DNA of 64,000 nt, from positions 780,311 through 844,310 of the forward strand of contig CAVTAS010000008.1 in NCBI GenBank assembly GCA_963732765.1, read 5' to 3'. The notes beneath the pieces are model-generated. The model was given only the letters and a program-made list of their open reading frames with translations. It searched no databases and had not been told where the DNA came from. This DNA is from an uncultured Alphaproteobacteria bacterium (GTDB taxonomy: Bacteria; Pseudomonadota; Alphaproteobacteria; Rhizobiales; Hyphomicrobiaceae). Shown one piece after another: positions 1 through 64,000 of this stretch. The position numbers and the translations under genes were made by a program. How positions within the stretch are numbered: the stretch's first letter is position 1; each line of letters opens with the position of its first letter.

Positions 1-728
1 ATCTCGATCGAGCCCTTGATGTCGTCAGGCGAGGCCAGGAACACACCGACTGAGCGGACCTCGGGAGCGCGGTAGTCCTCAGTGTGGGCGTCGAAGTAGG
101 TCTTGAGCTTGGCGTCGTCGGGCTTTGCCGGGGCGGGCACTTTGCTGGCGGGAACCGTGATGTATTCGATGGTGCGCTGTTCGCCCTCGAACTGGTTGAC
201 GGCCTCGACCAGGGCCTGTGGCGCCGGTGCGCCAACGGTCAGGCTGCCGACCAGTTGTTCGCGGATGCTGTCGCGACGGACCTTCTCGAAGTAAGCCGAA
301 TCCGACATCTGCAGGTTTTGCAGCGCATAGCGGAGCGCCGCGGGATCGAACTTGCCGTCAAGCCCCTGAAACGCCTTCTGGCTTTGCACGCGCGACTTCA
401 GCGCCTCGTCGCTGAGGCCGAGGTTCAGCGTTCGTGCGTGTCCGTCCACCAGCAGTCCACCGATGATACGCTCATCCAGGCCAAGTTGATGCGCCACGGC
501 CGGATCGATGTTCTGGCCGGTCTGTTGTTCCAGCTGCTTGAGTTCCTGGTTGAACAGATTGCGGTACTGCTCCGTGGTGACATTCTGGCCCGCCACCTGC
601 ACGATGGTGTTGGCGCCGCCGCTGTCCTGATCGTAGCGCACGCCCCAGACCATGAAGCTGATCACAAGCAGTCCCATCAGGAGCTTGGCGAACCAGCTGG
701 TGGCGCCCTGGCGCAAAGTGTCGAGCAT
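1..728 (-). CDS. Peptidyl-prolyl isomerase PpiD/SurA-N-domain family protein. Only the 5' part is in the window; the gene continues past position 1.
   Basis: Manual reverse-strand translation from the ATG at 728-726 gives MLDTLRQGATSWFAKLLMGLLVISFMVWGV..., a typical PpiD N-terminal membrane anchor. It is missing from the ORF track because no stop codon falls inside the window. It lies divergently upstream of tpiA. Confidence 0.6.
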   Translation of the reverse strand, partial: MLDTLRQGATSWFAKLLMGLLVISFMVWGVRYDQDSGGANTIVQVAGQNVTTEQYRNLFNQELKQLEQQTGQNIDPAVAHQLGLDERIIGGLLVDGHARTLNLGLSDEALKSRVQSQKAFQGLDGKFDPAALRYALQNLQMSDSAYFEKVRRDSIREQLVGSLTVGAPAPQALVEAVNQFEGEQRTIEYITVPASKVPAPAKPDDAKLKTYFDAHTEDYRAPEVRSVGVFLASPDDIKGSIE

Positions 729-879
729 GAGTTGTTGGATCCTTGGCGATCGCGTAAGAGCGGTGGTGCTGAGAGGGGTTGAGGGCGCGGACGGGCAGCA
801 CCCTGTTCCAGGTCGTTATAGGTAGGCCATGCCAGACCGGCAAGATGAAGTAGCGAAAAGACAAACAAGCGGGGTTGCA

Positions 880-1629
880 ATGCGTCCATTGGTGGCCGGA
901 AACTGGAAAATGAATGGACTGCGCGCCAGTCTTTTGGAGGCCGACGCGCTGGCCAACGGGTTAGCGGCAGGTGGCGAGGCCAAGTGCGATGTGATGCTGT
1001 GCCCGCCGTTCCCGCTGATCCCGGGACTGGCGGCGGCAGTCTCGGCGCGCGGCGTGATGGTCGGCGCGCAGGATTGCCACGTCAATGCCGCCGGCGCCCA
1101 TACCGGCGATGTCTCCGCCGAAATGCTGGCCGACGCTGGCGCAACGGCGGTGATCGTAGGGCACTCCGAACGCCGCGCCGATCACGGCGAGCATGACAGG
1201 GACGTCAAGGCCAAGGCCGAGGCTGCCTTGCGGGCTGGTTTGCTCGCGATCGTCTGTGTCGGCGAAACCGCCGGCCAGCGCCAATCGGGACTGACACTGG
1301 AAGTGGTCGCCCGTCAGCTCGCCGGATCGCTTCCCAAGGGAGCAACGGCGGCCAACACCGTGATTGCGTACGAGCCGGTTTGGGCCATCGGTACCGGGCT
1401 CACCGCCAGCACCGCCGACGTTGCCGAGGTGCACACCATGCTGCGCGAGAAGCTCACCGCTCTGCTGGGCGCCGAAGGGATCGCTGTGCGCATCCTCTAT
1501 GGTGGCTCGGTCAAACCCGCGAACGCCAAGGAACTCATGTCGGCAGCGCATGTCAACGGTGCACTGGTTGGCGGCGCGAGCCTGAAAGCTGCCGATTTCT
1601 TAGGGATTATCTCAGCTTATCGTGATTGA
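880..1629 (+). CDS. tpiA: Triosephosphate isomerase
   Basis: [13 protein letters not shown]...[12 protein letters not shown]...GGASLK; canonical TIM motifs. ATG at 880. Confidence 0.9.
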
Positions 1630-1670
1630 GCGTCATAACGATGCGTCCGGCTTGCCGGAGGTGTTGTGGC

Positions 1671-2162
1671 ATGGCATCGAAGAAGCGTTGGCAACTCCCC
1701 GGGGGCCGAAGCGTGCGTCAAGTTACGATTTTCAGTGCTGCGGTCTGCGTTGCTATGGCGGCTCTTTCGCCGCTTGCGGCTGTCGCGCGTCCGCTGGATT
1801 CCACGGTCTGCGCCGATCTCGACAAGGAGAAGATCGCACTGGAAACCGCGGGAGTTGCAAACGATTTGCGTCTGACGCCGGATCAGGCGAAGGCGCTTGC
1901 GGCTGACCGGCTGAAACTTGTGCAGCGCTACGTGCAGGTTTCGGCCGATGTGTTGTTCCGTTGCCCGATCGCCGTCGTGATCGCACCCGAGGCAGCCCCG
2001 AAGGACGCCAAGCCGGCGGCTGCGCCGGGCGCAGAAATGGCCAAGATCGCCACCAGCGAAACGGCCAAAGGGGGTGGCGTGAAAGACGCGCCGAAAGTCA
2101 CCAAGCTGAGCAAGCCGGTGGCCAAACCGTCTGCCGCGAAGCCCAAAAGGGTCAAGCGCTAG
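1671..2162 (+). CDS. Hypothetical secreted protein with a Lys/Ala/Pro-rich histone-H1-like C-terminal tail
   Basis: Signal-peptide-like N-terminus MASKKRW...VCVAMAALSPLAAVA. C-terminus has AKPxAAKPK-type repeats. Alternative upstream starts exist at 1626 (TTG) and 1641. Confidence 0.45.
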   Translation: MASKKRWQLPGGRSVRQVTIFSAAVCVAMAALSPLAAVARPLDSTVCADLDKEKIALETAGVANDLRLTPDQAKALAADRLKLVQRYVQVSADVLFRCPIAVVIAPEAAPKDAKPAAAPGAEMAKIATSETAKGGGVKDAPKVTKLSKPVAKPSAAKPKRVKR

Positions 2163-2568
2163 GCGACCCATCGGGTTTTGAGTGCTGTTTGTTGCCGCTG
2201 CGCATGCCGACTTCCGCGCTGAAATGTTGGGCACGGCAGAGCATTTGCCGCCTTCGGCATCAAAAAGCCCAAGACAAGGTGATCACCTAGGCGCGCGCTT
2301 TGTCGCACCGGCACTGCCGCCAGAGGCAGAAACTAAGTGAATACCCCAGGAAACGAACACGCAACGAACGGCGCAACCGTGAGTTTTAGTGTTCGCCGAG
2401 CTGGCTTGACCGCCAGTGGGTGGCTTCACGTTCACAAGTCCTTTACCCGAACGAGCGACACATGAAATCACAACTTTAAGTTGTTTGCTCGCTCGAACTT
2501 CGTTAGGCAATCTGATGCACTCTCACTTCACCCGTTGGTAATCGACGTCATGGAACCTGGGGGCCCTA

Positions 2569-3297
2569 GTGGCGCAACGTGAAGTTGAACTGATGACCTT
2601 GGAGTTCGTCTCCAAGCTCGATGCGGTAGAGGGGTCGCAAGCCGCGTTACCCCTGTTCTCGGACTATGCCGAAAAGCTCGGCTTTTCCAACGCTATTTGC
2701 ATGCGAGTGCCCGAGCCCGGCGAGGATTTGAGTTCTAGTTTTCTGCTCAACACCTACCCACAAGAGTGGGTAAGGCATTATGGCGAAAGCGACTACATCT
2801 CGGTCGATCCCGTCGTTCGCGAGCTGTTCATCAATTACCACCCTTTCCTGTGGTCGGAAGTCACCGGACGCCGAGAAATGGGCGCTGTTGAACTTCAGAT
2901 CATGGCCGAAAGCGCCGAGATGGGCATGCGCCAGGGCTTCACGGTGCCGATCTATCAGGACGGCGGCTATACGGGTCTGGTCAGCTTGGCTGGTCGCGAA
3001 CCCATGATCACCGAAGAAAGCCGCGGAGCCGTGACGCTCGCGTCGATTTATCTCCACAACAAGCTCTCGACGTTGCGCAGGCGCGAGGCGCAAAATCACT
3101 ACGAACTGACCGAAAGGGAACTTGAATGCCTGCGCTGGGCCTCGGTCGGCAAGTCAGACTGGGAAATCGGCCATATCCTCACGATCAGTGCAAAGACGGT
3201 AAACTACCACATTGAGAACGCCAAACGTAAGTTCGGCGTCGCGACGCGTGTGCAGGCGATTGTCGCTGCGTTGCGGCTGGGCAGACTAGTCAACTAG
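2569..3297 (+). CDS. LuxR-family acyl-homoserine-lactone-responsive transcriptional regulator (autoinducer-binding domain plus C-terminal LuxR helix-turn-helix)
   Basis: N-terminal autoinducer-binding-like domain and C-terminal ELTERELECLRWASVGKSDWEIGHILTISAKTVNYHIENAKRKFGV helix-turn-helix. GTG start at 2569; alternative ATG at 2593. Confidence 0.8.
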   Translation: MAQREVELMTLEFVSKLDAVEGSQAALPLFSDYAEKLGFSNAICMRVPEPGEDLSSSFLLNTYPQEWVRHYGESDYISVDPVVRELFINYHPFLWSEVTGRREMGAVELQIMAESAEMGMRQGFTVPIYQDGGYTGLVSLAGREPMITEESRGAVTLASIYLHNKLSTLRRREAQNHYELTERELECLRWASVGKSDWEIGHILTISAKTVNYHIENAKRKFGVATRVQAIVAALRLGRLVN

Positions 3298-3498
3298 CTG
3301 CACCTTGTCTTAGTTCAGTCATTTATAGTCATAAGCGCCTGGATTTTCCAGAGCGGTGCCGATCTTATGTATTTACAGAGTAGATGAACAAGCCTGCGCT
3401 GTCGTTGCGTGATCGCAGCCAGCCTGATCTTCCGATAATCTGCCGCGACGGCCGAACGCGCTCGGCGGTGGAGACCCTAGGCCATTATTCCGCTTTGC

Positions 3499-3515
3499 GT
3501 AACCTAGGCGGTTAC
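3499..3515. promoter_or_regulatory. Candidate lux-box-like palindrome GTAACC-TAGGC-GGTTAC upstream of the AHL synthase gene
   Basis: 6-bp perfect inverted arms with a 5-bp spacer, centred about 72 bp upstream of the luxI-type start. It lies in the AT-rich luxR-luxI intergenic region. Confidence 0.3.
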
Positions 3516-3578
3516 CCGGCTTAACGGAAAATCAACCAAGACTAAAGCTGGCCCCTTCTCAAGTCAGTTGGAGGTCGG

Positions 3579-4256
3579 GTGATGTTGTTCGCGTATACCG
3601 GTAAGGACGAAAATCGCAACCGTGCGTTGTTCGAACAGATGTATCGTCAGCGCTACGAGATTTATGTGAAGCGCCGCAAATGGGGCGGGCTGAAGCCCAT
3701 CGGCGACCAGGAGCGTGACGAGTTCGATACCGCTTCGGCGGTGTATCTGGTGGCGCTGGACGCCGAGGACGAAATCCTGGCCGGCCTTCGGTTGCTGCCT
3801 ACCACCCGGCCGCACATCCTGGGTGATCTGTTTCCGCACCTCGCCGTCGAAGGTGTTCCGACCGGCCCCGACATCCTGGAGCTGACGCGCTTCTACATCG
3901 CCCCGTTCAAGTCCAGCCGCGCGGTGCGCGACTGGCTGGTCGGTGTGTTGTGTGCGGGGATGATCGAATATTGCCTTGCCAATAATGTGCGCCAGGTCAC
4001 CAGCGTGATCGACACTTTCTTGCTGAAGCTCATGCTCTCGATGGAATGGAGCGTGCGTCCCCTGGGCGTGCCGCGTCCTTATCCGGAAGGCGAAGCAGTG
4101 GCGGTGATCGTTGAAATGACGCCGGCAATCCTTGAGTCCACGCGCCGCACTAAGGGTGTCGTCGGCTCGGTGCTGGCCCGCCCCGGCTTTGAACGGGCGC
4201 GCATTCCCGCTGGCATCCGGACCGAAGCGATGGTGCTGCACGCGCTGCAGCAATAG
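3579..4256 (+). CDS. Acyl-homoserine-lactone synthase, LuxI family
   Basis: LuxI signature ...LELTRFYIAPF...; RBS GGAGG 6-9 nt upstream. GTG at 3579 or ATG at 3582. Confidence 0.85.
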   Translation: MMLFAYTGKDENRNRALFEQMYRQRYEIYVKRRKWGGLKPIGDQERDEFDTASAVYLVALDAEDEILAGLRLLPTTRPHILGDLFPHLAVEGVPTGPDILELTRFYIAPFKSSRAVRDWLVGVLCAGMIEYCLANNVRQVTSVIDTFLLKLMLSMEWSVRPLGVPRPYPEGEAVAVIVEMTPAILESTRRTKGVVGSVLARPGFERARIPAGIRTEAMVLHALQQ

Positions 4257-4376
4257 TCGGTTCGGCGTAGTAATCGGCCAGTCCGTGCCCTCAGGTTCCC
4301 CTTGCGGGAGCCTGAGGGCGCATGCCAAAACAGGCGCATCGAGACATCTGTCAATCGCCGCCCAAAGGTCCGCACC

Positions 4377-5354
4377 ATGGTCAAATTCAACGACGAACGC
4401 GAAAGCACCGACGTGGAGGACCGCCGCGGACAGGGCGGGTCGATGGGCGGCGCGGACGGCGGACTGCAGATCCCGATCGCGATCGGCGGCAAAGGTGGCA
4501 TGGGCATATTAGGCCTGTTGCTGATGCTTGGCCTGTGGTTCTTCTTCGGCATCGATCCGCGCACGTTTATGGGCGGAGACTCGCCATTCCAGATGCCAAC
4601 CCAGGATCAGAGCGGCCAGGCGCTGCCGAAGTGGGACATTCCACGCCTGCCCGGCAGCCAACCGGCCAATGCCGGTGTCGGCCCCGGCAACATCCGTCCG
4701 GGCAAGGACGCCGAACTCGACCACTACATCAAGCAGGTTCTGCTCAGCAATCGCGAGTATTGGACCTCGGCTTTCCAGGGTTTCGGCAAGGCCTATGCGC
4801 CGCCGCAACTGGTGCTGTACGATTCCGCCACGCGCACCGGCTGCGGCGTTGGCCAGGCGGCCATGGGGCCGTTCTATTGCCCGGAAGACCAGAAAGTGTA
4901 TCTGGATCTGACCTTCTATCGTGAGCTTGAGACGCGCTTTGGCGTCCCCGGCAACTTCGCGCAAGCCTATGTGGTTTCGCACGAGGTGGGCCATCATGTG
5001 CAAAAGCAACTCGGCATCGCCGATCAGGTCATGCAGTACAAGGAGCGCGTCAGCCAGAAAGACGGCAATGCGCTGCAGGTGCGCATGGAGCTGCAGGCCG
5101 ATTGCTTCGCCGGTGTCTGGTTCAACAATGCCGCCAAGTCGCGTCAGCTCACAATCGAGCCGGGCGACCTGGAAGGCGGTATGACCGCAGCCCATGCCAT
5201 CGGCGACGACACGCTGCAAAAACAGGCAACTGGCCGCATTGTGCCAGATGCCTTCACCCATGGTTCGGCAGAGCAGCGCATGCGCTGGCTGAAGCGTGGC
5301 CTGGAGAGCGGCAACCCGCAGGATTGCGATACCTTCAACACCAATGCGCTGTAG
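4377..5354 (+). CDS. YpfJ-family putative neutral zinc metallopeptidase
   Basis: N-terminus MVKFNDERESTDVEDRRG, Gly-rich region, TM segment, HEVGHH zinc motif and ADCFAGVW motif. Confidence 0.75.
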   Translation: MVKFNDERESTDVEDRRGQGGSMGGADGGLQIPIAIGGKGGMGILGLLLMLGLWFFFGIDPRTFMGGDSPFQMPTQDQSGQALPKWDIPRLPGSQPANAGVGPGNIRPGKDAELDHYIKQVLLSNREYWTSAFQGFGKAYAPPQLVLYDSATRTGCGVGQAAMGPFYCPEDQKVYLDLTFYRELETRFGVPGNFAQAYVVSHEVGHHVQKQLGIADQVMQYKERVSQKDGNALQVRMELQADCFAGVWFNNAAKSRQLTIEPGDLEGGMTAAHAIGDDTLQKQATGRIVPDAFTHGSAEQRMRWLKRGLESGNPQDCDTFNTNAL

Positions 5355-5504
5355 TTTAGGGCAACATCCACCGCTGCGGCATGTGAGGCCTTCGCAAAGC
5401 GCGCCGCGTCGCCTATATTGTCAGCTATGACATCAGCGCACGAATCCGCCTCCACGCCCGCCGCGCCCGCGCCTAAGCGCGCACGGCGGCCTTTGCCCAA
5501 GGTC

Positions 5505-5867
5505 ATGTCGCTTACGGATGCCGCGGCAACCCGTATCCGATCCATTATGGCCAACACCGATAGGCCGCTGGCCGGAGTACGGGTGGGCGTCAAGAACGGC
5601 GGCTGCGCGGGCATGGAGTATACGCTGGAATACGCCGAAAGTCGCAGCCCGCTCGACGAAGTCGTCGAGGATAAGGGCGTGCAGGTACTGATCGATCCGA
5701 AAGCCGTGCTGTTCCTGCTCGGCACCACCATGGACTTCGAGGTTGGCAAGCTGAAGTCCGGCTTTGTGTTCCACAATCCTAACCAGACCAGCGCCTGCGG
5801 TTGCGGCGAATCGGTCGCCATCACGCCGGCCAAGCCCGATAGCGCTGGCGGCGATGCCACCGCCTGA
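5505..5867 (+). CDS. HesB/IscA/ErpA-family iron-sulfur cluster insertion protein, with a C-terminal extension
   Basis: MSLTDAAATRIRSI...GGCAGMEY...CGCGES. The ORF may start further upstream, at 5418. Confidence 0.75.
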   Translation: MSLTDAAATRIRSIMANTDRPLAGVRVGVKNGGCAGMEYTLEYAESRSPLDEVVEDKGVQVLIDPKAVLFLLGTTMDFEVGKLKSGFVFHNPNQTSACGCGESVAITPAKPDSAGGDATA

Positions 5868-7414
5868 CGCGGGGGTCCCGCAAGCCCAGACGACGGTACT
5901 AGGCGCCGCCAGTGACTGGCTGGATCGCTTGTTGGCGGAGCCTGCCAAGGCGCTCGGCGTGCTCTGCACCGCCCAGGTGCTGTTTTGGACCCTGGCTTGC
6001 GCGCTCACCCACTATGGTCCGACGCGCGACATGGTGGAGAGCTACCTCTGGGGCCACGAGTGGGTCATCGGCACCCCTAAGCATCCCAACCTGCCGGGCT
6101 TGATCCTGGAATCCGGCCGGGTCCTGACGGGTTCGATTGCCTGGCCGGGCTATTTCTCGTCCGAGCTGCTGCTGGTCGGCACCTATCTCTGCACTTATGG
6201 CCTCGGCGCCGAGATCATGGGACCGCGTCGGGCGCTGGCGGGCGTGCTGCTGCTGACCGGCCTGTTCTACATGGCCTGGCCCAGCACGCTGATGAACCAC
6301 GATGTGGTGCAGATGCCGATCTGGGCCGGCCTGGTCTGGTTGCTGTGGCGGCAGCGCTCGTCGGCAAGTCTCGCCGGATGGCTGGCGCTTGGGCGCGCTG
6401 GCGGCCTTGGGTCTCTATGCCAAGCTCTCGTTTGGCGTCATGATTGCGTGTTGCGGGCTGTGGGTTCTCTACGATCCCCTGCTGTTTCGCCAGCTTGCCC
6501 GTCCCGCTCCCTGGGCGGGCCTTGCCCTCTTTGGCGTCCTTTGCCTGCCGCTGCTCGGCTGGCTGCGCAGCTCGCAATTCGTCGCGCTGGATTATGCCCG
6601 CGAGCAGAATGCCGCCGGCGGGGCAAGCCCCTGGGAGTTCCTCGGCGGGCAGATCCTGACCTCGCTTGGCGTGCTCGCTGTGGCGGTGCTGGCCGGCCTG
6701 ATCTGGCGCCGCGCCGGCGCACACGCACCCGGCCCCTTGCCGCCGCCGGTCGACGACGTGCCGCTGCCGACCCCCATCTCCATCCGTTATCTCGCCCACA
6801 TGCTCCTGATGCCCAATCTCATGACTACGTGGCTGGCCTGGATGATGTCTTCGGGCACGCGCGGCATGTGGGGCACGCCCATGCTCAGTCTGCTCGGCCT
6901 GCTGGTGGTGGCATTGGTCCCCGAGCGGCTCGATCGCATCACTCTGCGAAAGATCGCGCAGCTTGCCAGTGCGTTGCTGGTGGTCCTCCCCGCCATCTAC
7001 ATCGCCGACACGCTGATCGAACCTCGCATTTGGGGAAAACCAAAACGCCAGGGCTGGCCGCAGGCCGAAATGAATCAACGCTTTCAGGCGCTATGGCACC
7101 AACAAACCGGCAAGCCCCTGCGCATCGTCGGTGGAGATTTCTGGACAGCTGGCCTCGTCGCCCTCAGCCCCGGCGACATGCCCTCCATCTTCACCAATGG
7201 CAATTTCGATACCGCCCCCTGGATCACGCCCGAAAGGCTGAAACGGGAAGGCGCGCTGCTGGTCTGGCACGCCGGCGATCCAGCCGCTGGAATACCGCTC
7301 GATCTTCTGCCGATTGCTGGCGCCAACCCACCCCGCTTTGAGCGTTTCCAATGGCCGCTGATTACCGATGCGCCGCCGCTTTTGATCGGCTATGCCATTG
7401 TTCCACCGGCCTGA
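5854..7414 (+). pseudogene. ArnT/PMT-like (GT83/GT39) undecaprenyl-phosphate-sugar:lipid A glycosyltransferase, split by an apparent +1 frameshift near 6360-6395
   Basis: ORF 5764-7341 reads well up to ...MPIWAGLVWLLWRQ. The protein then continues in the frame of ORF 6302-7414 (...RLGALAALGLYAKLSFGVMIACCGLWVL...). Multi-pass membrane protein with an ArnT-like N-terminal motif (YGPTRDMVESYLWGHEW...KHPNLP). Confidence 0.6.
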
Positions 7415-7453
7415 CCGGCTGCCGATCTCCCACAAACCAATGCTAAACCCCTG

Positions 7454-8440
7454 ATGCCGCAGCAGCTTCTCTCTGTCATCGTGCCCGTGCTGAACGAGGC
7501 GGCCAATCTTGGCGAGCTCTCAGGGCGGCTGCGTACCGTGCTGGATACGCTGGACATCGGCTGGGAGGTGATCGCGATCGACGATGGCTCGACCGATGGC
7601 ACAATGGCGGCGCTGCGCGATCTGCACACGGCCGACCCGCGCTTTCGCGCCGTCTCGCTCAGCCGCAATTTCGGCAAGGAGCGCGCCATCGCGGCGGGCC
7701 TGGCCTATGCTCAAGGCGACGCCGCCGTGCTGATCGACGCCGATCTGCAGCATCCGCCCGAAGTCATTGCCGAGTTCCTGGTCGAATGGCGCAAGGGCTT
7801 CGATATCGTCTACGGCCAGCGCATCGATCGTAACACCGATGGGCCGGCGCGGCGCTATCTGGCGCGCGGTTTCTACCGCCTGTTCAGGTTGCTCTCGCGG
7901 ACCTCGCTGCCACCAGGGGCGGGCGATTTCCGCCTGCTGTCGCGCCGCGCGGTCGACGCCATGAACCGCTTTGGCGAGCGCGAGCGTTTCAACAAGGGCC
8001 TCTACTCCTGGATCGGCTTTCCCTCAATCGGCGTTCCCTACCGGGTCGCAGAGCGCAAGGCCGGGTTTGCCAAGTGGAGCCCGCGCAAGCTGATCCATTT
8101 CGCGCTCGACGGCATCTTCTCGTTCTCGACCATGCCGTTGCGCATTTCGGCCGTGCTCGGCCTGCTGATCTCGCTCGGCGCGGTCGGCTACGGTTTCTAT
8201 TTCCTGATCTATACGCTGATGTTCGGTATCGACCGGCCGGGCTTTCCTTCGCTGATCATCTCGATCATGTTTCTCAGCGGCGTGCAGTTGGTGTCGCTGG
8301 GCATCGTGGGCGAATATCTCGGCCGCGTGTACGAAGAAGTGAAAGCGCGCCCGCTGTTCCTGGTAGCTGAGGAAGTCGGGTTCGTTCGCCAGCCGGGCGC
8401 GGCCCGCGTGCTGGACCGTCCGATGGGAGATCGCGCATGA
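7454..8440 (+). CDS. GT2-family polyprenyl-phosphate glycosyltransferase (ArnC/LgmA/DPM1-like)
   Basis: LSVIVPVLNEAANL...IAIDDGSTDGT...DADLQHPPE... plus two C-terminal TM helices. Confidence 0.8.
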   Translation: MPQQLLSVIVPVLNEAANLGELSGRLRTVLDTLDIGWEVIAIDDGSTDGTMAALRDLHTADPRFRAVSLSRNFGKERAIAAGLAYAQGDAAVLIDADLQHPPEVIAEFLVEWRKGFDIVYGQRIDRNTDGPARRYLARGFYRLFRLLSRTSLPPGAGDFRLLSRRAVDAMNRFGERERFNKGLYSWIGFPSIGVPYRVAERKAGFAKWSPRKLIHFALDGIFSFSTMPLRISAVLGLLISLGAVGYGFYFLIYTLMFGIDRPGFPSLIISIMFLSGVQLVSLGIVGEYLGRVYEEVKARPLFLVAEEVGFVRQPGAARVLDRPMGDRA

Positions 8441-9315
8441 CCCCGGCACATCTTCCGCCTGGACCGCAAATTCTGCTGTGTGCCGATGATTTCGCCATCT
8501 CCAGCTCGGTGTCGAGGGGCATCGAAGAGGCGGTTGCGGCGGGACGCTTGTCGTCGACGTCGGCTTTCGCAACCTTCCCGGAGTGGCCAGCGGAGGCCAA
8601 GCGTCTGGCCGCCCTGCGCAACCAGATCGCCATCGGCCTGCATCTCAATTTCACTGTCGGTGCACCGCTTGGCGCCATGCCGATTCTCGCGCCATCAGGT
8701 GCGTTGCCGCCCATGATGGAACTGATGAACCGCAGCCTGCGCCGCGCCATCGACCCCGCCGAGATCGAAGCCGAGACGGTGCGCCAGCTGACGCGCTTTG
8801 CCGAGCATGTGGGGCATGCGCCCGACTATCTGGACGGGCACCAGCATGCCCATGCTCTACCCGGGATTGGCCCGGCCGTGCTCGCCGGCCTTACGCGCTG
8901 GGAGGCCGGCCGAAAGTCCATGATGGTGCGCGATCCTGGCGACACCTTTTCCCGCATCGTGCAGCGCAGGCGCTGCGTGAAGAAGGCTTTCAAGCTTGCC
9001 TGGCTGGTGGTCGGATTTGGCGGTCGCGTGCGCCGCTCTGGCCATCCAGTGAACGTCGGTTTTTCCGGCCACTCGCACTATATGACGAGCAGCCCCTATC
9101 CGCGCGAGTTGGAAGCCAGTTTCATCGCCACCGGCCCACGGCACCTGATGATGTGCCATCCGGGTTACGCGGACGAACTGCTGGCGTCGCGCGATTGGGT
9201 GACAGTGCGGCGTGAGCAGGAATTGCAGGGCCTCTTGAGCGCCGAAGGTCTGAAGGAACGGCTGTGGCGGCCGGATCGAGCCCGCGCCGATCTTTGGGCC
9301 GACTGGCGTGTCTGA
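8437..9315 (+). CDS. ChbG/HpnK (YdjC)-family carbohydrate deacetylase (LgmC-like)
   Basis: ILLCADDFAISSSVSRGIEEAV...HLN...DGHQHAH. Its start overlaps the GT2 stop (ATGA). Confidence 0.75.
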   Translation: MTPAHLPPGPQILLCADDFAISSSVSRGIEEAVAAGRLSSTSAFATFPEWPAEAKRLAALRNQIAIGLHLNFTVGAPLGAMPILAPSGALPPMMELMNRSLRRAIDPAEIEAETVRQLTRFAEHVGHAPDYLDGHQHAHALPGIGPAVLAGLTRWEAGRKSMMVRDPGDTFSRIVQRRRCVKKAFKLAWLVVGFGGRVRRSGHPVNVGFSGHSHYMTSSPYPRELEASFIATGPRHLMMCHPGYADELLASRDWVTVRREQELQGLLSAEGLKERLWRPDRARADLWADWRV

Positions 9316-9712
9316 GCCAACCGATTTGCGAGCCAGGATTTTTCACTATGGTGGTTTTCTGCTGGCCGGAGGCCTCGCCTTCGTCACCGATGTCGGCGTG
9401 TTCCAGCTCTTGAACGTGGCGGCGGGGGTTGCCGCACTAATCGCCCGTCCCGTTAGCATTTCCGTTGCGATGATCGTCTCGTGGCTGATCAACCGCACTG
9501 TGACCTTCCCGATGCCCGGCCCGCCGCGCCTGCCCGAATTCCTTCATTTCGCCGCCCTCGCCTGGGTGGCCGCGGCGTTCAACTACGCGGTGTTCGCCGC
9601 GGTGCTATGGGGATGGCCGGAGATCTGGAAACCGCTCGCCATTTTCGTCGCCTCCCTGGCCGCAATGGTGCTCGGCTATGTCAACATGCGGTTTTCGGTG
9701 TTCCGGAAGTGA
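9308..9712 (+). CDS. GtrA-family membrane protein (LgmD-like; putative polyprenyl-P-sugar flippase component)
   Basis: Small four-TM protein with a GtrA-like profile. GTG start overlaps the YdjC stop. Confidence 0.7.
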   Translation: MSEPTDLRARIFHYGGFLLAGGLAFVTDVGVFQLLNVAAGVAALIARPVSISVAMIVSWLINRTVTFPMPGPPRLPEFLHFAALAWVAAAFNYAVFAAVLWGWPEIWKPLAIFVASLAAMVLGYVNMRFSVFRK

Positions 9713-9796
9713 CGCGGACAAGGCGTCCGTTCACCGAAAATGCACCATTGCCGCGCATTCTGTCCACTTACACCGGCCTGATGTTGGGAGTAGCCG

Positions 9797-10627
9797 ATGG
9801 CCCTTGACGATGTTCCGCTCGCCGAGCCGATGTCCCCTGGCGCCGAGCGTTTCAGCCGCGAAGCGCTCAAGCGCGGCGCCGCGCACAACGGCATCCTGCT
9901 GAGCTACGGCGACGATCCCATGCAGTCGATGCTGGTGTTTCCCGCCAAACGTCCGACCGGCCCAGTGCTGATCTTCTATCACGGCGGCAACTGGACCAAT
10001 GGTTCCAAGGATTGGTTCGCCTATCTCGCGCCCCTGCTGACTGCGCGCGGCATCACCTTCGTCAGCGTTGGCTATCGCCTTGCCCCGGGTGCGATGTTCC
10101 CGGTCGGCTGGGAGGATGCGCTCTACGGTTTCGACATCGCCGTGCGCAACATCGCCAAGTTCGGCGGCGATCCCAACCGGGTGTTCGTTTCCGGGCACGA
10201 TGCCGGCGCCCATTATGCCGCCCTGATGGCCTTGAAGGCCGGGTGGCGCGATGCGCTCTCCTTGCCGATGGATGTGGTCAAGGGCTGCCTGCCCATTTCC
10301 GGCTTCTACGATTTCGGCCCCAACGCCGGCTTTAAGAGCCGCCCGATGTTTCTGGGCATGCCCGAGCAGAAGGGCGAGCGTTACGCCTCCGCCATCCGCT
10401 ATGGCCATCCCAAAGCGCCGCCTTTCCTGGTCACCTATGGTTCGGACGACCTCCCCCATGCGCGCAGCCAGGGCCACGATTTCGTGCGCGCGCTGCGCCG
10501 CGAACACATGATGGCCGAGGAACTGGTGCTGGAAGGCCAGGACCATTTCGGCACGGCGCTGGCCATTGCCGAAGAAAACGGGCCCTGGATCGCCGCCGTC
10601 AACTGGATGACCGGTAACACCGGTTGA
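9797..10627 (+). CDS. Alpha/beta-hydrolase fold esterase/lipase
   Basis: HGGNW oxyanion motif and GHDAGAHYAA nucleophile-elbow-like motif; ends ...EGQDHFG. Confidence 0.7.
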   Translation: MALDDVPLAEPMSPGAERFSREALKRGAAHNGILLSYGDDPMQSMLVFPAKRPTGPVLIFYHGGNWTNGSKDWFAYLAPLLTARGITFVSVGYRLAPGAMFPVGWEDALYGFDIAVRNIAKFGGDPNRVFVSGHDAGAHYAALMALKAGWRDALSLPMDVVKGCLPISGFYDFGPNAGFKSRPMFLGMPEQKGERYASAIRYGHPKAPPFLVTYGSDDLPHARSQGHDFVRALRREHMMAEELVLEGQDHFGTALAIAEENGPWIAAVNWMTGNTG

Positions 10628-10700
10628 AGTGGTCTGGACGGATGCGGGCGATCTGAGGCAAATTACCCCCCGCTAGTCGCACCAACCGGGACGGTCCTCC

Positions 10701-11741
10701 ATGCGCATCGCAGCCGTGCTTGTCGCTATCCTGGCTCCAATCCTGAGCATCGCGTCGCCCGCAATTGCCGCCGACGACTGGGCGGCCTGCAAGAGCGACG
10801 ACTTCAAGGCCGTAGTCGCCAGCTGCAGCGCGCTCTTGAAGAAGGGCAAACTGAACCGTACGCAGACCATCGACGCGCTGACCAACCGCGCCTGGTCCTA
10901 TTACAACACCAACGACAACACCCTGGCGCTGGCCGACTACGCCGACTGCCTGAAGCGCGACGAGAACAACGTCACCTGCCTGAACGGCATGTCGGCCACC
11001 TATGTCGCGATGGAGTGGCACCCCGACGCCATCACTGTCGCCGACAAGGTGATCGCTCTCAATCCGCGCAATCAGTATGCCTACATCAACAAGGGCAATG
11101 CGCTGCACGCCACCTCGCGCTATCAGCAGGCGATCGAACAATACAACAAGGCGCTCGACGTGGCGCCCGGCTGGGTGCGCGCGTACTACCGCCGCGGCCG
11201 CTCCTTGAACGAGGTGGATCGCTACGAGGACGCCATCGCCGATTTCGACAAGGTGATGCTGATCGATCCCGAGTACACGCTGGCGTTGGGTGCGCGCGGC
11301 TACAGCCACCGCGTGCTCGGCCATCTCGACAAGGCGCTAGCCGATTTCAACGCCGCCACCGCTGCCGATGCCAAGGACGACTGGTCGTTCGTCGAGCGCG
11401 GCATGGTGCTGCTGCAGCGCAACGAGAATGAGAAGGCGCTGGCCGATTTCGACACCGGCATCTCGATGGCGCCGACGGTCACCTGGTACTACGGCCAGCG
11501 CGGCATCGCCCACTTCCGGCTAGGCAAGATCGAGGCCGCCAAGCAGGACTTCGAACGTGTTTTGAAGACCGTGAAAGACGACGCCATCGCGAACGTCCAT
11601 CTCGGCCAGATCTACCAGAAGGCCGGCAACACGGGCGCGGCCAAAGCATTCTACCGCGCCGCGATGATGGGCACGGTGTCCGACCCCGACACTCGCGAGG
11701 CACAGAAACAAGCGCTTAAACTGCTGGCGGCGGTGAAATAA
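10701..11741 (+). CDS. Secreted tetratricopeptide-repeat protein
   Basis: Signal peptide MRIAAVLVAILAPILSIASPAIAA followed by multiple TPR-like repeats (AY..RG......A..D...AL). Confidence 0.7.
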   Translation: MRIAAVLVAILAPILSIASPAIAADDWAACKSDDFKAVVASCSALLKKGKLNRTQTIDALTNRAWSYYNTNDNTLALADYADCLKRDENNVTCLNGMSATYVAMEWHPDAITVADKVIALNPRNQYAYINKGNALHATSRYQQAIEQYNKALDVAPGWVRAYYRRGRSLNEVDRYEDAIADFDKVMLIDPEYTLALGARGYSHRVLGHLDKALADFNAATAADAKDDWSFVERGMVLLQRNENEKALADFDTGISMAPTVTWYYGQRGIAHFRLGKIEAAKQDFERVLKTVKDDAIANVHLGQIYQKAGNTGAAKAFYRAAMMGTVSDPDTREAQKQALKLLAAVK

Positions 11742-11855
11742 ACGTGTGGTGTGTAGGTCGGATAGAGCCCCTTTTTCTGGGCGAAATCCGACAGCCGCAA
11801 GCGCTGCCCGTGAGGTGTCGGATCTCGCTGAAACGCATATCCGACCTACGTGGCC

Positions 11856-12209
11856 TCAGTCCAGCGCGGCCGTCACCATGATCTCGACGGTATATTCCGA
11901 GGCGGCTAGCTTGGCCTCGATCGTCGCGCGGGCGGGCGTATTGCCGGGCGAGACCCAGGCGTCCCAGGCCGAATTCATCTCGGAAAACGTCGAGATATCG
12001 GCGAGGAAAATCTGTGTCGTGATCAGTTTCTGCTTAGTCGTGCCGGCGGCCTGCAAGAGGCGGTCGATGGTGGCCAGGATGTCGGCGGTCTGCTCCTTGA
12101 CCGACTTTCCCTTGGCGGCATCGGCCACCACACCGGCCAGATAGACCATGTTGCCGTGGATCACGGCCTGGCTCATGCGCGGGCCAACTTCGAGACGCTT
12201 GATTGGCAT
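11856..12209 (-). CDS. ridA: RidA/YjgF-family reactive-intermediate deaminase
   Basis: MPIKRLEVGPRMSQAVIHGNMVYLAGVV...TVEIMVTAALD. GGAG RBS upstream of the ATG at 12209. The longer track ORF (to 12551) is a GC-rich upstream extension. Confidence 0.8.
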   Translation of the reverse strand: MPIKRLEVGPRMSQAVIHGNMVYLAGVVADAAKGKSVKEQTADILATIDRLLQAAGTTKQKLITTQIFLADISTFSEMNSAWDAWVSPGNTPARATIEAKLAASEYTVEIMVTAALD

Positions 12210-12334
12210 GGGTATGCTCCTCATTGGGGGCGGGATACGATCGTTGAGCGTGTAGCGCGCCGGGCAGACGACAACAACAGGGGGCCGAGGAGCAAGTTGC
12301 GGCGGGGCCGCCCCACGGGGTACGCCGCCGCGCC

Positions 12335-13051
12335 CTAGCGTTCGCCGCGCGATATCCGGTCGAGCTGTTTCTGCATCGCCGCCAGTTGGTCTTGCAGAGC
12401 CGAGATATCGTTCGGTGGCGTGACGGCCGCCGCGGGAGCAGCCGTCGTCAACGCATCGCGATCCACGATCGCATCCAGATCCGGCGTCCGGGTGGCGCCG
12501 ATGCCGTTCGGCATCGATCCCGCGCGCGGCAGTTTGGCGAACGGCGACCACATGCTCATGGCCTTCTCGAACAGCGCCATGTTGTGACGGGTCTGTTCCT
12601 GCATGGCCTCCAGCGCTGCCGCACCGAACGGCACCGCGCCGAACGGTGTCTTGTTGCCGATGCCCGCCGCCCCCCAGGTCTCTGCCATCTGCTTGCGGAA
12701 TCGCTCCTGCTCGCGCGCCAGTGTCTCGATGCTCATATCGAGATAGCTCGGCACCAGTTTGCCCATGCTGTCGCCATAGAAGCGGATCAGCTGGCGCAGG
12801 AAATTCACCGGCAATAGATTCTGCCCACGACCCTCCTGTTCCAGGATGATCTGGGTAAGGACGCTGTGCGTCAGATCTTCGCCTGTTTTGGCGTCGAACA
12901 CCACGAAATCGCGTTCGCCGCGCACCATTTCGGCCAGATCGTCCAGCGTCACATAGGTGCTGGTCTCGGTGTTATAGAGCCGCCGGTTCGCATACTTCTT
13001 GATTGTGACGGGCGTTTTCTTGGTCTGATCAGTTTGGGTGGTCTGGTCCAC
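12335..13051 (-). CDS. phaR: Polyhydroxyalkanoate synthesis repressor PhaR
   Basis: KKYANRRLYNTETSTYVTLDDL... N-terminal DNA-binding motif. It sits divergent to phaA. Confidence 0.85.
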   Translation of the reverse strand: MDQTTQTDQTKKTPVTIKKYANRRLYNTETSTYVTLDDLAEMVRGERDFVVFDAKTGEDLTHSVLTQIILEQEGRGQNLLPVNFLRQLIRFYGDSMGKLVPSYLDMSIETLAREQERFRKQMAETWGAAGIGNKTPFGAVPFGAAALEAMQEQTRHNMALFEKAMSMWSPFAKLPRAGSMPNGIGATRTPDLDAIVDRDALTTAAPAAAVTPPNDISALQDQLAAMQKQLDRISRGER

Positions 13052-13176
13052 GACGGGCCTCGGGCGTTGGGGGATCGCGGCGCGACAGACGATTGCTCGC
13101 CTTCGCAGATGCGAAACGATAGCACAAAATATAGGCAGGGAAACCGGCTTTACGGGGTGGGGGTCTCTGCTGCGAA

Positions 13177-13194
13177 CGCGAACAAATGTTCGCG
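13177..13194. promoter_or_regulatory. Perfect palindrome CGCGAACA-AA-TGTTCGCG in the phaR-phaA divergent intergenic region; candidate PhaR operator
   Basis: 8-bp perfect arms with a 2-bp spacer, about 80 bp upstream of the phaA ATG. CTGC-containing motifs lie nearby. Confidence 0.3.
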
Positions 13195-13272
13195 GTGGGC
13201 TATTGGACGCAAGGGCTGCCTGCTGCTAAATGAGGCATTCGCCCTCAGTTTCGGCCAGCAAGGATCACCTCC

Positions 13273-14462
13273 ATGAGCAAAGACGCCAACGCCATTGTCA
13301 TCGCCAGCGCCGCTCGGACACCCGTGGGATCGTTCAACGGAGCGCTCGCCAGCCTGCCCGCTCATGAACTTGGCCGCATCGCCATATCGGCGGCGCTGGA
13401 GCGTGCGGGCGTAAAGGCGGCCGACGTCAGCGAAGTCATCATGGGCCAGATCCTGACCGCCGGTCAGGGCCAGAACCCGGCCCGCCAAGCCTCGGTCAAT
13501 GCCGGCATCCCGCATTCGACGCCCGCTTGGGGCATGAACCAGCTGTGCGGCTCGGGCCTGCGCGCGGTCGCCCTGGGCGCGCAGCAGATCGCCGACGGCT
13601 CGGCCACGCATCGTGGTCGCGGGCGGCCAGGAGAGCATGAGCCAGGCGACGCATTGCGCCCACATGCGCGACGGCACCAAGATGGGCGACTTCAAGCTCA
13701 TCGATACCATGATCAAGGATGGTCTGTGGGATGCCTTTAACGGCTACCACATGGGCAACACGGCCGAGAACGTCGCCAAGCAGTGGCAGATCACGCGCGA
13801 ACAGCAGGATACGTTTGCCGTCGCTTCGCAGAACAAGGCCGAGGCGGCGCAGAAGGCCGGCAAATTCAAGGACGAGATCACGCCCGTGACGATCAAGGGC
13901 AAGAAGGGCGATACCGTCGTTTCGCAGGACGAGTACATCAAGTCTGGCGTCACCATGGAGAGCGTCGCCAAGCTTCGCCCCGCGTTCGACAAGGAGGGCA
14001 CGGTGACCGCGGCCAATGCGTCCGGCATCAACGACGGCGCGGCGGCCCTGGTGCTGATGACGGCGGCCGAGGCCAAGAAGCGCGGCATCGAGCCGATGGC
14101 GCGCATCGTGTCCTGGGCGACGCGTTGGCGTCGATCCCGCGATCATGGGCTCAGGCCCGATCCCGGCCTCGCGCGCGGCGCTGAAGAAGGCCGGCTGGAA
14201 GGCGGACGATCTCGATCTGGTGGAAGCCAACGAGGCCTTCGCGGCGCAGGCCTGCGCCGTCAACAAGGACCTCGGCTGGGATACCTCCAAGGTCAACGTC
14301 AACGGCGGCGCGATCGCCATCGGCCACCCGATCGGAGCATCAGGCGCGCGCGTGCTGACGACGCTGCTCTACGAGATGAAGCGCCGCGGCGCCAAGAAGG
14401 GCCTGGCCACGCTCTGCATCGGCGGCGGCATGGGCGTGGCAATGTGCGTCGAGCGGGATTGA
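13273..14462 (+). pseudogene. phaA: Acetyl-CoA C-acetyltransferase (beta-ketothiolase PhaA) interrupted by two apparent +1 frameshifts, at about 13610 and about 14126
   Basis: A thiolase is readable across three frames: 13273.. (…[13 protein letters not shown]), 13613.. ([11 protein letters not shown]…IVSWAT) and 14145.. (…[15 protein letters not shown]…[13 protein letters not shown]). Each junction is restored by deleting a C after ACG. Confidence 0.8.
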
Positions 14463-14468
14463 GCCGGC

Positions 14469-14651
14469 CGGGGACATGATGTTCATCGACGGCCTGCGCC
14501 GGCGCTTGAGATGCGCGCCTTTGTGGAGCCGTCGATGAACTTCGTGTCCCCAGTCTTTGGCTCCGCAGACTGGGGACACGAAGTTAAAGTTCACCCCGAA
14601 AGTCGTGCAGGACCTCGACAGGGCGCCGGGCGAACATGAACATCATGTCCC
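14469..14651. repeat. MITE-like nested palindromic element, family A (16-bp perfect terminal inverted repeat GGGGACATGATGTTCA / TGAACATCATGTCCCC), copy 1
   Basis: Outer 16-bp terminal inverted repeats. Inner inverted repeats: CCGTCGATGAACTTCGTGTCCCCAG and CTGGGGACACGAAGTT. A second copy lies at 28860-29047. Confidence 0.65.
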
Positions 14652-14710
14652 CGAACGAAAAAGGGGCGCCCGAAGCCGCCCCTGAACTCAATCTGAAATC
14701 GAACCGCCGC

Positions 14711-16339
14711 CTACACCCTTGCCCGCTGCCGCCCAAACCGCGGCGCCTGCTCGAAGCGCGCGTGATCCTCGTCGGACTGCCAGCGGTCGTCGCCGCGCTG
14801 CGCTGACACGCCACCGTTCATCTGCGGAATGTTCGCTTGCTCGGCTGACCGCGGCACCGCCCCGGGGATACCACCCGTGAACCAGGCGTCGATCAGATCG
14901 ATCTCGTCGCTGGAGAGCTGCATGCCCTGGCTGCGGCAGCGCGCGATCACGAAGTTGCGGAAGCGTCCCGCAAACACCGCCGGCGACACGCCCTGCTCGA
15001 AGTAGGGATCGGCCTCGCGCACCACATCGATGACGAAGCGGATATCGTCGCGGCGCGGGTCGAAACCTTCGCGGCGGGCGCGCTTCAGCACGTTGTTGAC
15101 GGTGCTGTCGCCGTTGAAGGTGAACTCGCGCAGTTCGGCCGACAGCAGCTCGAACAGCATCTTGTATTCCGGCGGCGCCAACGGCGGGGCCTGGCAGGCC
15201 TCGTGGATCTTGGCCACCGACTGCTGCAGATGCTGGGCCGACGACTGCGCCAGGTTCTGCGTGCGTGGACGGGGCTGCAACGGCGCCGGCTCGGCCGGAC
15301 GGTCGATTTGACGCTTGGCCGGAGCGGCCTGCTGGCTGGCAACCTGCTGGCCGGCACGCGCTGGGGCGGGCTGCAGCGGCACCACGGTGGGCGCTTCGGC
15401 AACCGGAAGGTCGATCGGCGCCAGACGCTCCGGGCTGAAGATCATATAGGGCGGTTCGGCCGTGACCTGCAGACGTTCGGGCAGGTGCTGAGCCAGGAAA
15501 GCCTTGAAGCCTCCCGTGCCAGCCCAATTCGAGCCTGAGGTCCGCTCGCTGCCAAGCGCGCGCTGGACGCGATCGGCGACCGCTTCCATGGCCAGCGGCT
15601 TGTCCGCGACATCAACCGTGGCGACCACCACGGCGATGATATCAGCGGCGATAGCGGCCGTTTCGGCGTCATTGCCTTGCGCAGCGTCTTGCGCTGGCTT
15701 GGCAGCCTCGGCAGCCGCCGGGCGCGCTGTCTCGGATGCGCCAGACAGCGCCCCCTCGATCAGCATCTTGATGAAATCGCCTTCACGGATCTCACCATCG
15801 CAGATGGCGGTGTAAGGTGTCGCCGTGTGTTCGTTGGCGAAGATGACCGTCGAACGGGCATGGGCCCTCAGGCGCTGCAGTACCGGCGTGAAGTCGGCAT
15901 CGCCGGACAGGATGATGAACTCATCGAAACGCGTCTCGTGGGTGAGATAATCGCGCATGTCCATGACCATGCGGATGTCGGACGAATTCTTGAGCTGCGC
16001 GGTCAGCGGCGGGCAGTCGACGATCTCGAAGCCGGCGCGCAGGAAGTGGTGGCGCACGAACGGGAACGACGACATGTCGGTCGAGTTGTCGCGGGAATTG
16101 CGCCGTGGCACTGGATTGCCATAGCAGCGGCTCATCACGATGCGCCGCTCGCGCTTGACGCCGTTGCCATTGGTTGTGGTGATCAGCTGGCCCTGTTCGA
16201 TGGCCTTCAGCCAATGCACCGCATCCTTGGCGAAGCGGCGCGCCGCCTCCTCGTCTTTCCGCTTCAACGACAAGTAGATGTTGTCGTAGTCGACGAAGAT
16301 CGCGCTCAGGCACGGTCCGTCACTGTTCCTCGTCATCAC
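14711..16339 (-). CDS. NYN (LabA-like) nuclease-domain protein with a low-complexity linker and a C-terminal domain of unknown function (possibly OST-HTH/LOTUS)
   Basis: N-terminus ...LSAIFVDYDNIYLS...ILSGDADFTPVLQRL is a NYN/LabA signature. Central Ala/Pro/Gln-rich linker, then a structured C-terminal approximately 150 aa. Confidence 0.7.
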   Translation of the reverse strand: MMTRNSDGPCLSAIFVDYDNIYLSLKRKDEEAARRFAKDAVHWLKAIEQGQLITTTNGNGVKRERRIVMSRCYGNPVPRRNSRDNSTDMSSFPFVRHHFLRAGFEIVDCPPLTAQLKNSSDIRMVMDMRDYLTHETRFDEFIILSGDADFTPVLQRLRAHARSTVIFANEHTATPYTAICDGEIREGDFIKMLIEGALSGASETARPAAAEAAKPAQDAAQGNDAETAAIAADIIAVVVATVDVADKPLAMEAVADRVQRALGSERTSGSNWAGTGGFKAFLAQHLPERLQVTAEPPYMIFSPERLAPIDLPVAEAPTVVPLQPAPARAGQQVASQQAAPAKRQIDRPAEPAPLQPRPRTQNLAQSSAQHLQQSVAKIHEACQAPPLAPPEYKMLFELLSAELREFTFNGDSTVNNVLKRARREGFDPRRDDIRFVIDVVREADPYFEQGVSPAVFAGRFRNFVIARCRSQGMQLSSDEIDLIDAWFTGGIPGAVPRSAEQANIPQMNGGVSAQRGDDRWQSDEDHARFEQAPRFGRQRARV

Positions 16340-16720
16340 CGGCTAACCCCCGCATCAAGCAACCCGCCGAATCACATTGAGGAATACTAGGGAGGATTCT
16401 CTTTGGGGGACAAGCGTGGGTCCGGCAACACGGCGAAGTGAAAGTAAAAAATCATTTGTTTTCAATCTGTTGTGAGTGGCGTCCGGGTCCAGATAGGCGT
16501 GGATAAGGTGTTGCCGGCGCATCTCGATCCGGCAACGCGGCCCCGATTTGCCCGAATCGCGCGCGGCAGGCAGGCCGCCTCGATTGAGTCACACCGGGGC
16601 CGCTAAGCCGCCTCAAGTGAGACATGCGGCGCGGCAACTACAACCACAGATTGCGGAATGGGGCAAGGGGAGTGCATGATCCACCCTCTCCCCCGCGACT
16701 TCGCGCGGGGGGTAAGAAGG

Positions 16721-17491
16721 TCACCCTCTATTCTTGCGTTCACGGATTTCGGCAAAGACCTTCCAATCCAGCGCATCCGGCATCCCGAGGCGTTGACGGA
16801 TTTCCGGGCTGTTTGGACGCAGGAACGGGTTCGCGGCCAGCTCGGCGCCGATGGTGGATGGGCACGTCGGCTTGCCAGCCGCGCGCAAGGCATCGACTTC
16901 GGCCGCCCGCGCGACCAGCGATGCATTGCCCGGCTCGATGGTCAGGGAGAATTTTGCGTTTGCCTGGGTGTATTCGTGGCCGCAATAGAAAGTCGTCTCA
17001 GGCGGCAGCGCCATCAGCTTTTGCAGCGAGGCCCACATCATTTCAGGGTCTCCCTCGATAATGCGGCCGCAGCCGAGCGAGAACAGCGTGTCGGCGACGC
17101 AGGCGATCTTGGCTTCGGGGAACCAATAGGAGATGTGTCCCAGCGTATGGCCGGGCGTGTCCAAGACCTCGACCATATGAGCGCCCAGCTTGAACGTCTC
17201 GCCGCCGCCGATTGGCGTATCGATCCCAGGGATTTTCGCTGCCTCGCGCTTGGGGCCGATGATTTTGCAGCCCGTGTCGGCCTTGATATCGAGGTTGCCC
17301 TCCACGTGGTCGGCATGGTGGTGAGTGACCAGCAGATGCGTCAGTGACCAGCCTGTGTCCTTGAGCGCCTTGCGCATGGCCGCCGTCTCGGGCGCGTCGA
17401 TAGCCACCGCCGAGCCGTCGTCGGCGTAGCGCAACAGGAGGCCGAAATTGTCGGAGCGGCAGGGGAATTGGTGAGCCTGTAAAGCGATCAT
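16721..17491 (-). CDS. gloB: Hydroxyacylglutathione hydrolase (glyoxalase II)
   Basis: MIALQAHQFPCRSDNFGLL...THHHADHVEGN... metallo-beta-lactamase fold. ATG at 17491. Confidence 0.85.
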   Translation of the reverse strand: MIALQAHQFPCRSDNFGLLLRYADDGSAVAIDAPETAAMRKALKDTGWSLTHLLVTHHHADHVEGNLDIKADTGCKIIGPKREAAKIPGIDTPIGGGETFKLGAHMVEVLDTPGHTLGHISYWFPEAKIACVADTLFSLGCGRIIEGDPEMMWASLQKLMALPPETTFYCGHEYTQANAKFSLTIEPGNASLVARAAEVDALRAAGKPTCPSTIGAELAANPFLRPNSPEIRQRLGMPDALDWKVFAEIRERKNRG

Positions 17492-17587
17492 TGGGGAGAA
17501 CCTTGTAACGGAGGGATCGAAAATCAGCGTACCATTCCCCAATTCTCGTTAGAATGCCTTTGTCGCCTGTCCACCGGGAGCCCTGCC

Positions 17588-18478
17588 ATGCATCAGGACG
17601 TCGCCGAGCTGTCGGCCTTCTATGACAGGGTGATGGGCGTTCATGCGCGCGAGCTGATAGCTACGCAGATCCGCGCGCGCTGGCCAAACGTCAAGGGCAT
17701 GACGGTGATGGGCCTGGGCTACGCCACACCCTATCTGGAGCCCTTCGTCGGCGAGGCTTACCGCGTCGGCGCGCTGATGCCGGCCGAGCAGGGCGCGCGC
17801 GCCTGGCCGGCAGGCGGCCCCATACGCTCCATCGTGGTCGACGAGGAGGCGCTGCCTCTGCCCGACGCCAGCGTCGACCGGGTACTGGCGGTTCATGCCA
17901 TCGAGATGAGCGACGCCGTCAAGCGGACATTGCGCGAGATCTGGCGCGTGCTGAAACCGGAAGGCCGCGCACTGATTGTGGTGCCGAACCGGCGTAGCAT
18001 CTGGGCGCACTGGGATGTCACGCCGTTCGGCGAAGGCCAGCCTTTCACCAAGCAGCAGCTGGAGGCGCTGCTGTCGGGCGGCATGTTCCATATCGAGAGT
18101 TGCAGCTTTGCGCTGGCCACGCCCCCTTTGCAGCTGGCCGCGCTCTGGCGCTACGCCGACACCACCGAGAAGTTTGGGCTGAAGTTGTGGCCCGCGATCT
18201 CCGGCGTGATCATTTTGGAAGCCACCAAGCAGGTCTCGGCGACCATCCCCAAGGGCAAGGCGCAGCTGGTGACGGGGCGGTTGCGGCCGGTCGCGGCCGT
18301 CAGTCCCAATGGCTCACACGCTGTCGCCGCTGCCGAGGGTGACCCGACGGGTCATCAGGAACACGGCCTGGGTGCCCAGCAGGTTCTGCAGCATGGGCGG
18401 GATGCCCAGCCCCAGCCGCTGTCCGGCGCTGTCCAGGGCGACGCGCCGCTCTATGCGGGCGTCGATAAGATCGCATAG
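17588..18478 (+). CDS. Class I SAM-dependent methyltransferase. The 3' end overlaps convergent metW by about 165 nt; the true C-terminus is uncertain.
   Basis: Methyltransferase-11-like core (VLAVHAIEM...LKPEGRALIVVPN). The last roughly 55 codons are low-complexity and overlap metW. Confidence 0.6.
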   Translation: MHQDVAELSAFYDRVMGVHARELIATQIRARWPNVKGMTVMGLGYATPYLEPFVGEAYRVGALMPAEQGARAWPAGGPIRSIVVDEEALPLPDASVDRVLAVHAIEMSDAVKRTLREIWRVLKPEGRALIVVPNRRSIWAHWDVTPFGEGQPFTKQQLEALLSGGMFHIESCSFALATPPLQLAALWRYADTTEKFGLKLWPAISGVIILEATKQVSATIPKGKAQLVTGRLRPVAAVSPNGSHAVAAAEGDPTGHQEHGLGAQQVLQHGRDAQPQPLSGAVQGDAPLYAGVDKIA

Positions 18479-18979
18479 CTCGACGAAATCGCTGATCGAA
18501 CAGAGGTGGATGTTCGGGCTATCGTACCATTTGTACGGCAGGCTGCCGGTGACGGGCATCTGGCCATTGGTGAGAAAGCGCAGCCGGATCGCCCAATGGC
18601 CGAAATTCGGCAGCGAGACAATGGCGTGGCGGGCGATGCGTAACAGCTGCTCCATGACAAAGCGCGGATTGCGCGTGGCCTGAATGGTCAGGCTGAGGAT
18701 GGCGTAGTCGAAGGCATTGTCGGGATAGTTGGTGAGATCGGTATCGGCGTCGCCCTGGATCACCGACAGGCCGCGCGCCACGCAGTGGTTCACGCCCTCG
18801 CGGGAGATCTCGACGCCGCGGCCATCGACATCGCGGGTTTCGGCCAGCAGTTCCAGCAGATCGCCATCGCCGCAGCCGACGTCGAGCACACGGGCCTTGC
18901 GTGCCACCATCTCGGCGATCAGCAGGTGGTCGACGCGCTGTTTTTTCCGGCTGGCGGGGAGTGTTCCGTGCACGGTCAA
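18314..18979 (-). CDS. metW: Methionine biosynthesis protein MetW
   Basis: [15 protein letters not shown]... Lies downstream of metX with a 4-nt overlap. Confidence 0.85.
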
Positions 18980-20253
18980 ACCGCTCCTGCCTTGGGGGCG
19001 GGCAAGCCGCGCCGCCGCGCTGCCGCGTTGAGGAAGCCCGAAACCGTCGCCAGGAACTCCGGCTCATTGAGCAGGAAGGCGTCGTGGCCCTTGTCGCTTT
19101 CGATTTCCACAAAGCTGACGTTGGCTGCTACGGCGTTGAGGGCCTGCACGATCTGGCGGCTTTCGCGGGTCGGATACAGCCAGTCGCCGGTGAACGACAC
19201 CACGCAAAAGCGCGTCTGCGTGCCGGTCAGCGCGTTGGCCAGCTTGCCATCGAACTCGGCCGGCAGGTCGAAGTAGTCCATGGCGCGCGTGATGTAGAGG
19301 TAGGAGTTGGGATCGAAGCGGTCGACGAAGCCAAAGCCCTGGTGGCGCAAATAGCTCTCGACTTGGAAATCGGCATCGAACGAGAAGGTTTTCACCTCAC
19401 GCGCCTGCAGGTTGCGCCCGAACTTGCGGTGCAGCGCTTCCTCGGACAGATAGGTGATGTGCGCGGCCATGCGCGCTACGGCGAGGCCTTTGCGGGGTGT
19501 TGCGCCCTCTTCCAGGTAGCGCCCGCGCCGCCAATCGGGGTCTGCCATGACGGCCTGGCGGCCCACCTCATGGAACGCGATGTTCTGTGAGGAGTGGCGT
19601 GCAGCGGTCGCGATGGGCACAGCCGTAAACACGCGATCGCGGTACTTCGCCGCCCAATCGAGCACCTGCATGCCGCCCATCGAGCCGCCAATAACGCAGA
19701 ACAGGTCCTTGATGCCGAGGTAATCGATCAGCCGCACCTGCGCCCGCACCATGTCGGCGATAGTGATAACCGGGAAATCCAGCCCATATGGCTTGCCGGT
19801 TTTCGGGTTGAGCGAGGCCGGCCCCGAGGAGCCCATGCAACCGCCCAGGATGTTCGACGAGATGACGAAGTAGCGGTCGGTATCCACCGGTTTGCCGGGG
19901 CCGATCATGGTCGTCCACCAGCCCTCGCGGCCGGTTACTGGATTTTCGGAGGCGCAGTACTGGTCGCCGGTCAGCGCGTGGCAAACCAGCACCGCGTTGG
20001 TCCTGGGGGCGTTCAGCGTGCCGTAGGTCTTGTAGGCGATGGAAAACGGCCCGAGCGTCACGCCGCAGTCGAGCTGCAGCGGCCTGTCTTCAGGGAACGT
20101 AACGACCTCTCCCTCGCCGGGCAGCGGCGCCGAGCCATCCATCGGCCGGTCGCGCAGGGTCGTGCGCACGCCCTCGGCCACCACGTCCGGCCCGAGACTT
20201 GCCTGATCCTGACCCGCCAATTCCGTTCCGGCCTCCAAAGCAGTTGCGCCAGC
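18976..20253 (-). CDS. metX: Homoserine O-acetyltransferase
   Basis: ...GGSMGGMQ... alpha/beta-hydrolase nucleophile, full MetX profile. The track ORF extends to 20571 through a repeat element; the real start is the ATG at 20253 ([12 protein letters not shown]...). Confidence 0.85.
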
Positions 20254-20313
20254 GCTGTTCATGGCGGACGGGGGGGCGTTGTCAATAGGAGAGGTTGGCG
20301 AAATTCGCTCTGA

Positions 20314-20550
20314 CTCTCCTCTCCCCTTCGCCGCTTTTTTCGGCGAAGGGGAGAGGAGGCCGCGTCTCGCAGCGCGTTTCAGCGCAAGAGCCACGCGGCC
20401 GGTGAGGGGCAGCAGCTTGCACCGATCCTCGAGCCACGGTTGCGGAGCAAGCGGCCGCCCCTCACCTGTCGCTGATTCCTTCGCGCTGCCGCGCTCAGGG
20501 CGACATCCTCTCCCCTTCGCCGAAAAAAGCGGCGAAGGGGAGAGGAGGGC
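20314..20550. repeat. Hairpin-capped palindromic element, family B (terminal hairpins CTCTCCCCTTCGCC-loop-GGCGAAGGGGAGAGG plus a central CCTCACCTGTCGC/…CGGTGAGGGGC palindrome), copy 1
   Basis: The same ~225-bp architecture recurs at 27012-27237 and 33753-33968, with a variant at 35551-35687. Confidence 0.7.
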
Positions 20551-20635
20551 TCTGCCGCCGTTGAAACACATCAGTCAATACGACTACAACGGTCTGCAAT
20601 AGGTAAGACGTTTTACGTTGAAGGATCTCCACCCC

Positions 20636-21571
20636 ATGCCTACCCCGATGTTTCGCCATGTCGCCCTGATCGGGATCGGGTTGATCGGCTCGTCGCTCAG
20701 CCATGCCATGCGGCGCAAGGGGCTGGCCGGGCGCATCACCGGGCATGCGCGATCTCCCGAGACACGTGCCAAGGCGCTCGAGCTGGGCTTGATCCACGAG
20801 GCCTTCGCGACACCCGCCGAGGCCGTCAAGGGGGCCGATCTGGTCATCCTGTGCGTGCCGGTCGGCGCTTGTGGGGCGGTGGCGGCGGAAATTTCCGGTT
20901 CGCTCGCATCTGGCGCCATCGTCACCGATGTCGGCTCGGTCAAAGGGTGCATCCTGCGCGACGTGTCGCCCCACATTCCCGCCGGTGTGCAGTTTATCCC
21001 CGGACATCCCATTGCGGGAACCGAATACTCCGGCCCCGAATCCGGTTTCGCGACCCTGTTCGACGGCCGCTGGTGTATTCTCACGCCGCCGCCCGAGGCC
21101 GTGCCCGAAGCCGTCGCCAAGTTGAAGACTTTCTGGGAGGCCTGCGGCTCGAACGTCGAGATCATGACCGCCGCCCATCACGACGTGGTGCTCGCCATTA
21201 CCAGTCACTTGCCGCATCTGATCGCCTACAATATCGTGGGGACGGCGGACGATCTGCAGACGGTGACGCAGTCCGAGGTGATCAAATTTTCGGCCAGCGG
21301 CTTCCGCGATTTCACCCGCATTGCCGCCTCCGACCCGATCATGTGGCGCGATGTGTTCCTCAACAACAAGGACGCGGTGCTGGAAATGCTCGGCCGTTTC
21401 AACGAGGATCTGGCGCAATTGCAGCGCGCCATCCGCTGGGGCGACGGCGATGCGCTACAGGCGTTTTTCACCCGCACGCGCGCCATCCGCAAGAGTATCA
21501 TCACCGCGGGCCAGGACACCGCCGCTCCCGATTTCGGCCGCAGTGGGCAGCCGGCGCAGCTCAAGAAATGA
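20636..21571 (+). CDS. tyrC: Prephenate/arogenate (cyclohexadienyl) dehydrogenase
   Basis: ...VALIGIGLIGSSLSHA... Rossmann motif with a TyrA-family profile. Possible starts: TTG 20618, ATG 20636 or ATG 20648. Confidence 0.8.
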   Translation: MPTPMFRHVALIGIGLIGSSLSHAMRRKGLAGRITGHARSPETRAKALELGLIHEAFATPAEAVKGADLVILCVPVGACGAVAAEISGSLASGAIVTDVGSVKGCILRDVSPHIPAGVQFIPGHPIAGTEYSGPESGFATLFDGRWCILTPPPEAVPEAVAKLKTFWEACGSNVEIMTAAHHDVVLAITSHLPHLIAYNIVGTADDLQTVTQSEVIKFSASGFRDFTRIAASDPIMWRDVFLNNKDAVLEMLGRFNEDLAQLQRAIRWGDGDALQAFFTRTRAIRKSIITAGQDTAAPDFGRSGQPAQLKK

Positions 21572-22200
21572 GCGCTTCCGATCTCTGGGTGTTCGGCTAC
21601 GGCTCGCTGATGTGGAAGCCGGGGTTTCCATTCGTCGAGCAGCACCGGGCCGTGCTGAGCGGTTTTCACCGGGCGTTGTGCATCTATTCGGTGCGCTATC
21701 GCGGCACGTCAAAGCATCCGGGATTGGTGTTTGGCTTGGACGCTGGCGGCGCGTGCGAGGGGATGGCGTTTCGTGTCCCAGCGGCGCAGGTGGCTGCAAC
21801 TGTCGACTATTTGCGCGACCGCGAGCAGGTGACGGGCGTCTACCGAGCTGAGATGCGGACATTGCGACTAGCGGGAGCAGACCCGCAGATCGTCCGCGCC
21901 TTGGCCTTTATTGCTAATCCCTATGCGCGCCAATATGCCGGCAGCCTGCCGGTCGCCACGCAAACCCGGATTGTGCTGGCCAGCCGCGGCGTCTCGGGGC
22001 CGAACGCCGAGTATGTGCGCAACACCGCCGCCCATCTGCGCGAGATCGGCATTCGCGACCGGACGATTGAACAGGTGGTTTCCATGTTGGGGGCGGCGGG
22101 ACGAAACGGCGCACTGTTGCCCTATCCGCGGCACCTGGCGCCACGCCTGCCGAGCGACCGGGCGCTGCGCAGCGGATATCAGAGAAATATACGTATCTGA
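21567..22200 (+). CDS. ChaC-like gamma-glutamylcyclotransferase
   Basis: MSASDLWVFGYGSLMWKPGFPF... ChaC/GGCT signature. Its ATG overlaps the tyrC stop. Confidence 0.75.
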
Positions 22201-22304
22201 GTGGGCGTGGTAAGTTTCGCGCTGGCTGCACGTAGACACCATCGGGGGCGACCTCTTGGCTGCCACAGCTGTGCTCAAGTACAAGGCCTTCCTGTCCTAC
22301 AGCC

Positions 22305-24461
22305 ATGCCGAACTCGCAGCGCGGCCGGCGGCTGCATCGCCAGCTTGAGGCCTATCGCATCGATCGCGATCTGGCCGGCCGTGTCACCGCCATGGGCGAG
22401 GTGCCGCGCCAGCTGCGTCCGATTTTCCGCGATCGCGACGAGTTCGCGGCCGGGGCGACGCTAACCGAGCAAACCATCGCGGCGCTCGATGCCTCGTCTG
22501 CGCTGGTGGTGCTGTGTACGCCATCATCGGCCAGAAGCGCCTATGTGAACAACGAGATCCGCCTGTTCCGCTCGCGCCATCCGGACCGCCCGGTGGTGCC
22601 GGTGATCGCGGCCGGGCAGCCCGATCATCCGATGGAGGAATGCTTTCCACCGGCCCTGCGCTTCGAGGTGACGCCGGACGGCGAAGTCAGTAACCGGCCG
22701 GTAGCTGTGCTGGCCGCCGATCTGCGCGATGTTGGCGATGGCGAGCAGCTGACGCTGGCCAAGGTGGTTGCGCGCCTCACGGGCTTCAGTACCGACGAGA
22801 TTTTCCGGCGCGAGCAACGTGCACAGCGCAAGCGGTTGCGCAATTGGATCGCTGGGCTATCGGTGGTGGCGCTGGGACTGGCCGGGCTTGCCGTCTGGGC
22901 CGAGATCAACCGCCGCGAGGCGGTGCATCAACGCGAGACAGCCGAGCGCAATTTCGCCATCGCCAAGCAGGGCGCCGACGGCCTGATTTTCCAGATCGCT
23001 CAGTCGCTGCGTAACGAAGAGGGCATGCGCACCGAGACTGTGCGCAAGATCCTCGGCGCGTCGGAAACCGTAATCGGCGAACTGGTCAAGAGTTCCGGCG
23101 AGAATTTCGATCTGCGCCGCAGCCAGGCCGCCATGCTGCTGGAGTTCGCCGACACCTATGCGTCCCAGGGCGACACCGCCCGTCAGGCTGAAGCGATCAG
23201 CAGCGGACTGACAATCATGCAGCGCCTGGTGGCGGCCGATCCCGCAAATGCCGGCTGGCGCAGCGATCTGGCGATAGCCCAGGCGAAGATGGGCGATCTG
23301 CACCTATTCCGGGGTGAGCGGTCCGAGGCGTTGACGTCCTACCGCACCAGCCTTGCCACGGTAGCAGGCCTTGCTGCCGCCGATCCTTCCGATGGCCAAT
23401 TGCAGCATCAACTGGCCGGCGCACACGACCGGGTGGCCAACATACTGCTGCAGCAGAGCCAGCGCGGCGAGGCGCGCCAAGAGTACGAGCAAAGCCGAAC
23501 CATCCTTGAACGCCTGAATTCGGCTGTTAATCCGACCGTCGTCTGGCAGCGCGATCTTGCGGTCGCCTATCAGAAGCTCGGCGAGATGCTTCAGGGCGAC
23601 AAGCAGTTTGCGGGTGCGATCACTCAGTACCGCAAGGGACTCGCAACCTTCCAGCGCCTATCGGCGGACGACCCCAGCAACGCGCGCTGGCAGCACGATG
23701 TCGCCAGCTCCCGCAGCAAGCTGGGTGACGTGCTCGACGCCGATGGCCAGAAAACGGAGGCGTCGCAGCAGTTCCAGGCTAGTTTTGAAGCGCTGCAAAA
23801 GCTCGTGACATCCGATCCGACAAACACCGACCGCCAGTTCGATCTCTCGGTGGCCCGTGAGCGGCTGGCCGGGGCCGCACTCGATAACGGCGACAAAGTC
23901 AAAGCGTTGAAACTGTTTCGCGACAACCTCGCTGCGATTATGCCGTTACGCGACCGCGACCCCAAGAACGTCATGTTTCAACGCTCGGTCGGATTCGCGC
24001 TGCGCCGGCAGGGCGAGATTCTGGTGTCGGCAGGCAACACCGCCGCAGCTCGCAAGAGCATAGAGGACAGTCTCGCGATCGCCCGGGTGCTCGTCAGCGT
24101 CGACCACGCCAATGTGCGCTGGCAGGAAGATCTGGCGCTGGTGTTGAATGAGCTGGCGCCGTTGCAGGCTGGCGCCGGGGACGCAGAGGGAGCGCTGGCG
24201 AGCCTGCGTGAGAGCCTCGCTGTCGCCGAGCGTCTGGCCAAGACCGAACCGCAGGATGCCGACCGGCAAGGCACGCTCGCGACCAGCTATGCGTCCCTCG
24301 GCGTGCAGCTGATTACGATGGGCCGCAGCGACGAAGGGCTAGCCATGATGAAGAAGGCAAAGGCCGCCGGGGCGGTGAAAACTGCTAAGGCGCCGGACGA
24401 TGCCAAGTTCAAGACGTTCGCCGACAAAGTCGAGAGCATCTTGCAGCTGATGGAGCCCTAG
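22305..24461 (+). CDS. TIR-domain / single-TM / TPR-repeat protein. The first beta-strand of the TIR domain (…KYKAFLSYSHAE) is encoded in another frame from about 22271, so there is an apparent frameshift.
   Basis: TIR-like block: RRLHRQLEAYRI…IFRDRDEFAAGATLTEQTIAALDASSALVVLCTPSSARSAYVNNEIRLF. Then RKRLRN-WIAGLSVVALGLAGLAVWAEI (TM, positive-inside). Then at least 8 tandem ~42-aa repeats of the DPxNxxWQxDLAxAxxKLGD type. Confidence 0.7.
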   Translation: MPNSQRGRRLHRQLEAYRIDRDLAGRVTAMGEVPRQLRPIFRDRDEFAAGATLTEQTIAALDASSALVVLCTPSSARSAYVNNEIRLFRSRHPDRPVVPVIAAGQPDHPMEECFPPALRFEVTPDGEVSNRPVAVLAADLRDVGDGEQLTLAKVVARLTGFSTDEIFRREQRAQRKRLRNWIAGLSVVALGLAGLAVWAEINRREAVHQRETAERNFAIAKQGADGLIFQIAQSLRNEEGMRTETVRKILGASETVIGELVKSSGENFDLRRSQAAMLLEFADTYASQGDTARQAEAISSGLTIMQRLVAADPANAGWRSDLAIAQAKMGDLHLFRGERSEALTSYRTSLATVAGLAAADPSDGQLQHQLAGAHDRVANILLQQSQRGEARQEYEQSRTILERLNSAVNPTVVWQRDLAVAYQKLGEMLQGDKQFAGAITQYRKGLATFQRLSADDPSNARWQHDVASSRSKLGDVLDADGQKTEASQQFQASFEALQKLVTSDPTNTDRQFDLSVARERLAGAALDNGDKVKALKLFRDNLAAIMPLRDRDPKNVMFQRSVGFALRRQGEILVSAGNTAAARKSIEDSLAIARVLVSVDHANVRWQEDLALVLNELAPLQAGAGDAEGALASLRESLAVAERLAKTEPQDADRQGTLATSYASLGVQLITMGRSDEGLAMMKKAKAAGAVKTAKAPDDAKFKTFADKVESILQLMEP

Positions 24462-24751
24462 CCCGCGTCGCTGTCCTCGCCGAACCCGCATTCCACCAGC
24501 CCGCGCAGCGCCGTCAGCACCGCTTCGGCCTGGCGGCCCTTGGCCTCTATGCGGATGGTGGTGCCTGGACCTGCCGCCAGCATCATCAGCCCCATAATGC
24601 TCGTGCCGCCCACCGACTGCCCGTCCTTGGTCACGGTCACGGCCGCATCGTATTCCTCCGCACAGCGTACGAATTTGGCGGACGCGCGGGCGTGCAGGCC
24701 CTTCTTGTTGCAGACCGTAACGTCAGCTCCGTGGACGGCCAGGTCCGACAT
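24458..24751 (-). CDS. HPr-family phosphocarrier protein (NPr/PtsH-like)
   Basis: ...KKGLHARASAKFV...GTSIMGLMML... Convergent 4-nt overlap with the TIR-TPR gene. Confidence 0.8.
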   Translation of the reverse strand: MSDLAVHGADVTVCNKKGLHARASAKFVRCAEEYDAAVTVTKDGQSVGGTSIMGLMMLAAGPGTTIRIEAKGRQAEAVLTALRGLVECGFGEDSDAG

Positions 24752-25155
24752 TATGAATTGCCCGAGAGCAGGTGGCTGGCCACGGAAATGTACTTCCGCC
24801 CCGCGTCCTTGGCCTGATTGATGGCCTCAGCCAGCGGCAGTTCGTTGCGGATGGTGGCCAGCTTGATCAGCATCGGCAGGTTGATGCCGCAGATGACCTC
24901 GATCTTGGCGTCTTCCATCACCGAAATGGCGAGGTTGCTTGGCGTGCCGCCGAACATATCGGTGAGCACGGCGACGCCATCGCCCTTCTCCACCCGGCCG
25001 ACCGATTGCAGGATTTCCTCCCGCCGCATCTCCATGTCGTCTTCCGGGCCTATCGACACGGTTTCGATTTGTGTCTGCGGTCCAACGACATGCTCCAGCG
25101 CAGCGCGGAATTCCGTCGCCAAGCCGCCATGTGTGACAATCACGAGCCCGATCAT
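24751..25155 (-). CDS. PTS EIIA component, mannose/fructose family
   Basis: MIGLVIVTHGGLATEF...LTDMFGGTPSN... Confidence 0.8.
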   Translation of the reverse strand: MIGLVIVTHGGLATEFRAALEHVVGPQTQIETVSIGPEDDMEMRREEILQSVGRVEKGDGVAVLTDMFGGTPSNLAISVMEDAKIEVICGINLPMLIKLATIRNELPLAEAINQAKDAGRKYISVASHLLSGNS

Positions 25156-25383
25156 GCGTTTATCTTATCCCCAAAGGCCCCAAGCCGACGCAACGGGAGG
25201 ACATATCTAGGCGCGCTCACGGGCACATGCAAGTTGCTGCAGCGCAACAGGGATGGCGAGAGCTACTGTTATGCGCGGCGCCAATCCCAACTCAAAGTCG
25301 ATGCGTATTGTCGGGCGCCATGAGTTCGGCGCATGTTGTCACATAGAGCCAGCGCCAAGCGTGGCCTTATGAGGAGAACGCCA

Positions 25384-27006
25384 ATGGACTGGAACCGGCC
25401 CGAGCTGGTCAAGCGCAAAGCCAATTTCGTACCGCTGACGCCTCTGGGATTTCTGTCGCGGGCGGCGCAGTTCTTTGGAGCGCGCATGGCCATCGTGCAC
25501 GGCGAGCGGCGCATCTCCTACCGCGAGATGGACCAGCGCTGCCGGCGCTTTGCGCATGCGCTGGCAAAGCGCGGGGTCGGGCGAGGCGACACGGTCGCGA
25601 TACTCTCGTTCAACTCGCCGGCCCTGCTGGAGGCGCATTACGCCGTGCCGATGCTGGGGGCGGTGCTCAACCCCATCAACTTCCGGCTCGATGCCGCGAT
25701 CATCGCCTTCACGCTGGAGCACGGCGAGGCCAAGGTGTTGCTGGCCGACCGCGAGTTTCAAGCCACCATCAAGCCGGCGCTGGCGCTGCTGAAGAACCCA
25801 CCGCTGGTGATCGACGTCGCCGACGCCGAAGCGCCCGGTGCGCCCTCGATCGGCGCAATCGAGTATGAGCAGCTACTGGCCGAAGGCGATCCCAGCTTTC
25901 AGCCGCCCGGCATCGAGGACGAATGGGACCCGATCTGCCTGCTCTACACCTCCGGCACCACCGGCAACCCCAAGGGCGTGGTCTACAGCCATCGCGGCGC
26001 GCATCTGGGAGCGCTCGCCAACGCGCACATGCTGCAGATCGATCACAACAGCCGTTACTTGTGGACGCTGCCGATGTTCCACTGCTCGGGCTGGACCTTT
26101 ACCTGGGCGGTGACGGCGGGGGCGGGCACGCATGTGATTTTGCGCAAAGTCGATCCGGCGCGCGTATTCGCGCTGATCGAGGAGCATAAGGTGACGCATA
26201 TGTGCGGCGCGCCGACGGTGCTGAACATGCTGGCGAATGCACCGGCCGAGGTGCGCCGGCCGTTGCCCGGCAAGGTCAAACTCACCACCGGTGGCGCCGC
26301 GCCACCATCCTCCGTGCTCGCTGCAATGGAGGCGCTGGGCTTCGACGTGCAGCACGGTTACGGCCTCACCGAGACTTACGGCCCCTCGACCTTCTGCTAC
26401 CAGATGCCGGAATGGCGCGCTGGCCCCGATCAGGCGCGCTTCGACCTCATGACTCGCCAAGGGCTGCCGTTCGTCGTCACCGAGGACGTCATGGTGGCGG
26501 ACCCTTTGACCATGCAACCAGTGCCGCGCGATGGGGCGACCATCGGCGAGATCATGATGCGCGGGCATGCCGTCATGAAGGGCTATCTCAAGAATGCGGC
26601 GGCAACGGACGAATCCTTCGCGGGCGGCTACTTCCACTCCGGCGATCTGGGCGTGATGTATGCGGACGGTTCAATCGCGGTCAAGGACCGCTCCAAGGAC
26701 GTGATCATTTCGGGCGGCGAGAACATCTCGTCGCTGGAAGTGGAGGAGATCCTGTTCCGGCACCCGAAAGTGTTGGAAGCCGCCGTGGTGGCGCGCCCGG
26801 ATACCCATTGGGGCGAGACGCCCTGCGCGTTCGTCACCTTGAAACCGGGGGTGGAAGCGAACTCCGAGGAGATCATCGCCTTCTGCAGGGACAATATGGC
26901 CAAGTTCAAGGTGCCCAAGCACGTGGTGTTCGGCGCGCTGCCCAAGACCAGCACGGGCAAGGTGCAGAAGTTTGTGCTCCGTGAGCGGACGAAAGAACTG
27001 AAGTAG
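25384..27006 (+). CDS. AMP-dependent acyl-CoA synthetase/ligase
   Basis: LYTSGTTGNPKGV, GYGLTET and SGDLG motifs. ATG at 25384. Confidence 0.8.
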   Translation: MDWNRPELVKRKANFVPLTPLGFLSRAAQFFGARMAIVHGERRISYREMDQRCRRFAHALAKRGVGRGDTVAILSFNSPALLEAHYAVPMLGAVLNPINFRLDAAIIAFTLEHGEAKVLLADREFQATIKPALALLKNPPLVIDVADAEAPGAPSIGAIEYEQLLAEGDPSFQPPGIEDEWDPICLLYTSGTTGNPKGVVYSHRGAHLGALANAHMLQIDHNSRYLWTLPMFHCSGWTFTWAVTAGAGTHVILRKVDPARVFALIEEHKVTHMCGAPTVLNMLANAPAEVRRPLPGKVKLTTGGAAPPSSVLAAMEALGFDVQHGYGLTETYGPSTFCYQMPEWRAGPDQARFDLMTRQGLPFVVTEDVMVADPLTMQPVPRDGATIGEIMMRGHAVMKGYLKNAAATDESFAGGYFHSGDLGVMYADGSIAVKDRSKDVIISGGENISSLEVEEILFRHPKVLEAAVVARPDTHWGETPCAFVTLKPGVEANSEEIIAFCRDNMAKFKVPKHVVFGALPKTSTGKVQKFVLRERTKELK

Positions 27007-27011
27007 GTCCG

Positions 27012-27237
27012 CCCTCTCCCCTTCGCTTTTTCTGCGAAGGGGAGAGGAGACCGCGTCTCGCAGGCGCCATTTTGCGCCAACAGCCACGCGGTCGGTGAAG
27101 GGCAGCAGCTTGTAGCTCTGCCTTTGAGCCCTGTACGGAGCAAGCGGCTGCCCCTCACCTGTCGCTATCTCCCTCGCGCTGACGCGCTTCGGGGCGACAT
27201 CCTCTCCCCTTCGCCGAAGAGGCGAAGGGGAGAGGAG
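27012..27237. repeat. Family B hairpin-capped palindromic element, copy 2
   Basis: CCTCTCCCCTTCGC…GGCGAAGGGGAGAGG termini. High identity to copy 1 internally. Confidence 0.7.
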
Positions 27238-27245
27238 CAGTGCCG

Positions 27246-28829
27246 TCACGGGGTCGCCGGCAGCCCCTTCAAAAACGCCTCCAGCGCCGCCGGCCCGCCG
27301 GGCAGTCCGGATATCCCGCCCGGTGGCGGCATCGGCTTGAGCGGTGCTTCACCCTTCAGTGAATGGATCAGCTTGGAAGTCGCAACGGCCTTCTGGTCGA
27401 TCCAGCCGCGTTGCACCAGTTTGGCCCAGACCGCTTGCGGGGAGGGCGCACGGAAATCCTCGTGGCATTGGCCGCAGGCGGGACCCAGGCGCTGGTTGAA
27501 CGCTGGCCAGGACGCGGGCGCGGAGGTGACGGCAATCGGCTCGGGCTTGCGGCGGCCATCGTTCGCCGCGCCCGCGCCGCTCAGCAACACCATGACAGTG
27601 CGGTTCTTGTCCTCGGTGAACCAGATCTGCCCCTCGATGCCGGCGCTGATAGAGACCGGCGCGCCGCGCGGACGCACACCGGGGCGCTCGTCCCACCCAT
27701 CCACCAGTTGGAACGGAAAGCCGGGCTGGGGCCCCCTGGGCGCGATCGGGCGTCCGTCTTTGGCGCGGTCGTAGGCGACGATGCGGTGGCCGGTCGAGCG
27801 ATAGCCATGCAGGCTGACGATCAGCTTGCCTTGCAAAGGCGGGAACATCGCGCCGCGATAATACATCATGCCGAGCGGGGCCGAATGGGCAGGTACCAGC
27901 ACGGCCGGGGCGGCGAATTTGGCGCAAGTCTTAAAGTAGCGCTCGTATCCAGGCACCACAGTATTGGCAGCGCAGTAGGGCCAGCCATAGTTAGCGCCCG
28001 GCGTGATCACGTTCAACTCTTCCGGCGGCAGATTTTCGGGCCGCAGATCGACATTGTTTTCGCCTTGTACGATCAGGCCCGAGACGTCGTTCACCGCCAG
28101 CGCCATGGAATTGCGCAGGCCCCATGCGATTGGCTTGAAGGACTTCTTCACGCCGCCCAGCTTGTCGAACTCCAGCAGCCAGAGCGCTGCTTCCGGACGC
28201 GCACTCTCTGCATCGGGGCAGGGAAACTGCACCGAGGCCAGTCGGTTTGGATTCGCCTCGCAACGGTCGCTGGACGCCCCGAAGTTCACCACCAGGTTGC
28301 CATCGGGCTTGAAGGCGAAAGTTTTCAGCGGATGCCGTCCCGCCCCCGGCAGGCCATCCAAAACGATCTCCTTGGCAATCTTGGCCGCCTTGGGATCGAA
28401 GCGCCAGATCACGGTCGCTTCGCCGATGTAGACCTTGCCGTCCGGGCCGAGTGCAAGGCCATGCGGGCGGTCGAGGCCGGAGAGCAGCGTGGTGACGATG
28501 CGGCTGCCGTCCTCGCCGAGGCGGATTTCAATGAGGCGGCCAAGGTGCTTGTCCCAGCCGCCCATGTCGATGACCAGCAGCCGGCGCGGGCTGACCTCGA
28601 TGACGCTGCGCGGCATGATGAGTTTGTCGGCGGGGCCAGCGACAATGCCCAGGCACGCCCACGGTGGCGTGGTGACCACGGCGCGCGGGAAGGGGCCGCA
28701 CTTGCCGTTGGCGACGTAGTCGGAGCCGAAAGCACCGGGGCCTGGCGAGGCGGCAAGGGCCGGCGAGATCGCAACAAAAGATAGCGTGACAAGCCCAAGC
28801 AGCCGCGCAAAACCATCAGCCAGACGCAT
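27246..28829 (-). CDS. Soluble PQQ-dependent sugar dehydrogenase (YliI/sorbosone dehydrogenase-like) with a C-terminal cytochrome c domain
   Basis: Signal peptide and beta-propeller glucose/sorbosone dehydrogenase profile. C-terminal CGQCHED haem-binding motif. Confidence 0.75.
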   Translation of the reverse strand: MRLADGFARLLGLVTLSFVAISPALAASPGPGAFGSDYVANGKCGPFPRAVVTTPPWACLGIVAGPADKLIMPRSVIEVSPRRLLVIDMGGWDKHLGRLIEIRLGEDGSRIVTTLLSGLDRPHGLALGPDGKVYIGEATVIWRFDPKAAKIAKEIVLDGLPGAGRHPLKTFAFKPDGNLVVNFGASSDRCEANPNRLASVQFPCPDAESARPEAALWLLEFDKLGGVKKSFKPIAWGLRNSMALAVNDVSGLIVQGENNVDLRPENLPPEELNVITPGANYGWPYCAANTVVPGYERYFKTCAKFAAPAVLVPAHSAPLGMMYYRGAMFPPLQGKLIVSLHGYRSTGHRIVAYDRAKDGRPIAPRGPQPGFPFQLVDGWDERPGVRPRGAPVSISAGIEGQIWFTEDKNRTVMVLLSGAGAANDGRRKPEPIAVTSAPASWPAFNQRLGPACGQCHEDFRAPSPQAVWAKLVQRGWIDQKAVATSKLIHSLKGEAPLKPMPPPGGISGLPGGPAALEAFLKGLPATP

Positions 28830-28859
28830 GATGCCAGTCACTCTCCGCAACAAAGCCCC

Positions 28860-29047
28860 GGGGACATGATGTTCATCTTCGCCCAAGAAGGTCTACGGGG
28901 ATTTGCGTGGCGTCTTGCCGCGAACATGAGCTTCGTGTCCCCAGCATGCGGACGCCCGCAAGACTGGGGACACCAAGTTCATCGGCGGCACGACGCCGGT
29001 TCCTGCAACAACGGCCAGCGACGGCCGCCGTTGAACATCATGTCCCC
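28860..29047. repeat. Family A MITE-like element, copy 2
   Basis: GGGGACATGATGTTCATC … GTTGAACATCATGTCCCC termini. Same inner palindromes as copy 1. The right end overlaps the surE stop codon. Confidence 0.65.
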
Positions 29048-29802
29048 AGCGCCTTGCGCAGGCCCGACATCGTCGCCTCATGGGTCAGATCGAGATGCAG
29101 CGGCGTCACCGAGATGTGCCCCTTGTGGATGGCCTCCAGGTCGGTGCCGGCACCCGGTGTCGCCCGATCGCGCGCCTCGTATCCGAGCCAGAAATAGCGT
29201 TGGCCGCGCCCGTCCATACGATCGACCACCGACCACAAGGCCTCTTCGTCCATGCATTGCCGGGTCACGACGGACGGCAATGTGGTCTCGGGCGTGCGGT
29301 CGGGGAAGTTGATGTTGATCAGCACATTTGCGGGCCAGCCCGCCGCCATCAGGCGCGTGACAAGAGCTGGGCCGTGCTTGACGGGCGTCTCCCAATGGGC
29401 TGCGGCGGCCGCCCGTCCCGGGAACGACAGGCTCATGGCGATCGACGGTACGCCCAACAGCGTACCCTCGATGGCGCCCGCAATGGTGCCGGAATAGGTG
29501 ACATCGGTGGCCGCGTTCTCGCCGTGGTTGACGCCCGAAAGTACCAGGTCCGGCTTCATCGGCATCAGGTGTTTGACGGCCATGATGACACAATCGGTTG
29601 GTGTGCCACGCACGGAATAGAGGCGTTCGCCCAGCGTTTTGCAACGCAGCGGCTCATGCAACGTGAGCGAATGGGCGGTGCCGGACTGGTCAGTCTCGGG
29701 CGCGACGCACCAGACGTCGTCGCTGAGGGCTGCCGCGATCTGCTGCAGCACGCCGAAGCCCGCCGCGTTGATGCCGTCGTCGTTGGTTAGTAGAATACGC
29801 AT
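29038..29802 (-). CDS. surE: 5'/3'-nucleotidase SurE
   Basis: MRILLTNDDGINA... ATG at 29802. Confidence 0.85.
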   Translation of the reverse strand: MRILLTNDDGINAAGFGVLQQIAAALSDDVWCVAPETDQSGTAHSLTLHEPLRCKTLGERLYSVRGTPTDCVIMAVKHLMPMKPDLVLSGVNHGENAATDVTYSGTIAGAIEGTLLGVPSIAMSLSFPGRAAAAAHWETPVKHGPALVTRLMAAGWPANVLININFPDRTPETTLPSVVTRQCMDEEALWSVVDRMDGRGQRYFWLGYEARDRATPGAGTDLEAIHKGHISVTPLHLDLTHEATMSGLRKALGT

Positions 29803-29976
29803 GTTGTAGAGTGTATCTGGTAAGGGCGCCCTTTTGAACCCCCGGCGACGCCGCATCGACAAACCGGCGTCAACCGATTGTTGATCCTGTTCCGCGACGG
29901 CGCCGGCTCAGGTAAGGTGCCTGGAACGGCTGTTGCGCTATACCCGACTTCGTGTTTCGAACCGGCAGGGGAAACC

Positions 29977-30528
29977 ATGGCCATTCTCGGAGTGATTGCC
30001 GCGCTGATCGGGGCGGTGAGTTTCGCGCTCTGGCGCCTCAATTCGGCGGCCGATGCTGTGCGCAATCTCAGCGGCGCCGCCGAAGATGCGCATGGTCTGT
30101 GGCGGCGGTTCACGTGGCGGCGCAAGCTCGCCAAAGACCGGCTGGAGTTGATCAAGGACCCGCGCGAAGCGGCCGCCGGCATGTTGGTGGCTGTGGCGCA
30201 GATGGACGGAGCACTGACGGCCGGCGAACAGGTGGCGCTGGTCGCCGAATTCCGCAAGACATTCGAGATGACAGAGCCTCAGGCGCAGGAGTTGTTGGCT
30301 CGCTCGCGCTGGTCGGTTGGCGAAGTCCGCGATCTTGACCGCTGCCTGTTCAAGCTCGGGCTGTTGCTGGACGTGGAGCAGAAACGCGACGCCCTTAACC
30401 TGATGGAGCGTACCGCCAGCCGTCGAAGGCGTGCCCAGCCCGTCGCTGCGGTCGTCGCTGGACAAATACGCCCGTACTTTGAAACCTTGAGACGGGAAGA
30501 TTTTACAACCGCCCCCGTTGTTGCCTAG
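29977..30528 (+). CDS. Membrane-anchored TerB-like (tellurite-resistance/DjlA-N-like) domain protein
   Basis: N-terminal TM segment MAILGVIAALIGAVSFALW, then DGALTAGEQVALVAEF…, a TerB-type helical motif. Confidence 0.5.
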   Translation: MAILGVIAALIGAVSFALWRLNSAADAVRNLSGAAEDAHGLWRRFTWRRKLAKDRLELIKDPREAAAGMLVAVAQMDGALTAGEQVALVAEFRKTFEMTEPQAQELLARSRWSVGEVRDLDRCLFKLGLLLDVEQKRDALNLMERTASRRRRAQPVAAVVAGQIRPYFETLRREDFTTAPVVA

Positions 30529-30560
30529 AGTGCGACAGGCAACTCATGGGGAGCTGACAC

Positions 30561-30857
30561 ATGAAAACATCTCTGAAGGTTTCGGCGCTGGTTGTGGCGA
30601 TGGTTCTCGGGGCACCGAGCGTTGAGGCGGCTTGCGTTACCAAAGGCGCAATCGCGACCTCGGGCGACGCCAAATCGGCCAAGTGGTTTGCGCTGGAGAC
30701 CATGGTGCAGGCGGTAAGCTGGGGCCTCTGGCCTGGGTTCGTCGCCACCAACAAGGTCGCCGGCTACAAGATCACCGGCGAGAAGTACAGCTGCAAGCCG
30801 GACGCCGGCGGCGTCACCTGCCAGGGCCGCGCGACGTTCTGCAAGACCAGCGGGTAA
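30561..30857 (+). CDS. Small secreted cysteine-containing hypothetical protein
   Basis: Signal peptide MKTSLKVSALVVAMVLGAPSVEA, followed by 4 Cys. Confidence 0.5.
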   Translation: MKTSLKVSALVVAMVLGAPSVEAACVTKGAIATSGDAKSAKWFALETMVQAVSWGLWPGFVATNKVAGYKITGEKYSCKPDAGGVTCQGRATFCKTSG

Positions 30858-30877
30858 TTTTCCGCACCAATCTGAGC

Positions 30878-30947
30878 CGTAGGGGCGGTTTGCGGCCGCC
30901 CTCGGGCAGCGGGTCCGTTGCACGAGGGCGGCCGCAAACCGCCCCTA
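30878..30947. repeat. Perfect 26-bp-stem hairpin, family D (GTAGGGGCG…CGCCCCTAC), copy 1. Possible terminator or REP element.
   Basis: GTAGGGGCGGTTTGCGGCCGCCCTCG-18 nt-CGAGGGCGGCCGCAAACCGCCCCTAC. No T-tract follows. Confidence 0.6.
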
Positions 30948-31091
30948 CCGACACCATGCGTGCGCACAGAACAGATTAGGTTTCCATTATCCAATCCCGT
31001 GCAAATACGCGCTTTCCCGGCCACCTCTCATTGTATCTCAACCTCCGCACCCCATATTCGGGGCACTGACACCATATCGGAGGGCTGACCC

Positions 31092-32909
31092 ATGCTTGGC
31101 GTGCTCCTGGGCTTTCTGGCGGTTCTGCTCGGACTCTGGCTCATGGTGTGGCGGCGGCGCGTTCCCGATCCCACCACATTGCCCGCAACCACCGGCAAGG
31201 GCGGCGAAATTCGGCCGAGCCCACTGTTAGGTTTGCTCGGCAACATCAGTCCACGCCTCATCGGCCTGCTCAGTCTGTTGACCGGCCTGTTCCTGCTGGC
31301 CCAGACCTCCTACGTCTTCGTCGACGGCAACAAGGTCGGTCACCTCAAGCGCATCTACGCCACCCAGCAGCTCGAACCCGGCCATGTGATTGCGCTGGGC
31401 AATCAGCAGGGCCCGCAGGCGCGCGTGCTGGGGCCGGGCTTCCACTTCCTGCCGCTGGTGCGTGTGCTTTATGAGATCGAGGAACTCGACCTGGTCGAGA
31501 TTCCGAACGGCCAGTACGGCGAGATCACCACCACCGACGGCGCGCCGATGCCCGAGGGTATGTTCATCGCGCCGCTGATCCCCGACGACAAGCTCGCTGG
31601 CATGCTGGACGCCGAGACCTACCTGACGCAGGGCGGCTATCGTGGCCCGCAGGAGACCGTGCTCAAGCCGGGCCTCTACCGCATCAATCGCTATCTGTTC
31701 AACGTCCGTACCCATCCCACTGAGACCTCGGCGACGCTCATTCCGGCCGGCAGCGTCGGCGTGGTCAAGAGCAACGTCACGCGGCCCGGCTCACATTGCG
31801 TCGAGCAGGAGGTGAAAGCCTCGGCCGAGCTTGGCATCGTCGGCGCGCTGTCGGTCCCGCTGGTTCCCACCGGCTGCACCGGCATCTGGCGCGAACCGCT
31901 GCTGCCGGGCGCCTACTACCTCAACCGCAACGCCTACGAAGTGACGCTGGTCGACACCCGCGTGCAGACCTGGGATTTCAAGGGCGGCTTCACCAAGCGC
32001 TTTATCGATCTCTCGGTCGACCAGCAGGGCAACATCAAGCAGAACGAGCGCTCCGAGGACCATCCTGCGCTCGACACAGCCGCCGACCGCGCGGTGTTCC
32101 TGAAGGTGGAAGGCTGGGACATCCCGCAGGAATTGCGCGTGCTGGTGCAGGTGAGCCCGAAGAACGCCCCGATCGTGGTCGGCGCCGTCGGCGGGCTGGA
32201 CGAGGTGCGCACGCGCATCCTCATCCCGGTCATCCGCTCGATCGTGCGCAATGTCGCCGGCTCGGAGCTGACGCTCAACGACCCCAAGGACCCGACCAAA
32301 AAGGTGCATCGTTCCACCCGCGCGCTCGACCTGATCGAGAACCGCGAGGCGCTTGAGCAGACCATCGAGGTGCTGGTGAAACGCGAAGGCCTGAAGGCGG
32401 GCGTCGATATCCAGCAGATCCGCCTCGGCGAGCCGGCCATCCCGCCCGAGCTGTTGGTATCGCGGCTGCGCGAGCAGCTGGCCGACCAGCTCTCCAAAGC
32501 TTACGAGCGCGAGACGGCCGCGCAGGTCAAACGCATCGAGACCGAGCAGGCGCGCTCTACCGCCAACGAGCAGACGCGCCTGGTGGAAAGCCAGATCGCC
32601 GTGAAGGTGGCCAACCAGCGCGAGGAAGAGCGGGCAGCCCTCGGCCGGGCCGAACGGCAGTATCTGGAAGCGCTGGCCACCGGCCAGAAGGCGCAAGCCG
32701 AAGTGCTGGGCCAGGACCGTGTGGCCATGCTGCAGGGCCTGGAAAAGATCCTGGCCTCGCTGGAGCGCAAGCCCGAACTGGTCGCGCTGGTCGGCAAACT
32801 GGTGCCGAACACGGTGGTCGGCGGCGGGAGCGGGCTTGAGGGCGCGGCCGCGATATTGGGCAACGCGCTGGGTGGCGGTGCAGCGGCCAAGACGGAGAAG
32901 GCGCCGTAG
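31092..32909 (+). CDS. Flotillin-like SPFH/band-7 protein (YqiK/FloT-like)
   Basis: N-terminal TM, SPFH domain and a long EA-rich coiled-coil C-terminus. Confidence 0.8.
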   Translation: MLGVLLGFLAVLLGLWLMVWRRRVPDPTTLPATTGKGGEIRPSPLLGLLGNISPRLIGLLSLLTGLFLLAQTSYVFVDGNKVGHLKRIYATQQLEPGHVIALGNQQGPQARVLGPGFHFLPLVRVLYEIEELDLVEIPNGQYGEITTTDGAPMPEGMFIAPLIPDDKLAGMLDAETYLTQGGYRGPQETVLKPGLYRINRYLFNVRTHPTETSATLIPAGSVGVVKSNVTRPGSHCVEQEVKASAELGIVGALSVPLVPTGCTGIWREPLLPGAYYLNRNAYEVTLVDTRVQTWDFKGGFTKRFIDLSVDQQGNIKQNERSEDHPALDTAADRAVFLKVEGWDIPQELRVLVQVSPKNAPIVVGAVGGLDEVRTRILIPVIRSIVRNVAGSELTLNDPKDPTKKVHRSTRALDLIENREALEQTIEVLVKREGLKAGVDIQQIRLGEPAIPPELLVSRLREQLADQLSKAYERETAAQVKRIETEQARSTANEQTRLVESQIAVKVANQREEERAALGRAERQYLEALATGQKAQAEVLGQDRVAMLQGLEKILASLERKPELVALVGKLVPNTVVGGGSGLEGAAAILGNALGGGAAAKTEKAP

Positions 32910-33001
32910 GGTGCAGTGCCAGCTGTTTCTTCACGCCGTATTGCATCGCCGGCGCCAGCCATCAACCCCGGTGGCGCAATACGGCTACGGCCTATTGCGC
33001 C

Positions 33002-33424
33002 CTACGGCGTTGCCTTGTCCTGCCAGTTGACCAGCAACAGTCCTTTGACGCGCTTGAACTCACTGACGTTGCGCGTCACAAGCGTCAGGCCACGATTAAG
33101 GGCCTGTCCCGCGATCAAAATGTCGTAGGGACCGATGGGTGTTCCGGCGAAGTCAAGGGTCGCGCGAATTCGGCCTGCACACGCTGCGTCCGTGTCGCTC
33201 AGCGCAATCACGTCCTTTACCAACTTAAGGAAGTCCTTGAGGTCAGCCTGCGCGGAATCTATTCGTGCGCTTTTGCCAATCCCATATTCCAGTTCGAATA
33301 AGACAATGCTGGGCACGACGATTGTGTTGCCCTTGCCGCGCGCCTTTTCGAACCTTTTGCGAACTTTCGCATCGCCCTTGATCGCGGCAATGATAACATT
33401 GGTGTCGAGCGCGAATGTGGTCAA
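33002..33424 (-). CDS. vapC: Type II toxin VapC (PIN-domain ribonuclease)
   Basis: [18 protein letters not shown]... PIN acidic residues present. Confidence 0.8.
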
Positions 33425-33663
33425 TCGAACATATCCCCGGTCTCGTCATCGGGCATCGGCGGTTGGTTGCGCTCTAAATCGACCGGACCTCGGGCATCGA
33501 TGGCAGTCCAGATCTCGTCCAGGCTTTGAGGGATCGGCTCAAGCAACAGTCCACCCTCGACCGCGCGGATGCGCACTTCCTTTCCGGGCAAGCGGAATTG
33601 CTTGGGTAGCCGCACCGCCTGGCTGCGACCGCTCATGAAGATTTTTCCGGTGGCCGTGGGCAT
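33421..33663 (-). CDS. vapB: Type II antitoxin VapB (AbrB/MazE/SpoVT-like)
   Basis: ...[14 protein letters not shown]... 4-nt overlap with vapC. Confidence 0.7.
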
Positions 33664-33752
33664 GGAGCACCTCGCTGGATTTGGTAGTACCAGTGATATA
33701 TATCAAATCCAGCGCCGCCGGTCAAACCATCATGTTGCCGGCGGTCCTTGTC

Positions 33753-33968
33753 TTCTCCTCTCCCCCGTCTTCGGGGGAGAGGATGTCGCCCGAGCGCAAA
33801 GCGCGAGGAGAAAGCGACAGGTGAGGGGCAGGTGCATGCTCCGTACCGGTGGTGAGAAGGGTACGGAGCAAGTCCCTGCCCCTCACCGACCGCGTGGCTC
33901 TCCGCGCTGAAACGCGCTGCGAGACGCGGTCTCCTCTCCCCTCGCTGAAAAAGCGAGGGGAGAGGAGG
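33753..33968. repeat. Family B hairpin-capped palindromic element, copy 3 (reverse orientation, more diverged)
   Basis: CTCCTCTCCCCCGTCTTCGGGGGAGAGGA … TCCTCTCCCCTCGCTGAAAAAGCGAGGGGAGAGGAGG, with a central CAGGTGAGGGGCAGG/…CCCTCACCG palindrome. Confidence 0.65.
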
Positions 33969-33988
33969 TCCCGGCCGCGCCGGCTTTC

Positions 33989-35428
33989 TTACCCAATCAC
34001 CTTCAGGCCGCCCATGTAGGGCTGCAGCACGTCCGGAACCGCGACGGTGCCATCCGCCTGCTGATAGTTCTCCAGCACCGCGACCAGCGTGCGTCCGACG
34101 GCGAGGCCCGAGCCGTTCAGGGTATGCACGAAGCGGGTTTCTTTCGCTGCCTTGGCCTTGAAGCGTGCGCCCATGCGGCGGGCCTGGAAGTCGCCGCAGA
34201 CCGAGCAGGACGAGATCTCGCGATACGTGTTCTGGCCGGGCAGCCAAACCTCGATGTCGTAGGTCTTCTGGCTGCCAAAGCCCATGTCGCCGGTGCACAG
34301 CAGCATGGTGCGGTAGGCCAGGCCCAGGCGCTTCAGGACTTCCTCCGCGCACGCCGTCATGCGCTCGTGCTCTGCTTGGCTTTGCTCGGGCGTGGTGATG
34401 GAGACCAGTTCCACTTTGCTGAACTGGTGCATGCGGATCATGCCGCGCGTGTCGCGCCCGGCCGCCCCAGCCTCGGAGCGGAAGCACGGCGTCCAGGCGG
34501 TGAAGCGGAGGGGGAGTTCCTCCTCGTCGAGGATTCTTTCACGCACATAGTTGGTGAGCGGGACTTCGGCGGTGGGGACGAGATAAAATCGTTCCTCGGT
34601 ATTCTCAAAGTCCCATCCGTCTTCATCAAAATTGTCCATCAGGGCCTTAGCGAGCCCTTCCTTTGACCAGCCTTCCGGCAGGCCACCTGTCCGTATCGAA
34701 ATGGTCTCTGCAATCTTTTGCGTCAGACTGTTTGCGTTATCCTGAACCGGCTTAAACGCCTTAAAGAGATCGTTTTCAAACTTCGGCAGCTGCCCCGTCC
34801 CATACATCGCCTCGTCCCGCACCATCAGCGGCGGCACGAACTCCGTATACCCAAATTCCGTCGTATGCAGATCGAGCATGAAATTGCCGAGCGCTCGATC
34901 GAGCCGCGCCAACTGGCCTTTCAGGAACACGAAGCGCGCGCCCGACACTTTGCCGGCGGTCTCGAAGTCCATCAGCTTTAGGGCTTCGCCGATTTCGAAA
35001 TGCTGCTTGGGTTTGTTGGTGTGGGTGAGCTTGGGCGGCGTGCCGACTTTGCGCACCTCCTTGTTGCCGTGCTCGTCCTTGCCGTCGGGAACGTCTGGCA
35101 ACGGAATATTCGGGACGACTTCCAGGATCTTCTGGATTTTCGCGTCGACCTCGCGCTCCTGCTCCTCGCCCGCCGCGATGGTGTCCTTGATCGCGGCCAC
35201 CTCGGCCATCAGCTTGTCCGCTGTGGCGTTGTCCTTGGCTGCCTTGGCCTTGCCGATGTCCTTGGACGCAGCGTTGCGGCGGCTCTGGGCCTCTTGCAGC
35301 CCGGTGACAATGGCGCGGCGCTCTTCGTCGAGTTTCAGTAGCTCGGGCGACAATGGCGCGAGGCCGCGGCGCGCAAGGCCCGCATCGAAGGCGGCGGGGT
35401 TGTCGCGAATCCATTTGATGTCGTGCAT
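33989..35428 (-). CDS. serS: Serine--tRNA ligase
   Basis: [11 protein letters not shown]...; class II aaRS motifs. ATG at 35428. Confidence 0.9.
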
Positions 35429-35550
35429 GGGAGATCTCCGCCTCGCCCGCTGGGGGAGGGTCATGTGAACGAAATTTCGCTGAGTTCTAACGAAAAGAGG
35501 TGTGCCCCGCCACCCTCTTTGGCCACGAACCCGAGCGCATCGGCTCTATC

Positions 35551-35687
35551 GCCTTCTCCCGTCGGGAGAAGGTGCCCGAGGGGCGGATGAGGGGATTGCG
35601 GCCAGTGTAAGTGTCGCAGCCGTGCCACATCCGCACTGCCAATCCCCTCATCCGGCGCAGTGCGCCACCTTCTCCCATTGGGAGAAG
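35551..35687. repeat. Hairpin-capped palindromic element related in architecture to family B (CCTTCTCCC-loop-GGGAGAAGG termini, central GATGAGGGGATTG/CAATCCCCTCATC)
   Basis: Two terminal hairpins at 35551-35571 and 35667-35687 flank a central palindrome. It lies between serS and tatC. Confidence 0.55.
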
Positions 35688-35706
35688 GAAGATTGCGGCG
35701 GGTGAC

Positions 35707-36609
35707 TCAGGCCGCATCCCGCTTAGCCTGGGCGATGGCGTTCTGCTGCTCGACCCATTTCACGGCCTGGATCGAGCCCTCGTAGAGCAGGATGGTGGGC
35801 AGCGCCATGGCGATCATGCTGAGCGGATCGGGCGGGGCCAGGATGGCTGCGACGCCCGTGATGGCGACATAGGCATAGCGCCATTGCCGGCGCAGCAAAT
35901 TGGCCGTTACCACGCCGGCGCGGGCCAGCAGCGTCAGGATCACCGGCAGCTGGAACATGATGCCGAAACCAATGATCAGCGTCATGATCAGGCCGAGGTA
36001 TTCGCTGACCTTGGCGGTCAGCTTGATCGCCACCTGGCCGTCGCCGCCGATCTGCTGCATGGACAGGAAGAACTTCATGGCCATCGGCATGGCGAGGAAA
36101 TAGACAAGGCCCGCCCCGATCAGGAACAGGATGGGCGTAGCGATCAGATAGGGCAGGAAGCCGGCGCGCTCGTTGCGATAGAGGCCGGGCGCCACGAACG
36201 CATAGATCTGCGAGGCGATGATCGGGAAAGCGAGGAAAATCGCCCCGAACAGCGCCAATTTCATCTTTGTGAAGAAGAATTCCTGCGGCGCGGTGTAGAT
36301 CAGCTCGATCGCGGTATCGGGCGCGGCGAGGGCAGCGTGGGTCGGATCGACCAGGCGATAGAGGGTATCGAACAGCGTCGTGTTGGTGGCGGCCTGCTGA
36401 TAGGGGTGCAGCAGCACGTTGTAGATCGGCTGGGCGAAGTAGAAGCAGATCACGAAGCCGACCAGGATCGCTGCGCAGGCCGTGAGCGTGCGCTTGCGCA
36501 GCTCGGACAGGTGATCGAGCAGCGGCGCGCGCGAGGCTTCGACCTCGTCCGCGCCCTCGGGGCGTGACGGATCGGACTTTGCCGGCAAATTGGTTGCGTC
36601 TTGAGCCAC
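35707..36609 (-). CDS. tatC: Twin-arginine translocase subunit TatC
   Basis: ...LSELRKR...; six-TM TatC profile. Confidence 0.85.
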   Translation of the reverse strand: MAQDATNLPAKSDPSRPEGADEVEASRAPLLDHLSELRKRTLTACAAILVGFVICFYFAQPIYNVLLHPYQQAATNTTLFDTLYRLVDPTHAALAAPDTAIELIYTAPQEFFFTKMKLALFGAIFLAFPIIASQIYAFVAPGLYRNERAGFLPYLIATPILFLIGAGLVYFLAMPMAMKFFLSMQQIGGDGQVAIKLTAKVSEYLGLIMTLIIGFGIMFQLPVILTLLARAGVVTANLLRRQWRYAYVAITGVAAILAPPDPLSMIAMALPTILLYEGSIQAVKWVEQQNAIAQAKRDAA

Positions 36610-36615
36610 GCTTGA

Positions 36616-37242
36616 TCAGCCTTCCGAACCGGCTTGCGAGCTGGCGGTCTTCTTCCAGGCGGCAGCCGCGCGCTGAGCCACCGATCCGCGGCCCGCACGC
36701 ACCACTTCGATGCCGTCCGAGCGCGGTCGGGCGCCGTTGAGGACGGGAGCGGCGGCCGTTGTGTCGCCCGCATCGGGCATCGCTGTGATCCTGGCAGGCT
36801 CGGAAGGCCGCGCGGGCGCTGCTGAGGTGTCGCGCACTGCGGCGGTCGTCGCCTCCTCGACCGGCAGCGATGTCGCCACCGAGGGGATGATCGAGCCGTT
36901 CGCACCGCTTGGGAACGTTGGCGACTTCGCCATGGCGGCGGACTCGGACGGCGTCTGAATGGTCCCCGAGCGCACCGCGTCCTGCAGTTTCCGCTCGGTC
37001 TCGGCCATCGATGCGGACTCCTCGATGCTCTTCATGTCCGCTTTGACGCTCTTCTGGATCTCGGCCAGCTCGCTCTCGCGCAGTGCCTCGTCAACCTGAC
37101 CACGGAACTCCGTCGCCATCTTGCGGGCCTGGCCGACATACTTGCCGATGTTGCGCAGCAGCGCCGGCAGATCCTTGGACGGCACCAGGATGATCGCAAC
37201 CAGGGCGAAAATCAGGAGGTGGCTCCAGCTGAAATCAAGCAT
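36616..37242 (-). CDS. tatB: Twin-arginine translocase subunit TatB
   Basis: MLDFSWSHLLIFALVAIILVPSKDLP... Confidence 0.8.
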   Translation of the reverse strand: MLDFSWSHLLIFALVAIILVPSKDLPALLRNIGKYVGQARKMATEFRGQVDEALRESELAEIQKSVKADMKSIEESASMAETERKLQDAVRSGTIQTPSESAAMAKSPTFPSGANGSIIPSVATSLPVEEATTAAVRDTSAAPARPSEPARITAMPDAGDTTAAAPVLNGARPRSDGIEVVRAGRGSVAQRAAAAWKKTASSQAGSEG

Positions 37243-37369
37243 CGAACGTCCTGTTGGAACAGTCGGGGTGAAGTCGGGGATAGGTCATCGCGGTCATGGC
37301 ACTGGGGTATAGGCATACCTATACTGTCCCGATGCCACAGCCGGTTGCGATCGCTGGCCCCGATCAGGA

Positions 37370-37570
37370 CTATACTTTTTCGCTTCGATCCAGCGACTTG
37401 GGCGTTTCTGCCGTCTGCTTGGCGTCGTCCTCGTCGGACATGCCCTTTTTGAAGCTCTTGATGCCCTTGGCCACGTCTCCCATGATCGAGGAGATCTTGC
37501 CGCCGCCGCCAAACAACAGCACGGCGACCACCGCGAGCATGATCAAGTGCCACATGCTGAACGCGCCCAT
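37370..37570 (-). CDS. tatA: Twin-arginine translocase subunit TatA
   Basis: [32 protein letters not shown]... ATG at 37570. Confidence 0.8.
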
Positions 37571-37824
37571 AGTCTCAACTCCTGGTTGGGGTAGCGCCTC
37601 TGGGGCCACACGCCCGCATTGAATGCGCTACCGTCATAACACCCTGCTCGAAGCGATATTGTGGCGCAGCTGTTCACTTACCACCGTCGTCTGCCCGGGC
37701 CGGGACCGATTGCGACTAGCTATCGCAGAAACGCCGGTAAGCCGCAAGCCAAGGGGTGAGGCACGGTTGAGGGAAAAGCGGGAGGTTCTGCCCGATCGGG
37801 CCAACTGGCGGGATTCGAGCGCGC

Positions 37825-38816
37825 TCACATCCCCCAGCGCAAGGCTGGCGTCCGCACCGGGGCGTCCCACAGGTGCATGAGGCTGTCGTCGAGGCGCGTC
37901 AGCGTGATCGAGCAGCCGGCCATGTCGAGGGACGTGACATAGCTGCCGACCAGCGAGCGGGCGATGACGACGCCATGCTGCTCGGCGACGCGGCGGGCGT
38001 TGTCGTACATGAGATACAATTCCATCGCCGGCGTGCCGCCAAAGCCGTTGATCAGCATCAGGCACGGGCCCCGCGCCGCCGCGCCAAGGTCGGCAACGAT
38101 GGCGCTCGACCATTTCCTCAGCGATGGCCTTGGCAGGCATGAGCGGGACACGGCGCCGGCCGGGCTCGCCGTGAATGCCGACGCCCATCTCCATCTCGTC
38201 GGCGCTGAGTTGCGAAGGTTGAGCGGCCAGCGGCGGGCACCGTGCAGCTGCTCAGGGCAACGCCCATCGAGCGGGTGGCCTGGTTGACACGGGCGCCGAT
38301 TGCCTGGCAGCCGGCGAGTGTGTCACCGCGCTCAGCCGCCGCGCCGACCATCTTCTCCACGATCAGCGTGCCTGCGACGCCGCGCCGGCCGGTTGTGAAC
38401 AGAGAGTTCTGTACTGCGACGTCGTCATCGATCAGGACGCGCTCGATTGCGCCCCCGATCAGCTCCGACGCCATCTCGAAGTTCATCACGTCGCCTTCGT
38501 AGTTCTTCACGATCAGCAGCACGCCGGCCCCGCCGTCGACAGCGGCGGCGGCCGCCAGCATCTGATCGGGCGTGGGCGAAGTAAAAACCTGGCCTGGGCA
38601 GGCGGCATCCAGCATGCCGTGCCCGACAAAACCGGAGTGCAGCGGCTCGTGGCCGGCGCCGCCGCCCGAGATCAGCGCGACTTTGCCCGGCGTAACGATC
38701 TTGCGGCGGACGAATTTGCTATCAGCGCCCAGACTCACCGTGTCGGCATGGGCCGCGACAAAGCCGGCGAGACTTTCGGCCAGTGCGGTGGCCGGCGCAT
38801 TGATCAGCTTCTTCAC
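37825..38816 (-). pseudogene. dhaK: PTS-dependent dihydroxyacetone kinase subunit DhaK, with at least 2 frameshifts
   Basis: A DhaK is readable in three frames: GTG 38816.. (VKKLINAP…[10 protein letters not shown]…CTVPAAG), 38194.. ([31 protein letters not shown]) and 38151..37825 (…LINGFGGTPAMELYLMY…LWDAPVRTPALRWG). Confidence 0.65.
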
Positions 38817-38874
38817 GAACTCTTCCTCGTGTGTCCCGGCTCTCGTGTCCCAGTTCTTGTGTTGCGGGCCGCGC

Positions 38875-39300
38875 CTACGATCCTGACAATAGATCGGCCA
38901 GCTTGCGCATGAAATCATTGACTAACGCATGCAGTTTTTCATTGCGCTCGTCGTCGCCGAGATCGGGCAGCTGAAAAGTATGCGATTTGAGCCGCTGCGC
39001 CTCGGCAAGCAGTACCGGACGGCGCGGATGAGCGCGCGCATAGGCCGCCAGGAAGCGCTGCCGCTCCTCGGCGGAGAAATGGCAGACTTCGAAGATCAGC
39101 TCGATATGGCCGGCAGGGATCGGTGTGGCATAGGCCTGGCTCGCGATATGGCTGACAAAACTGCGGTTCTTGCCGAGTGCCGTCGCCAACCGGCCGCGCG
39201 TGCCAGAGGGGCGGCGCTCCAGGACCTGCGCCAGAATGAGCTTGTATTCCGCAACCGGAGTGTCCAAAGGCTCGGCCACCGCGGCATCAGGTTTGGCCAT
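38875..39300 (-). CDS. XRE-like helix-turn-helix protein embedded in the dha locus; possible regulator
   Basis: Helix-turn-helix-like [23 protein letters not shown]. Start ambiguous (ATG 39300 or TTG 39312). Confidence 0.4.
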
Positions 39301-41679
39301 CGGGGCCTCCAATATCGATTCCGGCTAGCGCGGTCTTGACGCGGCCAAGGGCGGCTGGGGCCACAGAGAAGGACCGCAGGCCGATGGCCAGCAGCGGTTT
39401 CAGCAGATTGACGTCGCTGGCTATGTCGCCGCACAGCGAGATGTCGAGGCCAAGCTGGCGTGCACTTGCGACGGCGCCGGCCATGAGTTGCAGCACAGCT
39501 TCGGGAGCGCCTTCGTTGAAACCGGCAACAGCTGGCGTATCGCGGCTTGCCGCCATGACGTACTGTGTCAGATCGTTTGAACCGATGGAGAAGAACGCCG
39601 CGTCCTTGAATTGCGCGGCCAAGATGGCGGCAGCGGGTACTTCGATCATGATCCCAAGTGGCGGGCGGCGGTGCGGTGTCGCCTTCGCGCGCAAGCTCTG
39701 CACACACATCGCCTTCCAGCTGCCGCGCGGCGGCCAGCTCCGATGGCAGCGTCACCATCGGTAACATCACCTTGAGGTCGCCATGCAGCGCGGCGCGGGC
39801 GAGCGCGCGCAACTGCACGCGGAAGACATCGGGCCGGGCCAGCATCAGGCGGACGCCGCGTGAGCCGAGGAACGGATTGCTCTGGCCCAATGGCGTCAGC
39901 CCACGGATCGGTTTGTCACCGCCGGCATCGAGCGTGCGGATGGTCACCGGTTTGCCGTCCGCCCACTCCAGGCAGCGGCGATAGGCAAGGTACTGCGCAT
40001 CTTCGCCCGGCAAAGGTTCGCCATCCCTGAGCATCATCTCGGTGCGGAAGAGATCCGATGCCGTCGCAGGCAGTCGGGGGCGATTGCGTCAAGATCGTCC
40101 GGGCCGGAAATGTTTATCAGGACTGCTATGGCCACACCGTCCCGGGTTTTCGCCGGACGGTAGAGCGCGGCCTGCTCCATACCCTGCGAGGCGCCCGGCT
40201 TGCGCCTGCTGCGCGCGTCAGCCCGGCCACGTCCGCCGCGTTCGGGACTCAGCACAATGCGGCCGCGCGTGCCATCAACGATGGCCATGCGATGCCCATC
40301 GAGCGGCAAAGGCCCGAGGCCAACCACCATCGGAACGCCGCGGTTGCGGGCCAGCATGGCGACGTGGCTGGACGGGCTGCCGCCTGCGAGCATGATGCCG
40401 CCGCCTTGCGACCAGTCGGCTTCCAGAAACTGGCTGGGCGCCAGATCCTCGGCTGCGAGGATGGCGCCCGCGGGCAACCGCTGAGGAGCCGCGCCGCCGC
40501 GCAAGCCGCCGTAGCACGCGATCGCGCAGGTCAATCAGATCGATAGTGCGGGCACGGAAATACTCGTCGTCCGACGATTGATAGTCGGCGATCTGATCGA
40601 GGATAGCAGCGCTCCAGGCTTTATCGGCATGGCGCCCCGGCAGCGATGGCCTCCAGCGCCGGTTTGCGCAGCACCACGTCGGCCAGCATAGCAGCCTGGA
40701 ATTCGAGCATGTCGTCGACCATCGCCGCTTAAACTTGCGGCAAGCCGTTCGATCTCGGCGATCGAGGCTCGCATATCGAGGCCATCTAGCGTGCCGCGCT
40801 CCTGGGCGGGCGCTTCCTACTGCCCGCTCGCCGCAACCGGGGGCGCGATGACTGCGATGGTTCCGTGCAGCTAGCCCCGGCGACGCCGCCAGGCCGTCAA
40901 GCAAGTTGCTCAGCGGCTACCGGCACTTGCGATTTTGTCGCGGTCTTCGTCGAAGTTGCGCTCGACGAGGGCGACCAGCGCGGCGATGGCGGGTTCGGCA
41001 TCGTCACCCTCGGCCTTGATCGCGAGCGCAGTGTTGCCAGGCGTCTTCAGCGCCATCACTTTGACGATGCTCTTGGCGTCCACCCAGTCGGAGCCTGCCC
41101 GCCAGGACGAACCTGCACGCTCGCCCGGAAGGTCTTGGCGAGCTTGCTGAATTTTACCGCCGGGCGCGCGTGCAGCCCGGTGGGATTGGTCATCAGCACC
41201 GACGCCTCGGCCTTGCCCGATGTCATGGCTGCTCCTGGTGCTGATTATGATGGCGTTTGACTGGTCATCATCTTGGCCTCGCACCGGATTAGACCGGCGA
41301 CAGCTCCTCTGCGGTGCGGCGCACTTCGGCCGAGCGACGCACCGCCCGACGCCTCGGTCGCCGCCATCACGGAGCCCTCGACGATCGGGGCGTTGCAGAC
41401 AATGATCTTACCCTGACGGTCCGCCGGCATCATTTCCACGGCCATCTCGCTGTTGGTCTCGGCGCCGCCGAGGTCGACCAGGATAACGACGCCTTTGTCC
41501 GACCACGCCTCGTCGATGGCGGCCATGATGGCTGCGACGCTGGTACCGAGCCCGCCTTCGGGGTTGCCGCCGCACCAGGCCAGCGGAACGTCCGCGCCCA
41601 CCATCTGGCGCACCATGTCGGCTGCGCCTTCCGCCACTTTGGCCGAATGCGAGACAATGACGATGCCGACATTGCTCAT
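39287..41679 (-). pseudogene. dhaM: Multidomain DhaM (EIIA-Man / HPr / enzyme-I PEP-utilising domains), fragmented by multiple frameshifts
   Basis: EIIA: ORF 41245-41679 (IVIVSHSAKVAEGAADMV). HPr-like: 40910-41284. Enzyme-I pieces: 40275-40904, 40034-40534, 39096-40037 and 39287-39709 (…FSIGSNDLTQY…), all in different frames. Confidence 0.6.
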
Positions 41680-42316
41680 GTCCGGCCCTCCAGCACGTCG
41701 AGGACGGCATCGACGATCAATTGACTGGAACGTGCGCCGGGGTCCATGTGGCCGATGGACCGCTCGCCCAGGAACGAGGCGCGGCCGCGGGTCGCCAGCA
41801 TCGGAATGGTCGCGGTGGCGGCGTCGGCAGCGGCCTTTCGGGATGGAAGGCCTGCTTCGCGAGTGCGGCCTGAACTGGGATCAGCACATCGAGCATCGTC
41901 TTTTGTCCGGGTGCGGACTTGCCGCGTGCCTGGACGGCTGCGATGGCGGACGCGAATGCCTGGACAGCGTCCGCCTCGCGTTGCTGCGGGCGGGATCGCC
42001 TTACCAAGCGCCATGAACAAAGTGCCGAACAGCGGACCCGACGCGCCCTCCGACCTTCATCACAAGAGTGGTGCCGATCGCCTGCAATGCCTGAGGCAAC
42101 GGCTGAGCTGCGATCTCGTCGATGTCGCCCCAGAACAGCTTCGAAACCGCGCTGCATGTTGAGGCCGTGATCGCCATCGCCGATCGCCTGATCTAGCGCG
42201 GTGAGTTCACCGGCGTGCTCGATGACGCGGCCGGCGACCGCTTCAATCAGCTTACGGATGAGCGCTTCGTCGACTTGCATTGCGGGTAGAAACTCCGTAT
42301 TCGTCTCAATTCTCAA
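41676..42316 (-). pseudogene. dhaL: Dihydroxyacetone kinase ADP-binding subunit DhaL, frameshifted
   Basis: ORF 41717-42316 starts MQVDEALIRKLIEAVAGRVIEHAGELTALDQAIGDGDHGLNM, then degenerates. The C-terminal part continues in the frame of ORF 41676-42020 (…SIGHMDPGARSSQLIVDAVLDVLEG). Confidence 0.55.
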
Positions 42317-43953
42317 CCCTGACTCTTGTGCAGCGCCTGCAATGCCGTGGCGATGGCGACCGCGCCAGGATCGGGCACGCCTTGCAGATCGCGCGCTGCG
42401 AGATAGCTGGAGCGGCCCGCCCGCGCCGAGGTCATGTTGGCGGTGCTGGCGGCTCCGGCCTGGGCTGCTGCGGCTGCCGCGCCCAGGCCCTCGCCCTTTT
42501 CAAGCGCGCGCACGGCCGGGCGCAAGGCGTCCAGCATGGTGCGGTCGCCTTCTTTGGCGCCGCCGTAGTATTCCATGCGGGCAAGGCCGAAACTCAAGGC
42601 CGCGCCCCAAGGCGATCCGCCCGCCAGGGCATGGCCAGTTGCCGAGGCAAGTATCGACAGCAGCACGCCGCTTGACCCGCCCATGCCCTTGGCGAAGGTG
42701 TCGGCGAGCGCGCCGGCGAGCTGCGCGTCGTTGGCCAGCGGCAACTTGTCGACCGTGCCGAGAACGGCGCGGGCTGCGTTGGCCATGGTGGTGCCGGTGT
42801 CGCCGTCGCCGACCTTGGCGTCGAGCAGATTGAGGTCTGCCTCGGCGGCGATGATCGCGGTGCTGACGGTTTCCACGGCGCGCCGGACTTGAGGATTTGC
42901 CGAGGGCGCATAGGCGGCGGCGCTTGCCGACTCGATGCTGTCAACCCGCGAGACTGGCGCGGTGGAGCGCACGCCCGGCCAGGCGGGGGCAAGGGTCGGC
43001 GCCAGCAGCGCTTCGGTCAGGTCGCGGTCGAGCACCAGCACAGAGATCGAGAAGCCGCGCATGTCGAGCGCGGTCATCAGCGGCGCCGGGCCGATGACGA
43101 ACTGCGTGCGCCGGCCAATCTCGGTTTCCAGCACGGACTTGGCGACCAGCGACATCTCGATCGCGGGCATGCCACCGAGATTGTTGATGATCATGGCCAG
43201 CGCCGGCGCACTACTAGGGCCCGCCCCGAAGCGCTCGGTCATCAGCCGCGCCGCATCGTTGGCGCTTGGCAGCGGGATGCGCTCGATGCCGGGTTCGCCG
43301 TGGATGCCCAGGCCCAGTTCGGCCATGCCCTCGGGCAACCGCTCGTGCGTGGCGCGGCCGGGGATGGTGCAGACGGTCGAGGCGATGCCGATGGATTGCA
43401 CCGCGTCCGCCGCTCTTTCCGCCGCGGCTTTGACTCTGGCGAGATCGAGGCCGCGCTCGGCCGCATACCCCGCGATCTTGTGCACGAATAGCGTGCCGGC
43501 AACGCCGCGCGGCCTGGGTGCGTTGGCGATGGCGATATCGTCGGCGACGATCACCATCTCGACGTTCAAACCCTCAGCACGCGCCTTTTCTGCCGCCAGT
43601 CCGAAGTTGAGCCGGTCGCCAGCGTAGTTCTTGACGATCAAGAGGCAGCCGGCGGGCCCGGTTACCGCATGGATGGCGGTCAATACGGCGTCGACGGAGG
43701 GCGAGGCGAAGATCTCGCCGCACACGGCCGCCGTCAGCATGCCCTCGCCGACAAAACCGACGTGGGCGGGCTCGTGGCCCGAGCCGCCGCCCGAGATCAG
43801 GCTGACCTTGCTCTTGTCGATGTGCTGGCGCAGCACGATCTTGGCGCCGCTGGGGCTGGCCAGCCGGGCCAAACGCCCACAGCCGGCGACACGCAGATAG
43901 CCGTCGATCGAGTCCGAAATGACAGCGCCGATTTCATTTACAAAGTGGGTCAT
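42313..43953 (-). CDS. Intact two-domain (DhaK-DhaL fused) ATP-dependent dihydroxyacetone/glycerone kinase
   Basis: MTHFVNEIGAVISDSIDGYL…ISGGGSGHEP… (K domain) and …LLDAKVGDGDTGTTM… (L domain) in one 546-aa frame. The upstream extension in the track ORF is spurious. Confidence 0.8.
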   Translation of the reverse strand: MTHFVNEIGAVISDSIDGYLRVAGCGRLARLASPSGAKIVLRQHIDKSKVSLISGGGSGHEPAHVGFVGEGMLTAAVCGEIFASPSVDAVLTAIHAVTGPAGCLLIVKNYAGDRLNFGLAAEKARAEGLNVEMVIVADDIAIANAPRPRGVAGTLFVHKIAGYAAERGLDLARVKAAAERAADAVQSIGIASTVCTIPGRATHERLPEGMAELGLGIHGEPGIERIPLPSANDAARLMTERFGAGPSSAPALAMIINNLGGMPAIEMSLVAKSVLETEIGRRTQFVIGPAPLMTALDMRGFSISVLVLDRDLTEALLAPTLAPAWPGVRSTAPVSRVDSIESASAAAYAPSANPQVRRAVETVSTAIIAAEADLNLLDAKVGDGDTGTTMANAARAVLGTVDKLPLANDAQLAGALADTFAKGMGGSSGVLLSILASATGHALAGGSPWGAALSFGLARMEYYGGAKEGDRTMLDALRPAVRALEKGEGLGAAAAAAQAGAASTANMTSARAGRSSYLAARDLQGVPDPGAVAIATALQALHKSQG

Positions 43954-43999
43954 CACCGGCTCCTTGCAGCGACTTGTGTGTTGTCCGAGGTCATGGGCA

Positions 44000-45017
44000 C
44001 TACCCGTGCACGCGATTGCCGGTGGCATCGAAATAGAGCGGGCGCGCCAAACCCACATCCACGCCGTCGCCCGCGCTGAACGCCGCGTCTGCCGCCACCA
44101 GCGATGTAATGCGGTGCTCGCCGATACGAATGTGCAGATGGCTCTGATCGCCCAGGTGCTCGATCCACTCGACCTTGCCGACGGCATTGCCATTCGCCGA
44201 CTTGGCGATGCGCAGATGCTCGGTGCGCGCACCCAGCGTCAGGGCAGCCTTCGGCGCGCCGCCATCGGGAATGAGCCCGGTCGGCAGCAGATTGATCTGC
44301 GGTTGCCCAAGGCGCGTTGCTACATACACCGTCGATGGATTTTCGTAGATGTCGCGTGGCGTGCCCAGCTGCACCAGTTGGCCACGATCCAGCACGCCGA
44401 TGCGGTTGGCCATGGTCATGGCCTCGATCTGGTCGTGGGTGACGTAGAGCAGCGTGGCGCCGAGATCCTGTTGGATCCGTTTCAGCTCGACGCGCATGTC
44501 GCCGCGCAGCTTGGCGTCGAGCGAGGACAGCGGCTCGTCCATGAGATAGATGGCGGGGCGGCGCACCAGCGCGCGGCCGATGGCGACGCGCTGCATCTCG
44601 CCGCCGGACAGCTGCGTGGCGCGGTTTTGCAGTTTCTTGCCGATGCGCAGCATTTCGGCGATTTCTGTGACGCGCCGTTCGATCTCGGGCTCGGCCATGC
44701 GGCGCGCCGGCGAGCGCAGCGGGAAGGCGAGGTTTTCGAACACCGTCAGATGCGGATAAAGCGAGTACTGCTGGAACACGAAGGCGACGTCGCGGCCCGC
44801 GGGCTCGATCCCGGTGACGTCGCGGCCGCCGATCCAGACTTCGCCGCTGTCGATTTTCTCCAGGCCAGCGACCACGCGCAGGGTGGTGGTTTTGCCCGCT
44901 CCCGTGGGGCCGAGCAGGACGACGAACTCGCCATCGGCGATGCGTGAGATCGACCCCCGACACGGCGGTGGTTGCGCCGAAGCGCTTGACGACGGATTTG
45001 AGCTGGACATCAGCCAT
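44000..45017 (-). pseudogene. Sugar-type ABC transporter ATP-binding protein (GlpT/UgpC-like) with an apparent frameshift near 44940
   Basis: N-terminus MADVQLKSVVKRFGATTAVSGVDLT is in the frame of ORF 43953-45074. The rest (IADGEFVVLLGPTGAGKTT…LSGGEMQRVAIGRAL…) is in the frame of ORF 44000-45010. Confidence 0.6.
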
Positions 45018-46122
45018 GGGACACCCGCGCGCCGATGGCGCCCTCGTGCAGCGCCGAAGGCACCGCCCGGCCACTGGATTTGACGAACACGCAGAGCCGT
45101 TCGGGGGCGAAGACGAGGCCGACCTGCTCGCCGGTGCGGACGCTGGTTTCTGCAGGCAAGCGCGCCTTCAGCCGCCCCTCGGCGGTCTTCAGCGTGACGA
45201 TCTGTGTTGTGCCTAAATACTCCGTACCGAACACTTCGGCGCGCAGTTTCGAGGCGTCGGAGAACCGGACGTGTTCGGGGCGCACGCCCAGAACGAGGTC
45301 GGTCTCGGCCACCGCCTGGCGCGCGGCCGGTACAGCGATATCGGCGCCATTGATGCTGACAGCCGATTGATTGGGCGCCAGGCTGCCCCTGAACGGCACG
45401 AAATTCATCGCCGGTGAGCCGATGAAGTCAGCCACGAACATGGTCGCGGGGCGGTCGTAGATCTCTTGCGGAGCGCCGAGCTGTTCGACCAACCCGTGGT
45501 TCATGACGGCGATGGTATCGGCCATCGACATGGCCTCGATCTGATCGTGCGTGACGTAGACGGTGGTCGCACCGATGCGATCGTGCAGCTGGCGCAGTTC
45601 CTGGCACATCAGGTGGCGGAATTCGCTGTCGAGCGTGCCAAGCGGTTCGTCCATCAGGAAGGCCTTGGGACGGCGCACGATGGCGCGACCGAGCGCGACG
45701 CGCTGGCGGTCGCCACCGGCAAGGCGCGAAACGGGGCTGTCTAGCAGGTGGTCGATGCGCAGAAGCTTGGCCGTTTCCTCGACGCGCGTCTTGATCTCGG
45801 CCCGCGGCATATTCTGGCAGGCCAGCGGATAGGCGATATTCTTGCGCACGTTCATGTGCGGGTAGAGCGCGAACAGCTGGAACACGAAAGCGATGTCGCG
45901 TTCCGAGGCGCGCTTCTGGGCGACGTCTTCATTGTCGAGCAGGATGCGTCCCGAGGTTGGCAGCTCCAGTCCCGCTATCATGCGCAGCGTCGTGGTCTTG
46001 CCGCAGCCCGAGGGGCCGAGCAGGCAGAAGAACGAACCGTCCTTGATGGCGAAGGACGAATCCTTGACGGCGACGAAATCGCCAAACGACTTGTGCAGAT
46101 TTTCAACCCGGATCTCGGCCAT
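45010..46122 (-). CDS. Sugar-type ABC transporter ATP-binding protein (GlpS/MalK-like)
   Basis: Walker A GPSGCGKTT, signature LAGGDRQRVALGRA, and a C-terminal TOBE/MalK-like domain. Confidence 0.85.
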   Translation of the reverse strand: MAEIRVENLHKSFGDFVAVKDSSFAIKDGSFFCLLGPSGCGKTTTLRMIAGLELPTSGRILLDNEDVAQKRASERDIAFVFQLFALYPHMNVRKNIAYPLACQNMPRAEIKTRVEETAKLLRIDHLLDSPVSRLAGGDRQRVALGRAIVRRPKAFLMDEPLGTLDSEFRHLMCQELRQLHDRIGATTVYVTHDQIEAMSMADTIAVMNHGLVEQLGAPQEIYDRPATMFVADFIGSPAMNFVPFRGSLAPNQSAVSINGADIAVPAARQAVAETDLVLGVRPEHVRFSDASKLRAEVFGTEYLGTTQIVTLKTAEGRLKARLPAETSVRTGEQVGLVFAPERLCVFVKSSGRAVPSALHEGAIGARVSHG

Positions 46123-46124
46123 GG

Positions 46125-46361
46125 CTACTCCGGGAATTTCGATGAGATCACGAACAGCGCCGTGCCCGCGAGCGTCGTGATGAAGGAATAAGAATAGAGC
46201 GTCAGGAAAAACGGCTGCATCAGCATGACCACGCCGAGCGCAATTAGAAGTGTAGCGAGGTTCTCCCAGGGACCGCGGCGCAGGCGCAGAAAATCGGCGA
46301 TGAAGCCGGTCTTGGCTGGCGGCTGGTAAAGCTCGCGGTCGGTGGGGCGAGGGTCGCTCAT
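46125..46361 (-). CDS. Small DUF2160-type membrane protein associated with glycerol-type ABC transporters (GlpU-like)
   Basis: 78-aa two-TM protein. It sits between the ATPase and permease genes. Confidence 0.55.
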   Translation of the reverse strand: MSDPRPTDRELYQPPAKTGFIADFLRLRRGPWENLATLLIALGVVMLMQPFFLTLYSYSFITTLAGTALFVISSKFPE

Positions 46362-47325
46362 TTGCGCACCGCGCCGAAGGTGATGCCGCGCAGGAGATGC
46401 TTGCGCATCAGCACCGTGAAGACCAGGATCGGGATCAGGAACAGGGTCGTGCCACCGCCGACTGCCGGCCAGTCCATGCCGCCCTCACCGATGATCGTTG
46501 GGATGAAGGGGGGGGCGGTCTGCGCGGTGCCCGAGGTAAGCAACACGGCGAAGGCATATTCGTTCCAGGCAAAGATCAGGCAGAAGATGGCGGTGGCCGC
46601 GATGCCGGTGAGCGCTTGCGGGAGAACGACTTTGCGGAACGCCTGCAACCGCGTGTAGCCGTCGATCATGGCCGCGTCTTCGTACTCGCGCGGGATTTCG
46701 TCCATGAAGCCCTTCAGCAGCCAGACGGCCAATGAGACGTTCACGGCTGTATAGAGAAGGATCATGCCGAGCGCGGTATCGGAGAGGCCGAGCTGGCGGT
46801 ACATCAGGTAGATCGGGATGGCCACGGCGATTGGCGGCATCATGCGCGTCGAGAGGATGAAGAAGAGGAGATCGTCCTTGAGCGGCACATTGAAGCGCGA
46901 AAAACCGTAGGCGGATAGCGTTCCGAGAACCACAGCGAGGAAGGTCGAGCCGAACGCTATGATGATGGAGTTGACGAAGCGCGGCCAGTAGTTCGACGTA
47001 CCGGCAATCACCATGTCGCGGCTGCGCGTGATCTGATCGCAGGTGCCGGTGGCCGGTCCCAGAGTTTCGATATATTCCTTAGTCTGACGGGTGCGCGTGG
47101 TGAAGAGATTGCAATAGCCTTCCAGCGTCGGCTGGAACACCACTTTGGGCGGATAGGAGATCGAATCCGGTGGTGTTTTGAGGCCGGTCGCAAAGATCCA
47201 GAACAACGGCACCATGGTGATGACCGCATAGAGGATTACCAGCGTGCCGGCCACCCACTTGGCGGTAGCGCTCGGCGCGACGACGGAATGGGCCGTGCTT
47301 GCTTGCGAAAAGACAGGTGCGCTCA
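46358..47325 (-). CDS. Carbohydrate ABC transporter permease
   Basis: MSAPVFSQ… with an EAA-loop-like region. The track ORF to 47977 is a spurious in-frame extension into the upstream permease. Confidence 0.8.
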
Positions 47326-48279
47326 TCTGTTCTTCACCTGGTTGAGCGCCTTTACATAGATGTTGGCGAGGCCGAAGACCGCGACGAACAGTATTATGGC
47401 GAAGGCGGATGAATAGCCGGTGCGCCATTTCTCGAAGGCTTCGCGCTTCAGGGTGATGGACGCAACCTCGGTGACCGATCCGGGTCCGCCGCCCGTCAAG
47501 AGGTTGACCATGTCGAACATCTTGAAGTTCTCGATGCCGCGAAAGAGGACGGCCAGCATGATGAAAGGCAGCGCCATCGGCAGCGTGATGGTGAAGAACT
47601 GCCGCACCGGCGAGGCGCGGTCGACCTCGGCGGCCTCGTAGATGTAGTCGGGAATGGAGCGCAGGCCGGCCAGGCAGATCAGCATGACATAGGGCGTCCA
47701 CATCCAGGTATCGACGATGATGATGGCCCAGGGCGCGAGTTTCACCGATCCCAGCATCTCGAACGAGGATGGCTCCCAGCCCGTGAAGAACGAGACGATG
47801 TAATTGAACAGCCCGATCTGCGGCTGATAGAGGAACTTCCAGAAATTGCCGACCACGGCCGGTGACAGCATCATGGGGATGAGGATCACGGTGGTCCAAA
47901 AGGCGTGTCCACGGAATTTCCGGTCGATGAGATAGGCGAGGGCAAAGCCCAGCAGCGTCTGCAAGATGATGGTCCACACCACGAAATGGGCGGTCGCCTG
48001 CATGGCCGCCCAGATGTCGGGGTTGGAGAGAATGGAGCGGTAGTGCTCGATGCCGACGTTCAAAACCGGCGCATTCGGACGATTGGCGCGATAGTTCGTG
48101 AACGACAGATAGATGGTCCAGATCAGCGGGAAGATGTTGATCGCCAGCAGCAGCACGATCGTCGGCGCGATGAACAGCCAGGCGATGACCCGGTCCGACA
48201 GGCCGCGCACCATCCGCGCCACCGGTTCGGGCGTCGCGGCGGCAATGCGTCCTGCTGATGATGTGGTGATGTCGGTCAT
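47323..48279 (-). CDS. Carbohydrate ABC transporter permease
   Basis: MTDITTSS…; six-TM MalF/UgpA-like. Confidence 0.8.
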   Translation of the reverse strand: MTDITTSSAGRIAAATPEPVARMVRGLSDRVIAWLFIAPTIVLLLAINIFPLIWTIYLSFTNYRANRPNAPVLNVGIEHYRSILSNPDIWAAMQATAHFVVWTIILQTLLGFALAYLIDRKFRGHAFWTTVILIPMMLSPAVVGNFWKFLYQPQIGLFNYIVSFFTGWEPSSFEMLGSVKLAPWAIIIVDTWMWTPYVMLICLAGLRSIPDYIYEAAEVDRASPVRQFFTITLPMALPFIMLAVLFRGIENFKMFDMVNLLTGGGPGSVTEVASITLKREAFEKWRTGYSSAFAIILFVAVFGLANIYVKALNQVKNR

Positions 48280-48323
48280 GGGGTTTCGTTCGGTCAGCCG
48301 TTAGAAAGCCAGGAGGTCGTTGC

Positions 48324-48411
48324 GTAGGGGCGACACGTGTGTCGCCCGTCCATCATATCCACGGACGCCTGCGGTTGTGGATAGACGGGCGACCCACGGG
48401 GTCGCCCCTAC
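48324..48411. repeat. Family D palindromic element (GTAGGGGCGACAC/GTGTCGCCC … GACGGGCGACCC/GGGTCGCCCCTAC), copy 2
   Basis: Two hairpins bounded by GTAGGGGCG and CGCCCCTAC. It lies between the SBP and permease genes. Confidence 0.55.
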
Positions 48412-48448
48412 ATTTCTGGCGTTGATGGAGCGGCCGGCGCGGCACGCT

Positions 48449-49771
48449 TTACAGCTTGCCTTCTTCCTTGAAGGTCGCGGTCCAATCGACGATCAGGGCG
48501 TCGAGCGCTTCCTTGGCGGTGCCCTTGTCGGCCACGACGTAGTCGTGCAGCCGCTTCTGCATCGCCTGCAGCAGCGTGGCGTAGGCCGGCTCCTGCCAGA
48601 AGTCCTGCACGCCGCCCATGGCTTCCAGGAATTGCGGCGCGAACGGCTGCGAAGTCTTGAAGCCCGCGTCATTCAGCACAGCGTTGTGGCAGGCATAACC
48701 GCCCAACGACCACCACTTCTTCTGCACCTCAGGCGTGGCGAACCACTTGATGTACTGCAGCGCCTGGTCCTTCAGGTCGGAGTTGGCGACCACCGAGATG
48801 CCCTGGCCGCCGAGCGTCGAGCCGGCGATCTTCTGGCCCGGGTTGACGAAGAAGCCGGTGACTTTGCCGACCTTCTCGTCCTTGGCCATGCCCGGCATGA
48901 ACGCGAACCAGTTCATCATCATGGCGACCTGGCCAGACTTGAACGCATCGAGACCTTCGCCCATGTAGCTGTCCGTATACCCCGGAGGTGTGCAGCACTT
49001 GTAGAGCGACTTGTAGAACTCGAGACCGGCAACAGCGTCAGCTGAGTTGACCGCGCCGTCCATGTCGTACTTGCCAGCGGTCTTCTCGTACTTGAAGCCG
49101 AACGGATAGAGCGCCGAGGTGGCGCCCATGGTGATGCCTTCGGACGCGCGCTCGGTGAAGATGGCGGCGCCATAGACTTTCTTGCCATCGACTTCGCGGC
49201 CCTGGAAGAATTCGGCCGTGTCCTTCAACTCGCTCCAGGTCTTGGGAACGTCGAGGTCGCGGCCATACTTCTTCTTGTATTCGGCCTGCAGTTCGGGTTT
49301 GGCGAACCAGTCCTTGCGATAGAACCAGCCGTTGGCGTCACCCATGGCCGGCAGCGCCCAGTAGTTCGGCGTACCCTTGGGCCAGGTCGAATAGGCGTAG
49401 ACGGTGGCGGGAGCGAAATCGCTCATCTTGATTCCTTCTTTGTCGAAGAAATCGTTGAGCTTCACATATTGCTTGTTCTCGGCTGAGCCGCCGATCCACT
49501 GACTGTCGCCGATCAGAAGATCGCACAGCTTGCCGCCGGAATTGAGCTCGTTGAGAATGCGGTCGGTAAAGTTCGGCCAGGGCGTGAATTCGAACTTCAT
49601 CTTGATGCCGGCCTGTTTCTCGAAATCCTTCGAGAGCTCGACCAGCGCGTTCGCCGGATCCCAGGCAGCCCAGCAGAGCGTCAGGTCCTTGGCCGAGGCC
49701 GTCGCGAGACTGCCCGTCCAAAGCGCACCCGCGAGGCCCAATGCCAGCGCGGACTTCAGCAAAGTCCTCAT
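48449..49771 (-). CDS. ABC transporter periplasmic substrate-binding protein (family 1, glycerol/sugar type)
   Basis: Signal peptide MRTLLKSALALGLAGALWTGSLATASA. Strong RBS GGGAGGAGA before the ATG at 49771. Confidence 0.85.
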   Translation of the reverse strand: MRTLLKSALALGLAGALWTGSLATASAKDLTLCWAAWDPANALVELSKDFEKQAGIKMKFEFTPWPNFTDRILNELNSGGKLCDLLIGDSQWIGGSAENKQYVKLNDFFDKEGIKMSDFAPATVYAYSTWPKGTPNYWALPAMGDANGWFYRKDWFAKPELQAEYKKKYGRDLDVPKTWSELKDTAEFFQGREVDGKKVYGAAIFTERASEGITMGATSALYPFGFKYEKTAGKYDMDGAVNSADAVAGLEFYKSLYKCCTPPGYTDSYMGEGLDAFKSGQVAMMMNWFAFMPGMAKDEKVGKVTGFFVNPGQKIAGSTLGGQGISVVANSDLKDQALQYIKWFATPEVQKKWWSLGGYACHNAVLNDAGFKTSQPFAPQFLEAMGGVQDFWQEPAYATLLQAMQKRLHDYVVADKGTAKEALDALIVDWTATFKEEGKL

Positions 49772-50162
49772 CTTGTCTCCTCCCATGTGGGTCAAACAAC
49801 GAGGCCGGCACATGCCGGTTCGCCGTACGTCAGTCGCCGCAACATGCGGTCGCTGATCCCGTTATCGCCGGCTCGACCGATAGGGCCGCAAGCCAGCGTT
49901 GTTTAGCAATTTTGTTTAGTGAAGCTCATTTCACTAAACTTGGCAAGGGCGTCGCGAATCTTTTTTCGACTGGCGCGCATCTGCAGGGCATACGCATCAA
50001 ACGGCGGGGCGAAGTGCCGAATCTGCCAAGTGCCAAGCCGGTCGGCCGCAAATTCCGGCACGACCAGCGGGCCGGCGTTCAAACTCTTTTTATCGAAGCC
50101 TGCTAGCCTTACGGGCTCGAAAGCCGTCGCCGTGCGCAAGCGCCAGGCCGTCACAGGGAGGC

Positions 50163-50576
50163 ATGCCCATGACCAATTTCGTCCTGATCGACCCGCTTCG
50201 TCGCCCCGCGTCCGTGAATACCGCGCCGGCAGCGCGCGCGCCGCAGCAACGCCAGCCGCAAGCCGCGCGCGGCAGCAATCGCCGCGAAGATAGCCGCGCC
50301 CCCTCGCGCATTCGCGGCCTCGTCGCTGGCAACGCGGGTGTGGCCGACATCCGCTGCGAGATCATCGATCAGTCGGCCTCGGGCGTGCAGATCGAGGTCC
50401 CGGCCAACACCGACGGCATCGGCACGCGCGTGCGCGACATCCCGGAACGCTGTGAGCTGACGATGCAGACCTATGGGGCGGCGTCGCAGGTGCAATGCCT
50501 GGTAGTCTGGCGCCGCGGCCGCCGCGCGGGGCTGCGGTACCTGGGGCCGGTGAAGAAGGTGGCAGTGAGGAGATAG
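50163..50576 (+). CDS. PilZ-domain (c-di-GMP-binding) protein
   Basis: RxxxR-type N-terminal motif (NRREDSRAPSR) and a D/SxSxxG-like motif (DQSASGVQIE). Confidence 0.5.
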   Translation: MPMTNFVLIDPLRRPASVNTAPAARAPQQRQPQAARGSNRREDSRAPSRIRGLVAGNAGVADIRCEIIDQSASGVQIEVPANTDGIGTRVRDIPERCELTMQTYGAASQVQCLVVWRRGRRAGLRYLGPVKKVAVRR

Positions 50577-50583
50577 GGTGCCC

Positions 50584-51723
50584 TCACCCCTCCGCCGCAA
50601 ACACCAGCATCGCCGCCGGGTCCACGCGCACGCCGACGTCCTCGCCGCGGCGCACCGGGACGGTCACGCGCAGGCGGGCGCGCAGCACGCTGTCCAGGCC
50701 ATCGACGGCCAGGTCGACGATCACCACGTCGCCCATGAATTTGACGTCGAGGACGCGGGCGGCGCGGCCCTGGCCGGCGGGCAGGAGTTCGACACCGCGC
50801 TGGCGCACGCAGAGCACGGCGCTGGCGCCCTCCGCCAACCCCGGGGCGGGCAGCGACCCTAGCGCGGTGGCGATGGCGCCGGAGCGCACCACCGCGGGCA
50901 CTTCGTTGATGTCGGAGAACAGTCTGGCCACGAACAGATCCGCAGGCGCGGCATAGAGCGCTTCCGCCTTGCCCTGCTGGATGATCCGTCCACCGCGTAG
51001 CACCAGGATGCGGTCGGCCAGCCGCATCGCCTCCTCGGGATCGTGCGTGACGATGATCGAGGTCGCCTTGGTCTCGCGCAGCACCTGCAGCGTCTCTTCC
51101 TGCATGGAGTGGCGCAGCTGCACGTCGAGGCCCGAGAAGGGTTCGTCCATCAGCAGCACGCCGGGGCGCGGGGCCATGGCGCGGGCGAGCGCGACACGCT
51201 GTTGCTCTCCCCCCGACAAACTATGCGGATAGCTCTGGGCATAGCGGGCCAGGCCGACCCGTTCGAGGGCGGCCAGCGCCACGCGCCGGCTCTGGTCGGC
51301 CGGCAGCGCCCACAGGCCGAACGTGACATTCTCCAGGATGGTGAGATGCGGGAAAAGCGCGAAATCCTGAAACATCAGGCCGATGTTGCGCTTTTCGGGC
51401 GGCACGAAGCGTTCCTCGCCTGCGACCTCCATGCCGTTGAACAGCACGCGTCCCTTCGACGGCTTCTCGATACCGGCGGCGATGCGCAGCAACGTGGTCT
51501 TGCCGCAGCCCGAGGGGCCGAGCAGGCAGACGATTTCGCTTGGGCTGACTTCCAGCGTGACGCCGGAAAGAGCGTGCGTCGGCCCGTACCATCGGTGCAC
51601 GTCCTCGAAGCGCAACGCGGACGCAAAGGTGGCGCCGGCCGAGCCGCGACGGCCCCAACTGGCGCCAGTCGCGGCGCCATCGTCCGCTGGCGGAGCATTC
51701 TGCGAGACGGGGGCCAGGGTCAC
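50584..51723 (-). CDS. ABC transporter ATP-binding protein (FbpC/PotA-like) with no cognate permease or substrate-binding protein in the window
   Basis: GPSGCGKTT, LSGGEQQRVALARA, and a C-terminal TOBE-like domain. Confidence 0.75.
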   Translation of the reverse strand: MTLAPVSQNAPPADDGAATGASWGRRGSAGATFASALRFEDVHRWYGPTHALSGVTLEVSPSEIVCLLGPSGCGKTTLLRIAAGIEKPSKGRVLFNGMEVAGEERFVPPEKRNIGLMFQDFALFPHLTILENVTFGLWALPADQSRRVALAALERVGLARYAQSYPHSLSGGEQQRVALARAMAPRPGVLLMDEPFSGLDVQLRHSMQEETLQVLRETKATSIIVTHDPEEAMRLADRILVLRGGRIIQQGKAEALYAAPADLFVARLFSDINEVPAVVRSGAIATALGSLPAPGLAEGASAVLCVRQRGVELLPAGQGRAARVLDVKFMGDVVIVDLAVDGLDSVLRARLRVTVPVRRGEDVGVRVDPAAMLVFAAEG

Positions 51724-51777
51724 GATTGGGGTGGCGCCCCGTCGTCAACCGGAAATGGCAGTACCCAAGGGCAACCC

Positions 51778-51893
51778 AATGGCGTCATCCCGGCACAGGC
51801 CGGGACCTGTCCGAGGTGCAGGAGGATGCGCCGGTCGTTCAAAGCGCTCATTCGTCGTCACTTCGGGCTTGGACGGGTCCCGGCCTGCGCCGG
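51778..51893. repeat. Inverted repeat GTCATCCCGGCACAGGCCGGGAC … GTCCCGGCCTGCGCCGGGATGAC. The right arm lies inside the scpB 3' coding end.
   Basis: 23-bp arms about 70 bp apart. The right arm encodes …SSRRRPGP… of the ScpB C-terminus. Confidence 0.4.
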
Positions 51894-52660
51894 GATGACG
51901 AAGCGGGCGACTCCGGGTCTTCGGTGTCCCCTAGCATTTCATCTCCGCCGTCCATGTTTTCGGGATCGTCCGCCGCCGTCCCATCGCTCTCGTCCTCGGC
52001 ATCTAGCGGCAACTCATCGGCCTGCAGACTTGCCAGCAGTTCGGGATCAGGCACCTTGAAGCCGGGGGGAAGACTGGAATCGAGCAGGCCGGCCCCCTTC
52101 AGTTCGGCCGCGCCCGGAAGATCGGCGAGGCTCTCGAGCCCGAAATGGTTCAGGAACCCCTCGGCGGTGCCATAAGTGACCGGCCGCCCCGGTGCCCGCC
52201 GGCGCCCGCGTAAGCGCACCCAGCCGGTCTCCATCAGCGCATCCAGCGTGCCCTTGGACGTGGCCACGCCGCGGATCGCCTCCACCTCGGCGCGCGTCAC
52301 CGGCTGGTGGTAGGCGATGATGGCCAGCGTTTCGAGAGCGGCGCGCGAGAGACGCTTTTCGGTCTGGGATTGCTTCTCCAGCAGATAGCCAAGATCCGCC
52401 GCAGTGCGGAACGCCCATTTGCCCGCGACCTTGACGAGGTTGACGCCGCGCGGGGCATAGACCGTCTGGAGCTGCTGCAGCAACCCGGGGATATGGGCGG
52501 AGGGCGGTAACTCCTTGGCGAGGTCCGTGACGGCCAGCGGGGCGGGCGCAGCAAACAGCAGCGCTTCAAGCACGCGCAATTGCTGCGCGGTCTCGGCGGT
52601 GGCCTCAGGCGCTTGGGGCGGTTCGGGCATTCGCGGGCGTTTCTGTGCGGCGGCAGTCAA
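51848..52660 (-). CDS. scpB: Segregation and condensation protein B
   Basis: …LRVLEALLFAAPAPLAVTDLA… and an acidic C-terminal tail. Start is TTG at 52660 or ATG at 52630. Confidence 0.8.
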   Translation of the reverse strand: MTAAAQKRPRMPEPPQAPEATAETAQQLRVLEALLFAAPAPLAVTDLAKELPPSAHIPGLLQQLQTVYAPRGVNLVKVAGKWAFRTAADLGYLLEKQSQTEKRLSRAALETLAIIAYHQPVTRAEVEAIRGVATSKGTLDALMETGWVRLRGRRRAPGRPVTYGTAEGFLNHFGLESLADLPGAAELKGAGLLDSSLPPGFKVPDPELLASLQADELPLDAEDESDGTAADDPENMDGGDEMLGDTEDPESPASSSRRRPGPVQARSDDE

Positions 52661-52765
52661 GGTGGCGGTCGTCCTTCGTGTTCGAGCTGCGGGACCGGCC
52701 GCACCCCAGACCGCCCAATGTAGAGGGCGCGCGCAAGCTTGTCCAAGGGTGGAAAAAGGGGGTAG

Positions 52766-52856
52766 ATAAACGGGGACAGTTTACTTATATCGCCAGCAAC
52801 AGACTTCAACCTGACGTAAGCCGTCCAGCGCGATATAAGTAAACTGTCCCCGTTTA
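52766..52856. repeat. Family C element: perfect 28-bp inverted repeat GATAAACGGGGACAGTTTACTTATATCGC with a 35-nt spacer, between scpA and scpB
   Basis: Exact reverse-complement arms. Core AAACGGGGACAGTTTAC is shared with the element at 58564-58659. Confidence 0.65.
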
Positions 52857-52866
52857 TTTTTCCCGC

Positions 52867-53700
52867 TTAATCCCCGACCACCCGCAAGTGCGTCTTCGTC
52901 CGCACAAAGAGTTTGCCATAGGGCTCGGCCTGTTGCAGCTCCAGCCGGCCGTCGCGGGTCAGCTCCAGCACGGCGCCAAGCGATGCGGCGGTGACCGTTT
53001 TACGGTCCATGCTGGCGGTCAGGTACTGGCCCATCAGGCCGTCGAAATCGGCCCAGTCCGGGAGCGCGCCGACCATCCGTTCGAGCCGCGTGCGCGCCTC
53101 CTTGATCGACCACACCTCGCGCCGCTTGATGACGTGATGGCTCTGTACGGAGCGCTTCCGCTGGTCGGCGTAGGCGCGCAAAAGATCGTACATGGAGACG
53201 TCGTAAGTCTCTGATTTTATGATGCGAATTGGTTCGGGCTCGCCGCGTGGAAAGATCGAGCGGCCCAGCCGGTCGCGCGCCATCAGGCGGGCGGCGGCCT
53301 CGCGCATGGCGCTAAGGCGCTGCAGCCGGAAGGCCAGCTGCATGGCCAGTTCCTCGCCGCTCAAGCCCGGCTCGTCGGGGGCCTTGGGCAGCAGCAGGCG
53401 CGACTTCAGGAACGTCAGCCAGGCCGCCATGACGAGATAGTCGGCGGCCGTCTCCAGCCTGAGCGGCCCGGCGCGCTCGATGAAGGCGATGTACTGGCCC
53501 GCCAGCGCCGCCATCGAGACGTGCTTCAGGTCCAGCTTGTGGGTCCGGGCCAGCGCCAGCAGCAGGTCGAGCGGGCCCTCGAAACCGGCGAGATCGACGA
53601 TCAGGGAGTTTGCGTCCGGGCGTGGAAACGCGTCGGCTTCGAAGTCGGAGTCGGAGTTGTCAGAATAAGTGGTTGATATCATTGAATATTCCAAGATCAT
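52867..53700 (-). CDS. scpA: Segregation and condensation protein A
   Basis: …LIVDLAGFEGPLDLLLALARTHKLDL…. Confidence 0.8.
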   Translation of the reverse strand: MILEYSMISTTYSDNSDSDFEADAFPRPDANSLIVDLAGFEGPLDLLLALARTHKLDLKHVSMAALAGQYIAFIERAGPLRLETAADYLVMAAWLTFLKSRLLLPKAPDEPGLSGEELAMQLAFRLQRLSAMREAAARLMARDRLGRSIFPRGEPEPIRIIKSETYDVSMYDLLRAYADQRKRSVQSHHVIKRREVWSIKEARTRLERMVGALPDWADFDGLMGQYLTASMDRKTVTAASLGAVLELTRDGRLELQQAEPYGKLFVRTKTHLRVVGD

Positions 53701-54725
53701 GCGAAGTTGGACTGTACCGCCAGCACCTCACCCAGAGCCTCCAGCGCCTCCGACACATCGAACGCTCCGGGTACGCCGCGTCGCGCCAGCGCGGCCTCGA
53801 AACGGTCGAGCGAACGCCCCTCCAGGAAGGGCGTTTGCTCCGCCACGTCCAGCATCTCCTCGAGCTTGCCGTTGCAGTGCAGAACCACGTCGCAACCGGC
53901 GCCCAGCACCGCCACCGCCCGCTCGCCCGGTGTGCCGCCGAGCGCCTGCATTGAGAGATCGTCGCTGAGCAGGAGACCGTGGAAACCGATCTCGCCGCGG
54001 ATCACGGTTTCCACTACCAGGCGCGAAGTGGTGGCCGGGCCGTTGCGGTCAATGTCCGTATAGAGAATATGCGCCGTCATGCCGATTGGCAGATCGTTGA
54101 GGGCCTGGAACGGGCGGAAGTCGGTCGCCGCCAGTTCGTCGATGGAGGTGGCGACCACCGGCAGCATCTTGTGGCTGTCGGACTTGGCGCGGCCGTGGCC
54201 GGGCATGTGCTTCATGCAGGGCAGGATGCCGCCGTGGGAGAGACCGTCCGCCACCGCGCGGCCGAGCGCGACGATCATCTCGACGTCCGGGCCGTAGGCG
54301 CGGTCGCCGATGGCGTCCGTGATGCCGGGGACCGGCAGGTCCAGCACTGGCGCGCAGTTGGTGTTGAGCCCAAGCGCGCGCAAGTCCATCGCGTTGACCT
54401 GGGCCACCGCGCGGGCGGCGCTGACGGCCAGCGCGGGGTCGTCCCGGTACAGATGGCCGAAGCTGGCGGCGGGTGGCAATTGGCGCCAGTGCGGCGGTTG
54501 CAGGCGCTGTACGCGGCCCCCCTCCTGGTCGATCAGGATCAGCAGATCGTCGCTGCCTATCGCGTCCTTGAAGCCGTTGACCAGCGCGCGTACCTGTTCC
54601 GGGCTTTGGCAGTTGCGCTTGAACAGGATGAGGCCGCAGGGGCGCGCGTCCTGCAGGAAGCGCCATTCGTCCCCGGTCAGGGCCTCGCCGGCGACCCCGG
54701 TGATGAAGGCGGAGAGCATGGCCAT
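53697..54725 (-). CDS. nagZ: Beta-N-acetylhexosaminidase (GH3)
   Basis: …LILFKRN…IDQEGGRVQRL… GH3 NagZ profile. Confidence 0.85.
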   Translation of the reverse strand: MAMLSAFITGVAGEALTGDEWRFLQDARPCGLILFKRNCQSPEQVRALVNGFKDAIGSDDLLILIDQEGGRVQRLQPPHWRQLPPAASFGHLYRDDPALAVSAARAVAQVNAMDLRALGLNTNCAPVLDLPVPGITDAIGDRAYGPDVEMIVALGRAVADGLSHGGILPCMKHMPGHGRAKSDSHKMLPVVATSIDELAATDFRPFQALNDLPIGMTAHILYTDIDRNGPATTSRLVVETVIRGEIGFHGLLLSDDLSMQALGGTPGERAVAVLGAGCDVVLHCNGKLEEMLDVAEQTPFLEGRSLDRFEAALARRGVPGAFDVSEALEALGEVLAVQSNFA

Positions 54726-54827
54726 GGCGCGGGCTCCGGTTCAGGCAAAAGAGGGCAGCAAAAAGGGGCGGCCACTGGCCACCCCGGAACGTTACACGCG
54801 ATCAGCCGATGCCCAGATCCACCAGGA

Positions 54828-56738
54828 TCAATAGGCCGCGACGATGCAATCCTTGAGGCCGCTGGCTTTCAGTTTGATGCACAGGTTCTTGACCGCGGCT
54901 CCCGACCCCGGAGGACCAATGCGCAGGCGATACTTCGTGCCCTGTGCGCCCAGATCGACTTCCTGGATGTCGGGCTGGCCATCGCCGAGCAGCTCGCCGA
55001 ATTTCTGTTGCATATCAGCGAAGTAAGCCAGTGACTCGGCCTGCGTCTTGCCCGAGAAGACCTGCAGAATATAGCCGCCGCCGCCCGCGGGCTTGGGCGG
55101 TGCAGCGGGCTGCACAATCGCAACCTTGGGCTTGGCAGGCGGCGCGGGCGCAACTTGCGGCTCGACAACCTCGGCAGCCGGATCGACCGCGGGCTCAACG
55201 GCGGCAACCTTGGCAAGTTTCTTGACGGCAGCGGCCGCAGCCGGAGGCTTTGCCGGCACCAGCTTCACCGGCGCCTCGACGGCCTCCGCAGCCACCTGTT
55301 CGGCGTCGGCGGCGACATCGACGACGGCCGTCTCGGCGGCCACGACCGCGGCTTTGGCCTTGGCCTTCAGCGTTGCGGCATCGGGGACTTTCGGTTTGGC
55401 GGGGGGCAATTCGGGCTCGCCGAGCGAGATGCCGGGGACGCCGTGATCCTCGAGCGACGCCGCAGCCACGGTGGCCTCAATGGGCTGGCCGGGCTTGACG
55501 ACGACAGTCGGCACCTTGCGTGGCATCGCCACCACATCGGTCTGACCGTTGGCATTGCCCTCCATCGTGGTCGCCACCTGCTCCTGGCTGGTAACGACGG
55601 TAGCTGCGCCATCCGGCGTCTCGCCAGCGCGGTCGAGAATGGTCTTCTTGCCGGTGTCGAAGGTCTGCCCTCCGGCATCAACCGGCGGAGTCTTGGTCGG
55701 GGACTTCTCGGCCTGGAAAACGCGCGTGCCCCCGCTCTTGCCACCAGAACCCATGCTCAACTTGTAGGCATAACCAAGCCCGCCTCCGACCACGATAGCG
55801 ACAGCCAGCGCGGCCAGGACGTAAAGACCACGACGGCTCTTGGACACCGGCTCGTCGGCGTACTCTTCCTCGTCGTCGTCAGCCTCGAAGTCTTCGTCGG
55901 CCGCTTCGGTATCGGCCAGGTTGGAATAGGGCTCGTCGCCGTAGCCGTCCTGAGCGTATCCGTAGGGCTGATTGCGGGCCGCGCCGTGTGCGCCGTTGGG
56001 CGCGGCAAGCGGTGGACGTTTGGATTGAGCCTCCAGATAGGGATCGCGGCCCCGCGTCGGCGGCACGATCTCCTGCTGGGCAGCGGCTGCTGGCGGTGCA
56101 TAGCCGTTGGCAACCGGGCGCTGCGTTTGCCCTGGACGGCCCTGGGTGGCGCCCTGCGCTGCTGGGCGCACGGGGGCACCGCGCTCGCCCGGCGCGGGGG
56201 CAGCGTAGCGGCGCTCTGTCATGGGTGGGGCACCCGGGGGCAACTGCTGCGGCGCTGCCGGCTGCAGCGGGCGCTGACCGTTCGGGGCGGCACCTTGGGG
56301 TGCGCGCTGCTGCTGCTGTTGCTGCGGCGCCTGATAGGGGTCTTGCTGATAGGCCTGCTGGCCCTGCGGCGGAAACTCCAGCCGCGGGTCCTGCCGGCTA
56401 TTCTGGCGCGGGTCGGCATAGGGGCGCGCGGGATCGGCGGCCTGCTGGCGCGGCGGCGGATTGGGATTGCCTTGCGGCAGGTAGGGATCGAAACGCGGCG
56501 TCACGCCTGGCTGCGCGCCACGCGGCTGCTCGCGCTGCGGATCGGGGGCCAAGGGAATGCCGGTCTGGTTCGGCCCGCGCATAGGTGCCTCGCTGCGCAA
56601 ACGCGGATCGGCCTGCCGCGGATCGACGAGCCGCGGATCAACGCGCCGCTGTCCCTGCAGGCTATCGTCGTAGCCCTGTTCAAATCCACCAGCGGTGCGG
56701 CCGGCTCCCCTGGCAAGCGTGTCTTCCGGCCTCGCCAT
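54828..56738 (-). CDS. Pro/Gln/Ala-rich membrane protein with a C-terminal SPOR domain
   Basis: Long low-complexity region, one TM, and a C-terminal YILQVFSGKTQAESLAYFADMQQKF…YRLRIGP SPOR fold. Confidence 0.75.
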   Translation of the reverse strand: MARPEDTLARGAGRTAGGFEQGYDDSLQGQRRVDPRLVDPRQADPRLRSEAPMRGPNQTGIPLAPDPQREQPRGAQPGVTPRFDPYLPQGNPNPPPRQQAADPARPYADPRQNSRQDPRLEFPPQGQQAYQQDPYQAPQQQQQQRAPQGAAPNGQRPLQPAAPQQLPPGAPPMTERRYAAPAPGERGAPVRPAAQGATQGRPGQTQRPVANGYAPPAAAAQQEIVPPTRGRDPYLEAQSKRPPLAAPNGAHGAARNQPYGYAQDGYGDEPYSNLADTEAADEDFEADDDEEEYADEPVSKSRRGLYVLAALAVAIVVGGGLGYAYKLSMGSGGKSGGTRVFQAEKSPTKTPPVDAGGQTFDTGKKTILDRAGETPDGAATVVTSQEQVATTMEGNANGQTDVVAMPRKVPTVVVKPGQPIEATVAAASLEDHGVPGISLGEPELPPAKPKVPDAATLKAKAKAAVVAAETAVVDVAADAEQVAAEAVEAPVKLVPAKPPAAAAAVKKLAKVAAVEPAVDPAAEVVEPQVAPAPPAKPKVAIVQPAAPPKPAGGGGYILQVFSGKTQAESLAYFADMQQKFGELLGDGQPDIQEVDLGAQGTKYRLRIGPPGSGAAVKNLCIKLKASGLKDCIVAAY

Positions 56739-56779
56739 AGCGCTATCCTTGCAACCAGTACCTACGTCCGAATCGCAGT

Positions 56780-58537
56780 CTAGCGCATCTCTTCGGGAGC
56801 GTGCACACCGAGTATCCCCAGTCCCGTGGCCAGAATCTGCCGTGTTGCCGCGGTTAGCGCCAAGCGCGCCGCTGTTGTGGCTTTGTCATCCTCCCGTATG
56901 AACCGCAAATGTGGCAGGTCTATGCCCCGGTTCCACTGACCATGGAATTCCGATGCCAGTTCATAGAGATAGAACGCCAGCCGGTGCGGCTCGTGCGAGG
57001 TCGCGGACTGCTCGATCAGGCGGGGAAAAAGCGCCAGACGCTTGATCAGCGAGATTTCCCCGTCATCCACAAGTTTCTTCAAGTCAGCACGGAATACGCC
57101 CTCGGATCCCAGCGTCAATTCAGGGAATACCTCAGTTCCTTTGCGAAAAATCGAGTTCGCGCGGGCATGCGCCATCTGAACATAGAAGACTGGATTGTCT
57201 TTCGACTGCTCCGTTACTTTCTCAAAGTCGAAATCGAGCGGCGAATCATTCTTGCGATACAGCATCATGAAGCGCACGGGATCGCGGCCGACCTCGTCGA
57301 CCACATCGCGCACCGTGATGAAAGTGCCGGCGCGTTTGCTCATCTTGAAGGGCTGGCCGCCCTTGTAGAGCTTAACCAGGTTGCAGAAAATAACGTCCAG
57401 TTCGCCCTTTCCACCGGAAATGGCGGCGACCGCCGCCTGCAACCGCTTCTTGTAGCCGGCATGGTCGGCGCCCAGCACATCAATCATGTGCGTGAAACCG
57501 CGGTCCCACTTGGTCTTGTGATAGGCGATGTCGGGCGCGAAATAGGTGTAGCTGCCGTTGGATTTCAGCAACGCCCGGTCTGCATCGTCGCCGAAGGCCG
57601 TCGAGCGGAACAAGGTCTGCTCGCGGTCCTCCCAATCGGGATTGACCTCGCCCTTGGGCGGGTCGAGTTTGCCTTGGAAGACGTGCCCCGACTTGCGAAG
57701 CTCGTCGATCGTCTCGGCGACCTTGTCGGCCGTGCCGGTTGTCAGCGCCCGCTCGGACGAAAAGACGTCGTGCTTGATGTTGAGTTGGGCGAGGTCGTCG
57801 CGGATCAGGTCCATCATGGCTTCGAGCGCGAACGTGCGCACCGGGGCGAGCCATTCGGCTTCTGGTTTGTCGAGCAAGGACTTGCCAAACTTTTTCGCCA
57901 GCGCCTCGCCAACCGGCTTGAGATAGTCGCCGGGATAGAGGCCTTCCGGGATCTCGATGGTTTGTCCGTGCGCCTCGCAATAGCGCAGGTAGGCCGAGCG
58001 GGCGAGCACGTCGACCTGGCCGCCGGCGTCGTTGATGTAATACTCGCGCGTCACGTCGAAGCCGGCGAAGGCGAGCAGGTTGGCCAGCGTGTCGCCGACC
58101 ACCGCGCCGCGGCAGTGGCCGACGTGCAAGGGGCCGGTGGGGTTGGCCGAGACGTATTCGACGTTGACCTTTTTGCCCCCGCCCGCGTTCGAGCGGCCGT
58201 AGGTGGCGCCTTCCTTCAAGATAGCGCCAACGATGCCGGGCCAGACCGCACGGTCGAGCGTGATGTTCACAAAACCCGGCCCTGCGATCTCGACCTTGGC
58301 GACGCCGGCCATTTTCTCCAGCTCTGGTTTCAGCAGCTCGGCAATGTCGCGCGGTTTCATTCCGGCGGGCTTGGCCAGCACCATGGCGGCGTTGCTGGCG
58401 AAATCGCCGTGCGCTGCGTCCTTGGTCTGGTCGATGCCAAGCCGCACGTCCGCCACGGCCGCGGGCAGTTTGCCATCGCGCACCAGCGCGGCGACGATGC
58501 TCGCGAGCCTGGCTTCGTAGTCGGCGAAAATGTGCAT
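56780..58537 (-). CDS. argS: Arginine--tRNA ligase
   Basis: …[17 protein letters not shown]… HIGH motif; full ArgRS length. Confidence 0.9.
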
Positions 58538-58563
58538 GTGAATGCCTAAATAAATCGGGGCGA

Positions 58564-58659
58564 GGCAGTAAAACGGGGACAGTTTACCTATTTCACCGAC
58601 GGAGCGTTCGGGTTGAGGCAGCGGTGATGAAATAGGTAAACTGTCCCCGTTTTACTGCC
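58564..58659. repeat. Family C element: ~35-bp inverted repeat GGCAGTAAAACGGGGACAGTTTACCTATTTCACCG with a 23-nt spacer, between dgt and argS
   Basis: Arms are reverse complements except for a 3-nt indel. It shares the AAACGGGGACAGTTTAC core with 52766-52856. Confidence 0.65.
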
Positions 58660-58680
58660 GACGATCGGAGTGTCCCCGGG

Positions 58681-59925
58681 CTAGACCAAATCGGGGGTGT
58701 GGTCAAACAGCCGGCGGTGTTCCTCGATGGCGTAGCGGTCGGTCATGCCGGCGACGAAATCGACGATGCGCGGCCCCTGCTCTGCGGACGGCAGCGGGGC
58801 GATCGCCGTGCGCCAGCTTTCCGGGAGCAAGGATGGGTCGGCGACGTAGCGCGTGAACAGCGCCGCGACCATGCCTTCGGCCTGGCGCATGACGTCCATC
58901 ACGCGCTTGGAGCGATAGACCTCGGTAAACAGAAAACCGCTGAGTTCGCTCAGCTGCTCGGCCATCTGGCCCGAGAACGAAATCACCGGCGCATCGGCGT
59001 GGCGGATGGCATCGCTGTCCGACGGGGCCAGCCGGTCCAGGTTCCGGCGCGACTCGGCCATCACATCCGCGACCAGTCCGGTGATCAGCCGCCGCGTGAT
59101 TTCGTAGTGGAGCTGCGGGCCTGCAAGATCGCCATGGACGGTCGCAATCTCATCAATGTAGCCGGCGATCAGCGGTACGTCCCGCAAACCCTCGATGTCG
59201 ATCACGCCGGCGCGCAGGCCGTCGTCCAGGTCGTGGCTGTTGTAGGCGATATCGTCGGCCAGCGCCGCCACCTGCGCCTCGGCCGAGGCGAACCGGTCGA
59301 GCCACAAATCATGCCGGGCGTTATAGTCCGTGATCACCGCCGAGAGCGGGCCGGCGCGGTTGCTGCGGTGCGAGCCGGTCAGCGGGCCGTTGTGTTTCAC
59401 CAGCCCTTCCAAGAGTTCCCAGGTCAAGTTGAGGCCGCTGAAGCTGGCGTATTTGCGTTCGATCGCGGTCACGACGCGCAAGGACTGGGCGTTGTGGTCA
59501 AAGCCGCCATGCATCTTGGCGGCCTCCGCCAGCGCCCGCTCCCCGGCGTGGCCGAACGGCGGATGGCCAAGATCGTGCGCCAGCGCCAGCGCCTCGGTCA
59601 GATCCTCGTCCAGGCGCAGCTGGCGGGCGATGGCGCGTGCAATCTGTGCCACCTCGATGGTGTGGGTGAGGCGCGTCCGGTAGTGGTCGCCCTCGTGATA
59701 GAGGAACACCTGCGTCTTGTGCGTCAGCCGCCGGAAGGCGGAGGAATGCACGATGCGGTCGCGGTCGCGCTGGAAGCCGCCGCGCATTTCGCAGTCGGTT
59801 TCTGGTATGAGGCGGCCACGGCCTAAAGCGGGATCGGCGGCAAAGGGCGCATAATCGGGGCGTGAACGGCCCTTTGGCGCTGGTTTGGCTCTCACAGTTG
59901 GCGAGACTGACAGGCTGGCAGGCAT
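58681..59925 (-). CDS. dgt: dGTPase-like deoxyguanosinetriphosphate triphosphohydrolase (HD domain)
   Basis: …RTRLTHTIEVAQIAR…LAHDLGHPPFGH… Start is ATG 59925; the TTG at 59973 is also possible. Confidence 0.8.
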   Translation of the reverse strand: MPASLSVSPTVRAKPAPKGRSRPDYAPFAADPALGRGRLIPETDCEMRGGFQRDRDRIVHSSAFRRLTHKTQVFLYHEGDHYRTRLTHTIEVAQIARAIARQLRLDEDLTEALALAHDLGHPPFGHAGERALAEAAKMHGGFDHNAQSLRVVTAIERKYASFSGLNLTWELLEGLVKHNGPLTGSHRSNRAGPLSAVITDYNARHDLWLDRFASAEAQVAALADDIAYNSHDLDDGLRAGVIDIEGLRDVPLIAGYIDEIATVHGDLAGPQLHYEITRRLITGLVADVMAESRRNLDRLAPSDSDAIRHADAPVISFSGQMAEQLSELSGFLFTEVYRSKRVMDVMRQAEGMVAALFTRYVADPSLLPESWRTAIAPLPSAEQGPRIVDFVAGMTDRYAIEEHRRLFDHTPDLV

Positions 59926-60036
59926 GCTGGGTGCCGATCCGTGGTTCTTGGTTGGGAATCCGCGTCGTTGCAACTATATATGGCATGCAAACGATTTGCG
60001 CAGCAGACCTGCACCAGCGGTATCGGCGTTAGAGAC

Positions 60037-60100
60037 GGGCGAAACAAGTCTCGCCCCTACGCTGCGCCGTCCGTTCGTAGGGGCGAGACTTGTCTCGCCC
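60037..60100. repeat. Family D palindromic element (…GTCTCGCCCCTAC-spacer-GTAGGGGCGAGAC…), copy 3, in the erpA 5' region
   Basis: GGGCGAAACAAGTCTCGCCCCTAC / GTAGGGGCGAGACTTGTCTCGCCC. Each arm also contains the GCGAGACTTGTCTCGC sub-palindrome. Confidence 0.55.
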
Positions 60101-60128
60101 AGTGTTGGGCCGCAGCACAGGAGCAGAC

Positions 60129-60473
60129 ATGCCAGACACCAACTCAGCCACCGCCATTTCCGTCACCGATCGGGCCGCCAGCCGGATCGCCGAAATCCTG
60201 AAGGGCGAACCGGACGCGCGCATGATGCGCGTCAGCGTCGAGGGCGGCGGCTGTTCGGGGTTTCAGTACAAATTCGATCTGGTGCCGGCGCTCGAACCCG
60301 ACGACATCGTGATCGAGCGTGGCGGCGTGCAGGTTCTGGTCGACCCGGTCTCGCTGCCCTACATGGCGGGATCCGAACTGGATTTCGTCGACGATCTGAT
60401 CGGGGCGCAGTTCAAGATCAAGAACCCGCAGGCAAAGGCGGCGTGCGGCTGCGGCACCAGCTTCACGGTCTGA
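60129..60473 (+). CDS. erpA: Iron-sulfur cluster insertion protein ErpA (HesB/IscA family)
   Basis: …ISVTDRAASRIAEIL…GGGCSGFQY…CGCGTSF. Conserved dgt-erpA-xthA arrangement. Confidence 0.8.
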   Translation: MPDTNSATAISVTDRAASRIAEILKGEPDARMMRVSVEGGGCSGFQYKFDLVPALEPDDIVIERGGVQVLVDPVSLPYMAGSELDFVDDLIGAQFKIKNPQAKAACGCGTSFTV

Positions 60474-60485
60474 AGCGATCGGAAC

Positions 60486-60839
60486 TCACTGGTAGCTGTC
60501 GGACAGTGCGTAGAGCCAAACGCAGCTGCAACCGATGAGCACCGCTGGGAACAATGCAACCATGGCCGCTTGACGGTGAGCATCGACCGAGCGGGCAACC
60601 ACCGTGGCGGCGACCCCAAAGAACGGCAGCATCCAGAGCACCACAAAGGGGTAGGCAAAGATGGTGGAGTTGAGCGCAACTTCGCCGCCCAACAGTTTCA
60701 TGACTGGATCGTCCAGGAGCGGGGCCAGTTGTCGCCAGCCAAGCAGCATCGCCATGCCGAATACGACGTTAAGCAAGGTCATGACCTTGATGAACAGCGA
60801 CGTGTGCTGTCTGTGCCGCTCGTATGAAAGGGCGGACAT
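60486..60839 (-). CDS. Hypothetical multi-TM membrane protein
   Basis: 117 aa with three predicted TM helices. No recognisable family. Confidence 0.4.
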   Translation of the reverse strand: MSALSYERHRQHTSLFIKVMTLLNVVFGMAMLLGWRQLAPLLDDPVMKLLGGEVALNSTIFAYPFVVLWMLPFFGVAATVVARSVDAHRQAAMVALFPAVLIGCSCVWLYALSDSYQ

Positions 60840-60932
60840 GTGCGACGGATCTCCGATGCCGAAGCAGCTAGGCTAGAAAAGCACGAACAACAGATTTAGT
60901 CTCAAACGGTAAACAAAGGGTTTTCGATCCCA

Positions 60933-61718
60933 ATGAAAATCGCCACCTGGAACATCAATGGCGTCAAGGCGCGCATCGACAGCCTGACGCGCTGGCTCGC
61001 CGAGACCAAGCCGGATGTGGTCTGCCTGCAGGAGATCAAAACCCAGGATGAGGGGTTCCCGACCGAAGCCATCGAGGCGCTGGGCTACAATGTGGCCGTG
61101 CACGGACAGAAGGGCTTTCACGGCGTGGCGCTCTTATCGTTGCGCCCCTTCGACGAAGTGAAACGGCGGCTTCCCGGCGACGACAGCGACGAGCACAGCC
61201 GCTACATCGAGGCCGTGATCTCCTCGGCCGAGGGCGGCGCTGTGCGCGTGGCCGGTATCTATCTGCCGAACGGCAATCCGGTCGGCACGGAGAAATTCAC
61301 CTACAAGCTGGCCTGGATGGAACGGCTGCACGCCCATGTTGCGGGGCTGCTGCAACACGAAGAGGCGCTGGTGGTGGCGGGCGACTACAACGTCATCGCC
61401 ACGCCAGACGATTGCCACGACCCCAAGGTCTGGGTGGACGATGCTCTCTACCAGCCCGAAAGCCGCGCCGCCTTCCGCCGCTTCTGCCACCTCGGTCTGA
61501 CCGACGCCATCAAGGCCACGCACCCAGGCGGCGGCCACTACACGTTCTGGGACTATCAGGCCGGCGCCTGGGCCAAGGACCACGGCATCCGCATCGACCA
61601 CCTGATGCTCTCGCCGCAAGCTGCCGACCGGCTCGCCGGGGCCGGCATCGACCGCATGACGCGGGGGTGGGAAAAGCCGTCAGACCATGTGCCGGTGTGG
61701 GTGGAGCTTAGGGTGTAG
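60933..61718 (+). CDS. xthA: Exodeoxyribonuclease III
   Basis: MKIATWNINGVKARIDSLTRWL…DVVCLQEIK…. Confidence 0.9.
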   Translation: MKIATWNINGVKARIDSLTRWLAETKPDVVCLQEIKTQDEGFPTEAIEALGYNVAVHGQKGFHGVALLSLRPFDEVKRRLPGDDSDEHSRYIEAVISSAEGGAVRVAGIYLPNGNPVGTEKFTYKLAWMERLHAHVAGLLQHEEALVVAGDYNVIATPDDCHDPKVWVDDALYQPESRAAFRRFCHLGLTDAIKATHPGGGHYTFWDYQAGAWAKDHGIRIDHLMLSPQAADRLAGAGIDRMTRGWEKPSDHVPVWVELRV

Positions 61719-61846
61719 GCTGCCGCCGGTTGGCCAGACAGCAATTGTCCGATGCCATTTCACAGCTTCTTAGCGGGTCCGGGCTATAGTGCCCCCGCTC
61801 TTGGTGCGCATTTTTGCAGGCGCCCTGATGTCAGGACACTTGCTTC

Positions 61847-63265
61847 ATGCCCATGCCCGTTACCGTCTCGCTCGCCACCGATACCGGCAGCAGCCAAACC
61901 GATGCCATGACATCCAATGGCACACTGATCGTCGCGGGTTTTGACGCCGGGACGACCTGGGAATACCAGATCGACAACAATCCCGCATGGACTGCTGGGG
62001 CCGGCGACATTGCCGTTACCGGCGAGGGTGCCCATACCGCGACGGTGCGTTGGATCGATACGGGCCGCATTTACGAGTATCAGCTCAGCTTCACGCTCGA
62101 TACAACAGCCGCCGCACCTGCTCTCTCGCTCGCCATCGATAGCGATATCCCCGGCGATGGCGTCACCGACGCCAGTCAGATCGACGTGCAGGGCGTGGAA
62201 GCGGGCGCGACCTGGGAATACTCGCTCGACAGCGGTGTGAGCTGGCTCGCTGGACTTGGGACGAGTTTCTTCCTGCCGGCGGACGCCAGCTACGGCCTCA
62301 AAGTCCGCCAGACCGACCTTGCCGGCAATCTGTCGCTGACCTCTGCCCTGCTCGCCGTCACGCTGAACACGGTGATCGCGCCCGGCACGGCTGGCAACGA
62401 CACCATCAAGGGCCTTTCAGGCGACGACGAGATCAATGCCGGCGACGGCGACGACACCATAACGGGCTTCGCGGGCGCCGATTCAGTCGACGGCGGCGCG
62501 GGCGTCGATACGCTGGTGCTGACCGAAACATCGACCAAACTCAACGCGGCTGGCGAAAACCAGCTGGTCGGCGTGGAAAAGGTGACCGGCACGGGCGCGG
62601 CGGCGGGGGTCAATATCGATCTGCGCCAGCAGGGCGAAGGGTACTCGATGACCGGCAGCGCCTTCGGCGACACGCTGGTGGGCGGATTGGGCAACGACAA
62701 GATCGGCGGCGGCACCGGCGACGACTCGCTCAATGGCGGCTACGGCAAAGACACGCTGTCGGGCGGAGCCGGCAAAGACACGCTGATCGGCGGTTCGGGC
62801 AACGACAGCCTGACCGGCGCGGCAGGCGATGACATGTTCTTTGGCGGCTCAGGCAACGACGCCTTGTTTGGCGGAGCGGGCAACGACCAGCTCACCGGCG
62901 GCGATGGCCACGACAATCTGACGGGTGCGGCCGGCAACGACACTCTGTTTGGCATGACCGGCAACGACCGTCTGCTCGGCGATGCCGGCGACGATTTGCT
63001 CTCGGGCGGATACGGCAACGATCGCTTCATCTACACAAGCCGGCAGTTTGGCAGGGACGTCATCAAGGATTTCGGCGACGTCAACGGCAACCAGGACGTC
63101 ATCCAGCTCTCGAAATCGATCTACAAGACCTTCGCCGCCGTGAAGTCGCACATGCAGCAACTCGGCGACGATGTGGTGATCGGCAATGTCGGTGGCCAGG
63201 ATACCATCACGATCGTCCACATGACCAAGGCCGCGCTGGACGTCCACGATTTCGTGCTCGTGTAG
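61847..63265 (+). CDS. RTX-type calcium-binding repeat protein with N-terminal Ig-like domains (putative T1SS substrate or adhesin)
   Basis: Two Ig-like modules (VSLATDTGSSQTDAMTSNG… and ALSLAIDSDIPGDGVTDAS…). About 12 GGxGxDxL nonapeptide repeats. No N-terminal signal peptide. Confidence 0.75.
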   Translation: MPMPVTVSLATDTGSSQTDAMTSNGTLIVAGFDAGTTWEYQIDNNPAWTAGAGDIAVTGEGAHTATVRWIDTGRIYEYQLSFTLDTTAAAPALSLAIDSDIPGDGVTDASQIDVQGVEAGATWEYSLDSGVSWLAGLGTSFFLPADASYGLKVRQTDLAGNLSLTSALLAVTLNTVIAPGTAGNDTIKGLSGDDEINAGDGDDTITGFAGADSVDGGAGVDTLVLTETSTKLNAAGENQLVGVEKVTGTGAAAGVNIDLRQQGEGYSMTGSAFGDTLVGGLGNDKIGGGTGDDSLNGGYGKDTLSGGAGKDTLIGGSGNDSLTGAAGDDMFFGGSGNDALFGGAGNDQLTGGDGHDNLTGAAGNDTLFGMTGNDRLLGDAGDDLLSGGYGNDRFIYTSRQFGRDVIKDFGDVNGNQDVIQLSKSIYKTFAAVKSHMQQLGDDVVIGNVGGQDTITIVHMTKAALDVHDFVLV

Positions 63266-63294
63266 GGAGGAGTTTTTGGCGCCGGCAACCAGCC

Positions 63295-63954
63295 TCAGTC
63301 GACCGAGGCCCGGCTGGCGGCCACCGACTTGCCGGCCGCTGTCGCAGGCTCGGTTGATCCAGTGGTCGCGTTCACTAGGCGGGCCAGACCAAGCCGCGCC
63401 AGGGCTGGCCAGAGTTTCATGTATTCCACCACCAGCACGCGCGTCGTGGCGGGCGAGGCCCACCAGCCCTTGGCCTGAACCGATGCCGGCATGACCGGGT
63501 GCGCAATGAGCGTTGCCTCGGGAAAGGCTTGGGCGATCTCGGCCAAGCTGCGCGCCATGTGATAACCGGACGTGACGACGATCAGCCGTTTGAAGTTGCG
63601 GTGTCGGGCCCAGACTTCGGTCTCGCGCGCGTTGCCGACCGTGTCTTGCGCCCAATAGCCGATATCGATGCAGCAATCGAACAGGTCGCCATACTCGGCA
63701 ACCTGCTGGCGCAGCGCATTGCGCGAGGTGTGCGGGTTGACGCCGCTGATCAGCAGGCGCTGGCCGCGGTGTTCGGCGAGCAGTTTGACCGCCTCTTCGA
63801 TGCGCGCGCCGCCACCGGTGAGGGCGACGATGGCGTCGGCTTGACCAACCTCGCCAGCCGGCTGCAGGGCCATGACGGCGAACAACAGGAAGCCGGCCGA
63901 CCACGTCAGGACAAGGCCGCCTGCAATCCGGAACATCCTGCTCATGATGGCCAT
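63295..63954 (-). CDS. YdcF/DUF218 (SanA-like) family protein
   Basis: TM anchor, then …DAIVALTGGGARIEEAVKLL…LLISGVN…. Confidence 0.7.
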   Translation of the reverse strand: MAIMSRMFRIAGGLVLTWSAGFLLFAVMALQPAGEVGQADAIVALTGGGARIEEAVKLLAEHRGQRLLISGVNPHTSRNALRQQVAEYGDLFDCCIDIGYWAQDTVGNARETEVWARHRNFKRLIVVTSGYHMARSLAEIAQAFPEATLIAHPVMPASVQAKGWWASPATTRVLVVEYMKLWPALARLGLARLVNATTGSTEPATAAGKSVAASRASVD

Positions 63955-64000
63955 GATGCGTCTTCTAGCCTCGTGGACCCCGCCACTTCAGCGACATCGA

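What the first reader, a model, noticed from the sequence alone, without database searches (positions are those of the whole stretch)
5854..9712. Four-gene lipid-A sugar-modification locus with LgmABCD-like architecture; the ArnT-like transferase appears frameshifted
The order ArnT-like GT83, ArnC-like GT2, YdjC/ChbG-family deacetylase, GtrA-like protein has tight or overlapping junctions (ATGA, GTGA). It matches the Bordetella lgm locus, where LgmA/C/D build undecaprenyl-P-GlcN and the ArnT-like LgmB transfers glucosamine to lipid A phosphates. The YdjC-type deacetylase distinguishes it from the enteric arn (L-Ara4N) pathway, which uses ArnD. Such a locus is not a commonly described feature of Bradyrhizobiaceae. 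If the frameshift is real, the pathway is a recent pseudogene. If not, the organism probably decorates lipid A or another acceptor with an amino sugar.
Basis: partly seen in the sequence, partly recalled or inferred. Interest (0 to 1): 0.55.

Follow-up and report, generated by a model that had tools for sequence, protein, structure and literature searches.

The report
Amino-sugar envelope glycosylation operon, one frameshift
Four adjacent genes encode the usual parts for building an amino sugar on a lipid carrier and attaching it to something on the outer face of the cell membrane; this is a known kind of system, and the break in its transferase gene is one extra base that may well be an assembly error.

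Summary
On the + strand lie a GT-C membrane glycosyltransferase (5854-7414), a GT2 polyprenyl-phosphate sugar synthase (7454-8440), a YdjC deacetylase (8437-9315) and a GtrA-like protein (9308-9712).

The transferase is broken by one extra G in the run at 6391-6393. Removing it restores a clean 519-codon ORF that aligns end to end with intact 499-519 aa homologues. The block SufA, GT-C, GT2, YdjC, GtrA, esterase is conserved with an intact transferase in four related metagenome genomes.

The best reading is an Lgm/NaxD-type pathway: Und-P-HexNAc is made, deacetylated to Und-P-HexN, flipped, and transferred in the periplasm.

The interpretation needs trimming in three places:
- The GT2 is nearer GtrB than ArnC.
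- The organism's nearest named relatives are Hyphomicrobium and Hyphomicrobiaceae; no Bradyrhizobiaceae name appears among the listed hits.

The same 64 kb holds at least ten more frame breaks, in a thiolase gene and a dha operon. That makes assembly error somewhat more likely than recent pseudogenisation. This is a new member of a known kind, of low to moderate interest.

The parts
5418..5867 (+). SufA/IscA-type Fe-S carrier gene. Its stop overlaps the GT-C start by 14 nt, so it is probably the first gene of the transcription unit and not part of the pathway.
   Evidence: Pfam Fe-S_biosyn 8e-18; NCBIfam SufA 134 bits. Adjacent to the GT-C gene in L001, L002, L003 and L020. A promoter-like site lies at 5391-5419, which is weak evidence.
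5854..6390 (+). GT-C glycosyltransferase, N-terminal 179 codons in the original frame. It contains the first periplasmic loop with the conserved D59 and E62 and the K76-H77-P78 motif.
   Evidence: columns conserved at 90% or more; Pfam PMT_2 covers residues 76-236 of the repaired protein.
6391..6393 (+). GGG run that carries one extra base (a +1 insertion). This is the frameshift site.
   Evidence: DNA alignment with L001, L002 and L003 shows a one-column gap in all three relatives. Deleting one G restores a 519-codon ORF.
6392..7414 (+). GT-C glycosyltransferase, remaining 340 codons in the +1 frame, comprising the rest of the membrane domain and a C-terminal alpha/beta periplasmic domain (about residues 420-519).
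   Evidence: The AlphaFold model of the repaired protein has pLDDT 92.8 and pTM 0.92. The source assembly called this part as a 341-aa gene (P0007).
7454..8440 (+). GT2 polyprenyl-phosphate sugar synthase of the GtrB/ArnC/PgfS type. It has a DDGS(T)D motif, a DAD motif and two C-terminal hydrophobic helices. Inferred product: Und-P-HexNAc.
   Evidence: Pfam Glycos_transf_2 5e-30. PDB: GtrB sll0501 312 bits, ArnC 158-160 bits. 32% identity to E. coli ArnC over 311 aa. NCBIfam PgfS 273 bits and ArnC 157 bits, both below cutoff.
8437..9315 (+). YdjC-family deacetylase (the NaxD/LgmC role), with no N-terminal hydrophobic segment. Inferred reaction: Und-P-HexNAc to Und-P-HexN.
   Evidence: Pfam YdjC 4e-45. 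In the alignment to PDB 7vi8, the ADDF, GLH and DGHQHAH segments line up with ADDFG, GMH and DSHHHVH. The HpnK model scores only 40 bits against a cutoff of 233, and the ChbG model 100 against 227.
9308..9712 (+). GtrA-family small membrane protein with four hydrophobic segments. Inferred role: flippase or helper for the lipid-linked sugar.
   Evidence: Pfam GtrA_DPMS_TM 2e-15, full-length. Two alternative starts have been called, giving 134 aa and 128 aa.
9797..10627 (+). Alpha/beta-hydrolase esterase (Abhydrolase_3 / BD-FAE), a conserved downstream neighbour. Whether it belongs to the functional unit is unknown.
   Evidence: Pfam. Present directly after GtrA in L001, L002, L006, L020 and L021.

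Best explanation
The four genes form one unit, probably co-transcribed with the upstream sufA-like gene. It is a lipid-carrier-dependent periplasmic glycosylation system that delivers an amino sugar.

Proposed steps (all inferred from homology and architecture):
1. The GT2 enzyme transfers HexNAc from a UDP-sugar to undecaprenyl phosphate on the cytoplasmic face.
2. The cytoplasmic YdjC deacetylase converts Und-P-HexNAc to Und-P-HexN, the role of NaxD in Francisella and LgmC in Bordetella.
3. The GtrA-like protein helps move the lipid-linked sugar across the membrane.
4. The GT-C enzyme transfers HexN to an acceptor on the periplasmic side.

The acceptor is not identifiable from sequence. Lipid A or LPS core is the leading candidate by analogy, at about 35% of my belief. 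Other envelope glycans or proteins are comparably likely.

In this assembly step 4 is disabled by one extra G at 6391-6393. I judge this somewhat more likely (about 60%) to be an assembly or consensus error than a real, very recent inactivation.
For: - Family assignments and catalytic motifs.
- Translational coupling (ATGA and an 8-nt overlap).
- The conserved block SufA, GT-C, GT2, YdjC, GtrA, esterase, with an intact GT-C, occurs in L001, L002, L003+L006 and L020, whose GT-C is 59-78% identical.
- The GT2-YdjC-GtrA donor module recurs next to a different GT-C family (GT87) in L014. A 39%-identical relative of this GT-C sits beside GtrA, GT2 and an epimerase, without YdjC, in L019. The GT-C and the sugar-preparing genes therefore behave as exchangeable modules of one kind of system.
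- Literature: lgmA, B and C are needed for GlcN on Bordetella lipid A (PMC4993483, PMC8168481). Francisella FlmF2 makes the Und-P-sugar donor for galactosamine addition to lipid A (PMC8306577, citing Song 2009 and Wang 2009).

For error rather than decay:
- The repaired gene deviates at 4 of 198 conserved columns, the same as its five closest intact relatives (3-7), and at 0 of 35 family-wide columns.
- The same 64 kb has two single-base insertions in a thiolase and two in dhaK, each gene clean once they are removed, plus at least six more frame changes in dhaL and dhaM.
Against: - No biochemical or structural-chemistry data exist for this organism.
- The GT2 is most similar to a glucose-transferring GtrB, so HexNAc specificity rests only on the coupled deacetylase.
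- The GT-C has no detectable sequence relationship to ArnT, LgmB-type or any solved transferase. The ArnT Asp158/Lys203-type pair (PMC8306577) is not evidently conserved: D150 is N in the family consensus.
- Hyphomicrobiaceae lipid A studied so far (Rhodomicrobium vannielii) has no phosphates to modify (PMC7795004).

Against the error reading:
- An independent Logan contig (L021) matches window 7738-11476 with 0 gaps in 3,739 nt, so the assembly is not generally indel-ridden.
- Frame breaks are confined to three loci, while about 45 other genes look full-length.
- No intact allele was found anywhere.
Confidence: 0.6

Rival explanations
1. The frameshift is real. This strain recently lost the transferase, leaving the donor-building genes intact, so it is a young pseudogene or a strain-level loss of the surface modification.
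For: - The break is present in the deposited assembly, which called only the 341-aa C-terminal piece.
- No intact allele was found in 15 billion proteins or in the metagenome scan.
- Adjacent DNA agrees with an independent assembly without any indel.
- Frame breaks in the window are concentrated in a few loci rather than spread evenly, as relaxed selection on dispensable genes would give. A second, intact DhaK-DhaL fusion lies next to the broken dha operon at 42313-44232.
Against: - Apart from one base the gene is indistinguishable from functional relatives.
- A housekeeping-type thiolase beside phaR carries two single-base insertions yet is otherwise perfect. dhaK likewise remains 50-55% identical to E. 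coli DhaK with no stop codons once two bases are removed. Multiple indels without any other damage are more typical of consensus errors.
- The >1 Mb contig from an uncultured lineage suggests a long-read metagenome assembly (inference).
Confidence: 0.4
2. The system is real, but its target is not lipid A. It decorates O-antigen or core, a capsule or exopolysaccharide, periplasmic glucans or envelope proteins with HexN, working like Gtr serotype-conversion systems, the streptococcal Pgf protein-glycosylation system or the mycobacterial PpgS/Rv3779 GalN system.
For: - The GT2 is closest to GtrB (312 bits) and to the PgfS model (273 bits).
- A GtrA-family protein is present.
- Homologues are annotated GT39.
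- Relatives of this GT-C pair with other sugar-preparing genes or stand alone.
- The studied Hyphomicrobiaceae lipid A lacks phosphate (PMC7795004).
Against: - All characterised GT2 + YdjC + GT-C combinations known to me modify lipid A (Francisella, Bordetella; PMC4993483 and my own knowledge).
- There is no prophage context and no linked O-antigen or EPS genes in the window.
Confidence: 0.4
3. The GT2 makes Und-P-glucose as GtrB does, and the YdjC protein acts on an unrelated substrate such as a chitooligosaccharide, so no amino sugar is transferred.
For: The GT2's best solved relative is a glucose-specific GtrB. The YdjC's best solved relative is a chitooligosaccharide deacetylase.
Against: - The GT2 stop and YdjC start overlap (ATGA), and the pair stays adjacent in every relative examined, including distant ones: L014, L015/16 (with a small 67-aa ORF between them) and, divergently oriented, L013.
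- The ChbG model scores 100 bits against a cutoff of 227.
- No chitobiose uptake or catabolic genes are nearby.
Confidence: 0.1
4. The GT2 and YdjC genes are HpnI/HpnK equivalents that make bacteriohopanetetrol-glucosamine.
For: HpnI (GT2) plus HpnK (YdjC) is a known pairing (my own knowledge). The HpnK model gives a weak hit.
Against: - The HpnK model scores 40 bits against a cutoff of 233.
- No HpnI model hit is listed for the GT2, and the HpnB model scores only 19 bits.
- No other hpn genes or a radical-SAM HpnJ are nearby.
- The presence of GtrA and a GT-C points to a polyprenyl-phosphate route.
Confidence: 0.03

Closest known systems
Bordetella lgmABCD locus (GlcN on lipid A phosphates)
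   Same: It has the same four kinds of protein: a GT2 carrier-sugar synthase, a GT-C transferase, a YdjC deacetylase and a small fourth membrane protein. They form one compact locus. The expected chemistry is the same: Und-P-HexNAc, then Und-P-HexN, then periplasmic transfer.
   Different: - The transferase here shows no sequence relationship to ArnT-type enzymes, only a shared fold.
- Gene order differs.
- The acceptor is unknown.
Francisella FlmF2 / NaxD / FlmK (GalN on lipid A 1-phosphate)
   Same: It uses a GT2 synthase, a YdjC-family deacetylase acting on the lipid-linked sugar, and a GT-C transferase.
   Different: The Francisella genes are not one operon (my own knowledge). There is no evidence here for GalN versus GlcN, and orthology to NaxD was not testable.
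Enterobacterial arnBCADTEF (L-Ara4N on lipid A)
   Same: The general logic is the same: a sugar is built on Und-P, de-N-acylated, flipped and transferred by a GT-C. The GT2 is 32% identical to E. coli ArnC.
   Different: - There are no ArnA, ArnB, ArnD or ArnE/F equivalents.
- The deacylase is YdjC, not an ArnD-type polysaccharide deacetylase.
- The ArnC model scores 157 bits against a cutoff of 529, and no ArnT model hits.
Gtr three-component O-antigen glucosylation (GtrA, GtrB, Gtr-type GT-C)
   Same: It has GtrA-family and GtrB-like proteins plus a GT-C. The GT2's best solved relative is GtrB (312 bits).
   Different: It has an added deacetylase, no prophage context, and a GT-C family that is widespread in Alphaproteobacteria-type genomes.
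Rhizobial Rgt system (RgtE GT2 plus RgtA-D/F GT-C, GalA on lipid A and core)
   Same: It is an alphaproteobacterial GT2 plus GT-C carrier-lipid system that acts on phosphate-free lipid A or core (PMC7795004).
   Different: The donor there is GalA and no deacetylase is involved. The Mesorhizobium ciceri homologue of this GT-C is not in an lpxE-rgtF-rgtE type cluster.

Membership tests
Lgm/NaxD-type Und-P-HexN modification system | GT2 polyprenyl-phosphate HexNAc synthase (LgmA / FlmF2 role) | tested here: inconclusive
   It is a GT2 of the GtrB/ArnC/PgfS class with DXD motifs and two C-terminal helices. Sugar specificity is not derivable from sequence.
Lgm/NaxD-type Und-P-HexN modification system | YdjC-family deacetylase genetically coupled to the GT2 | tested here: met
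   Pfam YdjC 4e-45; the ADDF, GLH and DGHQHAH segments line up with those of PDB 7vi8. It overlaps the GT2 gene by ATGA. The pairing is conserved in relatives.
Lgm/NaxD-type Und-P-HexN modification system | ArnT-family (GT83) lipid A transferase | tested here: inconclusive
Lgm/NaxD-type Und-P-HexN modification system | HexN found on lipid A phosphates, dependent on the locus | not testable with these tools
   This needs lipid A mass spectrometry of a cultured or engineered carrier.
Enterobacterial Arn (L-Ara4N) pathway | ArnA, ArnB and ArnD present, with an ArnC/ArnT equivalog | tested here: not met
   No such genes lie in or near the cluster. The ArnC model scores 157 bits against a cutoff of 529, and no ArnT model hits.
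Gtr O-antigen glucosylation system | GtrA + GtrB + type-specific GT-C, usually prophage-borne, transferring glucose | tested here: inconclusive
   GtrA and a GtrB-like GT2 are present. The extra deacetylase and the chromosomal, syntenic context argue for a different sugar. The acceptor is untestable.
HpnI/HpnK hopanoid glucosamine pathway | HpnK and HpnI equivalogs within an hpn cluster | tested here: not met
   The HpnK model scores 40 bits against a cutoff of 233. No HpnI hit is listed, and no hpn neighbours are present.

The most novel reading that the evidence does not exclude
The transferase belongs to a large, uncharacterised GT-C family: 1,624 clusters (at 50% identity) match at E<=1e-30, and none has a solved or named relative. 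In this reading the family attaches sugars to phosphate-free alphaproteobacterial lipid A or core. In this clade it would add a cationic HexN, for example onto the lipid A GalA residue. That would be a candidate for the still unidentified substituent at C-4 of GalA reported for Rhodomicrobium vannielii lipid A (PMC7795004).
Probability: 0.1. Interest if true: 0.55.

Novelty: new member of a known kind. Interest (0 to 1): 0.3.

Why it matters
If functional in relatives, the operon would put a positively charged sugar on the cell surface of a poorly known soil and water lineage of Hyphomicrobiales. That affects resistance to cationic peptides and metals and recognition by hosts or phages.

It also gives a handle on a large unstudied GT-C family.

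For the scan itself, the main lesson is practical. Frameshifts in this assembly cannot be read as biology without read-level support.

Tried and rejected
- **Same-species allele.** A metagenome scan with a pattern allowing GG or GGG at the site gave two hits. Both were unrelated chance matches.
- **Exact look-ups.** Repaired GT-C, thiolase and DhaK are not in the 15-billion-protein collection. The GT2 and P0007 could not be traced to contigs.
- **Independent Logan contig.** One was found (L021), but it starts at window 7738, downstream of the frameshift.
- **Sequence and profile searches of the GT-C.** Searches against PDB found nothing. hhalign against E. coli ArnT was insignificant.
- **afdb50 fold library.** It was unavailable.
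- **'All frameshifts are insertions' as an error signature.** This held for the five sites I could resolve to the base, but failed when dhaM was added, which shows both +1 and -1 shifts.
- **Programmed frameshifting or phase variation.** Rejected: the run is only three G, and all relatives are in frame.
- **RgtF identity of the family.** Not supported: the Mesorhizobium ciceri homologue has no PAP2 or GT2 neighbours, unlike the M. loti lpxE-rgtF-rgtE cluster.
- **Original NaxD and Marr 2008 papers.** Not held in the library. A search for 'lgmD' returned only muscular-dystrophy papers.
- **Bordetella LgmA-D and Francisella NaxD sequences.**

Full report
**What is in the sequence**

Between 5854 and 9712 on the + strand there are four genes.

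- The first matches Pfam PMT_2, the GT-C membrane glycosyltransferases that include ArnT-like and PMT-like enzymes (E 4e-17).
- The second matches Glycos_transf_2 (5e-30).
- The third matches YdjC (4e-45).
- The fourth matches GtrA_DPMS_TM (2e-15).

The GT2 and YdjC genes overlap by ATGA at 8437-8440. The GT-C and GT2 genes are 39 nt apart. The GT-C start at 5854 overlaps the stop of an upstream SufA/IscA-like gene by 14 nt.

**The frameshift**

The GT-C gene reads in one frame from 5854 to 6390 and in the +1 frame from 6392 to the stop at 7414. A DNA alignment with three relatives places a single extra base in the window at cttGGGcgc, positions 6391-6393.

Deleting one G yields one 519-codon ORF. 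It aligns over its full length with intact 499-519 aa homologues of 76-82% identity, reading GWLALGALAALGLYAKLS across the junction.

The deposited source assembly has the same break. Its gene call is the 341-aa C-terminal piece (P0007, 100% identical) on a contig of 1,029,779 bp.

The repaired protein deviates from its relatives at 4 of 198 strongly conserved columns; the five closest intact homologues deviate at 3-7. It deviates at 0 of 35 family-wide conserved columns. The lesion is therefore either extremely recent or not real.

**Is the frameshift real?**

I could not obtain reads.

- A metagenome scan for either allele gave only two chance hits.
- No intact allele exists in the protein collections.
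- An independent Logan contig from run ERR11593397 matches window 7738-11476 with one mismatch and no gaps in 3,739 nt, but it stops short of the site.

The rest of the window is informative.

- A phaA-type thiolase next to phaR (13273-14465) is split into three frames by single-base insertions at 13609 and 14123. Removing them gives a flawless 395-aa thiolase. The source assembly called its 105-aa tail as a gene.
- dhaK (38918 to 37825, minus strand) has two single-base insertions. Once repaired it is 50-55% identical to E. coli DhaK and has no stops.
- dhaL and a dhaM-HPr-EI fusion show at least six further frame changes of both signs.
- About 45 other genes have full-length domain matches.

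Repeated indels in genes that are otherwise undamaged, including a housekeeping-type thiolase, favour consensus errors. Such errors are typical of long-read metagenome assemblies; that this is such an assembly is my inference from the megabase contig of an uncultured lineage. On the other side, the breaks are clustered and the neighbouring DNA matches an independent assembly perfectly, so real gene decay stays plausible. I put error at about 60% and real loss at about 40%.

**Conservation**

A scan of species-representative genomes and contig look-ups found the block SufA, GT-C, GT2, YdjC, GtrA, esterase, with an intact GT-C, in four relatives:

- L001 (78% GT-C identity);
- L002 (65%);
- L003+L006 (two contigs of one MAG);
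- L020 (59%).

In L002 and L003 the upstream LuxR, LuxI and YpfJ genes are syntenic too. L001 also carries the downstream TPR gene.

More distant GT-C homologues (37-50% identity) lack the GT2, YdjC and GtrA genes nearby. These include Mesorhizobium, Polymorphum gilvum and uncultured Alphaproteobacteria. One (L019) sits beside GtrA, GT2, an NAD-epimerase and a UbiA prenyltransferase, with no YdjC. Conversely, a GT2-YdjC-GtrA module 48% identical in YdjC lies next to a GT87-family GT-C in another genome (L014). GT2-YdjC pairs occur without an adjacent GT-C in Methylocapsa and a betaproteobacterium.

The sugar-preparing module and the transferase are therefore interchangeable parts, as expected for carrier-lipid glycosylation systems.

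The GT-C family itself is large. At E<=1e-30 it matches 1,624 clusters (at 50% identity), mostly full-length.

**What each protein resembles**

*GT2.* The best solved relative is Synechocystis GtrB (5ekp, 312 bits). ArnC structures score about 158-160 bits. It is 32% identical to E. coli ArnC. The best NCBIfam model is streptococcal PgfS (273 bits), then ArnC (157 bits); both are below their cutoffs.

*YdjC.* The best solved relative is a chitooligosaccharide deacetylase (7vi8). The ADDF, GLH and DGHQHAH segments align with its ADDFG, GMH and DSHHHVH. It is neither a ChbG equivalog (100 bits against a cutoff of 227) nor an HpnK equivalog (40 against 233). It has no N-terminal hydrophobic segment, so it should act in the cytoplasm.

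*GT-C.* There are no NCBIfam hits and no PDB hit by sequence or by a 37-sequence profile. Comparison with E. coli ArnT gives hhalign probability 1.8%.

It is a GT-C enzyme with conserved acidic residues in the first periplasmic loop (D59, E62), a KHP motif where ArnT has EKP, and K190. It is not demonstrably an ArnT-family member. The ArnT Asp158/Lys203-type pair described in PMC8306577 is not evidently conserved.

**Mechanism**

The best-supported model is the Lgm/NaxD logic:

1. The GT2 makes Und-P-HexNAc.
2. The YdjC enzyme deacetylates it.
3. GtrA assists translocation.
4. The GT-C transfers HexN to a periplasmic acceptor.

Shown here are the families, the conserved motifs, the coupling and the conservation. 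Inferred are the sugar, the order of steps and the acceptor.

The literature confirms that lgmA, B and C are required, and lgmD dispensable, for GlcN on Bordetella lipid A (PMC4993483). It also confirms that LgmB is regarded as an ArnT orthologue (PMC8168481, reference list), and that Francisella uses an ArnC homologue, FlmF2, for the galactosamine donor (PMC8306577). That NaxD acts on Und-P-GalNAc is from my own knowledge of Llewellyn et al. 2012, which I could not open.

The lipid A target is only an analogy. The one Hyphomicrobiaceae lipid A described in the papers I read, from Rhodomicrobium vannielii, is phosphate-free. It carries GalA at C-1 and Man at C-4', and has an unidentified substituent on GalA C-4 (PMC7795004). 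If lipid A is the target, the chemistry must differ from Bordetella.

**Organism**

The window has no rRNA or tRNA genes. For its SerS the best unnamed hit is 80% identical, and the best named hits are Hyphomicrobium and Hyphomicrobiaceae at 66-69%. The syntenic relatives are labelled Hyphomicrobiaceae MAGs.

**Verdict**

This is a new member of a known kind of system. It uses a transferase from a large, unstudied GT-C family, and its frameshift should not be interpreted biologically without reads. Interest is 0.3.

Noticed in passing
window 13273-14465 (+): A phaA-type acetyl-CoA acetyltransferase next to phaR is split into three frames by single-base insertions at 13609 and 14123. Removing them gives a perfect 395-aa thiolase. 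The source assembly called the 105-aa tail as a separate gene.
   Followed up: yes
window 37825-42316 (-): A PTS-dependent dihydroxyacetone kinase operon (dhaL, a dhaM-HPr-EI fusion, a small regulator-like ORF, dhaK) carries at least nine frame changes. Two single-base insertions in dhaK were resolved to the base. An intact DhaK-DhaL fusion gene lies immediately upstream at 42313-44232.
   Followed up: partly
window 2569-4256 (+): A LuxR-type receptor (Autoind_bind + GerE) and a LuxI-type autoinducer synthase lie upstream of the cluster. They are syntenic in relatives L002 and L003.
   Followed up: no
whole window; The organism is an uncultured Hyphomicrobiales lineage. For SerS the best hit overall is 80% identical, and the best named hits are Hyphomicrobium and Hyphomicrobiaceae at 66-69%.
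   Followed up: partly
L014:6033-9457: A GT2-YdjC-GtrA module (YdjC 48% identical) sits convergent with a GT87-family GT-C instead of the PMT_2-family enzyme. This suggests the same donor module serves different transferases.
   Followed up: partly
L019:5122-9766: A 39%-identical homologue of the GT-C is flanked by a UbiA prenyltransferase on one side and by GtrA, GT2 and an NAD-dependent epimerase on the other, with no YdjC. The same transferase family may therefore be fed a different sugar.
   Followed up: no
window 9797-10627 (+): An Abhydrolase_3/BD-FAE esterase follows GtrA in every relative that has the cluster (L001, L002, L006, L020, L021). Whether it belongs to the pathway, for example as an O-acetyl esterase, or simply reflects local synteny is unknown.
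   Followed up: no
window 5418-5867 (+): A SufA/IscA-like Fe-S carrier gene overlaps the GT-C start by 14 nt and keeps this adjacency in relatives. It is an odd operon partner for a glycosylation system.
   Followed up: no
window 61847-63265 (+) and 14711-16339 (-): An RTX calcium-binding repeat protein (472 aa) and a 542-aa NYN-domain protein. Neither was examined further.
   Followed up: no

Follow-up and report, generated by a model that had tools for sequence, protein, structure and literature searches.

Gene structure and interruption of the reading frame

The window, by which we mean the whole 64-kb stretch of DNA analysed, contains a gene for a protein that combines a TIR domain, a single transmembrane (TM) helix and a long array of TPR-like repeats. 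Its neighbours are tyrC and chaC on one side and, on the other, a convergent HPr gene (identified by Pfam) followed by EIIA-Man, in agreement with the tyrC, chaC and convergent HPr neighbourhood recorded in the first-pass annotation of this sequence. The features of the locus are:

22256-24461, plus strand: whole gene, from the likely TTG start to the TAG stop, interrupted by one extra base in codon 19
22256-22309, plus strand: 5' part in the original frame, TTG and codons 1-18 (MAATAVLKYKAFLSYSHA), with strand betaA and the invariant S-Y-S-H motif (frame translation)
22280-22790, plus strand: TIR domain, corrected residues ~9-178, with the BB-loop motif FRDRDEF..G
22305-24461, plus strand: uninterrupted ORF of 718 aa, without strand betaA (ORF list)
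22310-22313, plus strand: one-base insertion site in codon D19, GAAC versus GAT/GAC in orthologues (DNA alignment)
22554-22556, plus strand: GAG codon of the candidate catalytic Glu E100, in YVNNEI
22806-22901, plus strand: Arg-rich juxtamembrane stretch (RREQRAQRKRLRN), then the single TM helix W197-A215 (22845-22901) (hydropathy, charge bias)
22902-23135, plus strand: predicted periplasmic juxtamembrane helical region, residues ~216-293, with two less regular hairpins (AF2 secondary structure, full-length model)
23136-24431, plus strand: about nine 48-residue TPR-like helical hairpins, residues ~294-725 (autocorrelation, Pfam, AF2, Foldseek)
24458-24461, both strands: CTAG, in which the stop of the gene (TAG, 24459-24461) overlaps that of the convergent HPr gene (24458-24460, minus strand) (sequence and ORF coordinates)

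Translation of the upstream frame (...KYKAFLSYSHAE...) placed it one nucleotide out of register with the 22305-24461 ORF, and as it stands this 5' frame reaches a TGA at 22346-22348. The first-pass annotation had recognized that the first strand was out of register by one nucleotide and had attributed this to an extra G in CGGCCGGCGG (22322-22331), a site ruled out by the orthologue DNA alignment, the invariance of D19 and the higher TIR_2 score of the alternative correction. The DNA alignment with the syntenic orthologue, which reads GCCG-ATTCG, puts the extra base in GCCGAACTCG, at the GAAC of 22310-22313, and the same single gap was obtained with both orthologous loci aligned (L001 and L002). 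Deletion of one A (22311/22312) gives SYSHADSQRGRRLHRQ, compared with SYSHADSRRGVRLHRQ in the orthologue, regains an aspartate (D19) found in every homologue (116/116) and yields a corrected protein of 734 aa, equal in length to the two closest orthologues.

Judged from sequence alignment, translation is likely to start at TTG 22256, which lies 7 nt downstream of a purine-rich GGGGG and matches in position the start called for orthologue P0001 (L001), and not at GTG 22271 as previously proposed; without the insertion, the ATG of the 718-aa ORF would be out of frame with the sequence that follows it. A programmed frameshift was rejected, since orthologues cross the same codons unshifted and no slippery motif is visible in the sequence. 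For the window gene to give a full-length product, the extra A must be an assembly error; a real insertion would make the gene a pseudogene of very recent origin or, at most, one that encodes a protein without strand betaA. A consensus scan of the plus strand for promoters and terminators returned nothing informative, and a GC3-based screen of the window for further frameshifts was too insensitive to gauge assembly quality.

TIR domain

Pfam PF13676 (TIR_2) matched the corrected protein at 39.8 bits, against a gathering threshold of 28, which bears out the TIR assignment made earlier for the frame-corrected protein; the score was 32.1 bits with the correction first proposed and sub-threshold, at 26.1 bits, for the uncorrected ORF. 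The corrected N-terminus also passed the ThsB_TIR model by a small margin (23.8 bits, cut-off 21.2). The domain has the flavodoxin-like alpha/beta fold of TIR proteins, and the AF2 model of the corresponding domain of an 83%-identical orthologue had a pLDDT of 86.5. Averaged over 10-residue blocks, pLDDT ran from ~44 to 88 in the truncated TIR of the 718-aa ORF and mostly from 84 to 96, with one block at 62, in the intact orthologue domain (AF2). Searching PDB sequences with the whole ORF (phmmer) gave no match, and a profile search against the PDB gave weak TIR matches only, one of them to 9m0n, an 824-aa 'Tetratricopeptide repeat protein' for which no paper was found.

Conservation across homologues was near complete at the positions that define the domain, with F12, S14, Y15 and H17 of the first strand, D19, and F57-R58-D59-R60 and G66 of the BB loop each retained in 115-116 of 116 sequences. 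The candidate catalytic glutamate, E100 (SAYVNNEI), already singled out in the earlier reading, is kept in 113 of these homologues (97%) and replaced by Val in two. At the level of sequence, E100 occupies the position of the catalytic Glu of enzymatic TIRs, where helix alphaC begins, in the S-x-W-C-x-x-E-L region. Its alignment to TLR2 SEWCKYEL is free of gaps, that to L6 is offset by a 3-residue gap, and in the AF2 model of the orthologue domain E100 sits in a helix (residues 95-107) past the strand at 83-87. An hhalign comparison of the family profile with the SARM1 TIR, using an approximate sequence, produced a meaningless 14-column match and was discarded.

Membrane topology and repeat array

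The TM helix (WIAGLSVVALGLAGLAVWA) has a mean Kyte-Doolittle value of 1.97 over 19 residues, with the maximum at residue 197, and almost all of the top 120 homologues have a helix near this position. Its N-terminal flank is strongly basic (mean K+R of 7.19, versus 2.05 in the C-terminal flank, across 116 homologues), the excess lying on the N-terminal side in 115 of the 116, as the positive-inside rule describes. The juxtamembrane and TM segment was modelled as one long helix (AF2), and the protein has the features of a type II signal anchor, with only one hydrophobic helix, a positive-inside bias and no N-terminal signal peptide. Solely from the positive-inside rule, the TIR domain is predicted to be cytoplasmic and the repeats periplasmic, and the earlier proposal of a cytosolic TIR, a TM helix and a periplasmic TPR region is supported by the positively charged N-flank in essentially all homologues. 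The TIR match, the glutamate and the TM helix, on which the first-pass annotation had made its reading depend, were thus all found.

Within the repeat region, DPxNxxWQxDL anchors recur every 48 residues, at positions 328, 376, 424, 472, 520, 568, 616 and 664, and autocorrelation peaked at lag 48 (0.79) and lag 96 (0.81), compared with a best value of -0.26 among 200 shuffles, each taken over all lags. The array of tandem repeats with these anchors was as first described, although its period is 48 aa and not ~42. Three Pfam TPR models scored above cut-off (TPR_12, 47.9 bits; TPR_10, 44.2; TPR_2, 32.8), giving a positive outcome to the HMM check suggested earlier, AF2 produced 22 helices forming 11 hairpins with pLDDT >90, and Foldseek matched OGT, LGN and consensus-TPR superhelices at E values of 1e-10 to 1e-8. 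With a period of 48 and helices of ~20 residues, the units differ from the canonical 34-residue TPR, and the repeats are a long TPR-like variant; a Pfam search of the gene's repeats for TPR-S (PF20308) gave no match.

Distribution and genomic context

A profile of the TIR and TM module retrieved 5,377 representatives at 50% identity (E≤1e-30), mostly from Alphaproteobacteria, with soil and water as the main sources of these alphaproteobacterial members. Homologues range from 560 to 1128 aa and are 45-63% identical in the N-terminal module, so that across the family the TIR module is conserved and the repeat region variable. Several MAGs encode two paralogues per genome; no second paralogue was found within the 64-kb window. 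Database annotations are generic ('TPR repeat protein' or 'TIR domain-containing protein'), and a literature search on membrane-anchored or periplasmic bacterial TIR proteins did not find a description of the TIR-TM-TPR architecture. The earlier claim of an undescribed architecture holds to that extent, but with thousands of members the arrangement is common in databases and no oddity.

An intact 734-aa orthologue was located in the same metX-tyrC-chaC context and keeps this core-genome position. The GC and GC3 of the window gene equal those of its neighbours, and recent horizontal acquisition is not supported, given this agreement; core-genome position and native base composition are unlike those of typical mobile defence genes. 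PADLOC returned no match for the protein, and neither a partner gene nor a known defence family was found at the window locus, consistent with the lack of an obvious partner noted before. Within 64 kb, tblastn detected neither an effector of the SIR2, SLOG, Macro or TM type nor a TPR-S homologue, and no TPR-S/cyclase homologue was found in the window. Across ~70 homologue loci the immediately adjacent genes (±1) were diverse housekeeping genes, with PADLOC matches occurring only as singletons, so the neighbour survey called for earlier returned mixed housekeeping genes rather than defence islands. The family was present in 8 of 72,556 plasmid records and absent from phage records. With housekeeping neighbours, near absence from plasmids and absence from phages, the context lends no support to the immune or abortive-infection role that the first-pass annotation had implied.

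One related subfamily, from Caulobacterales and Sphingomonadales, has a different arrangement, in which the gene lies 4-13 bp after a gene for a PEP-CTERM exported protein on the same strand and the convergent neighbour encodes TPR-S with a class III nucleotidyl cyclase. This association was seen at ~10-12 of 75 loci, and the window lacks it. TPR-S and a nucleotidyl cyclase beside members of this subfamily are a sign of TIR signalling.

Comparison with characterized TIR systems

The closest described counterpart is E. coli TIR-II, a single-protein antiphage system with TIR and TPR whose defence needs the TIR active-site residues; among the new TIR systems it is reported to be the most abundant and widespread, and ~30% of cases carry an ATPase domain (PMC11350192). 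Compared by description only, TIR-II and the window protein both join TIR and TPR in one polypeptide with no obligatory partner, whereas a membrane anchor is not mentioned for TIR-II in the available text (PMC11350192) and the window protein has a TM helix between TIR and repeats, so its repeats should face the periplasm. The new element is therefore the membrane-spanning arrangement only, fused TIR and TPR being already a validated antiphage kind.

Likeness to Thoeris ThsB and BcTir/BcTpr lies in the ThsB_TIR match and in the adjacent TPR-S gene of the related subfamily, which echoes a TIR-to-TPR relay. In those systems, however, it is the effector or receptor that carries the TPR, in the cytosol, and two genes form an operon, whereas the window locus has no effector gene, neither ThsA nor another signal-activated effector, and the repeats that it encodes differ from TPR-S. 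The actinobacterial 'group 6' TIR-TPR proteins and FxsC (PMC7075850; NF040588) also have an N-terminal TIR, many C-terminal TPRs and more than 700 aa; they differ in that 'group 6' has other betaA and BB-loop consensus patterns (PMC7075850) and a TM helix is described for neither, and the FxsC model NF040588 scored 34.6 bits, well below its equivalog-domain cut-off of 130.

Among eukaryotic proteins, SARM1/TIR-1 is soluble or mitochondria-associated, carries ARM repeats and SAM octamerisation domains, and does not have its sensor and enzyme separated by a membrane. Metazoan Toll-like receptors share topological logic only: the order in the window protein is inverted (TIR N-terminal, type II), the repeats are TPR-like rather than LRR, and the protein still has the Glu that characterizes enzymatic TIRs. 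As nothing suggests common descent of the whole architecture, this likeness is one of analogy.

Proposed function and alternative explanations

We consider the most likely reading, at somewhat better than even odds, to be that of an extracytoplasmic sensor-effector, in which a bitopic inner-membrane TIR-TM-TPR protein drives predicted cytosolic NAD+ cleavage. An extracytoplasmic ligand would bind the ~500-aa, putatively periplasmic repeat solenoid and change the oligomeric state of the protein, whereupon the cytosolic TIR domains would gather into an active assembly that cleaves NAD+, leading either to depletion or to an ADP-ribose-derived signal. Such a protein may serve defence against phages or stress, or else regulatory signalling. 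Reports of enzymatic activity, topology or phenotype were not found in the literature for members of the family. Points counted against this reading are the lack of a PADLOC match, the housekeeping neighbours, the rarity on mobile elements and the Val that replaces the glutamate in two homologues.

Whether the window copy itself acts in this way depends first on the extra base, as a frameshifted copy is possibly inactive. There is a little less than an even chance that the extra A is real, that the gene was recently inactivated in this genome and that a functional TIR protein is not made. The frame is broken at codon 19 and stops at 22346-22348, orthologues have no such shift, and the sole long ORF begins past strand betaA, scores under the TIR_2 threshold and has its TIR part modelled at lower confidence. 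Set against this, the other 718 codons are undamaged and show homology over their full length and a normal GC3 of 0.78, so that inactivation, if any, must be very recent; the source contig of ~1.03 Mb, moreover, occurs only once in public collections, and single-base indels are a common error in long-read assemblies. The notion of a Thoeris-like two-gene system, with this protein as sensor half and an adjacent effector, draws on the ThsB_TIR score and on the TPR-S-containing neighbour of some relatives, yet we regard it as very improbable given that the window neighbours are chaC and HPr/EIIA, that tblastn found none of the candidate effectors in 64 kb and that PADLOC was silent.

The remaining alternatives concern what the TIR domain does. 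It might lack catalysis and act as an oligomerisation or adaptor module of the kind seen in animal TLR and MyD88, within a structural or scaffolding protein of the cell envelope; scaffolds are common among periplasmic TPR proteins, and there is a weak NCBIfam match to Tgl lipoprotein. The 97% retention of Glu at the catalytic-motif position, the invariant FRDR of the BB loop, the passing of the ThsB_TIR model and the lack of a conserved cytosolic TIR- or death-like-domain partner nearby make this scaffold role improbable. A less remote, still doubtful alternative is a non-immune transmembrane signalling family, whose periplasmic repeats would monitor the state of the envelope or of exported proteins while the TIR makes a nucleotide second messenger for separately encoded receptors, regulating physiology without killing. 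Such a role fits the housekeeping surroundings outside islands, the conserved synteny, the native base composition and the rarity on mobile elements, and the PEP-CTERM and TPR-S/class III cyclase arrangement of Caulobacterales and Sphingomonadales resembles a sensory relay; that arrangement, though, is confined to the small fraction of loci given above and missing from the window, the characterized bacterial TIR enzymes in the literature found act in defence, and paralogue expansion with variable repeats is equally typical of immune receptors.

As a bolder extension of the sensor-effector reading, we tentatively suggest, while thinking it rather unlikely, that the family is a functional bacterial counterpart of Toll-like receptors, in which the periplasmic solenoid would sense a cue and assemble NAD+-cleaving cytosolic TIRs, with the output read by the adjacent TPR-S–cyclase in some lineages. 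The cues for such a receptor may include phage entry machinery, envelope damage or the exported PEP-CTERM protein. As far as we could find, transmembrane signalling through TIR domains would then be described for the first time in bacteria.

Implications

In the literature found, the triggers given for characterized bacterial TIR systems are phage proteins or infection inside the cell. Coupling of a TIR enzyme to a repeat sensor in the periplasm would, if confirmed, extend TIR signalling to cues beyond the cytoplasm and would be an independent bacterial instance of the receptor logic of animal TLRs. The window copy itself is a frameshifted or mis-assembled member whose annotation is precisely correctable. 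Since this large family counts thousands of representatives and lies in core-genome contexts, it may reveal a role for TIR domains beyond classical defence islands.

Frame correction and gene start

In the ORF listing, the uninterrupted frame of the TIR-TM-TPR gene spans window positions 22305-24461 (+) and encodes 718 aa, and the upstream frame, entered at TTG 22256 or GTG 22271, reads (MAATA)VLKYKAFLSYSHAELAARPAAASPA to a stop at 22346-22348, one nucleotide off the register of the long ORF. The first-pass annotation, which saw a frame change split a TIR-like first strand off from its gene, was therefore correct in its basic observation, which the frame translation reproduced. The closest homologue in a protein search was P0001, an intact 734-aa orthologue (67% identity, 100% query coverage), for which two independent assemblies show the gene order of the window (metX-like hydrolase, prephenate dehydrogenase and ChaC preceding the TIR-TM-TPR gene). 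DNA alignment of the window to two orthologous loci contained one single-base gap, at window 22310-22313 (window GCCGAACTCG, orthologue GCCG-ATTCG). Deletion of one A converts GAA-C to GAC, and the corrected protein then reads ...FLSYSHADSQRGRRLHRQLEAY..., where the orthologue proteins carry ...SYSHADSRRGVRLHRQLEAY...; the aspartate restored by this deletion, D19, is present in 116/116 aligned homologues. TTG 22256 aligns with the orthologue start, lies 7 nt downstream of GGGGG and yields a corrected protein of 734 aa, the length of both closest orthologues, and is the likely start in place of the GTG 22271 proposed earlier.

Profile scores followed the same order for both Pfam families. TIR_2 (cut-off 28 bits) scored 26.1 bits on the uncorrected 718-aa ORF, below the cut-off, 32.1 bits with the earlier proposal of a G deletion in CGGCCGGCGG and 39.8 bits with the A deletion; the corresponding values for ThsB_TIR (cut-off 21.2 bits) were 16.9, 17.9 and 23.8. 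Together with the gap position, D19 and the 734-aa length, these scores led us to reject the G deletion in CGGCCGGCGG. Programmed frameshifting was ruled out, since the orthologues translate the same codons without a shift. As the remaining 718 codons are intact and codon-position composition is normal (GC3 0.78, as in neighbours), the extra A reflects an error of assembly or else a mutation that arose very recently.

Domain architecture and topology

Features of the corrected protein (all +)
Residues ~9-178: TIR domain (AlphaFold2 model of orthologue, conserved motifs, Pfam)
Residues 184-215: Arg-rich stretch RREQRAQRKRLRN and sole hydrophobic helix WIAGLSVVALGLAGLAVWA (mean hydropathy 1.97)
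Residues ~216-734: all-helical repeat region (AlphaFold2, Foldseek, Pfam, autocorrelation)

The frame-corrected protein belongs to the TIR superfamily, as first proposed, on the basis of its TIR_2 score, fold and glutamate. The first 235 residues of the orthologue, 83% identical to the window there, were modelled by AlphaFold2 at a mean pLDDT of 86.5 (22-sequence alignment). Strongly conserved family motifs in the TIR module comprise SYSH-D after strand A, FRDRxDFxxG in the BB-loop region and VNEE[IV]RLF opening helix C. E100, the second Glu of the last motif (GAG 22554-22556, within YVNNEI), occupies what we take to be the catalytic Glu site of enzymatic TIR domains. This candidate residue, already anticipated from the sequence, is kept in 113/116 homologues and aligned gap-free with the Glu of TLR2 SEWCKYEL in a profile search, and with that of L6 SKWCLMEL with a 3-residue alignment ambiguity. 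Catalysis by the TIR domain is accordingly predicted as reasonably likely.

A similar hydrophobic helix occurs at the matching place in almost all of the best 120 homologues. Lys+Arg counts average 7.19 in the 15 residues preceding the helix vs 2.05 after it, and the N side is the richer in 115/116 proteins, which under the positive-inside rule would place the TIR domain in the cytoplasm and everything after the helix in the periplasm. The topology originally put forward thus holds, and we regard the architecture of cytosolic TIR domain, TM helix and periplasmic repeats with high confidence.

The AlphaFold2 model of the window ORF (pLDDT 85 overall, >90 across the repeat region) contains 22 repeat helices of ~20 residues each, forming 11 hairpins that Foldseek matched to the TPR superhelices of OGT, LGN/Pins and designed consensus TPRs; TPR_12, TPR_10 and TPR_2 exceeded Pfam thresholds in this region. 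The repeat period is 48 residues rather than the ~42 aa first estimated, with BLOSUM autocorrelation of 0.79 at lag 48 and 0.81 at lag 96 (best value over all lags in 200 shuffles, -0.26) and DPxNxxWQxDL anchors at residues 328, 376, 424, 472, 520, 568, 616 and 664. The window protein belongs with the TPR-like repeat proteins, its 48-residue unit being non-canonical.

Family distribution and genomic context

A word-indexed search returned >1,100 matches at E≤1e-5, the top 120 nearly all carrying TIR_2 and TPR families. Amongst 1.84 billion 50%-identity representatives, the TIR+TM profile matched 18,498 proteins at E≤1e-3, 12,618 at ≤1e-10 and 5,377 at ≤1e-30. With thousands of profile matches, the supposed rarity of the architecture was not borne out, and it is not unusual in sequence space. 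At least 527 stretches of one-genome-per-species contigs code for a relative, mostly from Alphaproteobacteria (Hyphomicrobiales, Caulobacterales/Phenylobacterium, Sphingomonadales, Kordiimonas); Gamma- and Betaproteobacteria contribute a few. Several MAGs encode two copies; no second copy was found within the 64-kb window. Homologues range from ~560 to 1,128 aa and the N-terminal module keeps 45-63% identity, thus the family combines a conserved TIR module with a variable repeat region. In public databases the proteins go under generic labels ('tetratricopeptide (TPR) repeat protein', 'toll/interleukin-1 receptor domain-containing protein').

Window ORFs and Pfam matches confirmed the reported placement after tyrC-chaC (55 nt from the chaC stop) and convergent with the HPr gene, which is followed by EIIA-Man and acyl-CoA synthetase. 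The stop codons of the TIR-TM-TPR and HPr genes share the palindrome CTAG (24458-24461), so that neither an intergenic spacer nor a terminator fits between them. The TIR-TM-TPR gene matches its neighbours in base composition. Clustered neighbour ORFs of 75 homologous loci included no general partner family; the window locus has no partner gene either. No PADLOC model covers the protein, and PADLOC hits among the 126 immediate neighbours were singletons only; the Pfam families of these neighbours form a long list of unrelated housekeeping functions. Relatives of the N-terminal TIR+TM module were found on 8 of 72,556 plasmid records (six non-mobilizable, most very large replicons) and in no phage record. 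These features are not what a typical mobile defence gene would show.

The surrounding region also contains two directly oriented palindromic repeat copies of ~230 bp (window 20316-20547 and 27013-27235), bounded by CCTCTCCCCTTCGC-based hairpins, 6.69 kb apart and bracketing tyrC-chaC-TIR gene-HPr-EIIA-acs. The window holds 8 occurrences of the motif vs 0.03 expected, and one such hairpin lies in the corresponding metX-tyrC spacer of the orthologous locus (L001:6167-6207); the repeat has the look of a REP/MITE-like intergenic element specific to this lineage. Since the N-terminal extension of the metX-like alpha/beta-hydrolase ORF (window 18976-20571, -; 531 aa vs 450 aa in the orthologous locus) crosses this element, its true start probably lies further downstream. 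A 542-aa protein at window 14711-16339 (-) has an N-terminal NYN domain (predicted RNase, Pfam 71.8 bits) and no Pfam match in its remainder.

Partner genes were present in one subfamily, spanning Phenylobacterium, other Caulobacterales and Sphingomonadales. At ~10 loci, a PEP-CTERM exported protein gene immediately precedes the TIR-TM-TPR gene in the same orientation (gap 4-13 bp). In this subfamily a convergent gene opposite encodes Pfam TPR-S ('TPR sensor') and a class III nucleotidyl cyclase; neither partner occurs in the window.

PEP-CTERM/TPR-S-cyclase loci
L051, L052, L056, L063, L064, L066, L067, L071, L072, L074
Example: L064:6807-7949 (+) and L064:9901-11739 (-)

We infer a tie between this TPR-S and the TPR-S of published TIR work; the arrangement may be a TIR-to-TPR-S signalling module, circumstantial support for signal-making by the family's TIR domains. 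Separately, a 614-aa ORF (L069:10486-12330, +) located two genes further downstream from a Sphingomonas homologue has several hydrophobic segments in its C-terminal half and an N-terminal half that by eye resembles a SLOG-like domain.

Relation to known systems and proposed role

Thoeris membership was ruled out because the locus has no effector gene, FxsC membership by score (34.6 vs a 130-bit cut-off) and Toll-like receptor membership by the lack of LRRs and the inverted order. As working analogies, the protein resembles Toll-like receptors in its outside repeat, TM and inside TIR, and SARM1, a repeat-regulated TIR NADase. Closest among published kinds are the TIR+TPR defence systems, whether fused or operonic: E. 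coli TIR-II, reported as a single TIR+TPR protein in phage defence that requires its TIR active-site residues (PMC11350192), BcTir/BcTpr (bioRxiv 10.1101/2023.05.26.542521) and actinobacterial 'group 6' TIR-TPR (PMC7075850). Unlike the window protein, none has a membrane-spanning form mentioned in the available portions of these descriptions, and a full-text literature search turned up no account of a TIR-TPR protein anchored in a bacterial membrane. The window protein is a membrane-spanning version of TIR-TPR proteins. PDB 9m0n / 9umd, an 824-aa chain named 'Tetratricopeptide repeat protein', matches the family TIR profile weakly at residues 32-110 (E 0.04) and is possibly a bacterial TIR-TPR protein of solved structure; the literature search found no paper on it.

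We narrowly favour a bitopic sensor-effector in which the periplasmic TPR-like solenoid would bind an extracytoplasmic ligand, a change in oligomeric state would be relayed via the single helix, and cytosolic TIR domains would gather into an active, NAD+-cleaving form. Activation by clustering is established for other TIR enzymes. The data show the domains, their fold, the conserved Glu and BB-loop, the conserved TM helix with its charge bias, the family size and the orthology; from these we infer enzymatic activity, clustering and periplasmic location, as we do all functional steps, and the window copy is frameshifted. By analogy, the usual function of bacterial TIR proteins and E. coli TIR-II suggest an immune role; regulatory signalling would account at least as well for the PEP-CTERM/TPR-S-cyclase association, the housekeeping contexts and vertical inheritance. 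At the level of the family, the idea that TIR signals cross the inner membrane of bacteria is attractive and can be tested directly.

Follow-up and report, generated by a model that had tools for sequence, protein, structure and literature searches.

The window, a stretch of 64,000 nucleotides of alphaproteobacterial DNA, contains between tatA and scpB the full set of 13 genes of a dihydroxyacetone (DHA) uptake and kinase cluster, all of which were located by Pfam searches on the minus strand from position 37825 to position 49813 (Table 1). The cluster is a widespread accessory unit of the Hyphomicrobiales, and the identical gene order was found in at least 52 other genomes of Mesorhizobium, Rhizobium, Sinorhizobium, Phyllobacterium, Methylobacterium and Hyphomicrobiaceae. 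Six of the 13 genes are frameshifted in the sequence as given. We consider it probable that this is nevertheless an ordinary conserved cluster, the apparent decay of which is an artefact of the assembly.

Table 1. The 13 genes of the cluster, the two features at its scpB side and the frameshifted genes outside the block
Feature	Position	Strand	State and remarks	Basis
Periplasmic solute-binding protein (SBP_bac_1/8)	48449..49813	-	Intact, 454 aa	Pfam
ABC permease 1 (BPD_transp_1)	47323..48279	-	Intact; 96.5% aa identity to L001	Pfam
ABC permease 2 (BPD_transp_1)	46358..47335	-	Intact; ~95% aa identity to L001	Pfam
Small predicted membrane subunit	46125..46361	-	Intact, 78 aa; without Pfam or NCBIfam family	
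ABC ATPase 1 (ABC_tran, OB_MalK, TOBE_2)	45010..46122	-	Intact	Pfam
ABC ATPase 2	44000..45017	-	One frameshift (+1) near 44939, just before Walker A	Pfam and alignment
Fused Dak1-Dak2 kinase, ATP-dependent DAK type	42313..43953	-	Intact, 546 aa	Pfam
dhaL (Dak2)	41676..42280	-	Four frameshifts (+1, +1, +1, +2)	Pfam and alignment
dhaM, EIIA-Man-like phosphoryl donor	41289..41679	-	Separate gene; one frameshift (+1) near 41328	
Dedicated HPr-like phosphocarrier	40910..41226	-	Separate gene; one frameshift (net +2) near 41087	
Dedicated Enzyme I-like PEP-protein phosphotransferase	39287..40990	-	Eight frameshifts, all +1; start coordinate approximate	
Conserved protein with HTH-like N-terminal half, putative regulator	38875..39312	-	Intact, 145 aa	
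dhaK (Dak1)	37825..38816	-	GTG start; two frameshifts, both +1, at ~38207 and ~38104	
PilZ-domain ORF between backbone ATPase and block	50163..50576	+	PilZ score 25.2 (cut-off 22.5)	Pfam
ABC ATPase adjoining scpB, backbone	50587..51744	-	Outside the DHA block	Pfam
Thiolase	13234-14459		Outside the block; two frameshifts (+1)	
PMT_2 glycosyltransferase	5755-7411		Outside the block; one frameshift (+1)	

The nearest locus, L001, is 79% identical to the window cluster at the nucleotide level across 10.5 kb, and many soil alphaproteobacteria hold the 13 genes without interruption. The same order is also carried, in addition to the 52 complete loci, by plasmid pNGR234b of Sinorhizobium fredii NGR234. 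The initial annotation had described two redundant kinase systems, one of them decayed. As the gene order is common to at least 52 genomes, the pairing of an ATP-type and a PTS-type kinase is the ancestral design of the unit and not an ad hoc redundancy. Its components are an ABC importer of six parts, among them a new small subunit, a DAK kinase of the ATP type, DhaKLM together with a dedicated Enzyme I (EI) and a dedicated HPr, and one small protein that is HTH-like. Why both kinases always stay together is a testable question. To our knowledge, the carriers of the cluster are otherwise without sugar PTS transport. No experimental work on the cluster was found in the literature searched, and the present analysis delineates a widely conserved and apparently unstudied unit.

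The family assignments support the view that the block would form a coherent module for the uptake and phosphorylation of DHA. The importer, predicted to be binding-protein-dependent and to consist of the solute-binding protein (SBP), two permeases, the small membrane subunit and two distinct ATPases, would bring in DHA or another small ketose or polyol closely related to it. The imported substrate could then be phosphorylated via either of two routes, one being the ATP-dependent two-domain DAK-family kinase and the other the PEP-dependent DhaK-DhaL-DhaM kinase supplied by its own EI and HPr. In the latter, the phosphoryl group would pass from PEP via EI, HPr and DhaM to ADP held on DhaL and finally to the substrate bound on DhaK.

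The SBP has an amino acid identity of about 95% to that of L001 and of 80% to that of NGR234. The best NCBIfam match of ABC ATPase 1 is the UgpC subfamily, with a score below the cut-off of that model. ABC ATPase 2 is frameshifted, as had been proposed, and after correction of the frame it is 89% identical to the L001 protein and terminates at the orthologous stop. The core of the small subunit, RRGPxENxAT...VSKFPE, is kept at the same position in 55 loci. In the fused kinase, the Pfam domain Dak1 spans residues 36-323 and Dak2 spans residues 380-542. A database protein (P0001) is identical to this kinase.

The EIIA, HPr and EI parts, which the initial annotation had combined into one dhaM gene, are three separate genes, each with its own start and stop, in the window and in its relatives; dhaM ends with a TAA codon, and between this codon and HPr lie 62 nt and a ribosome-binding site. 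The product of the gene encoded between EI and DhaK is likely to be a regulator. The open reading frame is intact, and the protein is kept at the same position in 58 loci. It has no match to a Pfam or NCBIfam family, and the XRE family is a candidate affiliation, suggested by a PDB profile search (E ~0.07 to XRE-family HTH proteins, including the XRE-like 3f6w). A single-sequence AF2 model was all-helical and of low confidence (pLDDT 55), too poor for a fold search.

The genes are placed as the initial annotation had claimed, and Pfam together with frameshift-aware alignment confirmed that the frameshifts are present in the sequence as given. The counts were obtained by frameshift-aware alignment to the closest intact orthologues, those of L001; GC3 frame plots were too noisy for frameshift calling, and codon-usage tiling and Pfam checks were used instead. 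The block contains 17 frameshifts, 16 of which are spread over dhaL, dhaM, HPr, EI and dhaK. With the same procedure, zero frameshifts were found in an intact control locus (L081). The distribution is extremely uneven: 16 of the 20 frameshifts in the window fall within 4.45 kb (P ~1e-15), and the density inside the dhaL-to-dhaK operon is about 50 times that of the rest of the window, where the rate is low (0.07 per kb). The fused kinase, which flanks the frameshifted operon, is free of frameshifts over 1.6 kb (P = 0.003 at the local rate), and its intactness amid frameshifted neighbours had been correctly recognized. Net insertions account for every frameshift of the block (+1 in 15 cases, +2 in two) and of the window as a whole (20 of 20; sign test, P = 2e-6). 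A visual scan of the alignments revealed neither GANTC nor any other consistent motif at the frameshift sites. A relative with more than 95% identity was sought, and the best ones (L001, L081 and L083) are only 79-82% identical at the nucleotide level, so that the exact inserted bases are ambiguous at most sites.

The corrected frames contain no in-frame stops, not a single residue is deleted in the six frameshifted genes, and the corrected genes terminate on the orthologous stop codon, with HPr as the sole exception. Of 251 residues that are invariant across 52 other clusters, 249 are kept, whereas neutral decay at 5-10 substitutions per indel predicts the loss of 10-20 of them (P = 0.002 or lower). 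The corrected DhaK, DhaL and DhaM outscore the intact L001 orthologues on NCBIfam equivalog models, with 462.7 versus 454.6 for DhaK (TIGR02363, cut-off 406.25), 209.3 versus 203.4 for DhaL (TIGR02365, cut-off 138.3) and 142 versus 139.5 for DhaM (TIGR02364, cut-off 98.25). The corrected HPr exceeds the TIGR01003 subfamily cut-off; EI reaches 310 on TIGR01417 after correction and the intact L001 protein 335, both of which are under the cut-off of 341.7. Lineage-specific amino acid changes are not in excess in a relative-rate test, and on the window branch the frameshifted genes have dN/dS values of 0.13-0.28, compared with 0.22 for the fused kinase, which is intact. It should be noted that these two tests, which indicate no relaxation, have low power against very recent decay and that the test of invariant sites is the informative one. 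Nonsense mutations, deletions and the loss of invariant residues, which would be expected beside the frameshifts in a set of pseudogenes under relaxed selection, do not characterize these genes.

According to the explanation that we favour, the 17 frameshifts would be erroneous insertions of single bases that persist in the consensus sequence of a long-read metagenome-assembled genome (MAG), concentrated in about 4 kb of locally poor consensus, which might result, for example, from low coverage or strain mixing. The source of the window looks like a Nanopore-type long-read MAG, as its database signature is the same as that of a Microflora Danica Nanopore MAG (L007, P0024): the proteins of the source have a single record each, in NCBI and ENA, on an unannotated contig of 1,029,779 bp. 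Microflora Danica MAGs were assembled with Flye from Nanopore reads alone, with a single round of Medaka (PMC12313526). In another such Nanopore MAG (L023), the cluster contains at least 25 frameshifts, most of them +1. Nanopore errors are usually described as homopolymer-linked, and in the clearer alignments of the window the inserted base does not lengthen a homopolymer, which is a point against this explanation. A further one is a -1 frameshift that a relative from a JGI metagenome (L083) carries within about 5 nt of the HPr lesion of the window. That the PEP-dependent branch (dhaL, dhaM, HPr, EI and dhaK) has really turned into pseudogenes in this lineage, and very recently so, with retention of the importer and of the ATP-dependent kinase, the latter now being the sole kinase, is unlikely in our view, although several observations agree with it. 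The frameshifts are dense from dhaL to dhaK, with none in the neighbouring fused kinase or in the putative regulator gene, and thus the damage coincides with one functional unit, as it would in real operon decay. The loss of one of two kinases for the same substrate class is biologically plausible, and natural decay of the cluster is possible, as in L083 one ATPase is missing and both the fused kinase and HPr are frameshifted. However, bacterial gene decay has a deletional bias, so that deletions would be expected among the indels, which are exclusively insertions in the block and in the window. In addition, 16 independent inactivating hits with essentially no substitutions alongside are unlike neutral drift, and the profile scores of DhaK, DhaL and DhaM at least equal those of intact orthologues. 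The same type of lesion also affects the thiolase and the glycosyltransferase. The restriction to insertions, the lack of stops, deletions and appreciable losses of invariant residues, and the similar damage to unrelated genes therefore do not support the gene-specific decay that the initial annotation had proposed.

A combination of a few real lesions, for example in HPr near the L083 hotspot or in ATPase 2, with consensus errors at all other sites is very improbable. The points in its favour are the size of the HPr lesion, which is unlike that of the others, the closeness of this lesion to an independent frameshift in L083, and the low background rate elsewhere in the window. However, compared with L001 and L081, two bases are gained in the window and one is missing in L083; a single HPr event shared with L083 was rejected for this difference in indel state (+2 versus -1). 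Both halves of HPr are, moreover, still conserved at the protein level in the window and L083 lineages. We also regard it as improbable that the frameshifts are real and that an uncultured Hyphomicrobiales lineage has just lost the whole PEP-dependent branch via an unusual mutational process that yields +1 insertions only, while the importer and the ATP-dependent kinase persist. Real frameshifts would constitute a natural experiment indicating that the two kinase branches of the cluster are separable, and they would point to a locally acting, insertion-biased mutational mechanism. Errors in the consensus sequence remain the preferred explanation, and on this explanation the DHA genes are most likely intact in the organism itself. 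Operon-sized dense clusters of frameshifts in long-read MAGs can mimic lineage-specific gene loss, and caution is advisable; three checks allow discrimination without reads, namely which kinds of indel occur, whether invariant residues are retained, and how the proteins score against profiles after correction of the frame.

The position of the cluster is peculiar to the window genome, as in none of more than 80 related loci are tat or scp genes located beside it. It is possible, if rather doubtful, that a mobile element has recently put the block, as a genomic island, into an otherwise contiguous scpB-tatA backbone. Such an acquisition would fit the neighbours of the cluster, which differ in every lineage examined: sugar ABC genes and a DAO oxidoreductase in L001, nas genes and a pirin in L081, and a megaplasmid location in NGR234. 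Furthermore, synteny with the relatives L084 and L085 stops precisely where the backbone ATPase ends (window position 50588). However, an integrase, a tRNA, an IS element and flanking direct repeats were looked for around the block and none was found, and the GC content of the block is like that of its surroundings. In addition, the premise of a usually contiguous backbone fails in this lineage, because scpB and tatA are non-adjacent and lie in different neighbourhoods in the nearest ScpB/TatB relatives (L084-L091). The ABC ATPase that had been taken for an orphan is conserved beside scpB in L084 and L085, with 87% amino acid identity and the same position after scpB, and hence belongs to the backbone and not to an insert. 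The PilZ ORF that lies between this ATPase and the block in the window is missing at this position in L084 and L085.

The importer has the same six parts as the Rhizobium leguminosarum glycerol transporter GlpSTPQUV, which is encoded in the pRL9 glp operon (PMC7912956), that is, two ATPases, two permeases, a small membrane protein and an SBP. The similarity in layout noted in the initial annotation is limited to this composition. The window order is SBP-permease-permease-small protein-ATPase-ATPase, in contrast to ATPase-ATPase-permease-permease-DUF2160-SBP in pRL9; the SBP has 454 aa versus 574 aa, with 34% identity over 160 aa only, and the permeases share 27% identity. The small proteins are unrelated, DUF2160 being present in pRL9 only: the 78-aa ORF, which had been assigned to this family, has no Pfam match to it even at E up to 1, no NCBIfam match, and no tblastn match to the pRL9 gene. 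Genes for glpR, glpD and glpK are absent near the window cluster. An orthologue of GlpSTPQUV was therefore rejected, on the basis of low SBP and permease identity, different order, and lack of DUF2160 and of glp linkage.

The fused kinase resembles DhaK I of Citrobacter freundii and Klebsiella (TIGR02361 glycerone kinase) in that Dak1 and Dak2 are combined in one polypeptide. It scores under the TIGR02361 equivalog cut-off (515.6 versus 574.95), so that DHA is only its putative substrate, and it is also below the cut-off of NF011049 (452.7 versus 492). DAK-family kinases also phosphorylate erythrulose and glyceraldehyde. In comparison with the E. coli-type system, the corrected DhaK, DhaL and EIIA-Man-like DhaM are all above the equivalog cut-offs. 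However, the donor in the E. coli-type system is a multidomain DhaM, whereas EIIA, HPr and a full-length EI are split over three cluster-dedicated genes in the window; a DhaR-type regulator is absent from the cluster, its place being occupied by the small HTH-like protein; and all five genes from dhaL to dhaK are frameshifted as given. The co-occurrence of an ATP-type and a PEP-dependent kinase has also been reported for K. pneumoniae (PMC4777399).

The closest counterparts, identical to the window cluster in gene content and order, are the copies in S. fredii NGR234 (pNGR234b, 403-415 kb), in Mesorhizobium and in others (Mesop_0215-0220; mll5289, mll5296), the dhaK, dhaL and dhaM genes of M. 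loti and M. opportunistum having been listed previously (PMC4777399). SBP and permeases of these copies are about 80% identical to those of the window and the kinases 50-57%. They lie in other genomic contexts, and their reading frames are uninterrupted, in contrast to the frameshifted copy in the window.

The block at positions 37825-49813 of the window is a genuine but ordinary module, a further member of a widespread, annotated and, judging from the literature searched, experimentally unstudied cluster. Its 13 genes all lie on the minus strand and are listed in the table together with the other features discussed here. With each species represented by a single genome, a scan gave 80 loci, and 52 of these carry the complete set of parts in identical order: solute-binding protein (SBP), permease, permease, small membrane protein, ATPase, ATPase, fused Dak1-Dak2, DhaL, EIIA (DhaM), HPr, EI, HTH-like protein and DhaK. 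Among the carriers are many Mesorhizobium, Rhizobium, Sinorhizobium/Ensifer, Phyllobacterium and Pararhizobium, one Methylobacterium and several uncultured Hyphomicrobiales; pNGR234b of S. fredii NGR234 bears the same cluster. Conservation extends to the small membrane protein, which occupies the same place in 55 loci, and to the HTH-like protein, which is kept in 58; the closest intact locus (L001, from a Hyphomicrobiaceae MAG) has 79% nucleotide identity to the window over 10.5 kb. Because 52 loci share the complete set in identical order, the pairing of an ATP-type and a PTS-type DHA kinase beside an importer is, judged by gene order, an ancestral architecture not peculiar to this genome, and the "two redundant DHA kinase systems" of the initial annotation represent a common design. 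The dhaM gene had, furthermore, been described as an EIIA-HPr-EI fusion; in the window and in relatives alike these are three separate genes, and in the window the TAA stop codon of EIIA is followed by 62 nt, including a ribosome-binding site, before the ATG of HPr. The window also has a second, intact EIIA-Man and HPr pair, which is probably the alphaproteobacterial housekeeping pair of the regulatory PTS (manX and ptsH type).

Positions of the features discussed (in the window unless another locus is named)
Feature	Positions	Strand	Basis or remark
SBP	48449-49813	-	Pfam
Permease, BPD_transp_1	47323-48279	-	Pfam
Permease, BPD_transp_1	46358-47335	-	Pfam
78-aa ORF	46125-46361	-	no Pfam or NCBIfam family
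ABC ATPase with TOBE domain	45010-46122	-	Pfam
ABC ATPase with TOBE domain (ATPase 2)	44000-45017	-	Pfam; 1 frameshift
Dak1-Dak2 fusion, unbroken	42313-43953	-	Pfam
Dak2, EIIA-Man, PTS-HPr, PEP-utilizers, PEP-utilizers_C and Dak1 fragments, several frames	37828-42280	-	Pfam; frameshifts: DhaL 4, EIIA 1, HPr 1, EI 8, DhaK 2
145-aa ORF	38875-39312	-	no Pfam or NCBIfam family
HPr lesion	41080-41100		
PMT_2-type glycosyltransferase	5755-7411	+	two frames
phaR	12338-13225	-	
Thiolase (acetyl-CoA acetyltransferase, phaA-like)	13234-14459	+	three frames; adjoins phaR
Second EIIA-Man and HPr pair	24461-25164	-	intact
PIN-domain toxin and MazE/AbrB-type antitoxin	33005-33702	-	
Seryl-tRNA synthetase gene	33989-35464		
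Intergenic repeat	20348-20517, 27039-27211, 33742-33941		
Intergenic repeat, L001	949-1117, 21363-21541		
End of backbone ABC ATPase	50588		end of synteny
Inverted repeat	51783-51900		
RHS-core-like fragment and small ORFs, L084	11922-13630		
HPr, L083	5894-6192		
Rearranged cluster, L023	9998-21617		

When a frameshift-aware dynamic programme aligned the intact L001 proteins to the window, it detected 17 frameshifts in six genes of the block; the coding sequences of the remaining seven had none. An additional call, at SBP residue 12 as counted in the extended ORF of L001, lies upstream of the true start and is not a frameshift. The same programme returned none in the control locus L081 from a JGI metagenome and thus does not invent frameshifts, and the original observation that the PTS-type genes are frameshifted and the fused kinase is intact was correct. 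All 17 events are insertions, and in each affected gene the excess length over the orthologue matches the inferred insertions exactly; the HPr event, an apparent -1 shift, is a net +2 in a four-way DNA alignment. Three further frameshifts, each +1, lie outside the block, two in the thiolase and one in the PMT_2 glycosyltransferase. One thiolase break falls between Thiolase_N profile positions 104 and 105 and the other ahead of Thiolase_C; the Pfam profile coordinates run unbroken over both (Thiolase_N 1-104, 105-259, Thiolase_C). Over the whole window, 20 of 20 events are insertions (sign test, P = 2e-6), and where the alignments are clearer, the added base does not extend a homopolymer. The dedicated HPr gene of L083, a JGI metagenome relative, contains a -1 frameshift within about 5 nt of the +2 lesion in the window, which may be an indel hotspot or a coincidence; in addition, L083 has only one of the two ATPases, and its fused kinase is frameshifted near its end.

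These lesions had been ascribed to gene-specific decay. However, lesions of the same +1 type break two genes outside the block, and the corrected genes show no other damage: their frames contain no stop codons, the six genes have lost no residues, and all reach the orthologous stop codon except HPr, which overruns it by a few codons to "...ASAGSR*". At positions strictly invariant among 52 other clusters in DhaL, DhaM, HPr, EI and DhaK, the window retains 249 of 251 residues, the same as intact genomes, whereas neutral decay with 5-10 substitutions per indel would be expected to change 10-20 of these residues (P = 0.002 or lower). Corrected DhaK (462.7), DhaL (209.3) and DhaM (142) score over the cut-offs of the NCBIfam equivalogs, slightly exceeding the intact L001 orthologues. 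On the window branch, dN/dS is 0.22 for the unbroken fused kinase and ranges over 0.13-0.28 in the frameshifted genes, and relative-rate tests with ten outgroups are balanced; neither of these tests has much power against very recent decay. The source of the window points the same way: each of its own proteins is recorded a single time, from NCBI and ENA, on one contig of 1,029,779 bp, a database signature that it shares with the Microflora Danica Nanopore MAG L007 (P0024); such MAGs are Flye assemblies from Nanopore reads only, with one Medaka round, and their authors describe sequencing-error effects at lower coverage (PMC12313526). In L023, a further MAG of the Microflora Danica series, at least 25 frameshifts, mostly +1, are spread throughout all genes of the same cluster. 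The cluster order is rearranged in L023, with the fused kinase first, and the locus is a useful comparator for long-read consensus errors.

As these independent lines (spectrum, lack of other damage, constraint and source) agree, the "decayed half" of the block is most likely an assembly artefact. The sole observation favouring a genuine, very recent pseudogenisation, which we regard as rather improbable, is that the damaged stretch coincides with one operon: 16 of the 20 events lie within the 4.45-kb dhaL-to-dhaK operon (P about 1e-15), and not one falls in the adjacent 1.6-kb fused kinase (P = 0.003 given the local rate). The intactness of the 438-nt HTH gene inside the damaged stretch is unremarkable (P = 0.2). 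A local consensus failure, caused by a coverage dip or a strain mixture, can also produce such clustering. What little probability remains beside artefact and decay falls to a mixture of real lesions and errors.

The neighbours of the cluster vary by lineage, being a sugar ABC system and a DAO oxidoreductase in L001, nas genes and pirin in L081, and those of a megaplasmid in NGR234, and none of the related loci has tat or scp genes near it. L084 and L085, the closest relatives by ScpB (82% identity), have argS, SPOR, nagZ, scpA, scpB and the ABC ATPase (87% identical) in common with the window, and synteny stops exactly at the end of the ATPase, with RHS-like fragments beyond it in these relatives; in L086, DUF815, yajC and secDF follow scpB. 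In the nearest relatives by TatB, the region upstream of tatA encodes an esterase and SOD or a sugar ABC system. Therefore, the ATPase formerly termed orphan belongs to the backbone, and the contiguity of scpB and tatA, previously thought usual, is not a property of the lineage. The cluster lies at the synteny breakpoint, its GC content is that of its surroundings, and a search for an integrase, tRNA, IS element or flanking repeat marking it as an island found none; either the cluster was inserted at the breakpoint or the backbone was rearranged around it. Beyond the backbone ATPase, the nearest ScpB relatives (positions for L084 in the table) encode small ORFs along with a C-terminal fragment that is RHS-core-like (YDPVLGRFMTPD motif), which suggests that this junction is a variable spot.

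Between scpB and this ATPase, the window contains a 33-nt inverted repeat (91% complementary, 52-nt loop); the gap is about 190 nt longer than in L084/L085, where both genes overlap by 4 nt, and the repeat region changes the C-terminal tail of ScpB. An intergenic repeat of 170-200 nt with internal inverted repeats (REP or MITE-like) occurs at three sites in the window and two in L001, with 72-84% identity between window and L001. The toxin-antitoxin pair lies just past the seryl-tRNA synthetase gene, on its far side from tatC.

From the observed family memberships and conserved linkage we infer that the importer would bring in DHA or a similar small ketose or polyol, which the fused DAK-family enzyme would phosphorylate with ATP; as its score is below the glycerone-kinase equivalog cut-off, it may act on another triose or tetrose. 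DhaK, DhaL and DhaM would catalyze PEP-driven phosphorylation via the cluster's own EI and HPr. The 145-aa HTH-like protein, with an invariant RPSGxR..LA..LG...SF motif and weak XRE-type matches, is probably a regulator. In E. coli, DhaR works with DhaK and DhaL, and by analogy only, the 145-aa protein might partner them likewise.

The importer had been called glpSTPQUV-like, with a DUF2160 protein; judged from the sequences, its likeness to the R. leguminosarum glycerol transporter is one of part number only. The pRL9 operon has the order glpR, glpD, ATPase, ATPase, permease, permease, DUF2160, SBP, glpK (the composition of GlpSTPQUV is also described in PMC7912956), unlike that of the window, where glp genes are absent near the importer. 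The SBP has 454 aa instead of 574 and is 34% identical over 160 residues only, the permeases are 27% and the ATPases 32-38% identical, and the small protein has no similarity to DUF2160. A kinase-free paralogous system on an R. leguminosarum plasmid has the same order as the window, with an SBP identity of 43%.
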